The notes beneath the pieces are model-generated. The model ran no database searches, had not been told where the DNA came from, and saw only the letters and a list, made by a program, of their open reading frames with translations. Shown here in pieces: positions 1 through 64,000 of a stretch of DNA of 64,000 nt. Every line of letters begins with the position of its first letter. The first letter of the stretch is position 1. Position numbers and translations under genes: made by a program. The DNA lies in contig NW_003314335.1 in assembly GCF_000143415.4 (NCBI RefSeq), positions 464,113 through 528,112 of the forward strand, in the 5' to 3' direction. The DNA comes from Selaginella moellendorffii (taxonomy: Eukaryota; Plantae; Lycopodiophyta).

Positions 1-115
1 GATCCTCTAAAAGTATCTTTCATAGTCCAAAAATTTCTAGAGGGATAAGCTCGAATGTGACAATAAAGAAGCTTCTTTAGGGCTCGCTCCTTTTGAATTA
101 TTTCCCCCTCTCACG

Positions 116-2107
116 ATGGCGATGGCAGCGATGGTCTGGGCGCTCGCTCCATTGGTGATTTTACTCATCCATCCCGCCGTTTGCTCGCGCCTGATTCTAT
201 CGCCGCTCACGCTCCACAATGGTCTCGGCAAGACGCCGCCAATGGGGTAAGCGCAGGATTGTCTTTAGACGCAAAGAATGTGATGTATTTGCACAGATGG
301 AATAGCTGGAACCATTTCGGATGCAACATCGATGAATTGACCGTCAAAGAAACTGGTATGTGTTTTCGTTGCGATTTTTCCAAGCTCACCTCCTACGCAT
401 CCAGCCGAGGCGCTGGTCTCGACTGGCCTGGCTGCATTGGGATACAATTACTTGAATGTTGGTAAGTTATTTTTGTTCCATTTTTTTTCTTTGGTTGTTT
501 GATCACAGGCTTGTTTTCTGGTTTCTGGCAGACGATTGCTGGGCCGAGATGAAGCGAGGCTCTGAAGTAAATCTGTTTTGAGTGTACACGGCCGGGCAAT
601 GGTCAGTGAATTGTAACGCGACATTTTGTTTCTCAGGGCGAACTTACTGCTCGAGCAGCAACTTTCCCATCTGGCATCAAGGCCCTGGCGGATTTTGTTC
701 ACGAGAAAGGTCTCAAGTTTGGGATTTATTCCGACGCCGGGTAAGCTGCTGAACTGGTCGATGCATTAATTTTCTTTGTTACTTGTTCAAGGTACTTTAC
801 GTGTGAGAAGCAGCCTGGATCTCTTGGATACGAGGAACAAGACGCTGAAACCTTCGCCTCATGGGTAAGCTTGAGCACAAGTTTTTCGTTTTAAGCGTTT
901 GTTTTCTTTAGGGAATCGATTATCTCAAGTATGATAACTGCTTCACAGATGGAAGTAAGCCTGAGTTGAGGTAAGAACTCTTTTGAATTCTTGGTTTCTC
1001 TTGTTCATTTTCTGTATCAGGTATCCAATCATGCAGGAAGCTCTCGCCAAGACGGGTCGTAAGATATTCTTCTCCATCTGCGAATGGTGGAAGTTTTTCT
1101 CGTTCTCTTCCTTCTTTTCGTGTTTTGTTTACGCTTATCTTTTTGCAGGGGCGTCGACGACCCCGCAGAATGGGCGCCTGACGTTGGAAATAGCTGGCGT
1201 ACTACCGGTGACATCACTGATACCTGGAAAAGGTATTCTCTTTCCTTGTTTCACAGCTCTGATCTTTGCACAGCATGACAACTATTGCCGATTTAAATGA
1301 TCGCTGGGCTTCGTTTGCTGGACCCGGCGGCTGGAATGGTGATTTCATTTCCCGCGTTTCCCACTTTTCTTTTCACGAATTCTGCGTAACTTGCAGATCC
1401 AGACATGCTTGAAGTTGGAAACGGCGGAATGACCATTGACGAATATCGCTCACACTTCAGCATATGGGCATTGATGAAGGTTTCACTTACTTGTTTATTT
1501 CCAGTCACTGAGATTGTTTAGCTCGCAGGCACCATTGATTCTCGGCTGTGATCTCCGAGATATGAGCAATGACACGCTAGAGATCATTACCAACAAGGAG
1601 GTTATAAGTGTAAATCAAGGTAGTCTGTTTGTTTTGATTCAGATGCCTGTTTGTTTTTATAAGAGCCCTGTCTTTAGATTCATTGGGAATTCAAGGGAGA
1701 AAAGTTTGTAAGAAAGGACCTGAAGAATGCCACGAGGTAATCTTTGTTTGTCTTGGATTATCACTCCTCAATTCTCGTAGTTTCTGCCAGATCTGGGCCG
1801 GTCCACTCTCTCTTAAGCGAACAGCGGTAGTGATCTGGAACAGGTGCGAGGAGGATGCCGATATCGAGGTGTCATGGCAAGAGATCTCATTGCATCCATC
1901 CACTAGAGTGACAATACGAGACTTGTGGAAGGTAATTTTCAAGCTTGATGAGTATCACCACTTCTTACTGCCTTGCAGCACGAGTACTGGAGTGGTGTTT
2001 ACAACGAAAGCATTGTGGTTAGCGTGGCCCCTCATGGTGCCGAGATGTTTATCCTAAGCCCGGGATGGTCGTCTCTTCCTAAGCAGGTTCTCGTCAGCAG
2101 CCTTTGA
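116..2107 (+). CDS. Alpha-galactosidase (GH27), secreted, multi-exon
   Basis: Signal-peptide-like start [17 protein letters not shown]. Spliced motifs [10 protein letters not shown]|[64 protein letters not shown]|[20 protein letters not shown]. Stop TGA at 2105-2107. Short GT-AG introns. Confidence 0.95.
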
Positions 2108-2407
2108 TACTTTCTTCGCTTCACAGTAATCGGAAATGCTAAAGCTTCTGGCTAAGATTGAGAGTTGTAATTGCTCATGCTTTCCTTGCAGGAAGGCCGA
2201 GCATAGATAAGCTCGAATACGAGTCTGTGTGTGTTAAATCTGTTACAATTTATACTTCGTTGATTATCGAGCTCTCCTTTAAGCTTTTGGTGCATGACAT
2301 GATATTGGTTAGAGTTAAGGCAACCACACCAGATCATCAAGTTCATGGTTACCAAGAAAATGCTTTGTAAATATTTATTTTGTGACGGCCGAGATTAAAA
2401 GCTACTT

Positions 2408-2922
2408 TTAATCGAATTTGTAGTGCTTGTCCACCGTGGCAGCCACGTCCCACGTACAGCTCATCCCTTTTGGGAAGACCACCAAATCCCCAGCGCCAAT
2501 CTCCACGAATTCGTCGCTGGATCCCTCCGGATACACCTTCACCCTGCCCTCCAGGAGATAGCACGTCTCCCTGGCATCGTATGTCCATGGGAATTTGCTG
2601 GGCGCGCAGCCCCACCTGGAGTTCCATCCTTCGATCAATCACTCCATCGATCAAAACGGCGAGAGGAATCGACTTACTTTGGCCAGGTCTTGACGCCCAG
2701 CTCCCTCAGTCTCGCATCCGAGGGCTCCTTCTCGACCTTGATGCCCAATTTCTCCACCACTGCTGGCGATGATGCCTGGCGATCCTGCGCCATAGCTCGG
2801 AGCCCCTTGGTGCGCAAAGGCCTCGCGGCGCCGGGTCTACTAGCCAAGCGCTCAAAGTCGCCACAACCCTGAAAAGCTCTGGAGCAAGGGAAAGACAAGG
2901 CCGCGCTTAGAGCTGCTGCCAT
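2408..2922 (-). CDS. RmlC-like cupin (DUF861/cupin_3 type) with predicted plastid transit peptide, 2 exons
   Basis: ORF 2674-2922 (Ala/Ser/Arg-rich N-terminus, ...LRELGVKTWPK) splices to WGCAPSKFPWTYDARETCYLLEGRVKV...GAGDLVVFPKGMSCTWDV. Confidence 0.9.
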
Positions 2923-2957
2923 AGCCGTAAAGAATGACTGAAATACAAATGCGATGC

Positions 2958-3041
2958 GACACGTGTCCTAACACGTAGACGACACATAGGCAAAAAAGGT
3001 AAGCCACGTGCAGTGCACATGCTCCACGTAACTACCACGTA
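2958..3041. promoter_or_regulatory. G-box/ACGT cluster in a 169-bp divergent promoter
   Basis: CACGTG at 2960 (inside the palindrome GACACGTGTC) and 3005. CACGTA at 2972, 3025 and 3036. Lies between ATGs at 2922 (-) and 3092 (+). Confidence 0.65.
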
Positions 3042-3091
3042 AGCTTAAGCCAAATGGCATATACCCTGAAGATATTAAAGCTCCCAGAAGA

Positions 3092-3809
3092 ATGGCTCGT
3101 TGTCCAAGCCATGTCTCCAGCGCATTGTCTCTCAATCCACATTCCAGCAGCGGCACCACCGGTTGTGGCAGTGGGATTTTTCCTCCCAGGAGGAGCTTGC
3201 CTGCGTTTTCCAGCAACACTGGATCAATCTCCATCAAGCAAGCGAGCAAATCAACGAAATGTCGAGAGCTGGCTGTGAGTGGAGCTGGGAGTTCTATTGT
3301 CCAGGAAGATGAAGGTGAGCCAATCTCTCTGGGGACTGCCAAGCTTCCTGCTAATGTGGATGTGAAGCTCCTCGAGGACTTGATGTTTCAAGTAAGTGAA
3401 TCTCTACTTTGAAGTTGTAAGAAAGAAAGATAACCTTCTACTGTTTCAGTGGGGCAACAGCCTCATGCAAAACGCGAACTTCACTCTGGAGCTCCCTCTC
3501 AAGGTAGAATCCCTCAAGAACTTGAATCTACTACACCAATAAAAGGAGAATTGGAAATGTTAAATGCAGGTGGACAAAGTGAAAAATGGAGTAAGATTGG
3601 CATACATACGAATCAATGAAGGAGTTGTCGAGGATCTGGTTTACATTGATGTGCTGGTGCTGCCACCAAGTAGTGAATCGACACAGCCTTTCTTCCTGGC
3701 GCAAAGGAGTGGCAAACTCAAAAACTCTGTCCCTCCTGGTGAGCCAGCCATCATGCAGAGTCTATTGCAAGCACTCAAAAAGTCAGTACAAATTGCAACA
3801 CCGAATTGA
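3092..3809 (+). CDS. Conserved-looking protein of unknown function, probably plastid-targeted, 3 exons
   Basis: Ser-rich transit-peptide-like N-terminus. Exons join as ...LEDLMFQ|WGNSLMQNANFTLELPLK|VDKVKNGVRLAY...ALKKSVQIATPN* through GT-AG introns. Confidence 0.8.
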
Positions 3810-4786
3810 GTGAGATGGATGTAAAGATTATTTCAAAATTGTAAAATTTCTCTCTTGAGAACTTGCTTGCCTACCTGCATGATCAGGCACTCTTAGAAAA
3901 GTGCAAAGGCTATGATCTTTACAAGTCTAGCCACTTCCTCTTGCCCATATCTTCCTGTTCAGTATACCAATAGTAAGGTGTTCAATGGGTAAACATGTGC
4001 TCTTACCCAACGAAATAGTTTGCTTCTCGATTCCGTCTTCAGTCATGTCTGAGCACTTAGAAAGTTAAATGATTTGATCACATCACAAACCTGGGTCGCA
4101 TTGAACTTCGTTGCAAAGGTATGGTGCAACTCAAAAATGCTTTGCCCTATTAATGTAATACTCTCTCTCTCTCTCTAAGTCAATCAATCAATCAACTTAA
4201 ACCATGGTGGGTGCCAGAACTCTCCAACTTTTGTCTGATATGCTGTCTGGTGTAAATTTTTTATCTGGTAAATTGAAAATATTTTTTAAAAAAGACAAAG
4301 GATGATATAAAGTTTTCAGGTTTGACAATAGTAAATAATTGAAATAAAGAGGAAGTATGAGCCAAAACTTGAACACCTAAAACCTTATGTCAGCTATGTT
4401 TTTGGGGATGAATGAGATGAAAGTGTGATAGGATGGAGTGATGATGTGATAGTTGTTTCTATCATTATGTCGAAGTTGTAATAATTAAGTGGTTGTGGAT
4501 TGGATTAATTAAACTAGATGGGCTTTTTAAGAGGATTAATACTGGTTTTTGGGTAGTAAGATTATTTATTGGTTAATATCCACTTTTTTATGTCAATTAT
4601 AAAGTAATTATAACATTATACATAGTTTATGAATAAACATATTGTTTTTTAAGCAGAGACAACCAACTTGATATCTATAGACTTCTTTACTACAGAAAAG
4701 AACAACACTCTAATCAACACAAAATGACTCAAATGGTTCCAAGAGCAGTAGGAAGTTTATGTTGCATCATGTATTACACTTGTAAT

Positions 4787-4919
4787 AACTCTTTGAAAAT
4801 GTAAATAAGCTCAAGTAAATTTGAGATCTTAACTTTTAATCTTTCCTTCACAACAAAGGAAAGAAAAAGTATTTAAAATCTCAAAATTTATTTGGACTTA
4901 CTTACATTGTCAAAGAGTT
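4787..4919. repeat. Imperfect ~130-bp hairpin (MITE-like)
   Basis: aactctttgaaaatgtaaataag... is the near reverse complement of ...cttacttacattgtcaaagagtt. Inner arms ctttcctt/aaggaaag surround a short loop. Confidence 0.65.
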
Positions 4920-5569
4920 GTTCTAAATATTATTTCTTAGCTACATAAAATGAGTACCATACTGTAACTAAAGGTCTGAAAGGGTTCTACACTGCTCGAT
5001 GCCAAAATCATTTGAGAAATTCTTGTTCATGCGAACAATTAATTAAAAAAGGAGGTCTTGTAAAGAGGTTATAGATATCAGAGTCAATTGCTTGTGCCTT
5101 AAAGAAGTCAATAAGCTTTTCAAGTGTCTTAAGAACTTTCAGATTCAACTCCGCTAATTTTCCAAGCTGCATTTACGCTCCTCAACCAAGGTTTTTGCAC
5201 AATGGCTTTGATTCAAGAGTTTAAAATTTTGTACTATTACCTTGTGCTAGAGGCTTTGTCCATGCATGTTGATTATCATATTTGCCATCTCGGTCATATT
5301 TTAACATTTTTTATGTAAACGTAAGGCACAGATGAAAATACATGACTGTAGCTTTTGCACTTCCTCCCATGAGGAGTTTTCAGTGTAGAAGACAAAAGAG
5401 ATATAAGCATAACTCTTTGATTCTAAATAGATTGCCTTGTAGAATAACACAAAAAACTCACCCAAATTGTCCACAAGACTTTGTAAGTACTTGAGCTGGA
5501 GCTAGAGCTGCTGCTGCTCTTCCAGCCCTCTGGCTCAGACTGGCCACAGACCTGGAATTCTATGTCAAA

Positions 5570-6070
5570 CTCACTAGAGCTCCATAAAACATAATTTACC
5601 ATTTACCTCATCTAGCTTTGGCTCCGGGACCTTAATAATATGCTCCAAGACTTGGATACATAAAATAAGCTCTGAGCTCCAAGAATTTCAATTTACATTT
5701 GCCTCCAACTTATGCTTCTCCTATTTCAACTCCTGTAACTCCTAAATCACATGTGAACTCACTACATCTCCATGAAATGCATGCAATCTAGATTTACCTA
5801 ATCCAACTTTGGCTGTGGGACTTCAAGGGTGCACTTCAGCTCCTTAGTGGTAAGCTCTGGCTCCACAAGGGAGAGGTCTAGTTCCTCATTAATGTGCTCT
5901 GAGACTTGTATTTATAAAATAAGCTTGAAGCTCTAAACATGTCAGTTTACATTTACCTCAACTCGCACTTCCACTGCTCCAACTCCTCTAGCTCCTGAAT
6001 CATATGTGAGCTCGTCACAGCTCCATAAAATGCATGCAATCTATACTTCCATCTTAGGCTCCAGGTACCT
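5570..6070. repeat. Degenerate direct repeat, period about 250 bp
   Basis: The block taaaataagct...tttacattt...caactcct...atgtga...ctccat-aaatgcatgcaatcta occurs at about 5660-5790 and again at about 5915-6045. Confidence 0.6.
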
Positions 6071-6357
6071 CCAGAACTTGGATCCATATAGAAGCTCCAG
6101 GTACTGCCCCCGCCCCCCACACACCCCCCCTCCCCCCCCCTCCTTCCACCGACAGCCAATCAGTCAACCGTTTCACGTTACAAAGATAGGATTTGGAAAC
6201 GTTTCTGTGGCTAATGATTTACATTTATGTCCTATACTATTATAGTAGAAAGCAGAAGTTTGTTTCTTTTTCCATGGCTTACACCAGCCTTTACCCTTAA
6301 AATTACTGACTGCAGCAGCTGAGGTCGCTCAGCTGTTGTACCTTGGTAGCTTGCCTG

Positions 6358-8383
6358 TGTGAGACACAAAATCCCTAGGCCCCAAAGTGGAGCTGGAAGG
6401 GCACCACATGGTAGTGGCCGAAGCGAGAGCCAAACGAGCGTAACACGTTTGGACCAAAAGCTCCGACTTGAAAAGTCAAGAGCGGGAGTGGAACTCCCAA
6501 CGAAGTGTTCGAGGAACGAGCACGAAGCGAGCAAAAGGCGAGGCTCCAAAAAGGGGACCCAAAAAGGACCAACACATGACACGTGGGAGTGTCCGAGATG
6601 GACTCGACTTGGAGTCCGAAGTGGAGTCCGAGATGGACCCGAGTTGGAGTCCGAAGTGGAGTCCGAGATGGACCCGAGTTGGAGTCCGAAGTGGAGTCCG
6701 AGATGGACCCGAGATGGAGTCCGAGTTGGAGCCCGAGGTGGACCCGAGATGGACCCGAGATGGAGTCCGAGATGGAGTCCGAGATGGACCCGAGATGGAG
6801 TCCGAGATGGAGTCCGAGTTGGAGTCCGAGGTGGACCCGAGATGGACCCGAGTTGGAGTCCGAAGTGGAGTCCGAGATGGACCCGAGTTGGAGTCCGAAG
6901 TGGAGTCCGAGATGGACCCGAGATGGAGTCCGAGTTGGAGTCCGAGGTGGACCCGAGATGGACCCGAAATGGAGTCCGAGATGGAGTCCGAGATGGACCC
7001 GAGATGGAGTCCGAGATGGAGTCCGAGTTGGAGTCCGAGGTGGACCCGAGATGGACCCGAGTTGGAGTCCGAAGTGGAGTCCGAGATGGACCCGAGATGG
7101 AGTCCGAGATGGAGTCCGAGATGGAGTCCGAGGTGGACCCAAGATGGACCCGAAATGGAGTCCGAGATGGAGTCCGAGATGGACCCGAGATGGAGTCCGA
7201 GATGGAGTCCGAAGTCGAGACCGAGACCGGGACCGAGACCGGGACCGAGACCGAGACCGAGACCGAGATCGGGGCCGAGACTGAGACCGAGGCCGAGGCC
7301 GAGACCGAGCCCGAGCCCAAGTCCGAGTCCGAGTCCGAGTCCGAGTCCGAGTCTGAGTCCGAGTCCGAGTCCGAGTCCGGAGCCTGAGAGGGTGAAAGCC
7401 CAAAGCGTTCGTCTCCCAGACCCTGGGGGGTTTGGTGAGCCCCAAAAGTATAGTAGGGGGAGGACTGCAGTGAAGCCAGTTTGGCCAGGAAAGGCCAGTT
7501 TGGCCCAGGAAGGCCAGACCCAGTGTTGGGTGATGAATTGACCACTGGGAAGTCCAAGACTAGAGTGAATACGGACCGACAAGCGGGGTAGCTTGGTGAA
7601 GTGTTCAAGAGCCGGCTCTAGTTCCCCCGGGAGATCGACTGGCCGATGCTCCCAGTCCAAGTGTGGGTGGCACTACCTACTTGGATACCAGGCGTGGCTC
7701 AACGGAACCTCGCTCTAAGCCCATGGCTAGAGCACCTAAAGGCGATAGGTGGGGAGAGTACCCAGGTGGCTCGCGTAAGGCCACGGTGTTCCGAAATGTC
7801 GTCCCAAAGGCCCAGACTGTGGAAAGGAAGAGGAGCAGTCCTCTGGGGTAGTGACCAAGGACACAGTCGTGTGGTGAGGAAGTCCCAGAGGACCGTGGGA
7901 CTTAGTGGTCGGGCCTGTGGGCCTCGATCCAGTGGCAGTGTTGGCAAACATGGCTAGGGGCAGAAAGGGACTTGGTAGGAACTGACAAAGGGACTTTGGG
8001 GAAGGCGATTCCCCATGTCTGTGGGCATCCTAAGGATGCTAAGTAGTGGATCCAGGATGACCCCTCGTAGACAGATGGCCCAGTCTTGGAGAGACGGGAT
8101 GGTGATGCAAGTGGTATTGGACCATTTGCGCAGCAAAGGTGAATGGGCATGGCCTTAGCGTAACGGGCCGAGATGTCAGTGGTACCTTTGGGTGTCAGTC
8201 ATGGGATCGGACACGTGGAGCACTTGGACCAAGTGCAAAGGTTGAGTGGCATGGATGCCATTCTCGGGGCTAGCAAGCCCCAAGTCCTGAATGGGACTTA
8301 TGGAGGTTGTGAATGAGACTCCTCCAAGTGGTCGGAGGTGTGGTTAAGTGACTAAAGTAGAATGGAAAAATTAGTCACTTACA
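6358..8383. mobile_element. Solo-LTR-like insertion, 2,026 bp, with 5-bp target-site duplication GCCTG
   Basis: Starts TGTGAG and ends CTTACA (TG...CA, short imperfect inverted termini). GCCTG at 6353-6357 and 8384-8388. The two flanks join into one sequence homologous to about 12600-12670. Confidence 0.85.
6595..7380. repeat. GC-rich minisatellite of 11/12-bp units followed by hexamer tracts
   Basis: Units gatggagtccga, gttggagtccga, agtggagtccga and gatggacccga, then (gagacc)n and (gagtcc)n from about 7217. Confidence 0.95.
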
Positions 8384-8855
8384 GCCTGCTGTTTAAGAAC
8401 TGATGTTGTAAGCATTGATGACAAGCTCAGCCTTCCTTGTGCTGCCAACCAGTGAGCAATAACCACAAGTGTGAAAGAGAAGATCACAATCAATACCAAA
8501 ACTAAATATTGCAAGAACCACAATGCTGTCACCAACACCTGGAATTTGATTTGAAGCACAATCTTTAACTAAGATACCAGTATGACATTCACAGACAATT
8601 GGTGAAAGTATGCACCAAGTTAAGAGAATCTGAAAGAAAACAACTACCAACAAGAAGATCAATGCACCTTAAGTGTAGAAGACAACGTAGAGCAAATGAC
8701 AGAGGCCAGCCTGAACACCTTGAAGTGTATAGATGCCACCATCGCCTCTCAGAACTGCAAGCGGAAAACTTGAGAACGAGTTTCTGTACCAGTCAAAAGA
8801 TTTAGGCCGAGCCCATATTGCCTTGACACTTCTCCGGCAGCTGGTGAAGATGTCC
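8384..8855 (-). pseudogene. Relic homologous to the Fused/TIO pseudogene of the array; continues left of the LTR at about 6305-6357
   Basis: Collinear DNA similarity with about 12625-13160, e.g. gaactga-gttgtaagcat-gatgacaagctcag and agaggccagcctgaacacctt. Confidence 0.7.
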
Positions 8856-8938
8856 ATAAACTAATATAAGGCTTGATCCCGTGAGGTTGAGGCAAGAGCA
8901 AAGACAATCAGCTCTCCTACAATCTTAGTCTCCTGTGA

Positions 8939-9835
8939 TGTCTTTTAGATTGCTTCTATACATGACTCTATGACAGGAGCGCCACTATACATGGCTCCCT
9001 AGAGCAGCTTTATAACCACATGGTAGATGTATGGACTCTTGGTGTGATATTGTAAGGTTCTGTTTGTTTCACAAACAGAACGCACATTGTCATAAGTAGG
9101 AATGAACTCTATGTTGGCCAGCCTCCTTATTACTCTAACTCTGTTTACATGCTTATTCGCCATAGAGTGAAGCTAATTGTTGCAATTTTGTTATAACTTT
9201 AGCTATTGCTGTCAAGCAGGATGCACCTAATTCTCTCAACTCGAACTTCAAAAGCTTTTTGAAAACAAGGTTCGCTTACTGGGTTACCCCACAGGATGTT
9301 CATAAATTTCTAAACTGAATTGTAGACTGAATTGTTGGAGGAGATATCTGACGAAATAGCAGCACCAGTTCTTTCCAGGAGCAATGCCACTCCAGTAGCT
9401 CTCGTCATGGGTAAGAAGAGGCCATAGTTGACAAATGTGGTGCAGGAAGCAGGAGCTGCGACTGCATTTGAAAGAGGATGTGACGCTGCCTGGAAATATT
9501 GTGCTAGAATCACCTACTAATGTACTCGATCGTGCACCAATAGGAGCCAGCTCCTACCAAAAGACCAGAATCAGTGCCCTGTCCATATAATGACAGTACT
9601 ACTCAGGCATGCACAGCTCCTCTCGATAATGCTTAGTATTGATTTTCATTGTCTTTACTTTAGAGCTTTCTTGCGTACCAATGCTATTTACCCAGACTGA
9701 TGTGCTTTAACTTATGTTTTACATCCTTTTCAAAAATTTGAAGTAAAATAGTGAAGGAGCTGCAATAAGGTATGAAACTAATATTACCATTAGAGCTTTG
9801 TTACATATCAAACCAGTGGGGGACTAATTGAACCT
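8939..9835 (+). pseudogene. TIO: Fused/TIO (STK36-like) kinase fragment, locally inverted
   Basis: Reads GAPLYMAP..EQLYNHMVDVWTLGVIL, ELYVGQPPYYSNSVYMLIRH and NSNFKSFLK, with stops and frameshifts. Reverse complement of about 13235-14040. Confidence 0.8.
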
Positions 9836-9869
9836 ACAAGTAAGTCTTGAGGAGCCTTTTTCTAAGAGC

Positions 9870-10750
9870 GCTCATGGAAAATCAGAGGATGGCACTCGTG
9901 GAAAATTATAAAGGATAGCAGTTGTGGAAAAGAATAAAAGGATAACACTCTTGCTCCCGGAAAATCATCGAAGTATTAACACTCGTGCTCACAGAAAAGA
10001 ATTGGGGGACAACAACTACAACAAAAGTAAAGTGAATTGTGAAAGGTGAATTCTTTTTTGACTTCTTTGGTTTTTCTCTCGAAGCTGCAAGAAAAGAATG
10101 TTTTTCCAACATTAATAAGGCAAAAGTTAGTGAGTCTATTTCTTCATTGTATATATTGTTGATTGATATTGTTTGTTTTTTAAGATTTTGCGAAAACTCT
10201 TAGCACTTACCGAAGGATTCCAGACACAAATGTAAACTTTTGGGATTCAAGATGAGAACAAAAGGCTTGTCAAGAGTTTTGTAAGCCGCTCATTTTCCTC
10301 ATCAAACCATGCAACCCAATTAGCATATGCCATTTGACTCCCCCAAGATGGTGATGACATAATTAAGTTATTTTTCAATGTTATCATCTTGAATCCCAAA
10401 AGCTTGCATTCATGTCTGGAATCTTTAGACAAGTGCTAAGAGTCTGCACAAAATCTTAAAAAACAAACCATATCAATTAATAATGAAGAAACAAACTTAT
10501 TAGATCTTGCCCTGTTAATGCTGGAAAAACATTCTTCTCTTGCAGCTTAAAAAATCAAGAAAGAATTCACCTTTCACAACTCACCTCACTTTTGCCGTAG
10601 TTGCCATCCCCTAATTCTTTTCTGCAAGCATGAATATTGTCCTCTGATGATTTTCCAGAAACAAAAGTGTTATCCTCCAAGTCTTTTCCACAACCACTGT
10701 CCTCCAATTATTTTTCCATGAGTGCCATCCTCCAATTTTCCACGAGCACC
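9870..10750. repeat. Long fold-back: ~380-bp inverted arms and ~120-bp spacer
   Basis: ttttgggattcaagatga (about 10238-10255) vs tcatcttgaatcccaaaa (about 10384-10401). gtgaaaggtgaattcttt vs aaagaattcacctttcac. gaggatggcactc vs gagtgccatcctc. Confidence 0.85.
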
Positions 10751-11599
10751 GTCCTCTGATGATTTTCCAAGAGCACTGTCCTCCAATTTTCCGCAAGCAT
10801 AGCAAGAGAGGGGAGCTTGCACAACTTGGGAAGGAGAAGAGGATCATCAACAAAGAATTCACATTTAACGACTCCTTACCTCGCTCTAGTCCATCCCGCC
10901 GTCATCACAACTCCATACTTCCCTCTTCAAGCACCCAGATTTCTGATCAGCATCCATTTCTTCTCTCCTAGAAAACCAGCCAGCGTCCATTTCCTTAGAA
11001 AGACACTTATCTTTAATATCTTTAAAGGGTAAGCAAACCTGCATTCGAATGCAAACCTTCAGAATCACAAAGCAACTTCCTAGAGCCTTCTAAGTCCTTT
11101 CTTTTGTGCTATTACCTTTGCCCGTCGGGAGAGATCGAACAACGTGTTGAGGACCTGATGCACCTTAGGGAGTGCAGAGAAACAGGAATCATCATGCTGT
11201 CGAGAACGTCGCTGAGCAAGCTCACGATCTGCAATATCCTCAAAGTCTGACCTTCAGAACCGAACAGCAGTTTGCTTGCTTTGGAACACGAACATGGTCA
11301 GTCAGTGCACAATCTTCCGAGATCATTCACACCGCCTGTTAGCCTGAAAAATGTAAAAACGACGCACCTCACACCACAAGGGGCCAGCGCCGCCTTGCAA
11401 GCCGAGCACAGCGACGCCATGGATCCTTGAAAGGCGCGGCGCGGCTGTAGGGCTAATCCCAGCCTCCAATTTCGAAACCCCATCCAACGGCGGTCGGTTG
11501 CTCCACCGACAGCAGCCGGTTGTCATGGGATATTCCGCGTTACTATTATCTATTAACTACAACTCCACCACAAGTGCTCGAGAGCTCGAGCACCTTCGA

Positions 11600-14350
11600 A
11601 AGCTCTCGCAACCGAGCGTATGAAACCGCTGTATGGACTCAGAATGCCAATGCTCAGCAATGCTTCGATGATTTCTTCAGCTCGCTTATCTCACCTGTGA
11701 AACAATGCTCCCCACCTCAAATGCAAGCCAGGCTCACTTGAAGTACATGATCCCACTTCGGTGTTTCCTGAGAGACCATCACTGGATGCGGAGCTGAGCT
11801 CTTGCACGAGCTTTGTCACTCTGCATCTTCCGCGTTGTAGGATTGTCAAGTTGTACCATCTGCTTTTGATTGTTCTCAAAGCCTTTGAGCTTTTACCCCA
11901 TAAATTCTAAGAGAGTTGCTTCCCATCCAAGTTTGCGAGCTGGGACGAAGAAAAAACGTTACCAGCCATCGGAAGAAGAGGCACATTGCACTCTACCTTC
12001 AAGTGAGAAGCTACTTCTCCATGAAAAAGGAACTGCGGCAGTGGGGTATACATAGGATCGTCTGCTGCAAATCGAGATTCACGTAAGGAAACACTGCACT
12101 GCAGAGAAGACAGACAATTGCCTTCGCGGGACAGAAAACATCCTTTCACAGTGTCAATGGCACATGTCCTTCATGCCAAGAAACTCCAAGCATCTCACAA
12201 AAGCTGAAACGTATTAGAAAAAACAAGCTGTTCTGCAACCGAGACCTCGTGCAGAAGCTGCCAGTACAGAGACATGCTGGCGTTGATAAGTGTGGTGAAA
12301 CGCCCCGTTGTATCCTTCCCAAACTTGCAGCTGCGTTAAATGCCGCTTCGAGAGCTGAAATTGCATATAAGACGCCGGGAGGGAGATAATCCCACCACCT
12401 TCAAAGGCTTCAGTTCGGAGCAGTCATTCGCTGTCTTTGGAGTGCTTCCTAGGTAGAGATGTTCTTTTCCCATACAAACCTGTCGTCGCCATGGCTAAGA
12501 AGGCCAAGAGAGCTTTCCCAACCATGGCAACGAACTTCCTTGCATCCGAGATCACGGAGGAACGGTCTGCATTTTTTTTTCCAGCATAAGAATGGCTGCC
12601 CACAGCAGCTGAGCGAGGTTGCTCAGCTACTGTAGGAACTGAAGTTGTAAGCATCGATGACAAGCTCAGTCTTCCTTGTGCTGCCAACCCGTGAGCAATA
12701 GCCGCAAGTGTGAAAGAAAAGACCGCCGTCAATACCAGAACCTTTGTTGCCACCTCCCTGACTGCTCGCCAAATACTCAGATAGCATGCTGAATATCGCA
12801 GCAACCACAGTGCCGTCAGCACCACCTGGAGTTTGATTCGAAGCACGATCTTTTTAACTGAGATACCAGTGGACAATTGGCTAAAGTATGTACCAGGTTA
12901 AAAGAATCTTGAAACAAACAACTATCAACAAAAAAAAATCAACACACCTAAAGTGTAGAAGACAACGTAGAGCGAATGACAGAGGCCAGCCTGAACACCT
13001 TCAAGTGTATAGATGCCAATTGGACAACTTATTACTGTCGTTCTTAGCTTTCTGTCCAGCCTCTCAGAATTGACTTGAGGATGAGCTTCTTTACCAGTCA
13101 AAAGATTCAGGCCACACCCACATTGCCTACATGCTTCTCCGGAAGCTGGTCAAGACGTCCACAAATGCATATCAATCTGAAATGCTCTTTGTGATACAGC
13201 TCCTGCGCCAAATAAGGCATGCAATGGTTTATTACTCCCCCACTTGCTTGCTCACTATGTAACAAAAGCTCTGATAGTAGTACTTTGCTGCAGCTCCTTC
13301 ACTTATTTTACTTTAAATTTTGAGCAAAAGCACATCGGTCTGGGCAAACAGCATTGGCACGCGAGAAAGCTCTTATCAAGTCACGGAAACTTCTGCAGAA
13401 GGACAATGAAAAATTGTTATAGCGATAGAAGCATTACTAGCATTATCGAGAGGAGCTGTGCACGCCTGACTAGTACTGACATTAGATGGACACGGCACTG
13501 ATTCTGGTCTTTTGGTAGAAGCTGGCTCCACCTTGTGTAGTGCACGATCGTTACGTTACCCGGTGATGCTAGCACAATATTTCCAGGCAGCATCACATCC
13601 TCTTTCGAATGTAGTCGCAGCTCCCCACATTTGTCAATTATGGCCTCTTTTTAGCAATATCTTACCCATGCTGCTATTTCGTCAGATGTCAATTCAGTCC
13701 ATTCAGAAACCTATGAACGTTTTTGTTGGATCCTGCGGTAAGCGAACCTTGTTAAAGAGCCCTTTCAAAAAACTTTTGAGAGCATCAGGTGGATCCTGCT
13801 CGACAGCGATAGCTAAAGTTATAACAAAATCGCAACAATTACCTCCTGTAAACAGAGTTAGAGTAAAAAGGAGACTGGCCAACATAGAGTTCATTCCTGC
13901 TCATGACAATGCGCGTCAATGTAAAACAAACAGAACTTTACAATATCACACCAAGAGTCTGCTCTAGGGAGCCATGTATAGTGGAGCTCCTGTCACAGCG
14001 TCACGGTTTCACGAATGTATAGAAGCAATCTAAAAGACAACCTTCGATCGAGCGAAGAACCATTTGTGTTGCAAGACATGTCCACAATCGCAGAGCTGAT
14101 TCCAACAATAGACACTCACAGCATTTCACAATCCAGAAGTGGTGCCTTCACCGGCACCGATCTCCCAGTGGATGGTGTAGTGCCCGAACCTACGAGTAAG
14201 TCTTCTTAGAAAAAGTCTCGCACTAATCTTTGTCGCTCTTGCCGTGCTTGAGCATATCGTCTGGGGCATCGATCGATCAGGGGCAAACAAGAAAACAAAA
14301 ATGCAGCTCACAGAAATGCATGGCCAGTGCATCTCGTCAAAAAGCCTAGA
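11600..14350 (-). pseudogene. TIO: Decayed intron-containing Fused/TIO kinase gene (unit 1 copy); its 5' part recurs in each array unit
   Basis: In order on the minus strand: KHGKSDKD, VRALH, IGAG, LCDCG..MSCNT.MVLRSI, GAPLYMAP, ELYVGQ..YSNSVY, KSFLKGL. These match Fused/TIO kinase motifs but are broken by deletions. Extent below about 13000 is uncertain. Confidence 0.75.
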
Positions 14351-14530
14351 GCGATACCCAGAGTAGAAATTCTTCTGGTAACATTTATTTTGTATGGTAG
14401 GAATTCTTTTCTCTCTTTTTCGTTCTTGAAGGCAAGAAAATTCCCCCGTACAACGTGGCTGGGATAGAATTTCTTTCGGCCCGACCAGACATGTCCAACA
14501 GACGCTCGTAGTGCTCCTCGGATGGCATTC

Positions 14531-15670
14531 TCATTCTCCAAAACTGTCAAGGCAACTTATGCTCCAAAGCCGCACCTTCTTTGCCACAAGACTTTCCTCT
14601 GCTTCTTCCTGATCACCTCGCCTTCGCTTCAAGCCCGGCTTCAAATCCATCTCCAGACACAATTCCTGCTGTACAGCAGAATGCTTGACGACCCATGGAT
14701 GCTTCTCAATCTCATGGATTGGCAGCCTCTTTCTCGGGTCCAAGTGGAGCAGCTGGAGAATGAGATCTTTGGCTTCCTCGCTCACATCCGTCCAGTCAAG
14801 GGAGGTCACCGGCACTTCCTTCCTCCCCACCCAGAATGCAAACTGCCCCGACAATATCTCATACAAGACAATGCCCACGCCCCACACATCTACCATCTCA
14901 TCATACTCATCATCAGAATTCACCATCTCTGGGGCGCTGTAAGCCTGTGTCCCAGAAAGGTCGCTCATCCTAAACTTTACGCCTGGCCCCTCGCTCAACC
15001 AACACGTTCCAAAGTCAGCCACCTTTATGCTGTCAAATTTCTCCTTAATCCCTAGGAGGATGTTGGCAGTGTTGATATCCCTATGAGCTATTCCCATGTC
15101 GTGCATTTCGCCCACAGTCCTGGCCACTTTCTTTATCACCAGTGCTGCCTCGTGCTCACTCAGCCTCCCCTTGTCCTTCAACACATCTCGCAGCGAGCAC
15201 TGGCACAACTCCATGACAAGGTGATAGTATTCTTGTTCTTTGAAAACGTCCACTAGTTGAACCACACCACTTTTTGCTGTGCTCTTGGAGAGTTTCGTGA
15301 GTACTCTCATCTCCAACTCCGCTTGGTCTTCAAGATTGTCGGTGACTCGAATTGATTTACAAGCGAACAATTGACCGTCGCTCTTGCGTTTGATTTGGCA
15401 GACACTTGATTGGCCTCCCTGACCCAGCTCCTTTTCCACCGAGAACAAGTCTCCCATGCTTGCCTGGTTAAACTCCATCGCCTCCATAGATCGCACCAGT
15501 GCCATCTGCTCGTCCATCAATTTCCTGTGCTCCTCCATCGATTCAGTGCTCGGTGTAGCAGCTTCTTCGTCTTGTGGGGGAGGTATTTTGAGTAGCTCGT
15601 AGAGCTCCTTCAGCTTCCAAAGTGCATCAAGTAGCACCTCTTCTTGAGGCTTACCTTCGTCAAGCGCCAT
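14531..15670 (-). CDS. Intronless CAMK-group (CDPK/PPCK-related, no EF-hands) Ser/Thr kinase, 379 aa, copy 1
   Basis: LGQGGQSSV, FACKSI, HLVMELC, HRDINTANILL, IKVADFG, GTQAYSAPE, DVWGVGIVLY, SEEAKDLILQLL, HPWV. Confidence 0.9.
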   Translation of the reverse strand: MALDEGKPQEEVLLDALWKLKELYELLKIPPPQDEEAATPSTESMEEHRKLMDEQMALVRSMEAMEFNQASMGDLFSVEKELGQGGQSSVCQIKRKSDGQLFACKSIRVTDNLEDQAELEMRVLTKLSKSTAKSGVVQLVDVFKEQEYYHLVMELCQCSLRDVLKDKGRLSEHEAALVIKKVARTVGEMHDMGIAHRDINTANILLGIKEKFDSIKVADFGTCWLSEGPGVKFRMSDLSGTQAYSAPEMVNSDDEYDEMVDVWGVGIVLYEILSGQFAFWVGRKEVPVTSLDWTDVSEEAKDLILQLLHLDPRKRLPIHEIEKHPWVVKHSAVQQELCLEMDLKPGLKRRRGDQEEAEESLVAKKVRLWSISCLDSFGE

Positions 15671-15910
15671 CCCCTTGAAAGTCTGTTTAACCCTAGCCTT
15701 GATGTAGCAATTGCCTTTTTTATAATTTCCTATACCAAAAGGGCTGTGAAATGTGAAACCGCTTTTTCCACAAACAATTCTTACCTTTCTTATTCAAAAG
15801 AATCCAATACGTCTGAATAAAAGCATTAAACAAAGTGCCTAGTGACTTGGTGGAAATACTTTCTGTTTCCAAATAATCGGCGAGCATCCTATTGCTCGCA
15901 GCAAACCACC

Positions 15911-16398
15911 AACACAATGCTGTGAAAATCGCCGGCGCTTCATTCCCCGCGGTGTGGTGCGCTTGGTCTGCGCAGTGTGAGCCTGGCAACCAGCTCTGTT
16001 GAGTTCTTGGCGGCATTCACTGACAAAACCTTCACGAGGAAAGATGGAAAACGTTAATCGACTCATTCCAAGACAAACCTGTGGAATCACAATGCAATCT
16101 CCGCAATCGCCAGCTGCTCACGCAATCTCAGAGTTGTGGCCTGCTCTCGGAATCATGCCCAGATTTTCCAGTTACACCGACAACGGAGCCTTGACACCAA
16201 GTTCTCGGAGTGGAGAAAAGGATTTGGCACTGGAACTTTTCTCCATCATGCTGGATCAAGGACGCGAGAATCTTTGTGGCTGTTCTTGGTGCCTGCGCGC
16301 GGGAGAAGACGGCAGGGAGCTGGCTGGGTAAATGATGAACGTGCAGTCAGTCGGGACACGAGAAAAAAAAAACACACACACACACACGTCCAAAGCTC
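15911..16398 (-). pseudogene. Degenerate CCT1 fragment interrupted by a plus-strand PPR fragment (about 16200-16300); repeated in each unit
   Basis: Matches 32185-32495 (cttggcggcattcactgacaaaaccttcacg; ctccgcaatcgccagctgctcacgc) including intron sequence. The insert reads GEKDLALELFSIMLDQG...IFVAVLGACA. Confidence 0.8.
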
Positions 16399-18706
16399 CG
16401 AGACCTCGTGCAGAAGCTGCCAGTACAGGGACATGATGGCGTTGATAAGTGTGGTGAAAAGCCCCGTTGTATCCTTCCCAAACTTGCAGCTGCGTTAAAT
16501 GCCGCTTCGAGAGCTGAAATTGCATATAAGACGCCGGGAGGGAGATAATCCCACCACCTTCAAAGGCTTCAGTTCGGAGCAGTCATTCGCTGTCTTTGGA
16601 GTGCTTCCTAGATAGAGATGTTCTTTTCCCATGCAAACCTGTCGTCGCCATGGCTAAGAAGGCCCAGAGAGCTTTCCAAACCATGGCAACGAACTTCCTT
16701 GCATCCGAGATCACGGAGGAACGGTCTGCATTTCTTTTCCAGCATAAGAATCGCTGCCCACAGCAGCTGAGCGAGGTCGCTCAGCTACTGTAGGAACTGA
16801 CGTTGTAAGCATCGATGACAAGCTCAGTCTTCCTTGTGCTGCCAACCCGTGAGCAATAGCCGCAAGTGTGAAAGAAAAGACCGCCGTCAATACCAGAACC
16901 TTTGTTGCCACCTCCCTGACTGCTCGCCAAATACTCAGATAGCATGCTGAATATCGCAGCAACCACAGTGCCGTCAGCACCACCTGGAGTTTGATTCGAA
17001 GCACGATCTTTTTAACTGAGATACCAGTGGACAATTGGCTAAAGTATGTACCAGGTTAAAAGAATCTTGAAACAAACAACTATCAACAGAAAAAAATCAA
17101 CAAACACACCTAAAGTGTAGAAGACAACGTAGAGCGAATGTAAGAGGCCAGCCTGAACACCTTCAAGTGTATACATGCCAATTGGACAACTTGTTACTGT
17201 CGTTCTTAGCTTTCTGTCCAGCCTCTCAGAATTAACTTGAGGATGAGCTTCTTTACCAGTCAAAAGATTTAGGCCACACCCACATTGCCTACATGCTTCT
17301 CCGGAAGCTGGTCAAGACGTCCACAAATGCATATCAATCTGAAACGCTCTTTGTGATACAGCTCCTGCGCCAAATAAGGCACGCAATGGTTTAGTAGTCC
17401 CCCACTTGCTTGCTCACTATGTAACAAAAGCTCCGATAGTAGTACTTTGCTGCAGCTCCTTCACTTATTTTACTTCAAATTTTGAGCAAAAGCACATCGG
17501 TCTGGGCAAACAGCATTGGCACGCGAGAAAGCTCTTATCAAGTCACGGAAACTTCTGCAGAAGGACAACGAAAAATTGTTATAGCGATGGAAGCATTACC
17601 AGCATTATCGAGAGGAGCTGTGCACGCCTGACTAGGACTGACATTAGATGGACACGGCACTGATTCTGGTCTTTTGGTAGGAGCTGGCTCCACCTTGTGT
17701 AGTGCACGATCGTTACGTTAGCCGTTAGCCGTTAGCCCGTGATGCTAGCACAATATTTCCAGGCAGCATCACATCCTCTTTCGAATGTAGTCGCAGCTCC
17801 TCACATTTGTCAATTATGGCCACTTTTTAGCAATATCTTACCCGTGCTGCTATTTCGTCAGATGTCAATTCAGTCCATTCAGAAACCTATGAACGTTTTT
17901 GTTGGATCCTGCGGTAAGCGAACCTTGTTAAAGAGCCCTTTCAAAAAACTTTTGAGAGCATCAGGTGGATCCTGCTCGACAGCGATAGCTAAAGTTATAA
18001 CAAAATCGCAACAATTACCTCCTGTAAACAGAGTTAGAGTAAAAAGGAGGCTGGCCAACATAGAGTTCATTCCTGCTCATGACAATGCGCGTCAATGTAA
18101 AACAAACAGAACTTTACAATGTCACACCAAGAGTCTGCTCTAGGGAGCCATGTATAGTGGAGCTCCTGTCATAGCGTCACGGTTTCACGAATGTATAGAA
18201 GCAATCTAAAAGACAACCTTCGATCGAGCGAAGAGCCATTTGTGTTGCAAGACATGTCCACAATCGCAGAGCTGATTCCAACAATAGGCACTCACAGGAT
18301 TTCACAATCCAGATTTGGTGCCTTCGCCGGCACCGATCTCCCAGTGGATGGTGTAGTGCCCGAACCTACGAGTAAGTCTTCTTAGAAAAAGTCTCGCACT
18401 AATCTTTGTCGCTCTTGCCGTGCTTGAGCATATCGTCTGGGGCATCGATCGATCAGGGGCAAACAAGAAAACAAAAATGCAGCTCACAGAAATGCATGGC
18501 CAGTGCATCTCGTCAAAAAGCCTAGAGCGATACCCAGAGTAGAAATTCTTCTGGTAACATTTATTTTGTATGGTAGGAATTCTTTTCTCTCTTTTTCGTT
18601 CTTGAAGGCAAGAAAATTCCCCCGTACAACGTGGCTGGGATAGAATTTCTTTCGGCCCGACCAGACATGTCCAACAGACGCTCGTAGTGCTCCTCGGATG
18701 GCATTC

Positions 18707-19846
18707 TCATTCTCCAAAACTGTCAAGGCAACTTATGCTCCAAAGCCGCACCTTCTTTGCCACAAGACTTTCCTCTGCTTCTTCCTGATCACCTCGCCTT
18801 CGCTTCAAGCCCGGCTTCAAATCCATCTCCAGACACAATTCCTGCTGTACAGCAGAATGCTTGACGACCCATGGATGCTTCTCAATCTCATGGATTGGCA
18901 GCCTCTTTCTCGGGTCCAAGTGGAGCAGCTGGAGAATGAGATCTTTGGCTTCCTCGCTCACATCCGTCCAGTCAAGGGAGGTCACCGGCACTTCCTTCCT
19001 CCCCACCCAGAATGCAAACTGCCCCGACAATATCTCATACAAGACAATGCCCACGCCCCACACATCTACCATCTCATCATACTCATCATCAGAATTCACC
19101 ATCTCTGGGGCGCTGTAAGCCTGTGTCCCAGAAAGGTCGCTCATCCTAAACTTTACGCCTGGCCCCTCGCTCAACCAACACGTTCCAAAGTCAGCCACCT
19201 TTATGCTGTCAAATTTCTCCTTAATCCCTAGGAGGATGTTGGCAGTGTTGATATCCCTATGAGCTATTCCCATGTCGTGCATTTCGCCCACAGTCCTGGC
19301 CACTTTCTTCATCACCAGTGCTGCCTCGTGCTCACTCAGCCTCCCCTTGTCCTTCAACACATCTCGCAGCGAGCACTGGCACAACTCCATGACAAGGTGA
19401 TGGTATTCTTGTTCTTTGAAAACGTCCACTAGTTGAACCACACCACTTTTTGCTGTGCTCTTGGAGAGTTTCGTGAGTACTCTCATCTCTAACTCCGCTT
19501 GGTCTTCAAGATTGTCAGTGACCCGAATTGATTTACAAGCGAACAATTGACCGTCGCTCTTGCGTTTGATTTGGTAGACACTTGATTGGCCTCCCTGACC
19601 CAGCTCCTTTTCCACCGAGAACAAGTCTCCCATGCTTGCCTGGTTAAACTCCATCGCCTCCATAGATCGCACCAGTGCCATCTGCTCGTCCATCAATTTC
19701 CTGTGCTCCTCCATCGATTCAGTGCTCGGTGTAGCAGCTTCTTCCTCTTGTGGGGGAGGTATTTTGAGTAGCTCGTAGAGCTCCTTCAGCTTCCAAAGTG
19801 CATCAAGTAGCACCTCTTCTTGAGGCTTACCTTCGTCAAGCGCCAT
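18707..19846 (-). CDS. Intronless CAMK-group kinase, copy 2
   Basis: 379-aa ORF with 4 amino-acid differences from copy 1. Confidence 0.9.
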   Translation of the reverse strand: MALDEGKPQEEVLLDALWKLKELYELLKIPPPQEEEAATPSTESMEEHRKLMDEQMALVRSMEAMEFNQASMGDLFSVEKELGQGGQSSVYQIKRKSDGQLFACKSIRVTDNLEDQAELEMRVLTKLSKSTAKSGVVQLVDVFKEQEYHHLVMELCQCSLRDVLKDKGRLSEHEAALVMKKVARTVGEMHDMGIAHRDINTANILLGIKEKFDSIKVADFGTCWLSEGPGVKFRMSDLSGTQAYSAPEMVNSDDEYDEMVDVWGVGIVLYEILSGQFAFWVGRKEVPVTSLDWTDVSEEAKDLILQLLHLDPRKRLPIHEIEKHPWVVKHSAVQQELCLEMDLKPGLKRRRGDQEEAEESLVAKKVRLWSISCLDSFGE

Positions 19847-22800
19847 CCCCTTGAAAGTCTGTTTAACCCTAGCCTTGATGTAGCAATTGCCTTTTTTATA
19901 ATTTCCTATACCAAAAGGGCTGTGAAATGTGAAACCGCTTTTTCCACAAACAATTCTTACCTTTCTTATTCAAAAGAATCCAATACGTCTGAATAAAAGC
20001 ATTAAACAAAGTGCCTAGTGACTTGGTGGAAATACTTTCTGTTTCCAAATAATCGGCGAGCATCCTATTGCTCGCAGCAAACCACCAACACAATGCTGTG
20101 AAAATCGCCGGCGCTTCATTCCCCGCGGTGTGGTGCGCTTGGTCTGCGCAGTGTGAGCCTGGCAACCAGCTCTGTTGAGTTCTTGGCGGCATTCACTGAC
20201 AAAACCTTCACGAGGAAAGATGGAAAACGTTAATCGACTCATTCCAAGACAAACCTGTGGAATCACAATGCAATCTCCGCAATCGCCAGCTGCTCACGCA
20301 ATCTCAGAGTTGTGGCCTGCTCTCGGAATCATGCCCAGATTTTCCAGTTACACCGACAACGGAGCCTTGACACCAAGTTCTCGGAGTGGAGAAAAGGATT
20401 TGGCACTGGAACTTTTCTCCATCATGCTGGATCAAGGACGCGAGAATCTTTGTGGCTGTTCTTGGTGCCTGCGCGCGGGAGAAGACGGCAGGGAGCTGGC
20501 TGGGTAAATGATGAACGTGCAGTCAGTCGGGACACGAGAAAAAAAAAACACACACACACACACGTCCAAAGCTCCGAGACCTCGTGCAGAAGCTGCCAGT
20601 ACAGGGACATGATGGCGTTGATAAGTATGGTGAAAAGCCCCGTTGTATCCTTCCCAAACTTGCAGCTGCGTTAAATGCCGCTTCGAGAGCTGAAATTGCA
20701 TATAAGACGCCGGGAGGGAGATAATCCCACCACCTTCAAAGGCTTCAGTTCGGAGCAGTCATTCGCTGTCTTTGGAGTGCTTCCTAGATAGAGATGTTCT
20801 TTTCCCATGCAAACCTGTCGTCGCCATGGCTAAGAAGGCCCAGAGAGCTTTCCAAACCATGGCAACGAACTTCCTTGCATCCGAGATCACGGAGGAACGG
20901 TCTGCATTTCTTTTCCAGCATAAGAATCGCTGCCCACAGCAGCTGAGCGAGGTCGCTCAGCTACTGTAGGAACTGACGTTGTAAGCATCGATGACAAGCT
21001 CAGTCTTCCTTGTGCTGCCAACCCGTGAGCAATAGCCGCAAGTGTGAAAGAAAAGACCGCCGTCAATACCAGAACCTTTGTTGCCACCTCCCTGACTGCT
21101 CGCCAAATACTCAGATAGCATGCTGAATATCGCAGCAACCACAGTGCCGTCAGCACCACCTGGAGTTTGATTCGAAGCACGATCTTTTTAACTGAGATAC
21201 CAGTGGACAATTGGCTAAAGTATGTACCAGGTTAAAAGAATCTTGAAACAAACAACTATCAACAGAAAAAAATCAACAAACACACCTAAAGTGTAGAAGA
21301 CAACGTAGAGCGAATGTAAGAGGCCAGCCTGAACACCTTCAAGTGTATACATGCCAATTGGACAACTTGTTACTGTCGTTCTTAGCTTTCTGTCCAGCCT
21401 CTCAGAATTAACTTGAGGATGAGCTTCTTTACCAGTCAAAAGATTTAGGCCACACCCACATTGCCTACATGCTTCTCCGGAAGCTGGTCAAGACGTCCAC
21501 AAATGCATATCAATCTGAAACGCTCTTTGTGATACAGCTCCTGCGCCAAATAAGGCACGCAATGGTTTAGTAGTCCCCCACTTGCTTGCTCACTATGTAA
21601 CAAAAGCTCCGATAGTAGTACTTTGCTGCAGCTCCTTCACTTATTTTACTTCAAATTTTGAGCAAAAGCACATCGGTCTGGGCAAACAGCATTGGCACGC
21701 GAGAAAGCTCTTATCAAGTCACGGAAACTTCTGCAGAAGGACAACGAAAAATTGTTATAGCGATGGAAGCATTACCAGCATTATCGAGAGGAGCTGTGCA
21801 CGCCTGACTAGGACTGACATTAGATGGACACGGCACTGATTCTGGTCTTTTGGTAGGAGCTGGCTCCACCTTGTGTAGTGCACGATCGTTACGTTAGCCG
21901 TTAGCCGTTAGCCCGTGATGCTAGCACAATATTTCCAGGCAGCATCACATCCTCTTTCGAATGTAGTCGCAGCTCCTCACATTTGTCAATTATGGCCACT
22001 TTTTAGCAATATCTTACCCGTGCTGCTATTTCGTCAGATGTCAATTCAGTCCATTCAGAAACCTATGAACGTTTTTGTTGGATCCTGCGGTAAGCGAACC
22101 TTGTTAAAGAGCCCTTTCAAAAAACTTTTGAGAGCATCAGGTGGATCCTGCTCGACAGCGATAGCTAAAGTTATAACAAAATCGCAATAATTACCTCCTG
22201 TAAACAGAGTTAGAGTAAAAAGGAGGCTGGCCAACATAGAGTTCATTCCTGCTCATGACAATGCGCGTCAATGTAAAACAAACAGAACTTTACAATGTCA
22301 CACCAAGAGTCTGCTCTAGGGAGCCATGTATAGTGGAGCTCCTGTCATAGCGTCACGGTTTCACGAATGTATAGAAGCAATCTAAAAGACAACCTTCGAT
22401 CGAGCGAAGAGCCATTTGTGTTGCAAGACATGTCCACAATCGCAGAGCTGATTCCAACAATAGGCACTCACAGGATTTCACAATCCAGATTTGGTGCCTT
22501 CGCCGGCACCGATCTCCCAGTGGATGGTGTAGTGCCCGAACCTACGAGTAAGTCTTCTTAGAAAAAGTCTCGCACTAATCTTTGTCGCTCTTGCCGTGCT
22601 TGAGCATATCGTCTGGGGCATCGATCGATCAGGGGCAAACAAGAAAACAAAAATGCAGCTCACAGAAATGCATGGCCAGTGCATCTCGTCAAAAAGCCTA
22701 GAGCGATACCCAGAGTAGAAATTCTTCTGGTAACATTTATTTTGTATGGTAGGAATTCTTTTCTCTCTTTTTCGTTCTTGAAGGCAAGAAAATTCCCCCG

Positions 22801-22882
22801 TACAACGTGGCTGGGATAGAATTTCTTTCGGCCCGACCAGACATGTCCAACAGACGCTCGTAGTGCTCCTCGGATGGCATTC

Positions 22883-24022
22883 TCATTCTCCAAAACTGTC
22901 AAGGCAACTTATGCTCCAAAGCCGCACCTTCTTTGCCACAAGACTTTCCTCTGCTTCTTCCTGATCACCTCGCCTTCGCTTCAAGCCCGGCTTCAAATCC
23001 ATCTCCAGACACAATTCCTGCTGTACAGCAGAATGCTTGACGACCCATGGATGCTTCTCAATCTCATGGATTGGCAGCCTCTTTCTCGGGTCCAAGTGGA
23101 GCAGCTGGAGAATGAGATCTTTGGCTTCCTCGCTCACATCCGTCCAGTCAAGGGAGGTCACCGGCACTTCCTTCCTCCCCACCCAGAATGCAAACTGCCC
23201 CGACAATATCTCATACAAGACAATGCCCACGCCCCACACATCTACCATCTCATCATACTCATCATCAGAATTCACCATCTCTGGGGCGCTGTAAGCCTGT
23301 GTCCCAGAAAGGTCGCTCATCCTAAACTTTACGCCTGGCCCCTCGCTCAACCAACACGTTCCAAAGTCAGCCACCTTTATGCTGTCAAATTTCTCCTTAA
23401 TCCCTAGGAGGATGTTGGCAGTGTTGATATCCCTATGAGCTATTCCCATGTCGTGCATTTCGCCCACAGTCCTGGCCACTTTCTTCATCACCAGTGCTGC
23501 CTCGTGCTCACTCAGCCTCCCCTTGTCCTTCAACACATCTCGCAGCGAGCACTGGCACAACTCCATGACAAGGTGATGGTATTCTTGTTCTTTGAAAACG
23601 TCCACTAGTTGAACCACACCACTTTTTGCTGTGCTCTTGGAGAGTTTCGTGAGTACTCTCATCTCTAACTCCGCTTGGTCTTCAAGATTGTCAGTGACCC
23701 GAATTGATTTACAAGCGAACAATTGACCGTCGCTCTTGCGTTTGATTTGGTAGACACTTGATTGGCCTCCCTGACCCAGCTCCTTTTCCACCGAGAACAA
23801 GTCTCCCATGCTTGCCTGGTTAAACTCCATCGCCTCCATAGATCGCACCAGTGCCATCTGCTCGTCCATCAATTTCCTGTGCTCCTCCATCGATTCAGTG
23901 CTCGGTGTAGCAGCTTCTTCCTCTTGTGGGGGAGGTATTTTGAGTAGCTCGTAGAGCTCCTTCAGCTTCCAAAGTGCATCAAGTAGCACCTCTTCTTGAG
24001 GCTTACCTTCGTCAAGCGCCAT
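22883..24022 (-). CDS. Intronless CAMK-group kinase, copy 3
   Basis: Protein identical to copy 2 in the ORF track. Confidence 0.9.
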   Translation of the reverse strand: MALDEGKPQEEVLLDALWKLKELYELLKIPPPQEEEAATPSTESMEEHRKLMDEQMALVRSMEAMEFNQASMGDLFSVEKELGQGGQSSVYQIKRKSDGQLFACKSIRVTDNLEDQAELEMRVLTKLSKSTAKSGVVQLVDVFKEQEYHHLVMELCQCSLRDVLKDKGRLSEHEAALVMKKVARTVGEMHDMGIAHRDINTANILLGIKEKFDSIKVADFGTCWLSEGPGVKFRMSDLSGTQAYSAPEMVNSDDEYDEMVDVWGVGIVLYEILSGQFAFWVGRKEVPVTSLDWTDVSEEAKDLILQLLHLDPRKRLPIHEIEKHPWVVKHSAVQQELCLEMDLKPGLKRRRGDQEEAEESLVAKKVRLWSISCLDSFGE

Positions 24023-27000
24023 CCCCTTGAAAGTCTGTTTAACCCTAGCCTTGATGTAGCAATTGCCTTTTTTATAATTTCCTATACCAAAAGGGCTGTG
24101 AAATGTGAAACCGCTTTTTCCACAAACAATTCTTACCTTTCTTATTCAAAAGAATCCAATACGTCTGAATAAAAGCATTAAACAAAGTGCCTAGTGACTT
24201 GGTGGAAATACTTTCTGTTTCCAAATAATCGGCGAGCATCCTATTGCTCGCAGCAAACCACCAACACAATGCTGTGAAAATCGCCGGCGCTTCATTCCCC
24301 GCGGTGTGGTGCGCTTGGTCTGCGCAGTGTGAGCCTGGCAACCAGCTCTGTTGAGTTCTTGGCGGCATTCACTGACAAAACCTTCACGAGGAAAGATGGA
24401 AAACGTTAATCGACTCATTCCAAGACAAACCTGTGGAATCACAATGCAATCTCCGCAATCGCCAGCTGCTCACGCAATCTCAGAGTTGTGGCCTGCTCTC
24501 GGAATCATGCCCAGATTTTCCAGTTACACCGACAACGGAGCCTTGACACCAAGTTCTCGGAGTGGAGAAAAGGATTTGGCACTGGAACTTTTCTCCATCA
24601 TGCTGGATCAAGGACGCGAGAATCTTTGTGGCTGTTCTTGGTGCCTGCGCGCGGGAGAAGACGGCAGGGAGCTGGCTGGGTAAATGATGAACGTGCAGTC
24701 AGTCGGGACACGAGAAAAAAAAAACACACACACACACACGTCCAAAGCTCCGAGACCTCGTGCAGAAGCTGCCAGTACAGGGACATGATGGCGTTGATAA
24801 GTATGGTGAAAAGCCCCGTTGTATCCTTCCCAAACTTGCAGCTGCGTTAAATGCCGCTTCGAGAGCTGAAATTGCATATAAGACGCCGGGAGGGAGATAA
24901 TCCCACCACCTTCAAAGGCTTCAGTTCGGAGCAGTCATTCGCTGTCTTTGGAGTGCTTCCTAGATAGAGATGTTCTTTTCCCATGCAAACCTGTCGTCGC
25001 CATGGCTAAGAAGGCCCAGAGAGCTTTCCAAACCATGGCAACGAACTTCCTTGCATCCGAGATCACGGAGGAACGGTCTGCATTTCTTTTCCAGCATAAG
25101 AATCGCTGCCCACAGCAGCTGAGCGAGGTCGCTCAGCTACTGTAGGAACTGACGTTGTAAGCATCGATGACAAGCTCAGTCTTCCCTGTGCTGCCAACCC
25201 GTGAGCAATAGCCGCAAGTGTGAAAGAAAAGACCGCCGTCAATACCAGAACCTTTGTTGCCACCTCCCTGACTGCTCGCCAAATACTCAGATAGCATGCT
25301 GAATATCGCAGCAACCACAGTGCCGTCAGCACCACCTGGAGTTTGATTCGAAGCACGATCTTTTTAACTGAGATACCAGTGGACAATTGGCTAAAGTATG
25401 TACCAGGTTAAAAGAATCTTGAAACAAACAACTATCAACAGAAAAAAATCAACAAACACACCTAAAGTGTAGAAGACAACGTAGAGCGAATGTAAGAGGC
25501 CAGCCTGAACACCTTCAAGTGTATACATGCCAATTGGACAACTTGTTACTGTCGTTCTTAGCTTTCTGTCCAGCCTCTCAGAATTAACTTGAGGATGAGC
25601 TTCTTTACCAGTCAAAAGATTTAGGCCACACCCACATTGCCTACATGCTTCTCCGGAAGCTGGTCAAGACGTCCACAAATGCATATCAATCTGAAACGCT
25701 CTTTGTGATACAGCTCCTGCGCCAAATAAGGCACGCAATGGTTTAGTAGTCCCCCACTTGCTTGGTCACTATGTAACAAAAGCTCCGATAGTAGTACTTT
25801 GCTGCAGCTCCTTCACTTATTTTACTTCAAATTTTGAGCAAAAGCACATCGGTCTGGGCAAACAGCATTGGCACGCGAGAAAGCTCTTATCAAGTCACGG
25901 AAACTTCTGCAGAAGGACAACGAAAAATTGTTATAGCGATGGAAGCATTACCAGCATTATCGAGAGGAGCTGTGCACGCCTGACTAGGACTGACATTAGA
26001 TGGACACGGCACTGATTCTGGTCTTTTGGTAGGAGCTGGCTCCACCTTGTGTAGTGCACGATCGTTACGTTAGCCGTTAGCCGTTAGCCCGTGATGCTAG
26101 CACAATATTTCCAGGCAGCATCACATCCTCTTTCGAATGTAGTCGCAGCTCCTCACATTTGTCAATTATGGCCACTTTTTAGCAATATCTTACCCGTGCT
26201 GCTATTTCGTCAGATGTCAATTCAGTCCATTCAGAAACCTATGAACGTTTTTGTTGGATCCTGCGGTAAGCGAACCTTGTTAAAGAGCCCTTTCAAAAAA
26301 CTTTTGAGAGCATCAGGTGGATCCTGCTCGACAGCGATAGCTAAAGTTATAACAAAATCGCAATAATTACCTCCTGTAAACAGAGTTAGAGTAAAAAGGA
26401 GGCTGGCCAACATAGAGTTCATTCCTGCTCATGACAATGCGCGTCAATGTAAAACAAACAGAACTTTACAATGTCACACCAAGAGTCTGCTCTAGGGAGC
26501 CATGTATAGTGGAGCTCCTGTCATAGCGTCACGGTTTCACGAATGTATAGAAGCAATCTAAAAGACAACCTTCGATCGAGCGAAGAGCCATTTGTGTTGC
26601 AAGACATGTCCACAATCGCAGAGCTGATTCCAACAATAGGCACTCACAGGATTTCACAATCCAGATTTGGTGCCTTCGCCGGCACCGATCTCCCAGTGGA
26701 TGGTGTAGTGCCCGAACCTACGAGTAAGTCTTCTTAGAAAAAGTCTCGCACTAATCTTTGTCGCTCTTGCCGTGCTTGAGCATATCGTCTGGGGCATCGA
26801 TCGATCAGGGGCAAACAAGAAAACAAAAATGCAGCTCACAGAAATGCATGGCCAGTGCATCTCGTCAAAAAGCCTAGAGCGATACCCAGAGTAGAAATTC
26901 TTCTGGTAACATTTATTTTGTATGGTAGGAATTCTTTTCTCTCTTTTTCGTTCTTGAAGGCAAGAAAATTCCCCCGTACAACGTGGCTGGGATAGAATTT

Positions 27001-27058
27001 CTTTCGGCCCGACCAGACATGTCCAACAGACGCTCGTAGTGCTCCTCGGATGGCATTC

Positions 27059-28198
27059 TCATTCTCCAAAACTGTCAAGGCAACTTATGCTCCAAAGCCG
27101 CACCTTCTTTGCCACAAGACTTTCCTCTGCTTCTTCCTGATCACCTCGCCTTCGCTTCAAGCCCGGCTTCAAATCCATCTCCAGACACAATTCCTGCTGT
27201 ACAGCAGAATGCTTGACGACCCATGGATGCTTCTCAATCTCATGGATTGGCAGCCTCTTTCTCGGGTCCAAGTGGAGCAGCTGGAGAATGAGATCTTTGG
27301 CTTCCTCGCTCACATCCGTCCAGTCAAGGGAGGTCACCGGCACTTCCTTCCTCCCCACCCAGAATGCAAACTGCCCCGACAATATCTCATACAAGACAAT
27401 GCCCACGCCCCACACATCTACCATCTCATCATACTCATCATCAGAATTCACCATCTCTGGGGCGCTGTAAGCCTGTGTCCCAGAAAGGTCGCTCATCCTA
27501 AACTTTACGCCTGGCCCCTCGCTCAACCAACACGTTCCAAAGTCAGCCACCTTTATGCTGTCAAATTTCTCCTTAATCCCTAGGAGGATGTTGGCAGTGT
27601 TGATATCCCTATGAGCTATTCCCATGTCGTGCATTTCGCCCACAGTCCTGGCCACTTTCTTCATCACCAGTGCTGCCTCGTGCTCACTCAGCCTCCCCTT
27701 GTCCTTCAACACATCTCGCAGCGAGCACTGGCACAACTCCATGACAAGGTGATGGTATTCTTGTTCTTTGAAAACGTCCACTAGTTGAACCACACCACTT
27801 TTTGCTGTGCTCTTGGAGAGTTTCGTGAGTACTCTCATCTCTAACTCCGCTTGGTCTTCAAGATTGTCAGTGACCCGAATTGATTTACAAGCGAACAATT
27901 GACCGTCGCTCTTGCGTTTGATTTGGTAGACACTTGATTGGCCTCCCTGACCCAGCTCCTTTTCCACCGAGAACAAGTCTCCCATGCTTGCCTGGTTAAA
28001 CTCCATCGCCTCCATAGATCGCACCAGTGCCATCTGCTCGTCCATCAATTTCCTGTGCTCCTCCATCGATTCAGTGCTCGGTGTAGCAGCTTCTTCCTCT
28101 TGTGGGGGAGGTATTTTGAGTAGCTCGTAGAGCTCCTTCAGCTTCCAAAGTGCATCAAGTAGCACCTCTTCTTGAGGCTTACCTTCGTCAAGCGCCAT
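27059..28198 (-). CDS. Intronless CAMK-group kinase, copy 4
   Basis: Protein identical to copy 2 in the ORF track. Confidence 0.9.
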   Translation of the reverse strand: MALDEGKPQEEVLLDALWKLKELYELLKIPPPQEEEAATPSTESMEEHRKLMDEQMALVRSMEAMEFNQASMGDLFSVEKELGQGGQSSVYQIKRKSDGQLFACKSIRVTDNLEDQAELEMRVLTKLSKSTAKSGVVQLVDVFKEQEYHHLVMELCQCSLRDVLKDKGRLSEHEAALVMKKVARTVGEMHDMGIAHRDINTANILLGIKEKFDSIKVADFGTCWLSEGPGVKFRMSDLSGTQAYSAPEMVNSDDEYDEMVDVWGVGIVLYEILSGQFAFWVGRKEVPVTSLDWTDVSEEAKDLILQLLHLDPRKRLPIHEIEKHPWVVKHSAVQQELCLEMDLKPGLKRRRGDQEEAEESLVAKKVRLWSISCLDSFGE

Positions 28199-28439
28199 CC
28201 CCTTGAAAGTCTGTTTAACCCTAGCCTTGATGTAGCAATTGCCTTTTTTATAATTTCCTATACCAAAAGGGCTGTGAAATGTGAAACCGCTTTTTCCACA
28301 AACAATTCTTACCTTTCTTATTCAAAAGAATCCAATACGTCTGAATAAAAGCATTAAACAAAGTGCCTAGTGACTTGGTGGAAATACTTTTTGTTTCCAA
28401 ATAATCGGCGAGCATCCTATTGCTCGCAGCAAACCACCA

Positions 28440-29165
28440 ACACAATGCTGTGAGAATCGCCGGCGCTTCATTCCCCGCGGTGTGGTGCGCTTGGTCTGCG
28501 CAGTGTGAGCCTGGCAACCAGCTCTGTTGAGTTCTTGGCGGCATTCACTGACAAAACCTTCACGAGGAAAGATGGAAAACGTTAATCGACTCATTCCAAG
28601 ACAAACCTGTGGAATCACAATGCAATCTCCGCAATCGCCAGCTGCTCACGCAATCTCAGAGTTGTGGCCTGCTCTCGGAATCATGCCCAGATTTTCCAGT
28701 TACACCGACAACGGAGCCTTGACACCAAGTTCTCGGAGTGGAGAAAAGGATTTGGCACTGGAACTTTTCTCCATCATGCTGGATCAAGGACGCGAGAATC
28801 TTTGTGGCTGTTCTTGGTGCCTGCGCGCGGGAGAAGACGGCAGGGAGCTGGCTGGGTAAATGATGAACGTGCAGTCAGTCGGGACACGAGAAAAAAAAAA
28901 CACACACACACACGTCCAAAGCTCACATACCGCATTAGTGGGATATTTTGTCTCTCGCGTTAACAGTCTTCGCAGGCTGGACCGCATCGACGACATAGCC
29001 GATCTTGCAATGAGAATGTTCTTTACCGATTTGGCACTGTCTGTGGACGACATGCTTGTTTTCGAGCAGTTGATTAGAGTCTTCTCCAGTTTTTCGACCT
29101 GTGTCCAAAATTTAAAACGATATCACTCACAATCGCAGAGAATGGAACTTTAAGTTCCAACCTTT
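28440..29165 (-). pseudogene. Longer CCT1 relic extending beyond the array end
   Basis: 28921-28934 matches 32567-32580. 28935-29165 matches 33496-33765 (gggatattt..gttaacagtctt, gacatgcttgttttcg, agtttttcgacctg.gtccaaaa) with introns kept and internal deletions. Confidence 0.8.
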
Positions 29166-31632
29166 ATGATTTCGAGCGTTTCTTCTCGCTGGCTAGAGAG
29201 TCGCGGACGCGTCCTCGCGAGTTCTTTGCTTCTCCATGCCTGTATGGTGTCGCCTTCTTGCCACTCGTTGAACCCATCGACAACATTCCAAAACCTGGAA
29301 CTTGGACAAGAGAAGCAACCATGATCGAATTGGACGTAGCGAGCAGAGATAAACGTAGATACCTCTTTGGCGACATCTTTTACCCGTCGAAGCGAGCTCA
29401 AGCTCCCAGTATGCACGCTTTTCTTCCCTCACTTGTAGCCTTTGGTCAGCTTTCCTTCCGTCACCATGCATAACGCCACTCGTCCACTTCCACTCGTGAA
29501 AACCGCTCGAACCTCCGATTTTCCAATTAGATTTTCCTCCCGGAGACAAGTTTGAGTGATGGGAGGATGGAAATGGAAAGAACCATGTACCTGGATGGGC
29601 TTCAAGAGATCCTCCTCGTGTCATCTACCAGTTCTTACATGACTTTGTAACGCATCTCAACGCCTTTGCTGCCCCTCACCGTCGGCTCCGTGCGTTACGT
29701 TGACGATTCCTCCACGAACACAAACTTCCTAGACAAACGCGTTATGAGAGGAACTGTAGAAAAGTCTTTGAAAACAAGAGCCTTACTTTGGCACCGACAG
29801 CACCTAAGGCAAGAGCTATAGCTTTGCCAACGCACCTGTAACCAGAGTGAAATGCGAATAGTATTTCCTGAATTGCCTATACTAGACTGAGAAAGCCCCC
29901 TGGTACACGAATCTTCAAGTTTAAAGGAGGGATAAAAAAACGCACTATGATAAGATATTCTATTACTCGAGGAAAGCGCTACTTAGCTTTTCGTGATGAG
30001 CTCGACTAAACATGGCGAATTTCTCCGTCTCAGTTTTGGTGGAAAACTTCCAATATCCTCAACGAACCACTTTGATATCCTATAGATGACACAGTGAGAT
30101 CAAGGAAAATGTAGAAACCGAGAGAGTACCTCTAAAGATGGAAAAGGATGCGCTGCTCAACTGTTCAAGTAAGGGTGTAATGACGGTGGCCTGAAACGTC
30201 TGGACAATCCCACTACTCTTCGCTGTGATAGAGTGGTCGAGGATTGTACTGGAGGCAGGAGCTCGTCTGTAGAAAAGAAAGAGAGTGTTGTGCAACAATC
30301 AACGAGCGACATGCCTTACCCGGAGTTGCAGAGGAACATTCAGGCTTCTTCACTGTCACATTCCAGGGAGGCGCTGATCAAAGATAAGAAAAAAGAAGAG
30401 CTTACCTTTTGCGGTTTCGCCTACTCCAAAAGAAGCACTTACATCTTCTCCTTCATTCATTCTCCGCTTTTTAATTCTCTTCGGAGAAGCGCGATGTCTG
30501 CTAGCATTCGTGCCGTTCCCTTGCTCTTCCTTTTCGCCCTTTCCAATCAAACAGACACTTCCTTAAAGCAAAGAAGTAAAGCACAAAAACTTACTCTACG
30601 TTTGGTGCTGTCTGGCATATCTTCTACCTGGGCTCCAGTCGCCAGCAAGGACAGAATTTAGAAACGAGAAGAAAAACAGATAAAACTTACGTACTTCTTG
30701 ATGCGTCGCTCGATCTTCTTCGTGAACCATATCCTCTTCCATAGTTGGCTGCAGAGAAACTCTAAAAAATTGTGCAAGAAATAGAAAAATCGAGTGGCAC
30801 CTCTTGCACTTTCGCAAGATCATCTACATCAGCCGGCTGCAAACGAAGAATCAAAAGTAAACGCATAAAAGGGAAAAAGCGCGAAGAGAGGCACCTGTGG
30901 CTGTTTCGTGAGATTTCCTGCACCACTTGGCTACAAGCAAGAAACCACATAATTGTCACGGTCAAGGAGCAAAAGAATAGAAAAGGCGAAAGAGTAGTAC
31001 CTCGTACTGTTTCGTGCGGTCTCCTACATCAGCTGCCTGGAAACGAGCATTCTAAATGAGAAGGAAACAAAATCAGCGAAGAAAGAATACCTCGCCAGGT
31101 TCTTGTAGCTCAAAAGCTCTTGAGCGACCTTCTTCGTAAGTAACATCGAGCAAGCACTGGAACGCAATGGATGGATTTGTGGGCGACGAAGAAACAAAAT
31201 TGGCCGTCGAGATCTCTGAGGCCACCGCTACATCATTGAGTGACTCTCTGATGGCCCGCTCAAGCTGCATTGCCTCTGCCCGTTCCTGGAAAAAAATAAA
31301 ATTCTGCGGATAAATTTCCTCTCTCCAAAGCAAAAGGAAAAACAAGAGAAAACGCAAACCCAAACGAAGCAGAGTGTGGGTGAGTACCTTTGGATTTGGC
31401 CTCGCCTGGAACAAAGGAATGAGCGCCACAGCTCCAAAATCTCTCTCGCACAGACTCATACCTTCTTCTTCTTGTGTGCTGCTGCTGCTGCTGCTGCCGA
31501 GCTTCTGCTCTCACGCTCCGGCCGCCGCCTTGTGCTGGTTCTCACGGGCAGCGCCGAGAAATCTTCATCGTCGTCGTCAGAGACGCTCTCGGCGTAGGAA
31601 ATGCTGGATCGCGCTTGCCGCTGCGGCCTCAT
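29164..31632 (-). CDS. Multi-exon protein of unknown function with a UIM-like motif; 3' part uncertain and possibly degenerate
   Basis: First exons splice cleanly: MRPQRQARSSISYAESVSDDDDEDF...AAAHKKKK|ARPNPK|ERAEAMQLERAIRESL. Many further short GT-AG-bounded segments follow. Confidence 0.5.
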
Positions 31633-31940
31633 CGTGGAAATCTCCTAAACCCTAGAATCTCGTTCTCTTAAAGGTGCCATAAACCCTAAACGTGCAAAGT
31701 TAAGTTTGCAAAGGTAATAGAAACATGGTTTACTAAATTAAGCTGATGCTAGTTAACTTAGACTAATAATTAATTACAAAACAAATTACAATAATTACAA
31801 TAGAGTTCTTGTGATTTATGTTAGGCTAAAGGTAAAATTTAGAGCTAGAGTTTCAGTCCAACTATTAAAATTACAAAACTACTACACTGTTAATGCAAAA
31901 TTTGGTCCTCCACAACACAAAACCATTGTCGGCTAACTCA

Positions 31941-34474
31941 TCACTCATCGTCTTGGTTGTCTTCCTTGTAGAGCTTCACCATGTCATCGATTCGCAAGAT
32001 GGTGATGGCGGCTTCGGTGGCAAACTGGATCGAGGCGGCGGGGTCAGAAGCGAGAAACAAACATATAGTGGATTTAACCTGTATGATCTTGAGCTTGCTC
32101 ATTGCCGGCTCCAAAACACCCGCCTCCAGGTTATTCCTCACAGCTCCTTTCAGCAGATCCAAACCAAAACTGGAAAAAAGCACGAACACAATGCTGTAAG
32201 AATCGCCGGCGTTCCTGGGATGGCAAGCTTCTTACCCCGCGTAGTGCTGCTTGTCGGGCTTGGTCTGCGCAGTGTGGTGGTACGCGCGGAGCTTGGCAAC
32301 CAGCTCTGTTGAGTCCTTGGCGGCATTCACTGACAAAACCTTCACGGGGAAAGATAGAAACGTTAATCGCGGCAAGCAAACACGCATTCTAAGACAAACC
32401 TTTGGAATCACAAGGAGCGCTTCAGCAAACTCCGCAATCGCCAGCTGCTCACGCGATCCCAGAGTTGTGGCCAGATTTTCCAGGTACACCGACAATGCAG
32501 CCTCGACAGCACCACCTCCAGCAACGACCTACGAGGTAGTCAGTACAAACACAAAGACGTCCTAAGTTCACATACCGCACTAGATTCCAGTGTACGCTTC
32601 ACAATACTCAACGCGTCATGCATGGACCGATCCATTTCATCGAGCATATAGTCATTCGCACCGCGGAGAATGATTGAGACCTGTCACAAAACAGCAGAAG
32701 TTCTAGCACCACGAAAGGAGAAGTATAACAAGGCTCACAGCTTTTGTGCTCTTGGCTCCTTTAACCATAATCACATCATCATCGGCCACATGTTCCTCGG
32801 CTACTTCTTCAGCATGACCAAGGTAAGAAGGGTCAAATGACTCGCCGCCTTCCATATCGGCCAGAGTAACAACCTGATAGAATGGAGATTCGCTTCAGTA
32901 AATTCCTTGAAATTATACTCAATCCCACCATTGTAGCACCAGTTGCCTTGGCCACATGCCGCAGGTCCTCCTTCCGAACACGGCGTACAGCTATTGCTCC
33001 TGCTTCTACAAAATACTGAGATCACAGATCCTTAGTCTCGTTTCAAAAGAGAATCGCTGAGCCATACCTTTAAAGACATATCATCTATTCCTTTCGTAGT
33101 GAGAACGACATTAGCACCGGCCTTCAAAATCTTTTGAATCCTTTCTTTTGTAATGTCCGATTCCCTGTAGAAGATAGAAAAGTCAGACCAGATAACAAAA
33201 AAGAAAAAAAAAAAAAGAAGAGCTATTACCTTTGCCGAATCTTCTCCAGCTCACGTGGATCGGTGACTAGAACTTGCACACCCATTTGCATTTTGGACTT
33301 TTGAAGGTTGACATCTAGACACGCAATTCTTGCCGGGTAAACCCGCTGTGGCATGCCTTGTGCAGCACGTCCGGTATTGAGAGCATACCCATTTAACAGA
33401 TAGCTATCCTTCCCGCTCTTTCCGTGAGCTTTCAAGATGTTAATAGACTGGAAATAATATTCGTCAGAATTTGCAGCAATGGGCAATGACAAACCTTAAT
33501 GGGATATTTCGTCTCCCCCTTCTCGTTAACAGTCTTCACAGCTTGTACAGCATCGACGACCTGGAAAAGAATTGACTAATCGATCTCGCGATGAAAGTGT
33601 TCTTTACCATTTTCGCGAAAAAGTCACTGTCTGTACCAATAATCTTAGACGACATGCTTGTTTTCGCGCAGTTTATTAGCGACTCCTTCCCAAGTTTTTC
33701 GACCTGCGTCCAAAACTTGAAAGGATCTGACTCACAATAGCAATGAATGGCAAAGTTCTAACCTTCACGGACAATCTCTCTTCGATATATTTGCACGATT
33801 CACGCATAGCAAGCTGCACGTTCCACTTGTGAAAATCTACACAGCACAGAACGCAATCGTGACATACCCTGAATCCACTAATGATAGAAGTAGGATGGAT
33901 TTTGTTCCGAACTAAATCGTTGGCCCTCTGAATTTTAGAAGCTTTATCACATAGTAGAAAAGAACGAGAGAGCCATTTTTACCTTCAAGAGCTCTGCCGC
34001 AATAATAACTACAGACGTTGTGCCATCTCCAACTTCTTTGTCTTGAAGCTCAGCTAGTTCCACCATAACCTGATGATTTAAACTATCAGCATTGCAGCAA
34101 ATAAAAGTGAAAGAACTAGAACCCACCTTAGCAGCAGGATGCTCGACTTCTAACATTTTCAAGATGGTCGCGCCATCGTTCGTCGTTGTAACATCGCCAA
34201 TATCGTCTACAAGCATCTGCGATGGAGATCACAGAACGTTTTTTCAAGAAAACTAAGAAAGAAGAAGCAGACCTTGTCAAGGCCGGTTGGCCCCAGAGAG
34301 CTCTTCACAATATTGGCAACGGCCGCGCAAGCCGTGACTGAAGATCGCCAGAAAGAATCAGTACATAAGGCCGAAATCCCACACTAGAGCGCGAAGAATC
34401 TCACCATTCTGTGTGCGCACATCGGCGCCGCTCTGCCGCTCGCCGAAAATGTCGAGCGTCTGCACCTGCGCCAT
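31941..34474 (-). CDS. CCT1: T-complex protein 1 subunit alpha (CCT1)
   Basis: [86 protein letters not shown]. Confidence 0.97.
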
Positions 34475-34620
34475 CACTCTCGCAGTCACAAGCTCAAAAA
34501 GAAACTAGGGCACAGAGGGATATTCCAGGAATCTTATTTACTAAGTGATTAAGATTAATTTAATTCAAGCGCAAAGGGATATTCCAAGATTATGGTTTAT
34601 TACAAAGTACCAGGTTAAGG

Positions 34621-36311
34621 TTAATTAAATTCGACTATGGCCCTGCCAAGGATTTGTCCTCTGTCCAAGGCATCAAACGTTTGGTTCACTTCTTCCAGAC
34701 CACATCGCTGCGTCACCCCGCTGCTTAGATTGATGGCTCCAATCTCCGCGAGGGTGACGAGCTCTGGAAGATCTTGTCTCGCTCGAGCTCCATAAGAACC
34801 GATGATTCTCACCTGTATAAACGAAACAAATTTGGATAAGAGGATCCAAGCCACCGCAGAGATTGAGATACCTGTCTACGAACAACGTGAACCATGTCGA
34901 ATTCGGCCGTAGTTCCAAACGAGGCGAGCCCGACCATCACAGCTCGGCCTCCATCGCGGACGCTCATGGCTGTTTGCTGGAAGGTCTTTGGCTTTCCCAG
35001 TGCTTCAATGGCAACGTCGACTCCTCTTCCACCGGTGAGCTCCTGGACGAACGGAAGACTGTAAGCGACCATTTACAATATACTTGAGAACTTGATTTAC
35101 CTTGATAGCTTCCACAGGATTTACTTTGGCTGAGTTCACGGTGTGTGTTGCTCCAAACTTCTTGGAGTTCTCCAGCTTTTTGTCATCGACATCAACTGCA
35201 ATAACTTGGCGAGCTCCAAACGCTCGAGCTAACTGCAAGCAGCTGTTCCAACCGTTGTTAAGAACATCGTGAACAAAAATAAGTTCTCTTTGTGCAGCAA
35301 ACCTGGATCCAACACCACCGATGCCAATCACGGATACGGTTTCGCCAGCACGTAAGTTGGCTGCATTCTTCACGGCTCCATAAGCTGTAAAAACTGCACA
35401 TCCCATTATCGCTGCGTCCGAGTAAGGCAGAGTAGAAGGTAGGACTGCTAATGCGTTGGAGGGAACTACACAATACTCAGCCATGCCTCCCATGCTGTAC
35501 ATATGAATCGGCTTTCCTGCACGAGAAAAAACCAAGAAAATCAGGAGAGCAAAGAAGCGATTTTTTCAAACCATTGCTCGCAATGAATAATCGAGTCTGT
35601 CCATCATAAAGAGCTCCTTTGCCTCTACTATACTTAAAGAAAGTCTCGCAGAGATCTTCTTGTCCCTGGAGTTACATGTTAGAATACTTTGAGGGAATTC
35701 TAGCTAAAACTCTTCACTTGCCTTGACGCAGTAGAAGCATCCTCCACAAGGCATGATGAATGCTCCGACTGCTCGTGCACCGATCGGGAGCCTGGATTTC
35801 GCAGCTTAAAAATCACTGAATCACTGACAATAAAAGAGTCACCCCTTTTAAGTTTCGCTAGAATACCTTTGTAGTGTAGCAGCATCCGTGTGTGGACCGT
35901 GCTCCACGATCTCTCCAGTCACTTCGTGGCCGAGAACTACTGGCAAGGGGAACGGCTGATCCTTCTTGATGATGTGCAAATCCGAGTGGCAAACTCCACA
36001 AGCTGCCCGATCCATGGAAATTTAGATCGATCGATCCAAACAATCCACATACCTTTCGTCTTGAGCAGCACCTCTCCAAATTTCGGCCGAGGCATTTGCA
36101 TATCCTCCAGCGTCATCGGCTTGCCGGGCTCCCACAGCACCGCGGCTCTCATTGTCGACGCCGTCCCGGCGGCTGTGAACTCTCGGCCATCGAGCGAAGG
36201 CGATGGCGCTAGCGTTGGCGCCGCCACTGCCGATCCGGATTCATAGCGGCAGCCCTGGAAATTTGACAACCTAAGGAGCAGCGATCTAAACCCTTGGCGC
36301 CCTTGGAGCAT
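34621..36311 (-). CDS. GroES-like zinc-binding alcohol dehydrogenase (MDR family), probable mitochondrial presequence
   Basis: MRAAVLWEPGKP, CGVCHSDLH, GHEVTGE, IMPCGGCFYCVK|GQEDLC, GCAVFTAYGA, GIGGVG, GRGVDVAIEALG. Confidence 0.93.
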
Positions 36312-36639
36312 TGCTTCCTTCCAGTGTGGATCGAAGCTGGCGCTTTCTTATCCAAATTGGTCTTTGGATCGAATCCCTTTAACTGAAATAATCTGGAGAA
36401 CGAATATTCACTGGATGGAATGAAATATTCGTTGTTTTATATTACTTTTGCCCTACACTAGAAACAGGAGGAGAGTCGTGAACGAATTTACACACGCGGG
36501 CGTCGTCAATCATGAGGGATTTGTCGCGGGAGCTAGTCATCGATCACAGGTATTGCGTGATTGCGCGACGCTGGATGATCGATCGCTGTCACAGATTACG
36601 AGGTTCTTGCGCCGGATTTCTTGGATCTCTTCTTCGTCG

Positions 36640-38203
36640 ATGGAAGGCAAGGAGCCCGGATCCAGGGCATGGAGGCCAGCGCTGGGATTGCCGGCGATCT
36701 TCCAGCTCGCGCTCGCGATCTTCACCGTGTGCTTCTTGATCCAGCAGCTGCGTCCGCCGCCGAGCAATGCGAGCTACGATCGAGCGATGGATCGCCGGCG
36801 CGAGCGAGGGCAAGATCAAGATCAAGAAGATCAAGAAACGCGGCTGGGCAATATCCTCTTTGGGATCGGGGCGGCGTCGAGCGTTCTTGAGAGGAGGAAA
36901 GATTTCATCAAGGCGTGGTGGAGGCCCGGCCAGACTCGCGGATTCGTCTTCGTGGATCAGCCGCCGCCGCTGGCCGAGTCTTTCTGGGACAATTCCTCGC
37001 TCCCGGAGCTCCGGATCTCGGAGAGCACCGCGCGATTCAGGTACACATTCCCGAGAGGGCGGCGATCCGCCATCCGGATCTCCAGGATCGTCTCGGAGAT
37101 GTTTCGGATGGGGCTGCCCGGCGTGAGATGGTTCGTTCTTGGCGACGATGACACGGTCTTCTTCGTTGACAACCTCGCCCGCATGCTCGCCAAGTATGAC
37201 CACACCAAGTTCTTCTACGTGGGATCCAGCTCCGAGAACCATCTCCAAAATGTGAGAGGCTTCTCGTCCTTCATGGCCTATGGAGGAGGGGGATTCGCGA
37301 TAAGCTACGCGCTGGCCGAGGCACTCGCAGCGATGCAAGACGATTGCCTCGAGAGGTACCACTTTCTCTACGGGAGCGATGATCGGATCCAGGCTTGCAT
37401 GGCCGAGCTGGGCGTGCAGCTCACTCGAGAGCCCGGATTCCACCAGGTAAAACTCTCTCAATCGTGTTTCTCTCTTCCTCGATCGTCTAAAGTTTGTTCT
37501 TTTGCTGCTCGTTCTTCCAGCTCGATGTTTTGGGCGATGCTTCTGGGCTTCTAGCAGCTCATCCCATCGCTCCAGCGCTCTCTCTACACCATCTCAACGT
37601 CATCCATCCGCTCTTCCCCAATGCAACGCAGCGGCAGTCCATCAATCGCCTCTTCTCGGCGGCAAGGATCGACCCGGCGGGGATCTTCCAGCAGTCGATT
37701 TGCTACGACAGACACAGGAACTTTTCGATCCAGGTATCGTGGGGCTACCTCGTAGAAGTTAGCCAGGAACTTATCTCTCCCAGGATCCTGGAGCTCCCGC
37801 TGAGAACTTTCGTGGGGTGGTATGGCGAGAGAAGTGAGCTGAGCTTCCCGTTCAAGACGAGGGCCCTGCCGGTGGATCTCTGCCAGAGGCCCGTGAGGTT
37901 CTACATGGAATCCGTGAAGAGCAGCAGCAATGGCAGTGGAATCTCTGTGAGCAATTACGTCAAGAGTGAGGCGCCGGCGGCCGCGGCTTGCTCGAGCTTG
38001 CTTGGGGTCGAGACGATCTTAGTGGACAAGGAAGCAAGCGATGAATCGTGGTACAAGGTATGTGTTCTTCATTGCTATATCGATCAAAGTTGGCTGATGA
38101 TCTGGGAAAAAAATTCTAGGCACCAAGGAGGCAGTGCTGCAAGATTCTTGAATCGAGAGAGGGAGGAGGAGTTGTTCGTCTAGAGATTCGTCAGTGTAGC
38201 TAG
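36640..38203 (+). CDS. DUF604 / fringe-like (GT31-related) glycosyltransferase, 3 exons
   Basis: N-terminal TM anchor. ILFGIGAA, WFVLGDDDTVF, MAYGGGGFAIS, GSDDRIQACMAELG, EPGFHQ|LD, QQSICYD, APRRQCC. Confidence 0.93.
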
Positions 38204-38650
38204 TTCAGGATTTGGGACTAAACTGTAAATTTCGCTGAGAAGGAATTTAGTCAAGAGATTTACAAAGGCTTTCAGTCCCGGCAGAAGATTTTGACTGGTG
38301 GGAGTGTGATTTCTCTTTTGGAGCTGATATGATCAGTTTTTACACCGGAGTCATGCTTGGCGATCGAACGCTGGGTATGCTGGAAAGATCGAGAGAAATG
38401 TGGTGGATAGCCATTCTTGCAGCATTTGCCCGCAAGCGGCATTTTTATCTCGTCGGTGCTCTGCTTAGCAAGATGCCCAGTAAAGCTTTGAGTATTTGCC
38501 TCGCTGGCTCGCGAGGCTATTACTCCCGAGGCTCAAAGTGATTATCAGGTAGTGTTTCCTTGTTTCCTTCGTGTTACTATGGAGGAGGAGGAGATTAAAG
38601 TTCCCGCGCTATAAATACCTTGCCACCTTTTTTCGTCACGGGGCTTGGCG

Positions 38651-41600
38651 ATGGCGGAGGCCTCTGGGCTTGGGCCGTGCGAGCTGGGCGGCGACTTTAC
38701 CTTCGAGCGCAAGCACGGTGGCCAGCGATCCTGGACGGACGACGATGGTCTCGGCGGCTCGGCGTTTGGCGATGGCCACCACCGCGATCGAGGCGACGAC
38801 GATCTTCTCTGGGCCGCCCTGGAGAAGCTCCCAACTTATCGCCGGCTTCGCACGACTCTCCTGGAAGAACTCGAGGCTGGAGATCAAGATCAAGATCAAG
38901 GTATGTTGCTTTAGATCTTACTCTCTCGAGACGATCCAATAGAGCTTAAACTTTTCTCCAGGATCGACCAAGCACGTCATGGACGTGAGCAGCTTGACCC
39001 GGATGGAGAGGCAGAGGATCATCGAGAGAGCCTTCGCCACCACGGACCAAGACAACGAAACGCTGGTGGCGAGGCTGCGAGAGAGAATCCAGGCGGTGGG
39101 AGTGCAAATCCCGCGAGTGGAGGTCCGCTTCCAGAACCTCCGCGTCTCCGCCGACGCCTACGTCGGATCCAGAGCCCTCCCAACGCTCGTTAACTTCGTG
39201 AGGAACATTATCGAGGGCCTCCTAGCAGCGTCCGGGGTCCTGGCCTCGAAAAAACGCGAGATCCACATCCTGAAAGACGTGAGCGGGGTGGTGAAGCCGG
39301 GAAGGACGATGCTGCTGCTGGGGCCTCCCGGATCCGGCAAGTCGACGCTCCTGCGAGCTCTTGCCGGGAAGCTGGATCAAAGCCTCAAGACCACCGGAGC
39401 CGTCACTTACAATGGTCACAGCTTGGACGAGTTCGAAGCTCGGAGAACTTCCTCGTACATTAGCCAGGAGGACGATCACATCGGCGAGCTTACGGTCCGC
39501 GAGACGCTCGACTTTGCTGCTCGCTGCCAGGGAGTTGGATTCACGATCGATCTACTGATGGAGCTGCTGCGGCGGGAGAAGCGCGAGAACATCCGGCCGG
39601 ATCCATGCATCGACGCGTTCATGAAGCTGGCGGCGGTGGAGGGCGCGCGCCACAGCGTCCGGACGAACTACGTGATGAAAGTCCTGGGCCTGGAGATCTG
39701 CGCGGACACGGTGGTGGGGAGCGACATGCTGCGCGGCGTCTCGGGCGGGCAGAAGAAGCGCGTCACCACCGGGGAGATGATCGTCGGGCCCAAGAAGACG
39801 CTCTTCATGGACGAGATCTCCACGGGGCTGGACAGCTCCACCACCTTTCAGATCGTCAGGTGTGTCCGCAACTTCGCGCACTCGCTCGAGGGGACGGTGC
39901 TCATGGCGCTGCTTCAGCCACCTCCGGAAACATTCGAGCTCTTCGACGACGTCCTGCTCCTCGCCGAGGGTCACATCGTCTACCTCGGCCCCCGCGAGCA
40001 CATCCTCGACTTCTTCGCGAGCTTGGGCTTCCAGCTCCCGCCCCGCAAGGCCATCGCGGACTTCCTCCAGGAGGTGACGTCCCGGAAGGATCAGCAGCAG
40101 TACTGGGCGGACGAAACACGGCCTTACAGCTACGTCCCGGTCGCCACCATCGCCAGGGCTTTCAAAGGCTACGAAGTTGGCAAGGACCTCGGACTCCACC
40201 TCGGGTCCCCGTTCGAGAAGGAGTCCGGCCACCCCGCCGCGCTCACGAAGACCAAGTATGGAATCCCGCGCTGGGAGATGTTCAAGGCATGCACCGAGCG
40301 CGAGTGGCTTCTCATCAAGCGCAACCGGTTCCTCTACTCGTTCCGGACTGCGCAGGTCGCGTTCATGGCGTTCGTGGCCGGGACCTTGTTCTTGCGGACG
40401 AGGATCCATCCGGACAGTGAGAGCGATGGAAATCTCTACCTCGCCACGCTCTTCTACGCGCTGGTTCACATGATGTTCAATGGTTTCTCGGAGATGGCGA
40501 TCACGGTTCATCGGCTGCCAGTGTTCTACAAGCAGCGGGACAACCTCTTCTTTCCCGGCTGGGCGTTTTCGCTCCCAAGCTGGCTGCTCCGGATACCATA
40601 CTCGGTGATCGAGGGAGTGATCTGGTCGTGTATTGTCTACTACATGGTCGGACTGGATCCACAGCCGCAGAGGTTCTTCCGCTATATGTTCTTGCTGGTT
40701 CTCATGCACCAGATGGCTCTTGCGATGTTTCGCTTCATCGGTGCCGTGGGGAGGAACATGATCGTCGCCAACACGTTTGGATCGTTTGGGATTCTTATTG
40801 TTTTCCTCCTCGGGGGCTTCGTGATCGATAGAACTCACATACCAGGGTGGTGGATCTGGGCTTATTGGCTCTCGCCGCTCTCGTACGCCGAGAACGCGCT
40901 GGCCGTGAACGAGTTTGGAGCTTCACGGTGGGATAAGTCCGTGCATGGTGACGACGGAAAGCTCTACGTGAAGATCTTGAAGCCGAGGGGCCTCTTTGTG
41001 GAGAGTTACTGGTATTGGATCGGGATTGCGGTGCTGGTCGGGTATATAGTTTTGCTCCAGCTGCTGGGAACGCTCGCTCTCTCGTATCTCAATCCTCTCC
41101 GGAAGCCTCAGGCCGTGGTCTCGGAGGAAAGTTTGCGAGAGATGGCGGACAATGACGCGGAAGTTCGTGAGAGTCCAGTAGCGATCGAGGTTTTGCCAGT
41201 ATCGAATGGAGGAGGAGGAGTGACGAAGAAAGGGATGATCCTGCCGTTCCAGCCGCTGGCACTAACTTTCCAGAAGGTTTGCTACTTCGTGGACGTTCCG
41301 GCCGAGATGAGAGCCCAGGGAGTGACCGAGGACAGGCTCCAGCTTCTCCGGGACGTGAGCGGAGCTTTCAGGCCGGGGGTTCTTACAGCGCTCGTCGGCG
41401 TGAGTGGAGCCGGCAAGACGACTCTCATGGACGTTCTTGCGGGGAGGAAAACCGGGGGATACATCCAGGGCGACGTGAGGGTCTCCGGGTTTCCAAAGCT
41501 CCAGAAAACTTTCGCGAGGATCTCCGGCTACGTGGAACAAACGGACATACATTCCCCACAGGTGACCGTCTACGAATCGCTCGTTTACTCCGCGTGGCTG

Positions 41601-43073
41601 CGACTCCCGGCCGAGGTGGACGCCGCCACCCGCTATTCGTTCGTGGAGAAAGTCATGGAGCTGGTTGAGCTTGGCAACTTGAGAAACGCCCTCCTGGGAC
41701 TTCCAGGAACGTCGGGGCTGTCCACCGAGCAACGCAAAAGGCTGACCATCGCCGTGGAGCTCGTTGCCAACCCCTCGATTATCTTCTTGGACGAGCCAAC
41801 GTCGGGTCTGGACGCTCGAGCAGCTGCGATCGTGATGAGAACCGTGAGAAACACGGTGGACACCGGAAGAACAGTGGTTTGCACCATCCACCAGCCGAGC
41901 ATCGATATCTTCGAGTCGTTCGACGAGCTCCTGCTGATGACTCGCGGGGGCCGAGCCATCTACGTCGGCCCGCTGGGACTCCACTCCAAAACCATGGTCG
42001 ACTACTTCCAGTCCATTCCAGGAGTTCCTCCGCTGCGAGAAGGCTACAATCCAGCGACCTGGATGCTCGAAGTCACGAGCCCCTCGGCGGAGCTCCGGCT
42101 AGGCCAAGCCTTCGCGGACATCTTCCAGAACTCCATGCAGTACCAAGACAACGAGAAGTTGATCGAGTCACTGAGCTCTCCAGCTCCAGGATCCAAGGAT
42201 CTCGAGTTCCCGACCAAGTACTCCCTGGACTTTTGGAGCCAGTGCCGGGCTTGCCTGTGGAAGCAGCACTTGACGTACTGGAGGAACCCATACTACAACG
42301 TTGTCCGGCTCTTCTTCACGCTCGTCTGCGCGCTCATCTTCGGCTCAATCTTCTGGGGCGTGGGGAGGCACCGTGAGACGCAGCAGGACGTTTTCAACGC
42401 CATGGGAGTCTTGTTCGCGGCGGTGGTGTTCCTGGGAGTAAACAACGCGTCCAGCGTCCAGCCGGTGGTGTCCGTGGAGAGGACCGTGTTCTACAGGGAG
42501 AGGGCAGCGGGGATGTACTCGCCGCTGCCTTACGCATTCGCGCAGGGGGCGATCGAGCTCCCATACATCTTCGTCCAGACGCTCCTCTACGGCGTGGTCA
42601 CGTACGGCATGGTCCAGTTTGAGCTCTCGCTCGTCAAGTTCCTATGGTATCTCTTCTTCATGTTCGTCACCTTGGCGTACTTCACGTTATATGGGATGAT
42701 GGCAGTGGGGCTTACACCATCACAGCAGCTGGCTTCGGTGGTTTCCTCGGCCTTCTACTCGCTCTGGAACTTGTTCTCGGGGTTCTTCATCCCCAAGAGG
42801 AGGATCCCCGGGTGGTGGCTGTGGTTTTACTACTTGAACCCGGTCAGCTGGACGATCTATGGGCTGACGGTGTCGCAGCTCGGGGATGTGGAGGACGAGA
42901 TTGGAGTTGGAGATGGATTGGAAACGATGAGCGTCAAGGAGTTTCTGGAGCGATACTTCGGGTTTGAGGAGGGATTTGTGGGAGTTTGCGCGATGGTGAT
43001 TTTGGGGTTTATGCTGCTCTTCTGGCTCGTCTTTGCGTTCTCCATCAAGTTCATCAACTTCCAGAGGCGATAG
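38651..43073 (+). CDS. Full-size ABCG (PDR) transporter with a single intron at 38901-38961
   Basis: [72 protein letters not shown]-terminal NFQRR. Uninterrupted 1364-aa ORF after the intron. Confidence 0.97.
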
Positions 43074-43329
43074 ATTTCATATACAAATTACGTGTACTGA
43101 GGATGAAGTCTACTTCTCTATTGTTTCAACACAGTTAAGATTTCACAACACCCATTTTTGAAGAATAGCTAGAAATTCCAAACTTTGCGGGAAGCGGCGA
43201 GATACAACCAACTGAGAATCGGACTCATCTTCTTCTGTTCATCATGTGACGAGTGTTCCACATCCCATGGATGAGCTCAGTACATAAGGTCGTGGCAACG
43301 CAAAACAGAACAGGAGTCAAGTTTGGAAG

Positions 43330-43450
43330 CAGGGAGTATTGACGCATAGTCAGCCTCTCGTTTGGGTCTAGCTGGAGAATGAGATCCTCCGCATCCCCAC
43401 TAACATGTGTCCAGTCCAGGGCCCATGCCCCCGACATCCACCCTCTCGTC
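43330..43450 (-). pseudogene. Relic of the same kinase family as the array kinase
   Basis: LDWTHVSGDAEDLILQLDPNERLTM vs LDWTDVSEEAKDLILQLLHLDPRKRLPI. Shared DNA agctggagaatgagatc. Confidence 0.7.
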
Positions 43451-43779
43451 GTACTTTCCAAGAGAAGCCACCACCATGTATCTATCTGTCCCAATATTGC
43501 CTCACAGTCTCATATGCTCCTGCTTCCACACACCAAAGACCACCAACTTTACGTTGTTAAATATTTTTCTCCCAAGCGAACGTTGTCAGATTTTATGTCC
43601 CTGTGAGCCACGCCCATGCCGTACCATGCTCGCTCAAGTATATTCCGTGACGTGTACTTAGCTCCCCTTTCCCCCTCCTTTTAAGATTGCTCCATTTATT
43701 CCTATACGGAAATCTGACCTTTTTTCCTTTCTCCCCTATAAAATCCATTGAAAGAAATAGGTCTAGACATTGTTCCCGG

Positions 43780-44751
43780 ATGGATAGATATGACTATAGC
43801 ACACAGTCACCTCTCCTTGGACAAGGTACTGATGGAGTAGTTCGTCTAGCTCGCAACAGAGTCACTGGAGCCATGGTTGCAGTGAAGAAGCTCTCAAGCA
43901 AACATGATGCAGCCGACATGATGTGGGAGTGCGCAACTCTCCGGGCATGCCAGCACAAGAACATCATCCATCTGCACTCTAAGCTCGTGACCGAGCAAGG
44001 CCTTTTCATGGTGTTTGAGCTCATGGACGAGGACTTGTTCTCGTACATATGGGACGTGAGAGAGAGAGAAGGGAAAATCCCAGAGGTTGCGGTGAGGTCC
44101 ATTATGAAGCAGATCCTGGAAGCCCTCGCCTTTGTTCATTCTAAAGGCCTAATCCATAGAGACGTCAAGAGCTCTAACGTTTTAATCAACCACAACAAGA
44201 ATCTTAACAACAGCGTTGTGATCAAGCTCATTGATTTCTCTCGTGTATGCTTTGCGAGTGCGGGCAGTTGTGAGAACATGGGAAATGTATATTACAGAGC
44301 TCCAGAGCTTCTCTTGGGTGGTGAGAAGTATATTTATGGCCGGGAGATTGATATATGGGCGGCCGGATGCATCTTCCTTGAGTTACTAACGGGATTCCCT
44401 TTTGGCGATGACGATGGAAACTTCCCTCCAAACAGTGAACTCGACGTGATGAACAGTATCGTGAAATGGATTGGACCAGTGGACGAGACGACTTGGAAAG
44501 GAGTGAACAAGCTTGAAAATTATAACACGTACAAATCAAGCTTTCCAAGGAATCCATCAAACTTGCTACAGTCTAGGCTTGGGGACTCACCTGCGTATGA
44601 TCTGCTTAGGAAGATGTTGTGTTTGAATCCCAGGGAGAGGATCACTGCTAAAGAGGCATTGGAGTCAGATTATTTTAAAACTAGTGTATGGTCTCGGGTT
44701 TCTAAGTTTCTTTACTCTATCTTTTGTACAACACTCAACCTCTTTGCATAA
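43780..44751 (+). CDS. Intronless divergent CMGC/CDK-like kinase
   Basis: LGQGTDGVV, VAVKKL, MVFELMDEDL, HRDVKSSN, IDFS, YYRAPELLLG, DIWAAGCIF, RITAKEAL. Confidence 0.85.
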   Translation: MDRYDYSTQSPLLGQGTDGVVRLARNRVTGAMVAVKKLSSKHDAADMMWECATLRACQHKNIIHLHSKLVTEQGLFMVFELMDEDLFSYIWDVREREGKIPEVAVRSIMKQILEALAFVHSKGLIHRDVKSSNVLINHNKNLNNSVVIKLIDFSRVCFASAGSCENMGNVYYRAPELLLGGEKYIYGREIDIWAAGCIFLELLTGFPFGDDDGNFPPNSELDVMNSIVKWIGPVDETTWKGVNKLENYNTYKSSFPRNPSNLLQSRLGDSPAYDLLRKMLCLNPRERITAKEALESDYFKTSVWSRVSKFLYSIFCTTLNLFA

Positions 44752-44940
44752 TATGTAACCCTCTCTTGCACTGTGGGCGATGGAGAATAAAAAAAGACTC
44801 TACTTTTTTAACATCTTTAGAAGCATACTGCATTTTCTTTATGCGGCCATAATACTCTTGCAGCTCCCGAGTGTGAGGAATAATTACTAACATGCTCACC
44901 TTTGGGGCAAGCTTGAAAAGTCAAACTTTCCATCACACTT

Positions 44941-45040
44941 CTACAGTCTAGGCTTGGGGACTCACTTGCGTTTGATCTCATGAGCGAAGGAGATAATCAC
45001 TGCTAAAGAGGCATCGGAGTCAGATTACTTTAAGACTGCT
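44941..45040 (+). repeat. Partial duplication of the CDK-like 3' end
   Basis: ctacagtctaggcttggggactcac...atcactgctaaagaggcat.ggagtcagatta copies 44566-44680 with an internal deletion. Confidence 0.8.
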
Positions 45041-46079
45041 AAAGTTTCTCTTCCAGAATTTGAGCGAACGTTTATGATAAAGCATTTTTTTCAAACTGGA
45101 GTCTAGAAAGTTATTGATCAATTCAATTTACCTTTTAAAGAGATGATATTCAAACTAACACTTAGCTGGAGGGTCTTCATGTTGGAGTTCAATCTGTCTA
45201 GCATGCATTCTATTTTTATAGTTTTCGTGCTTGACCTCTTCAATCTACAACTTGAGAATACTGCTCTTAAAAGCTCTCAGTGTCCAAAGCTTGAGTTATG
45301 GCCTTAAGGACAACATTTGTAAAACAAGTTTAATACAAAACATTTCTATCTGATTAATGTATAATAAAGTTTTTTGGTATATATCTGAATATATTTAGAT
45401 ATTTTGAGACATTTAACGCTAAAATAAAGCTGTTTTAACTAATGCCTAATCCTCAAGAGATTCTACAGCCATGAAATGGTACTGGCTTAATCTTTATATG
45501 AGCTTTTTCAGTGCGAGGGTATATCCTTGTAAATTTAAATTGAATTGGAATTTTCCAATTGTACCAGCCACTTCCAAAGGCACCAGACTTTATTATACAC
45601 TGCATGTGACCCCTCTTGTGCATAAGAAAGAATATGTTTTTCTTTTCAATAAGTAAAAAAATTAAATCATGTTAATGCCGATGCAAGGCCCTACATAGCA
45701 CTAAGGCATACCTTTTTCAGAAAATATCAAGCTGACCACAACTCATAAAAAACTTGAAGTCCATTTATTATGCAATTTTGTAACATTTAAGATCCAACCT
45801 GAACTCTTCTGTGGCCTCCGACACAATTAAATAACTTAACAACTTTATTAAATATGTGCTAACAATGCAAAGCAGCTCAGGTGAGGAATAAAAGAGAGTA
45901 ACACATTCGCGAGGAATTTAAACACATCCCATTGGTGCCTCAAGATGGGCACTGCAAGATACACTATTACACCAGTAGAACATGCTCCACAACACTTTGT
46001 GAGAACACATGAGTGTTATTCCAACAAGATCATAGGGGATACCAGTTATTGCAGCATTGGAAGTCAATGGACGAGATGA

Positions 46080-46325
46080 TCATTCAGCAATGTCAACACC
46101 ATCTTCAAAAATCTCATTGCCCTCCATGTCAAAAATCTGAGTAGAGGCACCAGGGCAGCCCCATCCACAGCAACCAGATGGTGTTTTCTGATGGCATCTT
46201 CCAGGCCCCCCCCGGACCCCATAGCAGCAGCCAGTAGAACATTGCGAACTATAATTACATGCCATTGCAGTGGGCAGTAGCATAAGTGCTATCACAAACA
46301 GAACAAAGAAAGCCCCAATCTTCAT
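46080..46325 (-). CDS. Small secreted cysteine-rich peptide precursor, 81 aa
   Basis: Signal peptide MKIGAFFVLFVIALMLLPTAMA, 8-Cys core CNYSSQCSTGCCYGVRGGPGRCHQKTPSGCCGWGC, acidic tail IFDMEGNEIFEDGVDIAE. Confidence 0.75.
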   Translation of the reverse strand: MKIGAFFVLFVIALMLLPTAMACNYSSQCSTGCCYGVRGGPGRCHQKTPSGCCGWGCPGASTQIFDMEGNEIFEDGVDIAE

Positions 46326-46661
46326 AGCTCTGAGAAAACCTTATCCTCACTTCTACTAGATGGGCAGGGGGGTCTTATAGTCGAAGCCACTGAAAAAAAG
46401 ACCACTTGGTACGAGCTCGATTTGCTTGATTTCATGATTAAATCTAAACCAAAATATATAAAGTTTTTCCATAAATCATGCTCAACTAAACACAAGATCT
46501 CTCGTATATTCTTTTCTGTCATCATTGTGCCACGCGGCGGTCTATTTTACGAAATCCGCGTCTTAAATTCCAATGTCGCGTTCTTTGCTCCGCTAGGGAT
46601 TCCTTTCACTAAATTTCTTCTCCCATCTAGAGTCGCCATTGCGCTTGGATTCGCTACTGCA

Positions 46662-47951
46662 ATGTCCACGATCACAGTGCCGCCGATGCTTCCCCCCGTC
46701 CAGCAAGATTGCCAGGCCTTGCATCACGCTTTCAAAGGTGAGATCGATCGCTCGCGATCACCGAGATCACAGATGTAACTCTTCTTCTTTCCGCCAGGAT
46801 TTGGATGCGATGAGAAGCACGTCATACAAATTCTGGCGCACAGGAATTACTTGCAGCGGAGAGAGCTGGTAAACGCTTACAGAAGCATGTATGGAGAGGA
46901 TCTCTTGCGAAGATTGGAGAAAGAGCTCCACGGGAATCTCGAGGTGAGTTTAGTTTCTCAAGAACTTCGTGTGCGAATATTAAAATCTATCTTCCAGCAA
47001 GCAGTGCTGCTGTGGATGATGGAGCCAGCTGAAAGGGACGCGGTGTTAATCAGAGATGCGATGAAAGGACTGGGTACCAAAGATAAGACGCTGATCGAGA
47101 TCATCTGCTCGAGAACTCCCTCGCAGCTCTACTACATACGCCAGGCATATCAAACCAAGTATCATCGCTCCCTGGACAAAGACATTCAATCAGACACAAG
47201 TGGTGACTATAGAAAGGTGAGAAGAATACGAAAATCTCTTACCTCGATCGATCAAACGAGTTTTCACGAGCTTGTTCTTTGTCTTTGATTTTGCAGTTGC
47301 TCCTGGCCTTTGCGAGTGGACAGCGGCCAGAGGGGCCTCACGTAGACATGCATTTAGCTGACGCCGACGCCAGAGAGTTGTATAGAGCTGGAGAAGGAAG
47401 GCTTGGCACCGACGAGTCGACTTTCATTCGCGTTTTCTCGACGAGGAGTGCCGCGCAGCTCCACGCCGCATTCGCAGCCTACAAACACCTGTACAAGCGC
47501 GACATTGACAAAGTAAGCATCTATCCAGTGTCCAAAAAGCTGCCTAGTTCTTAAAGTTGGAAGGAAGGAAAGTGAAAACTTACTTTTGCTGGTAGGCCAT
47601 AAAGCGAGAAACTTCCGGGGACTTCGAAGATGCTCTGAGGCTGATCGTTAAGTCCGTAACAAGGCCTGGACGATACTTCGCCAAGGTTTGTCACGTTTTT
47701 TTCTTGCTTCCGTCCTTCCTTCGAAACTTACGCGTATTCTCTGCGTCCAGGTTTTGTATGACTCGATGAAACGTATGGGAACCGACGATTCGACGCTGAT
47801 TAGAGTGGTCGTCACCAGGGCCGAGCAGGATATGCAGTACATCAAGGCGGATTTCTACCAAAAGTACAAGAAGCCATTAGAATCAATGATCTCGGGTGAC
47901 ACTTCTGGAAACTACAAACACTTCTTGCTCAGCCTCGTCGGGGGGCACTGA
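46662..47951 (+). CDS. ANN: Annexin, copy A
   Basis: MSTITVPP, AFK|[69 protein letters not shown]. Five introns. Confidence 0.96.
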
Positions 47952-48976
47952 CGGGTCAATAGCCTGTAAATACAGCGCGTGAATTGGATTTTTTTTTCTT
48001 CTAGAAAGACTAAAACTTAGGACGAGTACCTCAAAAAGTTCGCAGAAATTATCCTCAGATAGAACACAGCCAAGATTCTCGGTCACCAGACACTGTAAAA
48101 TCTCTTTCCGAGAAGCTGGTGCTCGAGAGGCGTGAGCCACGCTGATGTAAGTTTCCAGATTGTGTATAGTACCATCTACAACACAACATTGTTGTTACGT
48201 CTTTGTTTACGATGAAAGAACTTAAACTAAGTACCTTGCGACACAATGCATTCGTAATCTGGCGGAGCGGCCAGCCAACCCCCATCACTGGTTTTCATAT
48301 GTCTTCTATCTGATGCGAAGTATCTTAAGAAATTGTGAGCAGAAACAACTCTGAAAAGCCTGTGACAAAAACAAAGAAACATGAGCACGATACCGAATTA
48401 AAACAAGGAGAGTGTTTCTTACCGGTCGAGCGAGTGTTTCTTCACAACTAGTGGCTTGAGAGCTTCATTGACGTAGGAACTAAAAGCAACGGGAAGTCCA
48501 AGGGATGTATCCAAATCCCAAACACTGGCTTCATCGGGTGTGGAGGATGAAAATCTCTTCTAGGAATTTTTTTTCTCGCAAAGAGTCAGAGAAAGCCTGT
48601 AATCCAAGAGCTAGCAGACCTGGATGCAAATGACGTGGTAGTCCCAAACACAAAATCCATCATCGCGGCTGCTGTTCTTCTGGCACCAAATTGGAAACTG
48701 GAAAAACAGCAAATGAAAATGAGAAGAAGTTAGAACTGAGATGAAAAGCCTCTACTGCTGCGAAAATCAGCACCAGCCTGTTTATCAGCGCTGAGGAGGA
48801 AGACAACGAAGAGATCCGAGGCATCTGGCAGCGCGATATTGAGCTCCATCAGAGCTTTGCAAAGCAAGAACACATTCTCCTCACTGAGAATCACGGATAG
48901 GTGAGATGATCGCCGCGATCGGATCCAATCCATACCAGTAGCAAGAAGTGTAGACGAGCGCCTTCCTCGCATCCAT
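47883..48976 (-). CDS. NTAQ1: Protein N-terminal glutamine amidohydrolase (NTAQ1/WDYHV1)
   Basis: [14 protein letters not shown]|[53 protein letters not shown]. The exact 3' end is less certain. Confidence 0.9.
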
Positions 48977-49196
48977 AGCTCCTCGCATTCTTCGAAATAT
49001 TTCTCCCAAGCCCTAATATAAAGATTCCGGAATATGCATAGCGTCGGAGAACTTGTCCACGTCACTCCAGGGCTTTCTTTCTTTTCTGGCGCCCTGTTCT
49101 TCGCTTGTCTTGCACTGCCAGCGAAAGCGCAACTATTCATGCTCTCCACCACCGCCATTTTGGTTGCTCCACAGTGACCTAGATCGTCGCAGGGGA

Positions 49197-51886
49197 ATGG
49201 GAGCGCCAGTCTTCGCCGCCGCGATTTCGATCGCCTTGCTCGCGGCCAGCGCCAGCGGCGATTTCCTGGTAGGATTGGGGAGCTACGATGTCACAGGGCC
49301 GGCGGCAGATGTAAATATGATGGGCTACGCCGATCCCTCGCAGAATGCCGCTGGAATCCATCTGCGCCTCAGGGCGCGGAGCTTCATCGTGGCGGAATCC
49401 GGCGCGGATGGGAGGCGAGTAGCGTTTGTGAACGTGGATTCGTGCATGGGATCGCAAGCGATCACGATCAAAGTTCTTTCCAAGCTCAAGGACAGGTAAA
49501 TATTTCTTTCTCTTCCACGATCGTGAGTGAGTTCTTCACTCTTTCTTTTGTGTGAGAGGAGGTATGGAGACACCTACAGTGAGAAGAATGTGATCATCAG
49601 TGGCATTCACACGCACTCTGGCCCTGGCGGTTACTTACAATACGTTCTCTACATTGTCACCTCCATCGGATTCGTCAAGCAATCTTTCAACGCTCTCGTG
49701 GATGGGATTTTCAGCAGCATTGTCCAGGCTCACGAGAATTTGAGGCCTGGTTCCATCTTACTCAATGAAGGTTAGAGATGGTGATCTCTCGATTCTAAAG
49801 TTTACTTCTCTCCAGGTGAGCTTTTGGATGCAAATATTAATCGTAGTCCCAGCGCGTATCTCAACAATCCCGTGGAAGAAAGGAAACGATACAAGTATAA
49901 TGTTGACAAGAACATGGTGCTCCTCAAGTTTTTGGACAGCAAACGAGCTCCGATCGGCTCTTTCAGCTGGTTTCCAGTCCATTGTACGTCGATGAATCGG
50001 ACCAACGAGCTTATAAGTGGTGACAACAAAGGTGCTGCTGCGCATTTCATGGAAGCTTGGTTTGACAAACAGCTAGAACAAGAAGGTACTGAGGTTAGAT
50101 CTTAGTTTTTCCTTTGCTCGTTTCTAGTTCTTTCACCGTTTCTTAGAACCAGGAAACTTGACTGAATTACAGATCCAACCATTGAAATGCTTGGAAAACC
50201 AGGTTGGACGATGAATGCTAGTGTTACCATTCGCAACAGGCGGAGGCTTGTTGGTGATTCCAGCTCGCCTTTCATCGCTGCGTTCTCTCAGAGCAACGAG
50301 GGAGACGTCTCTCCAAACACTCTGGGGGCCTTTTGCGCTGATAGTACCGTGGCTTGTGAGTTCAACCATAGCACCTGTGATGGACGGAACGAGCAGTGCA
50401 TTGGTCGTGGTCCTGGGTATGTAAAGTGGTTGTTTGTTTGTTGGTTTCATGGTTCCCGAAGTTTTCAAGTTTCTCACGCGATGACTTTGCAGATACCCGG
50501 ACCACTTTGCGAGCACTAAGATCATTGCTCAAAAACAGCTCCAGAAAGCAATAGAGCTATTCCGAAGCGCGAAAGAACAGGTGGTAGGACGAGTAAATTA
50601 CAAGCAAACTTTCGTCGATTTTACTCGTCTTAAAGTAACTCTCACCGCTGCAAACGGAACGACGTCAACGGTCACGACTTGTCCGGCTGCTGTTGGCTTT
50701 AGCTTCGCAGCGGGCACGACTGACGGTCCTGGAGCTTTCGATTTTACACAAGGCGATACCAAGGTATTACCTTAAAAACTTTTCCATAGTTTTCACTCTC
50801 TCACACTCGAGGCAGGGAAATGCGTTTTGGCGAATAGTTCGAGCGGCGCTGAAAACGCCAAACAAAGCACAGGTCGATTGTCAGTATCCAAAGCCAATTT
50901 TGATCGACACGGGCGAGATGACATTTCCATACGACTGGGCTGTAAGTCTTCTCTTGATGTCGTTCGTAGTTTTTTTACTTCCTGTCTGGTTTTTTCAGCC
51001 TTCAGTTCTTCCGATCCAAATCTCGCAGATCGGCCAACTTATCATCCTCTCGGTGCCTGCAGGTAGGTTGTTTTATTCTGTTTTGCGTGTTCGTGTTCCA
51101 TTTACGTTTGTCTTCCAGAGTTTAGTACCATGGCAGGACGACGATTGAGAGATGCCGTCAAAGAAACTCTCGTCGCTAAAGGTCGTGGCCAATTTGGTCC
51201 GAAAACTCGCGTCGTCATCGCTGGCCTCTCCAACGATTACTCTCAGTACGTGACCACTTTCGAGGAGTATCAAATCCAGCGTTACGAGGTTGGTCTCTTT
51301 TCTCTTGTTTCTTTGTTCCTGACTCCATGCTCAGGGTGCCTCGACGCTGTTTGGTCCTCACACTCTGAGCGGATATCTCCAAGAATTCCGGAAGCTCGCG
51401 ATCGCTCTAGCCGAGAACAGTAACGTCGACTCCGGGCCATCTCCGCCGGACCTTCTTGGCAAGCAGCTAGAGCTTCTCCCACCTGTGGTGATGGATACCA
51501 CTCCAGTCGGTGTCGACTTTGGCGATGCCAAGAACAACGTAAAGAGAGGCGCGAGTTACCGACCTGGGGACGTTGTGGAGGTGGTCTTCTGGACGGGCTG
51601 CCCAAGGAACGATTTGCTCACGGAGAAAAGCTTTAGCTCCGTGGAGATCGAGCAAAGCGATGGCTCCTGGCGATCGCTCTACGATGACAATGACTGGAGC
51701 GTGAGATTCCTGTGGAGGAGGCCGTCGTCGCTGAGCTCCAGGAGCTACGCAACGATTAGATGGGAGATACCCCAGGAAGTAAAGGCAGGGACTTACCGGA
51801 TCTCGCATTTTGGAGCGAGCAAGAGCTTGTTTGGAAGCGTGAGGCCTTTCTCTGGAAGCTCCAACTCCTTCCAAGTGAAATTGTAA
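49197..51886 (+). CDS. NCER: Neutral ceramidase, multi-exon
   Basis: Signal peptide. GLGSYDVTGPAADVNMMGY, GIHTHSGPGGY, NINRSPSAY, VHCTSM, ISGDNKG, NEGDVSPN, AAGTTDGPGAFDF, CPRNDL. Confidence 0.96.
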
Positions 51887-51900
51887 GCCAAGAGAGATGA

Positions 51901-51950
51901 AAGAACCCTAAAATTTCGCGAAGAGCCCTAAACTTGGCAAAGAACCCTAA
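51901..51950. promoter_or_regulatory. Telo-box-like motifs upstream of Per1
   Basis: gaaccctaaa, gagccctaaa and gaaccctaaa within about 50 bp. Canonical aaaccctag/aaaccctaa also occur at about 31647 and 31681, upstream of the UIM-like gene. Confidence 0.45.
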
Positions 51951-52037
51951 AAACAGAGAGCGTAAAAATAATTGTTTATTTGGATCTTTAGGTCAACCTT
52001 GTTATCGGCAATTTTTCCTTTCTTTACTACTCTGGGC

Positions 52038-53379
52038 ATGGCGGATCGAGCTTGGCCGCCATTGTTCGTCATTGCCGTGGAGATCCTGCTGCTCGCGCTC
52101 TTCTGCGGAGCGAGCGCCGGCGATCGGGATCCCAGCTACAGGTATGCGCCATTGGGATAGGGAAATTTTGCGTGGAAATTCCAGTCGCTCCGCAAGGGCG
52201 CTCATTGTCCCCGCCATGCTTTCTTTGACGCAGGGATTGCGTGGAGTCGTGCCAGAGCAGCGGCTGCATCGGGGATCTGTGCTTCTCATCGTGCAATGCG
52301 TCCACATTCTCTGGAAAGAAAGAGGAGGAGCCGATCTATTTGAGCATCACGCGATGGGATTGTCCGAGCGAGTGTCGCTACCAATGCATGACCCGGCGAG
52401 AAGATGAAAGAGCTCTGGCCGGAGAGAAGCCTGTCAAGTATCACGGAAAGTGGCCGTTTGATCGAATTTATGGTGTCCAGGTACGTAAGTTTGTTGTTCT
52501 TTCTTTCCTTTCGTGTTCCATCACTGTGCTGAGCTTCTTCTCTTTTTTTTTTTTCCACTTCTAGGAACCCGCTGCCGTGTTCTTCTCGCTACTTAATCTC
52601 TTCGCTCACGTCTGGGGTCTCGGATCGTTCCTCTCCACTGTGTACTACGAGCTTCCTCGAGGAAGAAAAGGACCATACTACGAATTCGTGGGACTCTGGA
52701 CGGTGTATGGGCTGCTTTCGATACATTCCTGGTTTTGGAGCGTGGTCTTTCATACAAGGTGTGGAACTTGGACTTGTTTCTTTCTTTTGTTCTTTAAGCT
52801 CGATAGATTGCTTCCTTTGCTCAGAGACACGCCAGTTCACGAGAGCTGGGACTACTCCTCAGCCGTGGCCACGCTTGGCTTCTCGCTCATCTTGGCCATC
52901 ACTAGAACACTGAGCATCAAAACCGAGGCGGCTCGAGTCATGGTCTCCGCGCCGTGCATTGGTTTCATAGCGACTCACATTTGCTACCTCAACTTTTACG
53001 AATTCGACTACGGTGAGATACTTTGTTGACACTTCCAAGAGAATTAAGTTTTTCCTTTCATTTGTTTTGCCTAGGCTGGAACATGATCGTGTGTGTGGTG
53101 ATGGGTCTAAGCCAACTTCTCTTCTGGCTGGTTTGGGCCATCGTCTCCAAGCATCCATCGAGATTAAAGGTATGGACTGTGGGACTGGGAACTTTGGGGG
53201 CGATGCTGCTCGAGCTATACGATTTTCCGCCGCTGGGAGGCCAGTTTGATGCTCACTCGCTGTGGCATTTGGGGACGATCCCTCTCACTTTTCTCTGGTG
53301 GAGCTTTGTCAAGGACGACGCCGTCGCGAGAACGTCAAGGCTCGTCAAGAGGAACCAAACCGTGAAGAAAGTAGAGTGA
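52038..53379 (+). CDS. Per1-like / PGAP3 GPI-remodelling membrane protein
   Basis: ASAGDRDPSYR|DCVESC, WDCPSECRYQCM, VKYHGKWPF, QEPAAV, WFWSVVFHTRD, DYGWNM, LELYDFPP, DAHSLWH. Confidence 0.95.
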
Positions 53380-53804
53380 AGGAAATGGGCTGTATAGGAT
53401 TTTTGTAAAATGGAATATGCTTTTCCAAAACCTTGTTTAGCCGACCGGAATTAGATTCCTTTTGTTGTCCATTATACACAAAATCTAGAGCGGGATTCCA
53501 ATTCCAACTCGATCGATCGATCCAATTCCAATCGAGGAGAATGTCTGCTGTGTCAGATTACGATGACAAGGTACAAAGACATAACGAGAATGTTGTGCTG
53601 TAGATGGTACTGTTCACAATCTGGAAACTTACATCAGCGTGGCTCACGCCTCTCGAGCACCAGCTTCTCGGAAAAAGATCTTACAGTGTCTGGTGACCGA
53701 GAATCTTGGCTGTGTTCTATTCTACGAACTTTTTGTCCTACGTGTTACTTTCTGGAAGAAAAAAATCCCATTCACGCACTATGTATTTACAGGCTATTGA
53801 CTTG

Positions 53805-55061
53805 TCAGTGCCCCCCGACGAGGCTGAGCAGGAAGTGTCTGTAGTTTCCAGAAGTGTCACCCGAGATCATTGATTCTAATGGCTTCTTGTACTTTTGGTA
53901 GAAATCCGCCTTGATGTACTGCATATCCTGCTCGGCCCTGGTGACGACCACTCTAATCAGCGTCGAGTCGTCGGTTCCCATACGTTTCATCGAGCCATAC
54001 AAAACCTGGACGCAGAGAATACGCGTAAGTTTCGAAGGAAGGACGGAAGCAAGAAAGAAACGTGACAAACCTTGGCGAAGTATCGTCCAGGCCTTGTTAC
54101 GGACTTAACGATCAGCCTCAGAGCATCTTCAAAGTCCCCGGAAGTTTCTCGCCTTATGGCCTACCAGCAAAAGTGAGTTTTCACTTTCCTTCCTTCCAAC
54201 TTTAAGGACTAGGGAGCTTTCTAGACACTGGATAGATGCTTACTTTGTCAATGTCGCGCTTGTACAGGTGTTTGTAGGCTGCGAATGCGGCGTGGAGCTG
54301 CGCGGCACTCCTCGTCGAGAAAATGCGAATGAAAGTCGACTCGTCGGTGCCAAGCCTTCCTTCTCCAGCTCTATACAACTCTCTCGCGTCGGCGTCAGCT
54401 AAATGCATGTCTACGTGAGGCCCCTCCGGCCGCTGTCCACTCGCGAAGGCCAAGAGCAGCTGCAAAATCAAAGCTCGTGAAAACTCGTTACGTAAGAGGT
54501 TTTCGTATTCTTCTCACCTTTCTATAGTCACCACTTGTGTCTGAGTGAATGTCTTTGTCCAGGGAGCGATGATACTTGGTTTGATATGCCTGGCGTATGT
54601 AGTAGAGCTGCGAGGGAGTTCTCGAGCAGATGATCTCGATCAGCGTCTTATCTTTGGTACCCAGTCCTTTCATCGCATCTCTGAGTAACACCGCGTCCCT
54701 TTCAGCTGGCTCCATCATCCACAGCAGCACTGCTTGCTGGAAGACATATCAAAGATTTTAATCTTCGCACACTAAAACTAAACTCACCTCGAGCTTCCCG
54801 TGGAGCTCTTTCTCCAATCTTCGCAACAGATCCTCTCCATACATGCTTCTGTAAGCGTTTACCAGCTCTCTCCGCTGCAAGTAATTCCTGTGCGCCAGAA
54901 TTTGTATGACGTGCTTCTCATTGCATCCAAATCCTGGCGGAAAGAAGAAGAGTTACATCCGATGATCGCGAGCGATCGATCTCACCTTTGAAAGCGTGAT
55001 GCAAGGCCTGGCAATCTTGCTGGACGGGGGGAAGCATCGGCGGCACTGTGATCGTGGACAT
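53805..55061 (-). CDS. ANN: Annexin, copy B (inverted duplicate of copy A)
   Basis: Near-identical exons and introns to 46662-47951 on the opposite strand. Confidence 0.95.
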
Positions 55062-57344
55062 TGCGGTAGCGAATCCAAGCGCAATTAGATGGGAGAAGAA
55101 ATTTAGTGCCGCGCCGAAGGAATCCCTTGGAGTTTATCCAAGAAAGACGCGCATTTGGTAAAATAGACTGCCGCGTGGACACTACATTAGACAGAAGAAT
55201 ATACGAGAGATCTACATTGCCCAGCAAAGGGAATATCTTTCGAATATACTCAATTTAAGGCCACAATGCTCCAAATCGCAGGGAGAGCATAATCTGACTT
55301 CTGGAAAGTGAACGTCCATTGGTGGGGCATCAAGCACACGTATTATATGACACAGCGGCACTGTATGTGGCGCCTACAAAAACTCCCTACCCAATCCTTG
55401 TATTTGACACCTTCACACCCACATAAATAATGCACTTGTTATTTATGGATACACTATCGCATTCGCCACGTGGACGTGAAAATTTACGCATGCAACGCTA
55501 CACCGAAATCGGGCAAGTTAGCCATTCATCATCTAAGGTCAAGGTAATTCACTTAAGATCAAGCATAAGCTCAAGCTTGGGGTAGTCCACATGGCAGCTA
55601 GCAGTTATGGCTGGCCACGTCTATTGTTTGCTAAGGCATTGGACTCCAATTCAGTGCTTGGGGATCCTATTGATTTGTAGCCATCCTTGCCTCATCTACA
55701 TAGTGCATACCCTAATTTTGGTATGGCCCCAAGGATTGGTTTGGTTGGATTTATGTAGAAATTATGTCTATTTAGCAGTTGAAGAGTTTTCAAGCATCAA
55801 GTTCTTAACGCCATCAAAGGACAAAACTTAAGAAATGCAATGATTTATTCTAGTTCTAGTCTATTTTGGAACAAGAAAGTACAATCCCTATTATATACCT
55901 TGAGGCTACTTCAGGAGCTTTCAGATCACTTGATCTGAATCTCTAAAAGAAAGTGTGAGAGGTATTGAAGGATAATATTGTCAATAGCAACGACAAAATC
56001 CCTGTTTATTCCCATAAAGGGATTTTTTATCAAATTTGTACTCACATTATCAATTGGGATAGAAGTTTTCAGCCGTGTTTCAAGAATTTGATCTAGCAAC
56101 TATTCAAGTTGTTCATACTGTATATGTGGAGGCATGTGGAGTTCAACCTGCTCCACTTAAAGATCTACATATTTTAGTCTCAATAAATCAACACAATTGG
56201 AAGTATACATGGTGGATTAATCCATTGATAGGCCATTAGCTTTACTTTGAGATATTTTTACTAAAACTTTGTTTCCTACCATAAGTTCAAGAGTGAACCT
56301 TTCACCTTGACCTTGATAAGGTATGGATTCATATCCATTACCTTTTAAGCTTAACTTATGCTCAAAGACACTACTATTCAGCTTAAAGATATTATTTTTG
56401 TGTTTGACTTGCAAGTTATTCAGCACCTTTAGGCTTTATATTCATAACAAACCTCAATCAACACAACCAAGATGAGTCATATATGCTAGCCTCTTCTGTA
56501 ATCAGATAGTTAGCTCACACTTTTGAGCGATTTCCAACCATACCATCAACTTTAATATTGGTTTTATACATCAACAACATTTTTGCTTAACCAATTTAAT
56601 CAACTTTACTAACTCGTTAAGCCTTACCAGATATATAAGAGACTTTGAAACAAATATCTAAACTCAAGTGAATGTTCTATGGCACTTTGGAGACCCAACA
56701 TAAGATCTATCTAAAGATCAACATGCTGAAATTCGTCCAGGAATTACAACACTATATTTAAGTGAAATTTGCATAAAAACAAGAACTGCTTACACAATTT
56801 CATAAGAAACACCCCAAGTATTTGGATGCAACTCCTTGAAGTGGGATTAACACAATACACCATTAAAGGATTTACAACCAGATCACCTGGAGGACATATC
56901 CATCCTTGTCTAGCTTAGTCTTATTTAATGTGCAACTCCAACCATGGATAATATAGTAAAAAAGTCTTTTTATAAATCTCTAACAAAATAGACCTTGAAC
57001 ACCTTTACAGGATCTTGATCTTTTGGCTTCTCCAAAGTGTTTGAAGACTTTTGTTGTCTACCATACTTTTTTACAAACACAAGTAAATATATACCTGATG
57101 TGATCATTTAAACATCTTGGACAGCTTTTAAACAAGCAGCTGATATTAACTTTGATCCATCCTTTGCAAGTATCAAGAAAAGGGTCTAGCATATTGAAGA
57201 ACCCTAAAAATCTGAGAAAATAAACGAGCATGCCCTTCACCGCTAGCCTGGTGGCGGCATTGCACAGGCAGATGGAACTCAACGAGCCCGGGGTGGGATA
57301 TTCCGTGCCGCCTGGAGGAAAACATTTCGTTTATGTGGGGTGAA

Positions 57345-58995
57345 CCCTAACTGAGTGCTAATGTGGCAAACTGAGTGTGAGGACAAATTTTTGGTTCACA
57401 TTGGGAAGAAGGTGTTAGTGTGATCACACAAGGTGTTTTGTAGTGCATTCTTGTGCCTCAAAGGTCGATCATTCTTTGGTTTCCCTTGTTTTTGTGCATG
57501 TATCCATGAATAGAGAGCTAGTCCTTATTATAGTGGAGGTGAGGGGCAGCCATATGGCCGAATGCTCTCACATGGCTGTCCATTCCTGGACCATGTGTGG
57601 AAGATTGATGTTTGCTAAATTGAGCATCGTGAGTGGTTTCTAATTTGAGCAATGTAAATAGAGCTTAAGGCTTTGTGTGGCATCAGAGACTTTTAATGAG
57701 AATGCTAAAATCATTGTTAGAAAGTGATGCAATAAATCAAGACAAAAGCTTACTTTTTTAGGCATAGTGAGTAAGCAACTGCTTACTTTTCTGTTTAAAC
57801 ACCCTGTGTGGGAGAGAAAACTTTAGCTGGTGCTGTAGTAGGCTAGCATTTTCTTCTTGGCAAATGGCTAGTACTAAGTCAAGTGCAGCTGGGGGTGTAG
57901 TGAGGAATGAGGGAGAGAAATGCCTAGGGATGTAGGACTTGTTATTCTGGGCTCAGCAAGCTGTGGTGGCTTTGGTTCTTATGGCTGGGTATCTTGGCAT
58001 GGTGTATAGACTAGATGAAGCTACAAGTCCTGGAAAGAGGGCTTGGAAAGGTTGATTGCAAAATGAACTTGTTCATGGCAAATACTCAAATGCACATGTA
58101 CTCGCGGTATGGGACCTTGATGGGTGTTAGAGCAGTGTTTGAATGTCCCAACCTAATTTCATAAACAGCACTTATCCAAAGCTGTGTGGAGAATGGTGAA
58201 GAGGAGCTGTTTTCATGAATACAAAAGTCACAATAGAGATGTTTATTGGATGCACAAATGTTCGTGGCTGTTCTTGATATTTCGAGATCCTCAGTTCTTT
58301 GTGGCTAGACTCATGGCCGGTGCTAATTTGGTGGAGACAACCAAGATCAACTCCTAGAAAGACTCACTTTCGTTCACTCTCGAGCTAAGAAGAGTAGATG
58401 TGACATAGATATATGCTAACTATGGTAGCATTGGAAATGCTCGAGGGGTTTTTCTTTTCATCAAATGCCTCAATGGGACGTGGTTTCTTAGACCTCTTTA
58501 GTGTTATTGGAAAATTGAAGGATTTTGATGAAAATAGAGTGGTGTGAACTTATGTGGCTATCTTGGATGATGTTAGCTTGGCCATGAGCATGAATTTTGA
58601 TTTTGTGGGTGTGACACAAATCTAAAAACGTAGGAGAGAAGAAAATGCTAGGACACTAAGGTTAGTACATTTTTTTTGAGAAAGGATACAGAGCATGCTG
58701 TTTATAATTTTAGTTATGTGATAGTTTGGTGCAAAAGTTGAGCAAGATAACTGTGAAATTTTCAATAACTTTGTTTCTGAATGTGAAATTTTTAGTTTAC
58801 ACGCAAGTTTTAATAGCTACATATATAGTGGGCTAAAGTGATGCCTTAGTTTGTAACTGAGTGCTGATGTGGCATGGTTCACTTTCAGAAGATGTGAGCA
58901 ATGGGTGCTAGTGTGAGAACATGGGGTGTTTTATAGTGCATTCTTGTGCCTCAAAGGTTGATCAATTTTTGGTTTCCCTTGTTTTTATGCATGTG
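57345..58995 (+). pseudogene. Degenerate PPR relic between ~150-bp direct repeats
   Basis: Fragments MYSRYG...RAVFE, YANYGSIGNARGVF and DVVS*T. Repeat taactgagtgct.atgtggca...gtgcattcttgtgcctcaaagg at about 57348-57502 and 58853-58995. Confidence 0.6.
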
Positions 58996-59078
58996 TTTAA
59001 GTCTATTCCCAAGCACAACACCTAGCTTTTAAATAAAAGCAAGTGGTGCTTATTAAATAAAAGAATAAACGATGCGGT

Positions 59079-59369
59079 CTAAAACTCCCCGGGCATCGTC
59101 AACTCTAGTACACTGTCCGTACATGTCCACAAGAAGATCAAAGTATCTCGTTCGTGCCCACGCTTGCAAATGTGCCTGTGGATTCTCTTTCCCAGTTCCC
59201 GAGCTTTGCTGCTCCTACATCTTCGTAGAAGAGGAGCGTACATGTTTGAATCTGCATAAGAGAGGGTCTCTAGTCGCTCCACCGAGATTGCTAAACACTC
59301 CACTGTATGATCTACTGATGGTAGAAAATCTGTATTATGGATGGATGCTTTGTCTTGCTCTTTCTCCAA
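59079..59369 (-). pseudogene. PLS-type PPR N-terminal fragment
   Basis: MYAPLLRRCRSSKARELGKRIHRHI, then frameshifted LVDMYGQCTRVDDARGV. Confidence 0.7.
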
Positions 59370-59948
59370 TCCATATGCCTCCTTGTCTTCTGGACTCCTT
59401 TTAAGCTTGGTATTTCTTGTAAATGATAATAGATCATTTCTTTATAGAGGAGAATAAGAAAAGATCAGAAATATAAAATATATATTAAAAAGAAAGAATG
59501 TTCCAACTCTCTCTTGAATAGCTTACAGTCATACACCTTATGATGTAACTATACCTAAATTACCACATGTATGCCACTAGAAAGTAAAATTATAAAGGCC
59601 CACTTCTTACTTCTTGTAGGAACCTTTAGACAAATTAACAGATCAACAATCGCAAAGGAGATAGAATGGAGTTGTCCACAAAATTCCTTGGAACAAGCCA
59701 TACGATTCTAAACATGTTTATAATTTATATCCTTTCTTTTAATTTTAGTTTATTTTACACAGAAGCCAAACCTCTCCTGGATTTAAATTTGATCCCGTGA
59801 CTTCAGTTACATTTCGAAGTGCGCTGCCTTCGGTCAAGGAGGAAGAGCAAGCAGCTGCTTCCGCCCCGAGTAGCTCTTTCTGATTCTTTCGCCGCTGCCC
59901 CCAGTGATGCACCCGACTTGCTTTTCCAAGTCGTGATCAGGAGTGGTA

Positions 59949-60542
59949 TCATCTGATAACTTTTAAGTTCCAGTAGTCCTCCTCGTCTTCTGGATTGAAT
60001 TCTTGTTGCGCGCCTTCTTTGAGCATTGCTTCGTGGCTTTCAGGTTCCATATGCTTCTTTAGAAAGTCCGGAATCTCGTCGAAGTCTGATGCTTCTGGTT
60101 TAAAAAGGAAAAGTCAGACCTAGAAGCTCAAGGAATGATTGCTAGCTCACCCTTAGAATTCGACGACTGCGAGCATTTTTCGAGAAGAGTCTGTGCTGCT
60201 CGTCGCACCCAAAAATCCAAGTTCTCAACGGACTCCAGCAGACGCTTAGAAAGCAGCAACAAATCGTTGGGCCGAAAGCGATAGGATCGCAGGTAAACAA
60301 AGGTCAACACATCAGCTTGCATCGCGCTAGGCAGTGGTTCAATCCACAGGCAGCTGCAACCATGACAAAAAATTCACCCAGAAATCCAGAAAACACAAAA
60401 CCCTACTTGCTAGCCTGGATGCCGTCCAGAAGCGCAACCTCGCCAGAAGATCGGGGATGAGCATCCAAAGCTGCGAAGAATGCCCCGAATCAACCGCTAG
60501 GCGCACGCCGCCATCCCGCTGGAGCAATCCTAGGAGCTCCAT
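59949..60542 (-). CDS. Hypothetical 3-exon protein, possibly a remnant
   Basis: MELLGLLQRDGG..., MQADVLTFVYL...NSK|EASDFDEIPDFLKKHMEPE...WNLKVIR* with plausible GT-AG junctions. No family recognised. Confidence 0.4.
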
Positions 60543-60668
60543 CCCAGCCCTAAATTCAAAACTAGGCGCGAAGAAATTAGGTCAAATAGAAAGTAGGTAT
60601 ATTTAACCAACGTTTGTGGTGATAAGCAATGGTTTTCTAGAGTATGGACTTTACAGATCGTAGTCCTA

Positions 60669-61680
60669 TTACTTGTGCAATTTACAGAGGAGGAAGAGGC
60701 AGCCCGAGGAGAAAAGAATGGTCAAGAGACACACGAGATCCAAGCCTGTGTGGATGACGATCTTCTTGCTCTTGTCAAACATGCCAACCAGAAGGATCAT
60801 GACGATAACATGTCCCAGTTTCGTCTTGAGCTCGTCCAGGGATCGAATTTCCAGCCACTTCGGGCGCTCCTGAATGAAAGATATGATTCACAAACTTTCG
60901 AAACGAGGGGTTTTGAGCAAAGTCACCTGGAGCCTGAAAAGCCCAAACAAGTTGGAGCCGCAAACAGTAGTTCTGGGGACTAGCCGGGAGGTTCTCTTCT
61001 GGAATGTCGAGCGTGCTCACAAACAACTCGTACAAGCCCATCCCGAAGATGAGCATCACAGTCCCCATCTGCAAAGATCAAATTAAGTTGAGCACTGTTT
61101 GATCTCAATCTAGATTTTAGATCTCCATCGTACCTACAGCTTCCACCAGCAAAAGTATAACTTCGGTGTCAACTCCTTGCCAGATTGCATTGAAATACTC
61201 TATAAACGACCTCGACACGAACAAAGAACCCTGTCACAAAGCAAAAGTTTTGAGCATAGGAACCAAAACTAAGAAAAACTTGCCGATGGAAGAGTTAGAT
61301 ATGATTTACCTTGACAAAACACAGCAAGCCTCAATCACTCCGAACAGTGTGAGGAATCTGCAATCTAAAATTGCCTGAAAGGAACTCCAAAAGAGAGATA
61401 AACAAAACTATCAATGAAAACAGTTCCTAAATATCTTTCTTACCCTTTCGATGCGTTCCTCCAGGCGCTTGCTTCGATCGTAATGCTTCACAATCTGAGC
61501 CGCGGCGGCAGCAGATCAATACGAGCCCATTCTCGTGATGACCGATCGCGCCGGCCTCACGGAAATCCGCCGCTGGCTCCAGAGACCGCTGGCAGCCAAT
61601 CTTTTGGCTGCCGATCTGTGAAATATCCGCGGCTGCGTGGCAAGCATGGAAAATCTGTGACGCCCCAAGGCGCTCGCCAT
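60669..61680 (-). pseudogene. UPF0114-domain gene with several frameshifts
   Basis: LEERIER|AILDCRFLTLFGV, LLVEAV, MGTVMLIFGMGLYELF, SNLFGLF, ERPKWLEIRSLDELKTKLGHVIVMILLV. The frame breaks between these blocks. Confidence 0.8.
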
Positions 61681-62579
61681 AGCTGGCTGCTCAACCCGGC
61701 CACTGAATGCTCATACCCAGAATTTGGATATGCGACACGGCTGTAGTGGCAGATCGACTGGGATTCGCATAGGACATTTTTGCAGAAAAAAAAGTTTTTA
61801 CAGTTGATCAATTGATTTTAAGCTTTATTGCAACAAAGGCAAGACTATTAGTAACAAGTCTATTTATATTGGCACCACTTGCTTTGACTCTCTAGAAAGC
61901 CTACAAAAAAATAGCAAAGAACAGGACATTACCACTTCCATACTGGTTTTAAGCTGGAATTGTTTTGACCTTTTCTTTAGTAATGGAAGTTTTCTATTTT
62001 AACTTGAATATATATGCTCTTCAATAAAAAAATTTATCTTTTGCAAAAGGAAATGAAAAAAAGCCTACCTTTCCTTGCTTGTGTGACAAGAAAATTGAAG
62101 CTATTACATTTGAAATAAACAAAAAGCTTGCCTACCTTGTGCACCCACTTCTGAGGATCTATAAATACAATTGATCAGCCTAATGAAGCTCCTTTTTTTA
62201 ATTGATTTGCAACTTGTGACATGAACTTAAACTATTATATTCAACACAAATAATGAACCTCCTTGGCTCTTTTTAAACCATGACAGCCCTGCTGTGGCTA
62301 AATTCCTAAAGAAGTTGAGTGCAATCAACCAATCCAATATCTATGGAGCTCCTCCCAAAAGATGGACTAAGATCTTCTTTTAGCTTTCCACTTTGATGTA
62401 GCCGATGATCAAGATGCTCTAGATTCTAAAGCTCCTTGTGGGCAAGAGCTACAATGCCAATACTGTGTGTCATCTTTGGCTTGATCTCTAAGTCCAAGCC
62501 TATAGAGTAGAACATGGTGCAAATTATAGTTGGCAAGAGGAGTTGGGCAAGCTTACACATGTTTTGAGTCTTTCCTGTA

Positions 62580-63070
62580 CACTATGTAGCCCAAGATTAT
62601 GAGGAGCTTTTGTAGATTCTTTGAGATTTGTACCTTGACTAGAATAAGGAGTAATGAGGAGAAAACATGGGCGATGTCTTGGCATCTAACAACTGGCAAT
62701 GCATAGCTCTATGTAAGCTCATTATGTAGCCCAAGATTGTGAGGAGCCTTTGTAGATTGTTTGGTACCTTGAGTAGGATAAGAAAATATGGATAATGTCT
62801 TAGTAGTTGCTAAAGATTGTGAGGAGCTTTTATAGATTGCTTGAGATTTGTACCTTGATTACATTGTGAACTTACATGGAGCTATGCATTACCAATTGTT
62901 AGATGCCAAGACATTACCCATGTTACTCTTTATCTTTGGCCCAAGATTGTGAAGAGCTTTTGTAGATTGCTTGAGATTTGTACATTAACTAGAATAAAGA
63001 GTAATGAAGAGAAAAAATGGGTAATATTTTGGTATCCAACAACTAACAATACACAACTCTATGGAAGCTT
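62580..63070. repeat. Degenerate direct repeats with one inverted copy
   Basis: ccaagatt.tgaggagc.tttgtagatt..ttgagatttgtacctt occurs about 4 times. ttggcatctaacaa...gcatagctc is inverted at about 62866-62912. Confidence 0.65.
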
Positions 63071-63104
63071 TTGAATTTGGACTTTCCGGGAGGTCATCTA
63101 ACTC

Positions 63105-63540
63105 AGTACTATTCAAACTAAGAAGGCTTAACTCCAAGTATCCCAAAACCCTTAACCAATTGAAAAAAGGGTTGCATTTTTATTCACAAGCTTTTTCTCT
63201 TTATATTTGAACTCAATTGACTATCTCTCAAATCATTTTCTTTAGTTGTTTAAAATTTATTATACTTTCTTGCCAAACTTGACTTGTATGTGGTATGATT
63301 TTTCTAGCTAACTAACACAGTTGTGCCTAAAACCCTTTAGATATCAAATGTAATTTCTTGAATTTAGACTTTTTGAGAAGTCACCCAACCTATTATTATT
63401 CAAATCTAAAGACGTTTAACTTTAAATATCCCAAACCTTTAACCGATTGAAAAATGATTTACACTCTTGTTCATAAACCCTTTCTCTTTATATTTGAACT
63501 CAATGGATTATTTCTCAAGTAGTTCTTTTGGTTGCTTACA
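63105..63540. repeat. Direct repeat of about 150 bp
   Basis: tatcccaaa...ttaacc.attgaaaa...ttctctttatatttgaactcaat at about 63140-63220 and 63427-63505. Confidence 0.6.
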
Positions 63541-64000
63541 CTCCAACTTGAGTGTCTTTCAAACCCTAGCACTAGAAACAATTCTAATACTAGTTTTATT
63601 AGAACTATAAATATAAGATAATAATAATTATTTTATTACTACTTTTTTGAGTTTAGGATTTTTGACATTATGACATTTTATTTAGGGATCTTTATAGGCA
63701 AGCTTGAATCCAAACACCTCTATTCATAGCAGTCTTTTAGGCTCTAGTGAAAAGCTTGAATATGAATTACCACCCCATAAACCCTATCTTGCCCTACTTT
63801 TAGTTTAAAGCTTTGCTCAAATAGCTATGTTGGGCAAAAACAAAAATTTGTGGGATGTGCCTACTTCAGTTCTCACATATTAATGACCTGTAGCTTTGAT
63901 ATAAGGAGAGTAGGATCATAATTCTCTAGGAAAGCTTGCAATTACTCAATAGTTACATCATGAATTCACCTTCCAAATAGAGTGACTTGCCCCATTGCTC

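What the first reader, a model, noticed from the sequence alone, without database searches (positions are those of the whole stretch)
12241..28924. Recently amplified 4.18-kb cassette: one intact kinase surrounded by dead gene fragments
Seen: four head-to-tail units. Each has decayed Fused/TIO, a 379-aa intronless kinase, a CCT1 relic and a PPR relic, and only the kinase frame is intact. A TATAAA lies about 50 bp upstream of its ATG, with a telo-like tagggtt in the leader. Inference: the kinase is the selected payload, a young retrogene-like gene amplified for dosage or hitch-hiking in a capture element. This is the best candidate here for an undescribed system.
Basis: partly seen in the sequence, partly recalled or inferred. 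Interest (0 to 1): 0.8.

Follow-up and report, generated by a model that had tools for sequence, protein, structure and literature searches.

The report
Young tandem array of spikemoss kinase gene
One chromosome copy of the spikemoss Selaginella moellendorffii carries four head-to-tail copies of a 4.18-kb segment holding an intact kinase gene where the other copy carries one, which is an ordinary recent tandem gene duplication and not a new genetic system.

Summary
The four-unit array is real. It spans 12239-28925: U1 is 4159 bp and U2-U4 are 4176 bp each. U2-U4 differ from each other at 2-6 sites, and U1 differs from them by 1.2%. Each unit holds an intact, intronless 379-aa protein-kinase ORF on the minus strand. 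Each also holds a decayed, intron-bearing piece of the neighbouring CCT1 (TCP-1 alpha) gene. The TATAAA at -54 and the tagggtt are present. I found no Fused/TIO or PPR relic.

The window is S. moellendorffii scaffold GL377639.1. The collinear counterpart on GL377570.1, most likely the second assembled haplotype, has the same flanks but one unit. It shows the pre-duplication state and a 1-bp microhomology at the new junction. The unit has no terminal repeats, target-site duplication, poly(A) tract, tRNA or Rfam hit.

All paralogues of this Selaginella-only kinase family are intronless, so this is not a young retrogene or a capture element.

The kinase shows purifying selection (dN/dS about 0.24 between haplotypes, P=0.0008). 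It has an unusual Asn in place of the catalytic-loop Lys (HRDINTAN).

Verdict: an ordinary haplotype-specific tandem gene amplification, later homogenised by gene conversion. Copy number still needs read-depth confirmation.

The parts
12239..28925 (.). Whole tandem array of four head-to-tail units
   Evidence: Self-BLAST, 12.5-kb off-diagonal match at 99.4%; unit alignment
12239..16397 (.). Unit U1 (4159 bp), 98.7-98.8% identical to U2-U4, with 4-bp and 14-bp deletions
16398..20573 (.). Unit U2 (4176 bp)
   Evidence: 2 differences from U3
20574..24749 (.). Unit U3 (4176 bp)
24750..28925 (.). Unit U4 (about 4176 bp), with 4-6 private differences and a (CA)n one repeat shorter
14531..15670 (-). 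Kinase copy 1, 379 aa, intact; differs from copies 2-4 at 7 nt / 4 aa (positions 34, 91, 149, 179)
18707..19846 (-). Kinase copy 2, 379 aa, identical to copies 3 and 4; catalytic loop HRDINTAN
22883..24022 (-). Kinase copy 3, 379 aa
27059..28198 (-). Kinase copy 4, 379 aa; swallowed by the 890-aa GenBank model EFJ12437.1 and the 476-aa RefSeq model XP_024516227.1
20072..20382 (-). CCT1 (TCP-1 alpha) pseudogene piece in U2, covering about residues 419-500 plus a small intron, frameshifted. Equivalents: 15896-16206, 24248-24558, 28424-28734
29009..29163 (-). More 5' piece of the same CCT1 pseudogene (matches CCT1 exon at 33539-33757), just outside the array. The right breakpoint of the duplication lies inside this pseudogene
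31941..34500 (-). Intact parental-type CCT1 / TCP-1 alpha gene (544 aa in the annotation); approximate limits
16791..17327 (.). Segment A of the unit, an old (about 70% identity) direct copy of left-flank 8394-8860; unidentified, with no frame-specific conservation
17395..18215 (.). Segment B of the unit, an old (about 68% identity) inverted copy of left-flank 8939-9826; contains a 244-bp inversion relative to the other haplotype
8394..9826 (.). Left-flank counterparts (A', B') of segments A and B
19895..19900 (-). TATAAA 54 bp upstream of the ATG of copy 2 (same position in every unit); tagggtt at 19866-19872
20539..20563 (+). A10(CA)n microsatellite 10 bp from the unit's right end (the right breakpoint)
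20572..20575 (.). Novel junction AAAGCT|CCGAGACC, identical at all three internal joins (16397/16398, 20573/20574, 24749/24750)

Best explanation
This is a young tandem gene amplification that differs between the two assembled haplotypes of Selaginella moellendorffii. A 4.18-kb stretch was first duplicated head to tail by a non-homologous event with 1-bp microhomology, next to an A10(CA)n microsatellite. The stretch holds a complete single-exon kinase gene with 727 bp of its own upstream sequence, plus old non-coding debris: the 3' part of a CCT1 pseudogene and decayed copies of left-flank DNA. The array then grew to four copies by unequal crossing-over between units and was partly homogenised by gene conversion (inferred from the mosaic pattern). 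The kinase belongs to a small, fast-evolving, intronless, Selaginella-restricted clade of CAMK-like (CDPK/PPCK-superfamily) Ser/Thr kinases. They lack EF hands and have a conserved C-terminal basic motif that looks like a bipartite nuclear localisation signal (inferred). All copies at this locus, including the single copy on the other haplotype scaffold, carry Asn instead of the catalytic-loop Lys (HRDINTAN). They still evolve under purifying selection, so the protein is probably functional, perhaps with altered or weak catalysis. Each unit carries promoter-proximal sequence and the full CDS, so the likely consequence is higher gene dosage on that haplotype. Whether that dosage is selected or neutral is unknown.
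For: The array and its unit identities are shown. The ORFs are intact and match Pkinase at E=1e-54. The best solved-structure matches are CaMKI/II/IV and CDPKs at E about 1e-34. No EF-hand family was hit, and the predicted C-terminal tail 334-379 is disordered. The genome and scaffold are identified. The collinear region L009 on GL377570.1 carries the same genes: melibiase, cupin, DUF7148, kinase, CCT1, ADH, DUF604. It has one unit only and the same flanks. Right-flank substitution identity is 98.5%. The pre-duplication junctions in L009 against the novel junction in the array give 1-bp microhomology. There are no inverted repeats of 20 bp or more, no tRNA and no Rfam family. The paralogues are intronless: P0004 is 349 aa in 1050 bp, P0005 is 365 aa in 1098 bp, and L003 is one 462-codon ORF. 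The family forms a 100/100 clade on a long stem, and the next relatives are at 37% identity or less. Between array copy 2 and the L009 copy there are 12 synonymous and 11 nonsynonymous differences, omega about 0.24, binomial P=0.0008. Omega against paralogues is about 0.3. The units are a mosaic. Two tracts of 0.6-0.98 kb have zero differences between U1 and U2-4, next to tracts with about 2% difference. In one tract U1 is closer to L009 (2 differences) than to U2 (7 differences). Literature context: the S. moellendorffii assembly mixes two haplotypes, and gene pairs with the same neighbours are treated as alleles (PMC3095285). Selaginella has no WGD, S. moellendorffii has 6693 tandem duplicates, and these are enriched for kinase activity (PMC5750206).
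Against: Copy number rests on a Sanger-era assembly. Read depth could not be checked, so U2-U4 (2-6 differences) could be over- or under-counted, and the single copy on GL377570.1 could be a collapsed repeat. That GL377570.1 is the allelic haplotype, and not a very recent segmental duplicate, is inferred from 36 kb of collinearity and about 2% divergence; it is not proven. No expression data were available. The catalytic-loop Lys-to-Asn change could mean reduced or lost activity. Using flanking non-coding divergence (about 2%) as the neutral yardstick makes the evidence for constraint weaker than using dS does.
Confidence: 0.8

Rival explanations
1. Assembly artefact. The true locus has fewer (or more) copies on this haplotype, or the other haplotype's single copy is a collapsed array, so the 4-versus-1 contrast is not real.
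For: U2-U4 differ at only 2-6 positions, which is the regime where assemblers miscount. The assembly mixes two haplotypes. No read data were available.
Against: The window has no Ns. U1 and U2-4 are distinct sequence types, and both differ from the separately assembled second haplotype. A diploid plant therefore must carry at least two units on this haplotype. U4 has private variants, two of which are the ancestral states shared with L009. The novel junction sequence occurs three times with consistent context.
Confidence: 0.12
2. Gene-capture transposon (Pack-MULE, Helitron or similar), or rolling-circle amplification of a mobile cassette that picked up fragments of several genes plus the kinase.
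For: The unit mixes an intact gene with fragments of another gene (CCT1) and unidentified debris. The three junctions are identical.
Against: There are no terminal inverted repeats of 20 bp or more. There is no target-site duplication and no 5'-TC...CTRR-3' ends. The non-kinase parts do not occur at the paralogue loci. The other haplotype carries one unit in exactly the same context, so the segment is resident DNA and not an insertion. The CCT1 relic continues outside the array at 29009-29163, so the breakpoint cuts a pre-existing pseudogene. The source sequences of the fragments lie within 4-12 kb in the same window.
Confidence: 0.03
3. Young retrogene. The kinase was recently retroposed from an intron-containing parent and then amplified.
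For: It is a single-exon CDS with a TATA-like element close to the ATG. CDPK-type genes normally contain introns (general knowledge).
Against: Every paralogue down to 45% identity is also intronless, so intron loss is old and family-wide. The nearest paralogue is only 65% identical. There is no poly(A) remnant after the stop and there are no flanking direct repeats. The adjacent CCT1 relic retains an intron, which indicates DNA-level copying in this neighbourhood.
Confidence: 0.03
4. Adaptive dosage amplification. The four copies are maintained by selection for more kinase product (for example a stress or immune role), and are not a neutral copy-number polymorphism.
For: The CDS is under purifying selection. 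Every unit keeps 727 bp of upstream sequence and a complete ORF. Differences between U1 and U2 are fewer in the CDS than in the rest of the unit (7/1140 vs 42/3019, Fisher P=0.037). Tandem duplicates in Selaginella are enriched for kinases.
Against: The expansion is too recent for selection to have left a readable signal (U1 vs U2: 4 nonsynonymous and 3 synonymous differences, not significant). Gene conversion alone explains the homogeneity. There are no expression or population data, and the other haplotype manages with one copy.
Confidence: 0.2

Closest known systems
Tandemly arrayed genes / copy-number polymorphism by non-homologous duplication followed by unequal crossing-over and gene conversion (abundant in Selaginella; PMC5750206)
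   Same: The units join head to tail at one repeated junction. The array is a near-identical young expansion with mosaic conversion tracts. There is a single-copy allele with the same flanks. The gene class (kinase) is the one reported as enriched among Selaginella tandem duplicates.
   Different: Nothing essential differs. The only particular features are that the breakpoints fall in a CCT1 pseudogene and beside a microsatellite.
PPCK / PEPRK branch of the CDPK-SnRK superfamily ('B6' calmodulin-fused-kinase group; PMC5482843 counts 18 in S. moellendorffii, the most of any species sampled)
   Same: It is a CAMK-like kinase domain without an autoinhibitory junction or EF hands. It has short N- and C-terminal extensions, as in PEPRK. 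It is plant-specific.
   Different: Identity to any non-Selaginella protein retrieved is 37% or less. The clade sits on a very long branch, and its position relative to PPCK/PEPRK was not tested. The catalytic-loop Lys is replaced by Asn at this locus. The genes are intronless.
CDPK (RefSeq names the paralogues 'calcium-dependent protein kinase 14/33-like')
   Same: These are the best named sequence matches outside Selaginella (34% identity) and strong matches among solved structures.
   Different: There is no calmodulin-like EF-hand domain and no junction helix, so the protein is not a CDPK in the functional sense.
Pack-MULE / Helitron gene-fragment capture
   Same: One stretch holds a mosaic of one gene plus fragments of others.
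   Different: It has no transposon termini, no TSD and no dispersed copies among the loci examined. The fragments derive from immediately adjacent DNA and predate the amplification.

Membership tests
Eukaryotic protein kinase (Pfam PF00069) | Full-length kinase domain match above the gathering score | tested here: met
   183-186 bits against a cut-off of 31.7, covering profile positions 2-263 of 263. The AlphaFold2 model gives a confident bilobal kinase core at residues 70-333.
Eukaryotic protein kinase (catalytically competent) | Gly-rich loop, beta3 Lys, alphaC Glu, HRD Asp, catalytic-loop Lys (HRDxKxxN), DFG, APE | tested here: inconclusive
   GQGGQS, FACK, ELEMR, HRD, DFG and SAPE are present. 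The catalytic-loop Lys is Asn (HRDINTAN) in all five copies, whereas all paralogues and 116 of 127 retrieved kinases have Lys. Activity was not assayed.
CDPK | C-terminal calmodulin-like domain with EF hands after an autoinhibitory junction | tested here: not met
   No EF-hand Pfam family was hit. The protein ends about 50 residues after the kinase domain, and the tail is predicted to be disordered.
PPCK/PEPRK (B6 CFK group) | Kinase-only architecture lacking the autoinhibitory domain and the calmodulin-like domain | tested here: met
PPCK/PEPRK (B6 CFK group) | Phylogenetic grouping with bona fide PPCK/PEPRK | not tested
   No PPCK or PEPRK reference sequence was returned by any tool. The tree only shows a separate, long-stemmed Selaginella clade.
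Tandem segmental duplication | Head-to-tail units sharing one novel junction, and flanks that are contiguous with a single unit in a homologous chromosome | tested here: met
Retrogene | Intronless copy of an intron-containing parent, with a poly(A) remnant, target-site duplication and a new genomic location | tested here: not met
   It is intronless, but so is the whole family. There is no poly(A) tract or TSD. The locus is the same on both haplotypes.
Pack-MULE / Helitron capture element | Terminal inverted repeats plus a 9-10-bp TSD, or 5'-TC...CTRR-3' ends with a 3' hairpin inserted at AT | tested here: not met
   There are no inverted repeats of 20 bp or more. The ends read CCGAGA...AAAGCT(C), with no TSD.

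The most novel reading that the evidence does not exclude
The amplified gene encodes a Selaginella-specific, probably nuclear CAMK-like protein that has lost the catalytic-loop lysine (HRDINTAN) yet stays under purifying selection. That would make it an atypical kinase or a signalling pseudokinase. Its four-fold amplification on one haplotype would be a dosage adaptation. It might also use a new 5' exon exapted from the frame-shifted CCT1 pseudogene, as the RefSeq isoform X1 model suggests.
Probability: 0.1. Interest if true: 0.45.

Novelty: new member of a known kind. Interest (0 to 1): 0.2.

Why it matters
It matters little beyond the species. It gives a base-pair-resolved example of how a tandem gene array is born and grows in a plant lineage that has no whole-genome duplications and relies on local duplication for new genes. 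The example includes the pre-duplication allele, a 1-bp microhomology junction, later unequal exchange and gene conversion. It also flags mis-annotated fusion gene models (890 aa and 476 aa). It points to a lineage-specific kinase clade with an unusual catalytic-loop substitution that could be tested biochemically.

Tried and rejected
I scanned all open pieces of the unit outside the kinase against Pfam. Nothing relevant came up: no PPR, ARM/HEAT, kinase or TCP-1. The CCT1 relic was found only by comparison with the neighbouring true gene.

An ESM Atlas look-up of the longest minus-strand piece of segment A gave no usable hit and a low 'recognition' value, consistent with non-coding DNA.

Segments A and B are conserved equally in all frames between the unit copy and the flank copy. 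I treated them as non-coding and did not spend the large HMMER search on them. I also judged that search unnecessary for the kinase after the word search.

The other kinase in the window (43651-44748) is CDK-like, not Fused/TIO.

Searches of papers for the locus tags and accessions found nothing. The supplement of PMC5482843 holds no gene IDs. The Banks et al. genome paper was not held.

I abandoned dating the duplication from divergence because the units are mosaics.

I assembled and searched no joined (spliced) model of CCT1 or of the RefSeq isoform. Only single open pieces were searched, by reference.
Full report
**1. The observation**

Self-BLAST of the window gives a 12.5-kb off-diagonal match at 99.4% with a 4176-bp offset. 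The period is too long for Tandem Repeats Finder, which found nothing there. The array runs from 12239 to 28925. It has four units: U1 12239-16397 (4159 bp), U2 16398-20573, U3 20574-24749 and U4 24750-28925.

U2, U3 and U4 differ from each other at 2-6 positions. U1 differs from them at 49-55 substitutions plus a 4-bp and a 14-bp indel, which is 98.7-98.8% identity. The window contains no Ns.

Each unit has one long ORF on the minus strand, 379 codons: 14531-15670, 18707-19846, 22883-24022 and 27059-28198. Copies 2-4 are identical. Copy 1 differs at 7 nt and 4 aa.

**2. What the kinase is**

The ORF is a complete protein-kinase domain: Pfam PF00069, E=1e-54, covering profile positions 2-263 of 263. 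The best solved relatives are CaMKIV/I/II and apicomplexan or plant CDPKs at about 1e-34. No EF-hand family is hit.

An AlphaFold2 model gives a confident kinase core at residues 70-333. It also gives two low-confidence N-terminal helices and a disordered C-terminal tail.

The word-based protein search identifies the organism as Selaginella moellendorffii. It shows a small family confined to that species:

| Protein | Identity | Note |
|---|---|---|
| P0002 | 65% | same scaffold |
| P0003 | 60% | |
| P0006 | 59% | |
| P0004 | 58% | |
| P0005 | 45% | |

The next hits are a Diphasiastrum protein at 37% and angiosperm CDPKs at 34%. In a maximum-likelihood tree the Selaginella proteins form a 100/100 clade on a very long stem. 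The array copies plus their counterpart on the other scaffold form a 100/100 subclade.

The paralogues share a C-terminal LKRRRGDQEEAEES-VAKK motif. I read this as a candidate bipartite nuclear localisation signal; that is inference.

All paralogues have HRDIK in the catalytic loop, whereas every copy at this locus has HRDINTAN. Asn occurs only in models of this locus and in two unrelated metagenomic proteins. From general knowledge, this Lys contacts the gamma-phosphate in Ser/Thr kinases. Activity may therefore be altered, but this was not tested.

**3. Not a young retrogene**

- P0004 is 349 aa in a 1050-bp gene.
- P0005 is 365 aa in a 1098-bp gene.
- The P0002 locus has one uninterrupted 462-codon ORF.
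- The P0003 locus (L004) carries frameshifts and a stop codon. The P0006 locus (L007) carries a frameshift and has its 3' part inverted. Both are pseudogenes.

Intronlessness is therefore a property of the whole clade. The nearest paralogue is only 65% identical. There is no A-rich remnant after the stop codon, and no direct repeats flank the gene or the unit.

**4. What else is in the unit**

The window is GL377639.1, record positions 459937-523936. Directly to the right of the array lie three minus-strand genes: a gene of unknown function (29.2-31.6 kb), the intact T-complex protein 1 alpha (CCT1) gene (about 31941-34500) and a zinc-ADH-like gene. An exon-bearing piece of the CCT1 gene matches residues 413-476 of TCP-1 alpha chains at E=4e-17.

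U2 20072-20382, and its equivalents in the other units, aligns to 32134-32598 of that gene. The match covers two exon parts and the small intron between them, with frameshifts, at about 71% DNA identity. A more 5' piece of the same pseudogene lies just outside the array at 29009-29163 and matches the CCT1 exon at 33539-33757. So a pre-existing, internally deleted, intron-containing CCT1 pseudogene sits upstream of the kinase. The right breakpoint of the duplication cuts through it.

Two further stretches of the unit are old copies of left-flank DNA:
- Segment A, 16791-17327, is a direct copy of 8394-8860 at about 70% identity.
- Segment B, 17395-18215, is an inverted copy of 8939-9826 at about 68% identity.

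Both are conserved equally in all reading frames. They have no Pfam match, and the protein language model does not recognise them as protein. I could not identify their origin.

I found no Fused/TIO or PPR relic:
- 85 open pieces of at least 26 aa gave no PPR, ARM/HEAT or kinase hit.
- No second kinase-like stretch appears when the kinase is masked.
- The plus-strand frame with PPR-like wording is the antisense of the CCT1 relic.

Pfam also failed to see the verified CCT1 relic, so these negatives are not strong. The 24-kb region 8000-32000 has no Rfam family and no tRNA. The stretch 11500-21500, which covers U1, U2 and the left junction, has no inverted repeat of 20 bp or more.

**5. The decisive comparison**

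One member of the kinase's 90% cluster (EFJ34089.1) lies on another scaffold, GL377570.1. Its locus, L009, is collinear with window 2017-38035. It carries the same genes: melibiase, cupin, DUF7148, kinase, CCT1, ADH and DUF604. It contains exactly one unit.

Substitution identity between the two scaffolds is as follows:

| Region | Value |
|---|---|
| Right flank | 98.5% identity |
| Left flank | 95.6% identity |
| Most parts of the unit | 1.7-3.7% divergence |
| Segment B | carries a 244-bp inversion |

The published assembly is known to contain both haplotypes of the sequenced plant, and gene pairs with the same neighbours are treated as alleles (PMC3095285). L009 is therefore most likely the second haplotype.

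L009 preserves the pre-duplication state:
- Left side: ...GTTCTGCAA|CCGAGACC...
- Right side: ...GTCCAAAGCT|CACATACC...
- The three internal joins of the array: AAAGCT|CCGAGACC

This leaves a single shared C as microhomology. An A10(CA)n microsatellite lies 10 bp from the right breakpoint. The L009 kinase is intact (382 aa, 96% identical) and also has HRDINTAN.

**6. History and mechanism**

The first event was a non-homologous head-to-tail duplication; the junction shows this, and the mechanism class is inferred. Further growth to four units by unequal crossing-over between units is inferred from the identical junctions and the near-identity of U2-U4.

The units are mosaics:
- U1 and U2-4 are identical over 18327-19309 and 19746-20573 (U2 coordinates).
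- They are about 2% different over 16398-18326.
- Over 19310-19846, U1 is closer to L009 (2 differences) than to U2 (7 differences).
- U4 keeps two ancestral states, shared with L009, near its right end.

This pattern indicates gene conversion. The founding duplication may also have arisen by exchange between already diverged homologues. Simple divergence dating is therefore unreliable, and I give no age.

**7. Selection**

| Comparison | Synonymous | Nonsynonymous | omega | Test |
|---|---|---|---|---|
| Array copy 2 vs L009 | 12 | 11 | about 0.24 | one-sided binomial P=0.0008 |
| Array copy 1 vs L009 | 9 | 9 | | P=0.005 |
| Copy 1 vs copy 2 | 3 | 4 | | not significant |

Pairwise omega against the paralogues is about 0.3. 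Nonsynonymous divergence (1.2%) is also below the flanking non-coding divergence (about 2%), but only modestly so. The gene is therefore constrained. The amplification itself is too young to show a signal of selection.

**8. Annotation notes**

GenBank annotates copies 1-3 as 379-aa genes. It fuses copy 4 with the upstream gene and the CCT1 pseudogene pieces into an 890-aa model, EFJ12437.1.

RefSeq XP_024516227.1 (476 aa, 'probable myosin light chain kinase DDB_G0292624 isoform X1') adds a 5' exon that is a frame-shifted reading of the CCT1 relic. That upstream ORF is open in all five copies. It shows 4 amino-acid changes in about 76 codons between the haplotypes, so there is no sign of constraint on it.

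**9. Comparison with what is known**

Selaginella lacks whole-genome duplications. S. moellendorffii has 6693 tandem duplicates, and these are enriched for kinase activity (PMC5750206). A survey of the CDPK-related superfamily counted 18 PPCK/PEPRK-group genes in S. moellendorffii, the most of any species sampled (PMC5482843). This family and its two-haplotype representation may contribute to that number, but no gene IDs were available to check.

Earlier notes of this scan report several other kinase arrays in the same genome. No paper mentions the locus tags.

The finding is therefore a well-resolved but ordinary instance of tandem gene amplification. It is not a mobile capture element, not a young retrogene and not a new system. 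The residual interest lies in the catalytic-loop Lys-to-Asn change in a constrained, lineage-specific kinase.

**10. Limits**

Copy numbers on both scaffolds depend on the assembly. The allelic status of GL377570.1 is inferred. Expression, activity and localisation are untested. The origin of segments A and B is unknown. Placement relative to PPCK/PEPRK was not tested.

Noticed in passing
window 6358-8383 (tandem repeat 6591-7388): A stretch of about 2 kb, with a 35-bp (also 93-bp and 209-bp period) GC-rich tandem repeat array, is present here but absent from the collinear scaffold L009. It is a haplotype-specific insertion or deletion.
   Followed up: partly
window 13315-13558 (and the equivalent position in each unit): A 244-bp segment is inverted relative to the other haplotype scaffold (97.5% identity in reverse orientation).
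   Followed up: partly
window 27059-31632 minus strand: The GenBank 890-aa model EFJ12437.1 is a chimera of an upstream gene of unknown function, CCT1-pseudogene pieces and kinase copy 4. On the other haplotype the upstream gene is annotated separately (284 aa).
   Followed up: partly
window 43651-44748 plus strand: This is a long single ORF encoding a CDK-like (CMGC) kinase, with best PDB matches CDK2/3/5 at 1e-40. It is unrelated to the array kinase.
   Followed up: partly
window 46607-48206 and 53573-55108: A 1.6-kb inverted repeat pair at 92% identity.
   Followed up: no
window 9870-10260 and 10379-10747: A 390-bp inverted repeat pair at 78% identity in the left flank, also present in L009.
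   Followed up: no
L004 8019-9070 and L007 6651-8939: The paralogues P0003 and P0006 are pseudogenes: frameshifts and a stop in L004, and a frameshift plus inversion of the 3' part in L007. Both loci share WEMBL and NERD neighbours, so they may be another haplotype pair.
   Followed up: partly
L003 7900-9288: The paralogue at the P0002 locus is one 462-codon ORF. Its N-terminus has about three tandem repeats of a roughly 30-aa unit (LPEVDK-LQ-IVRADEHLYSV-ADRWPW). The annotated 467-aa spliced model differs from this ORF.
   Followed up: no
proteins P0028 and P0060: Two unrelated metagenomic kinases also carry HRDIN in the catalytic loop, so loss of this Lys recurs.
   Followed up: no
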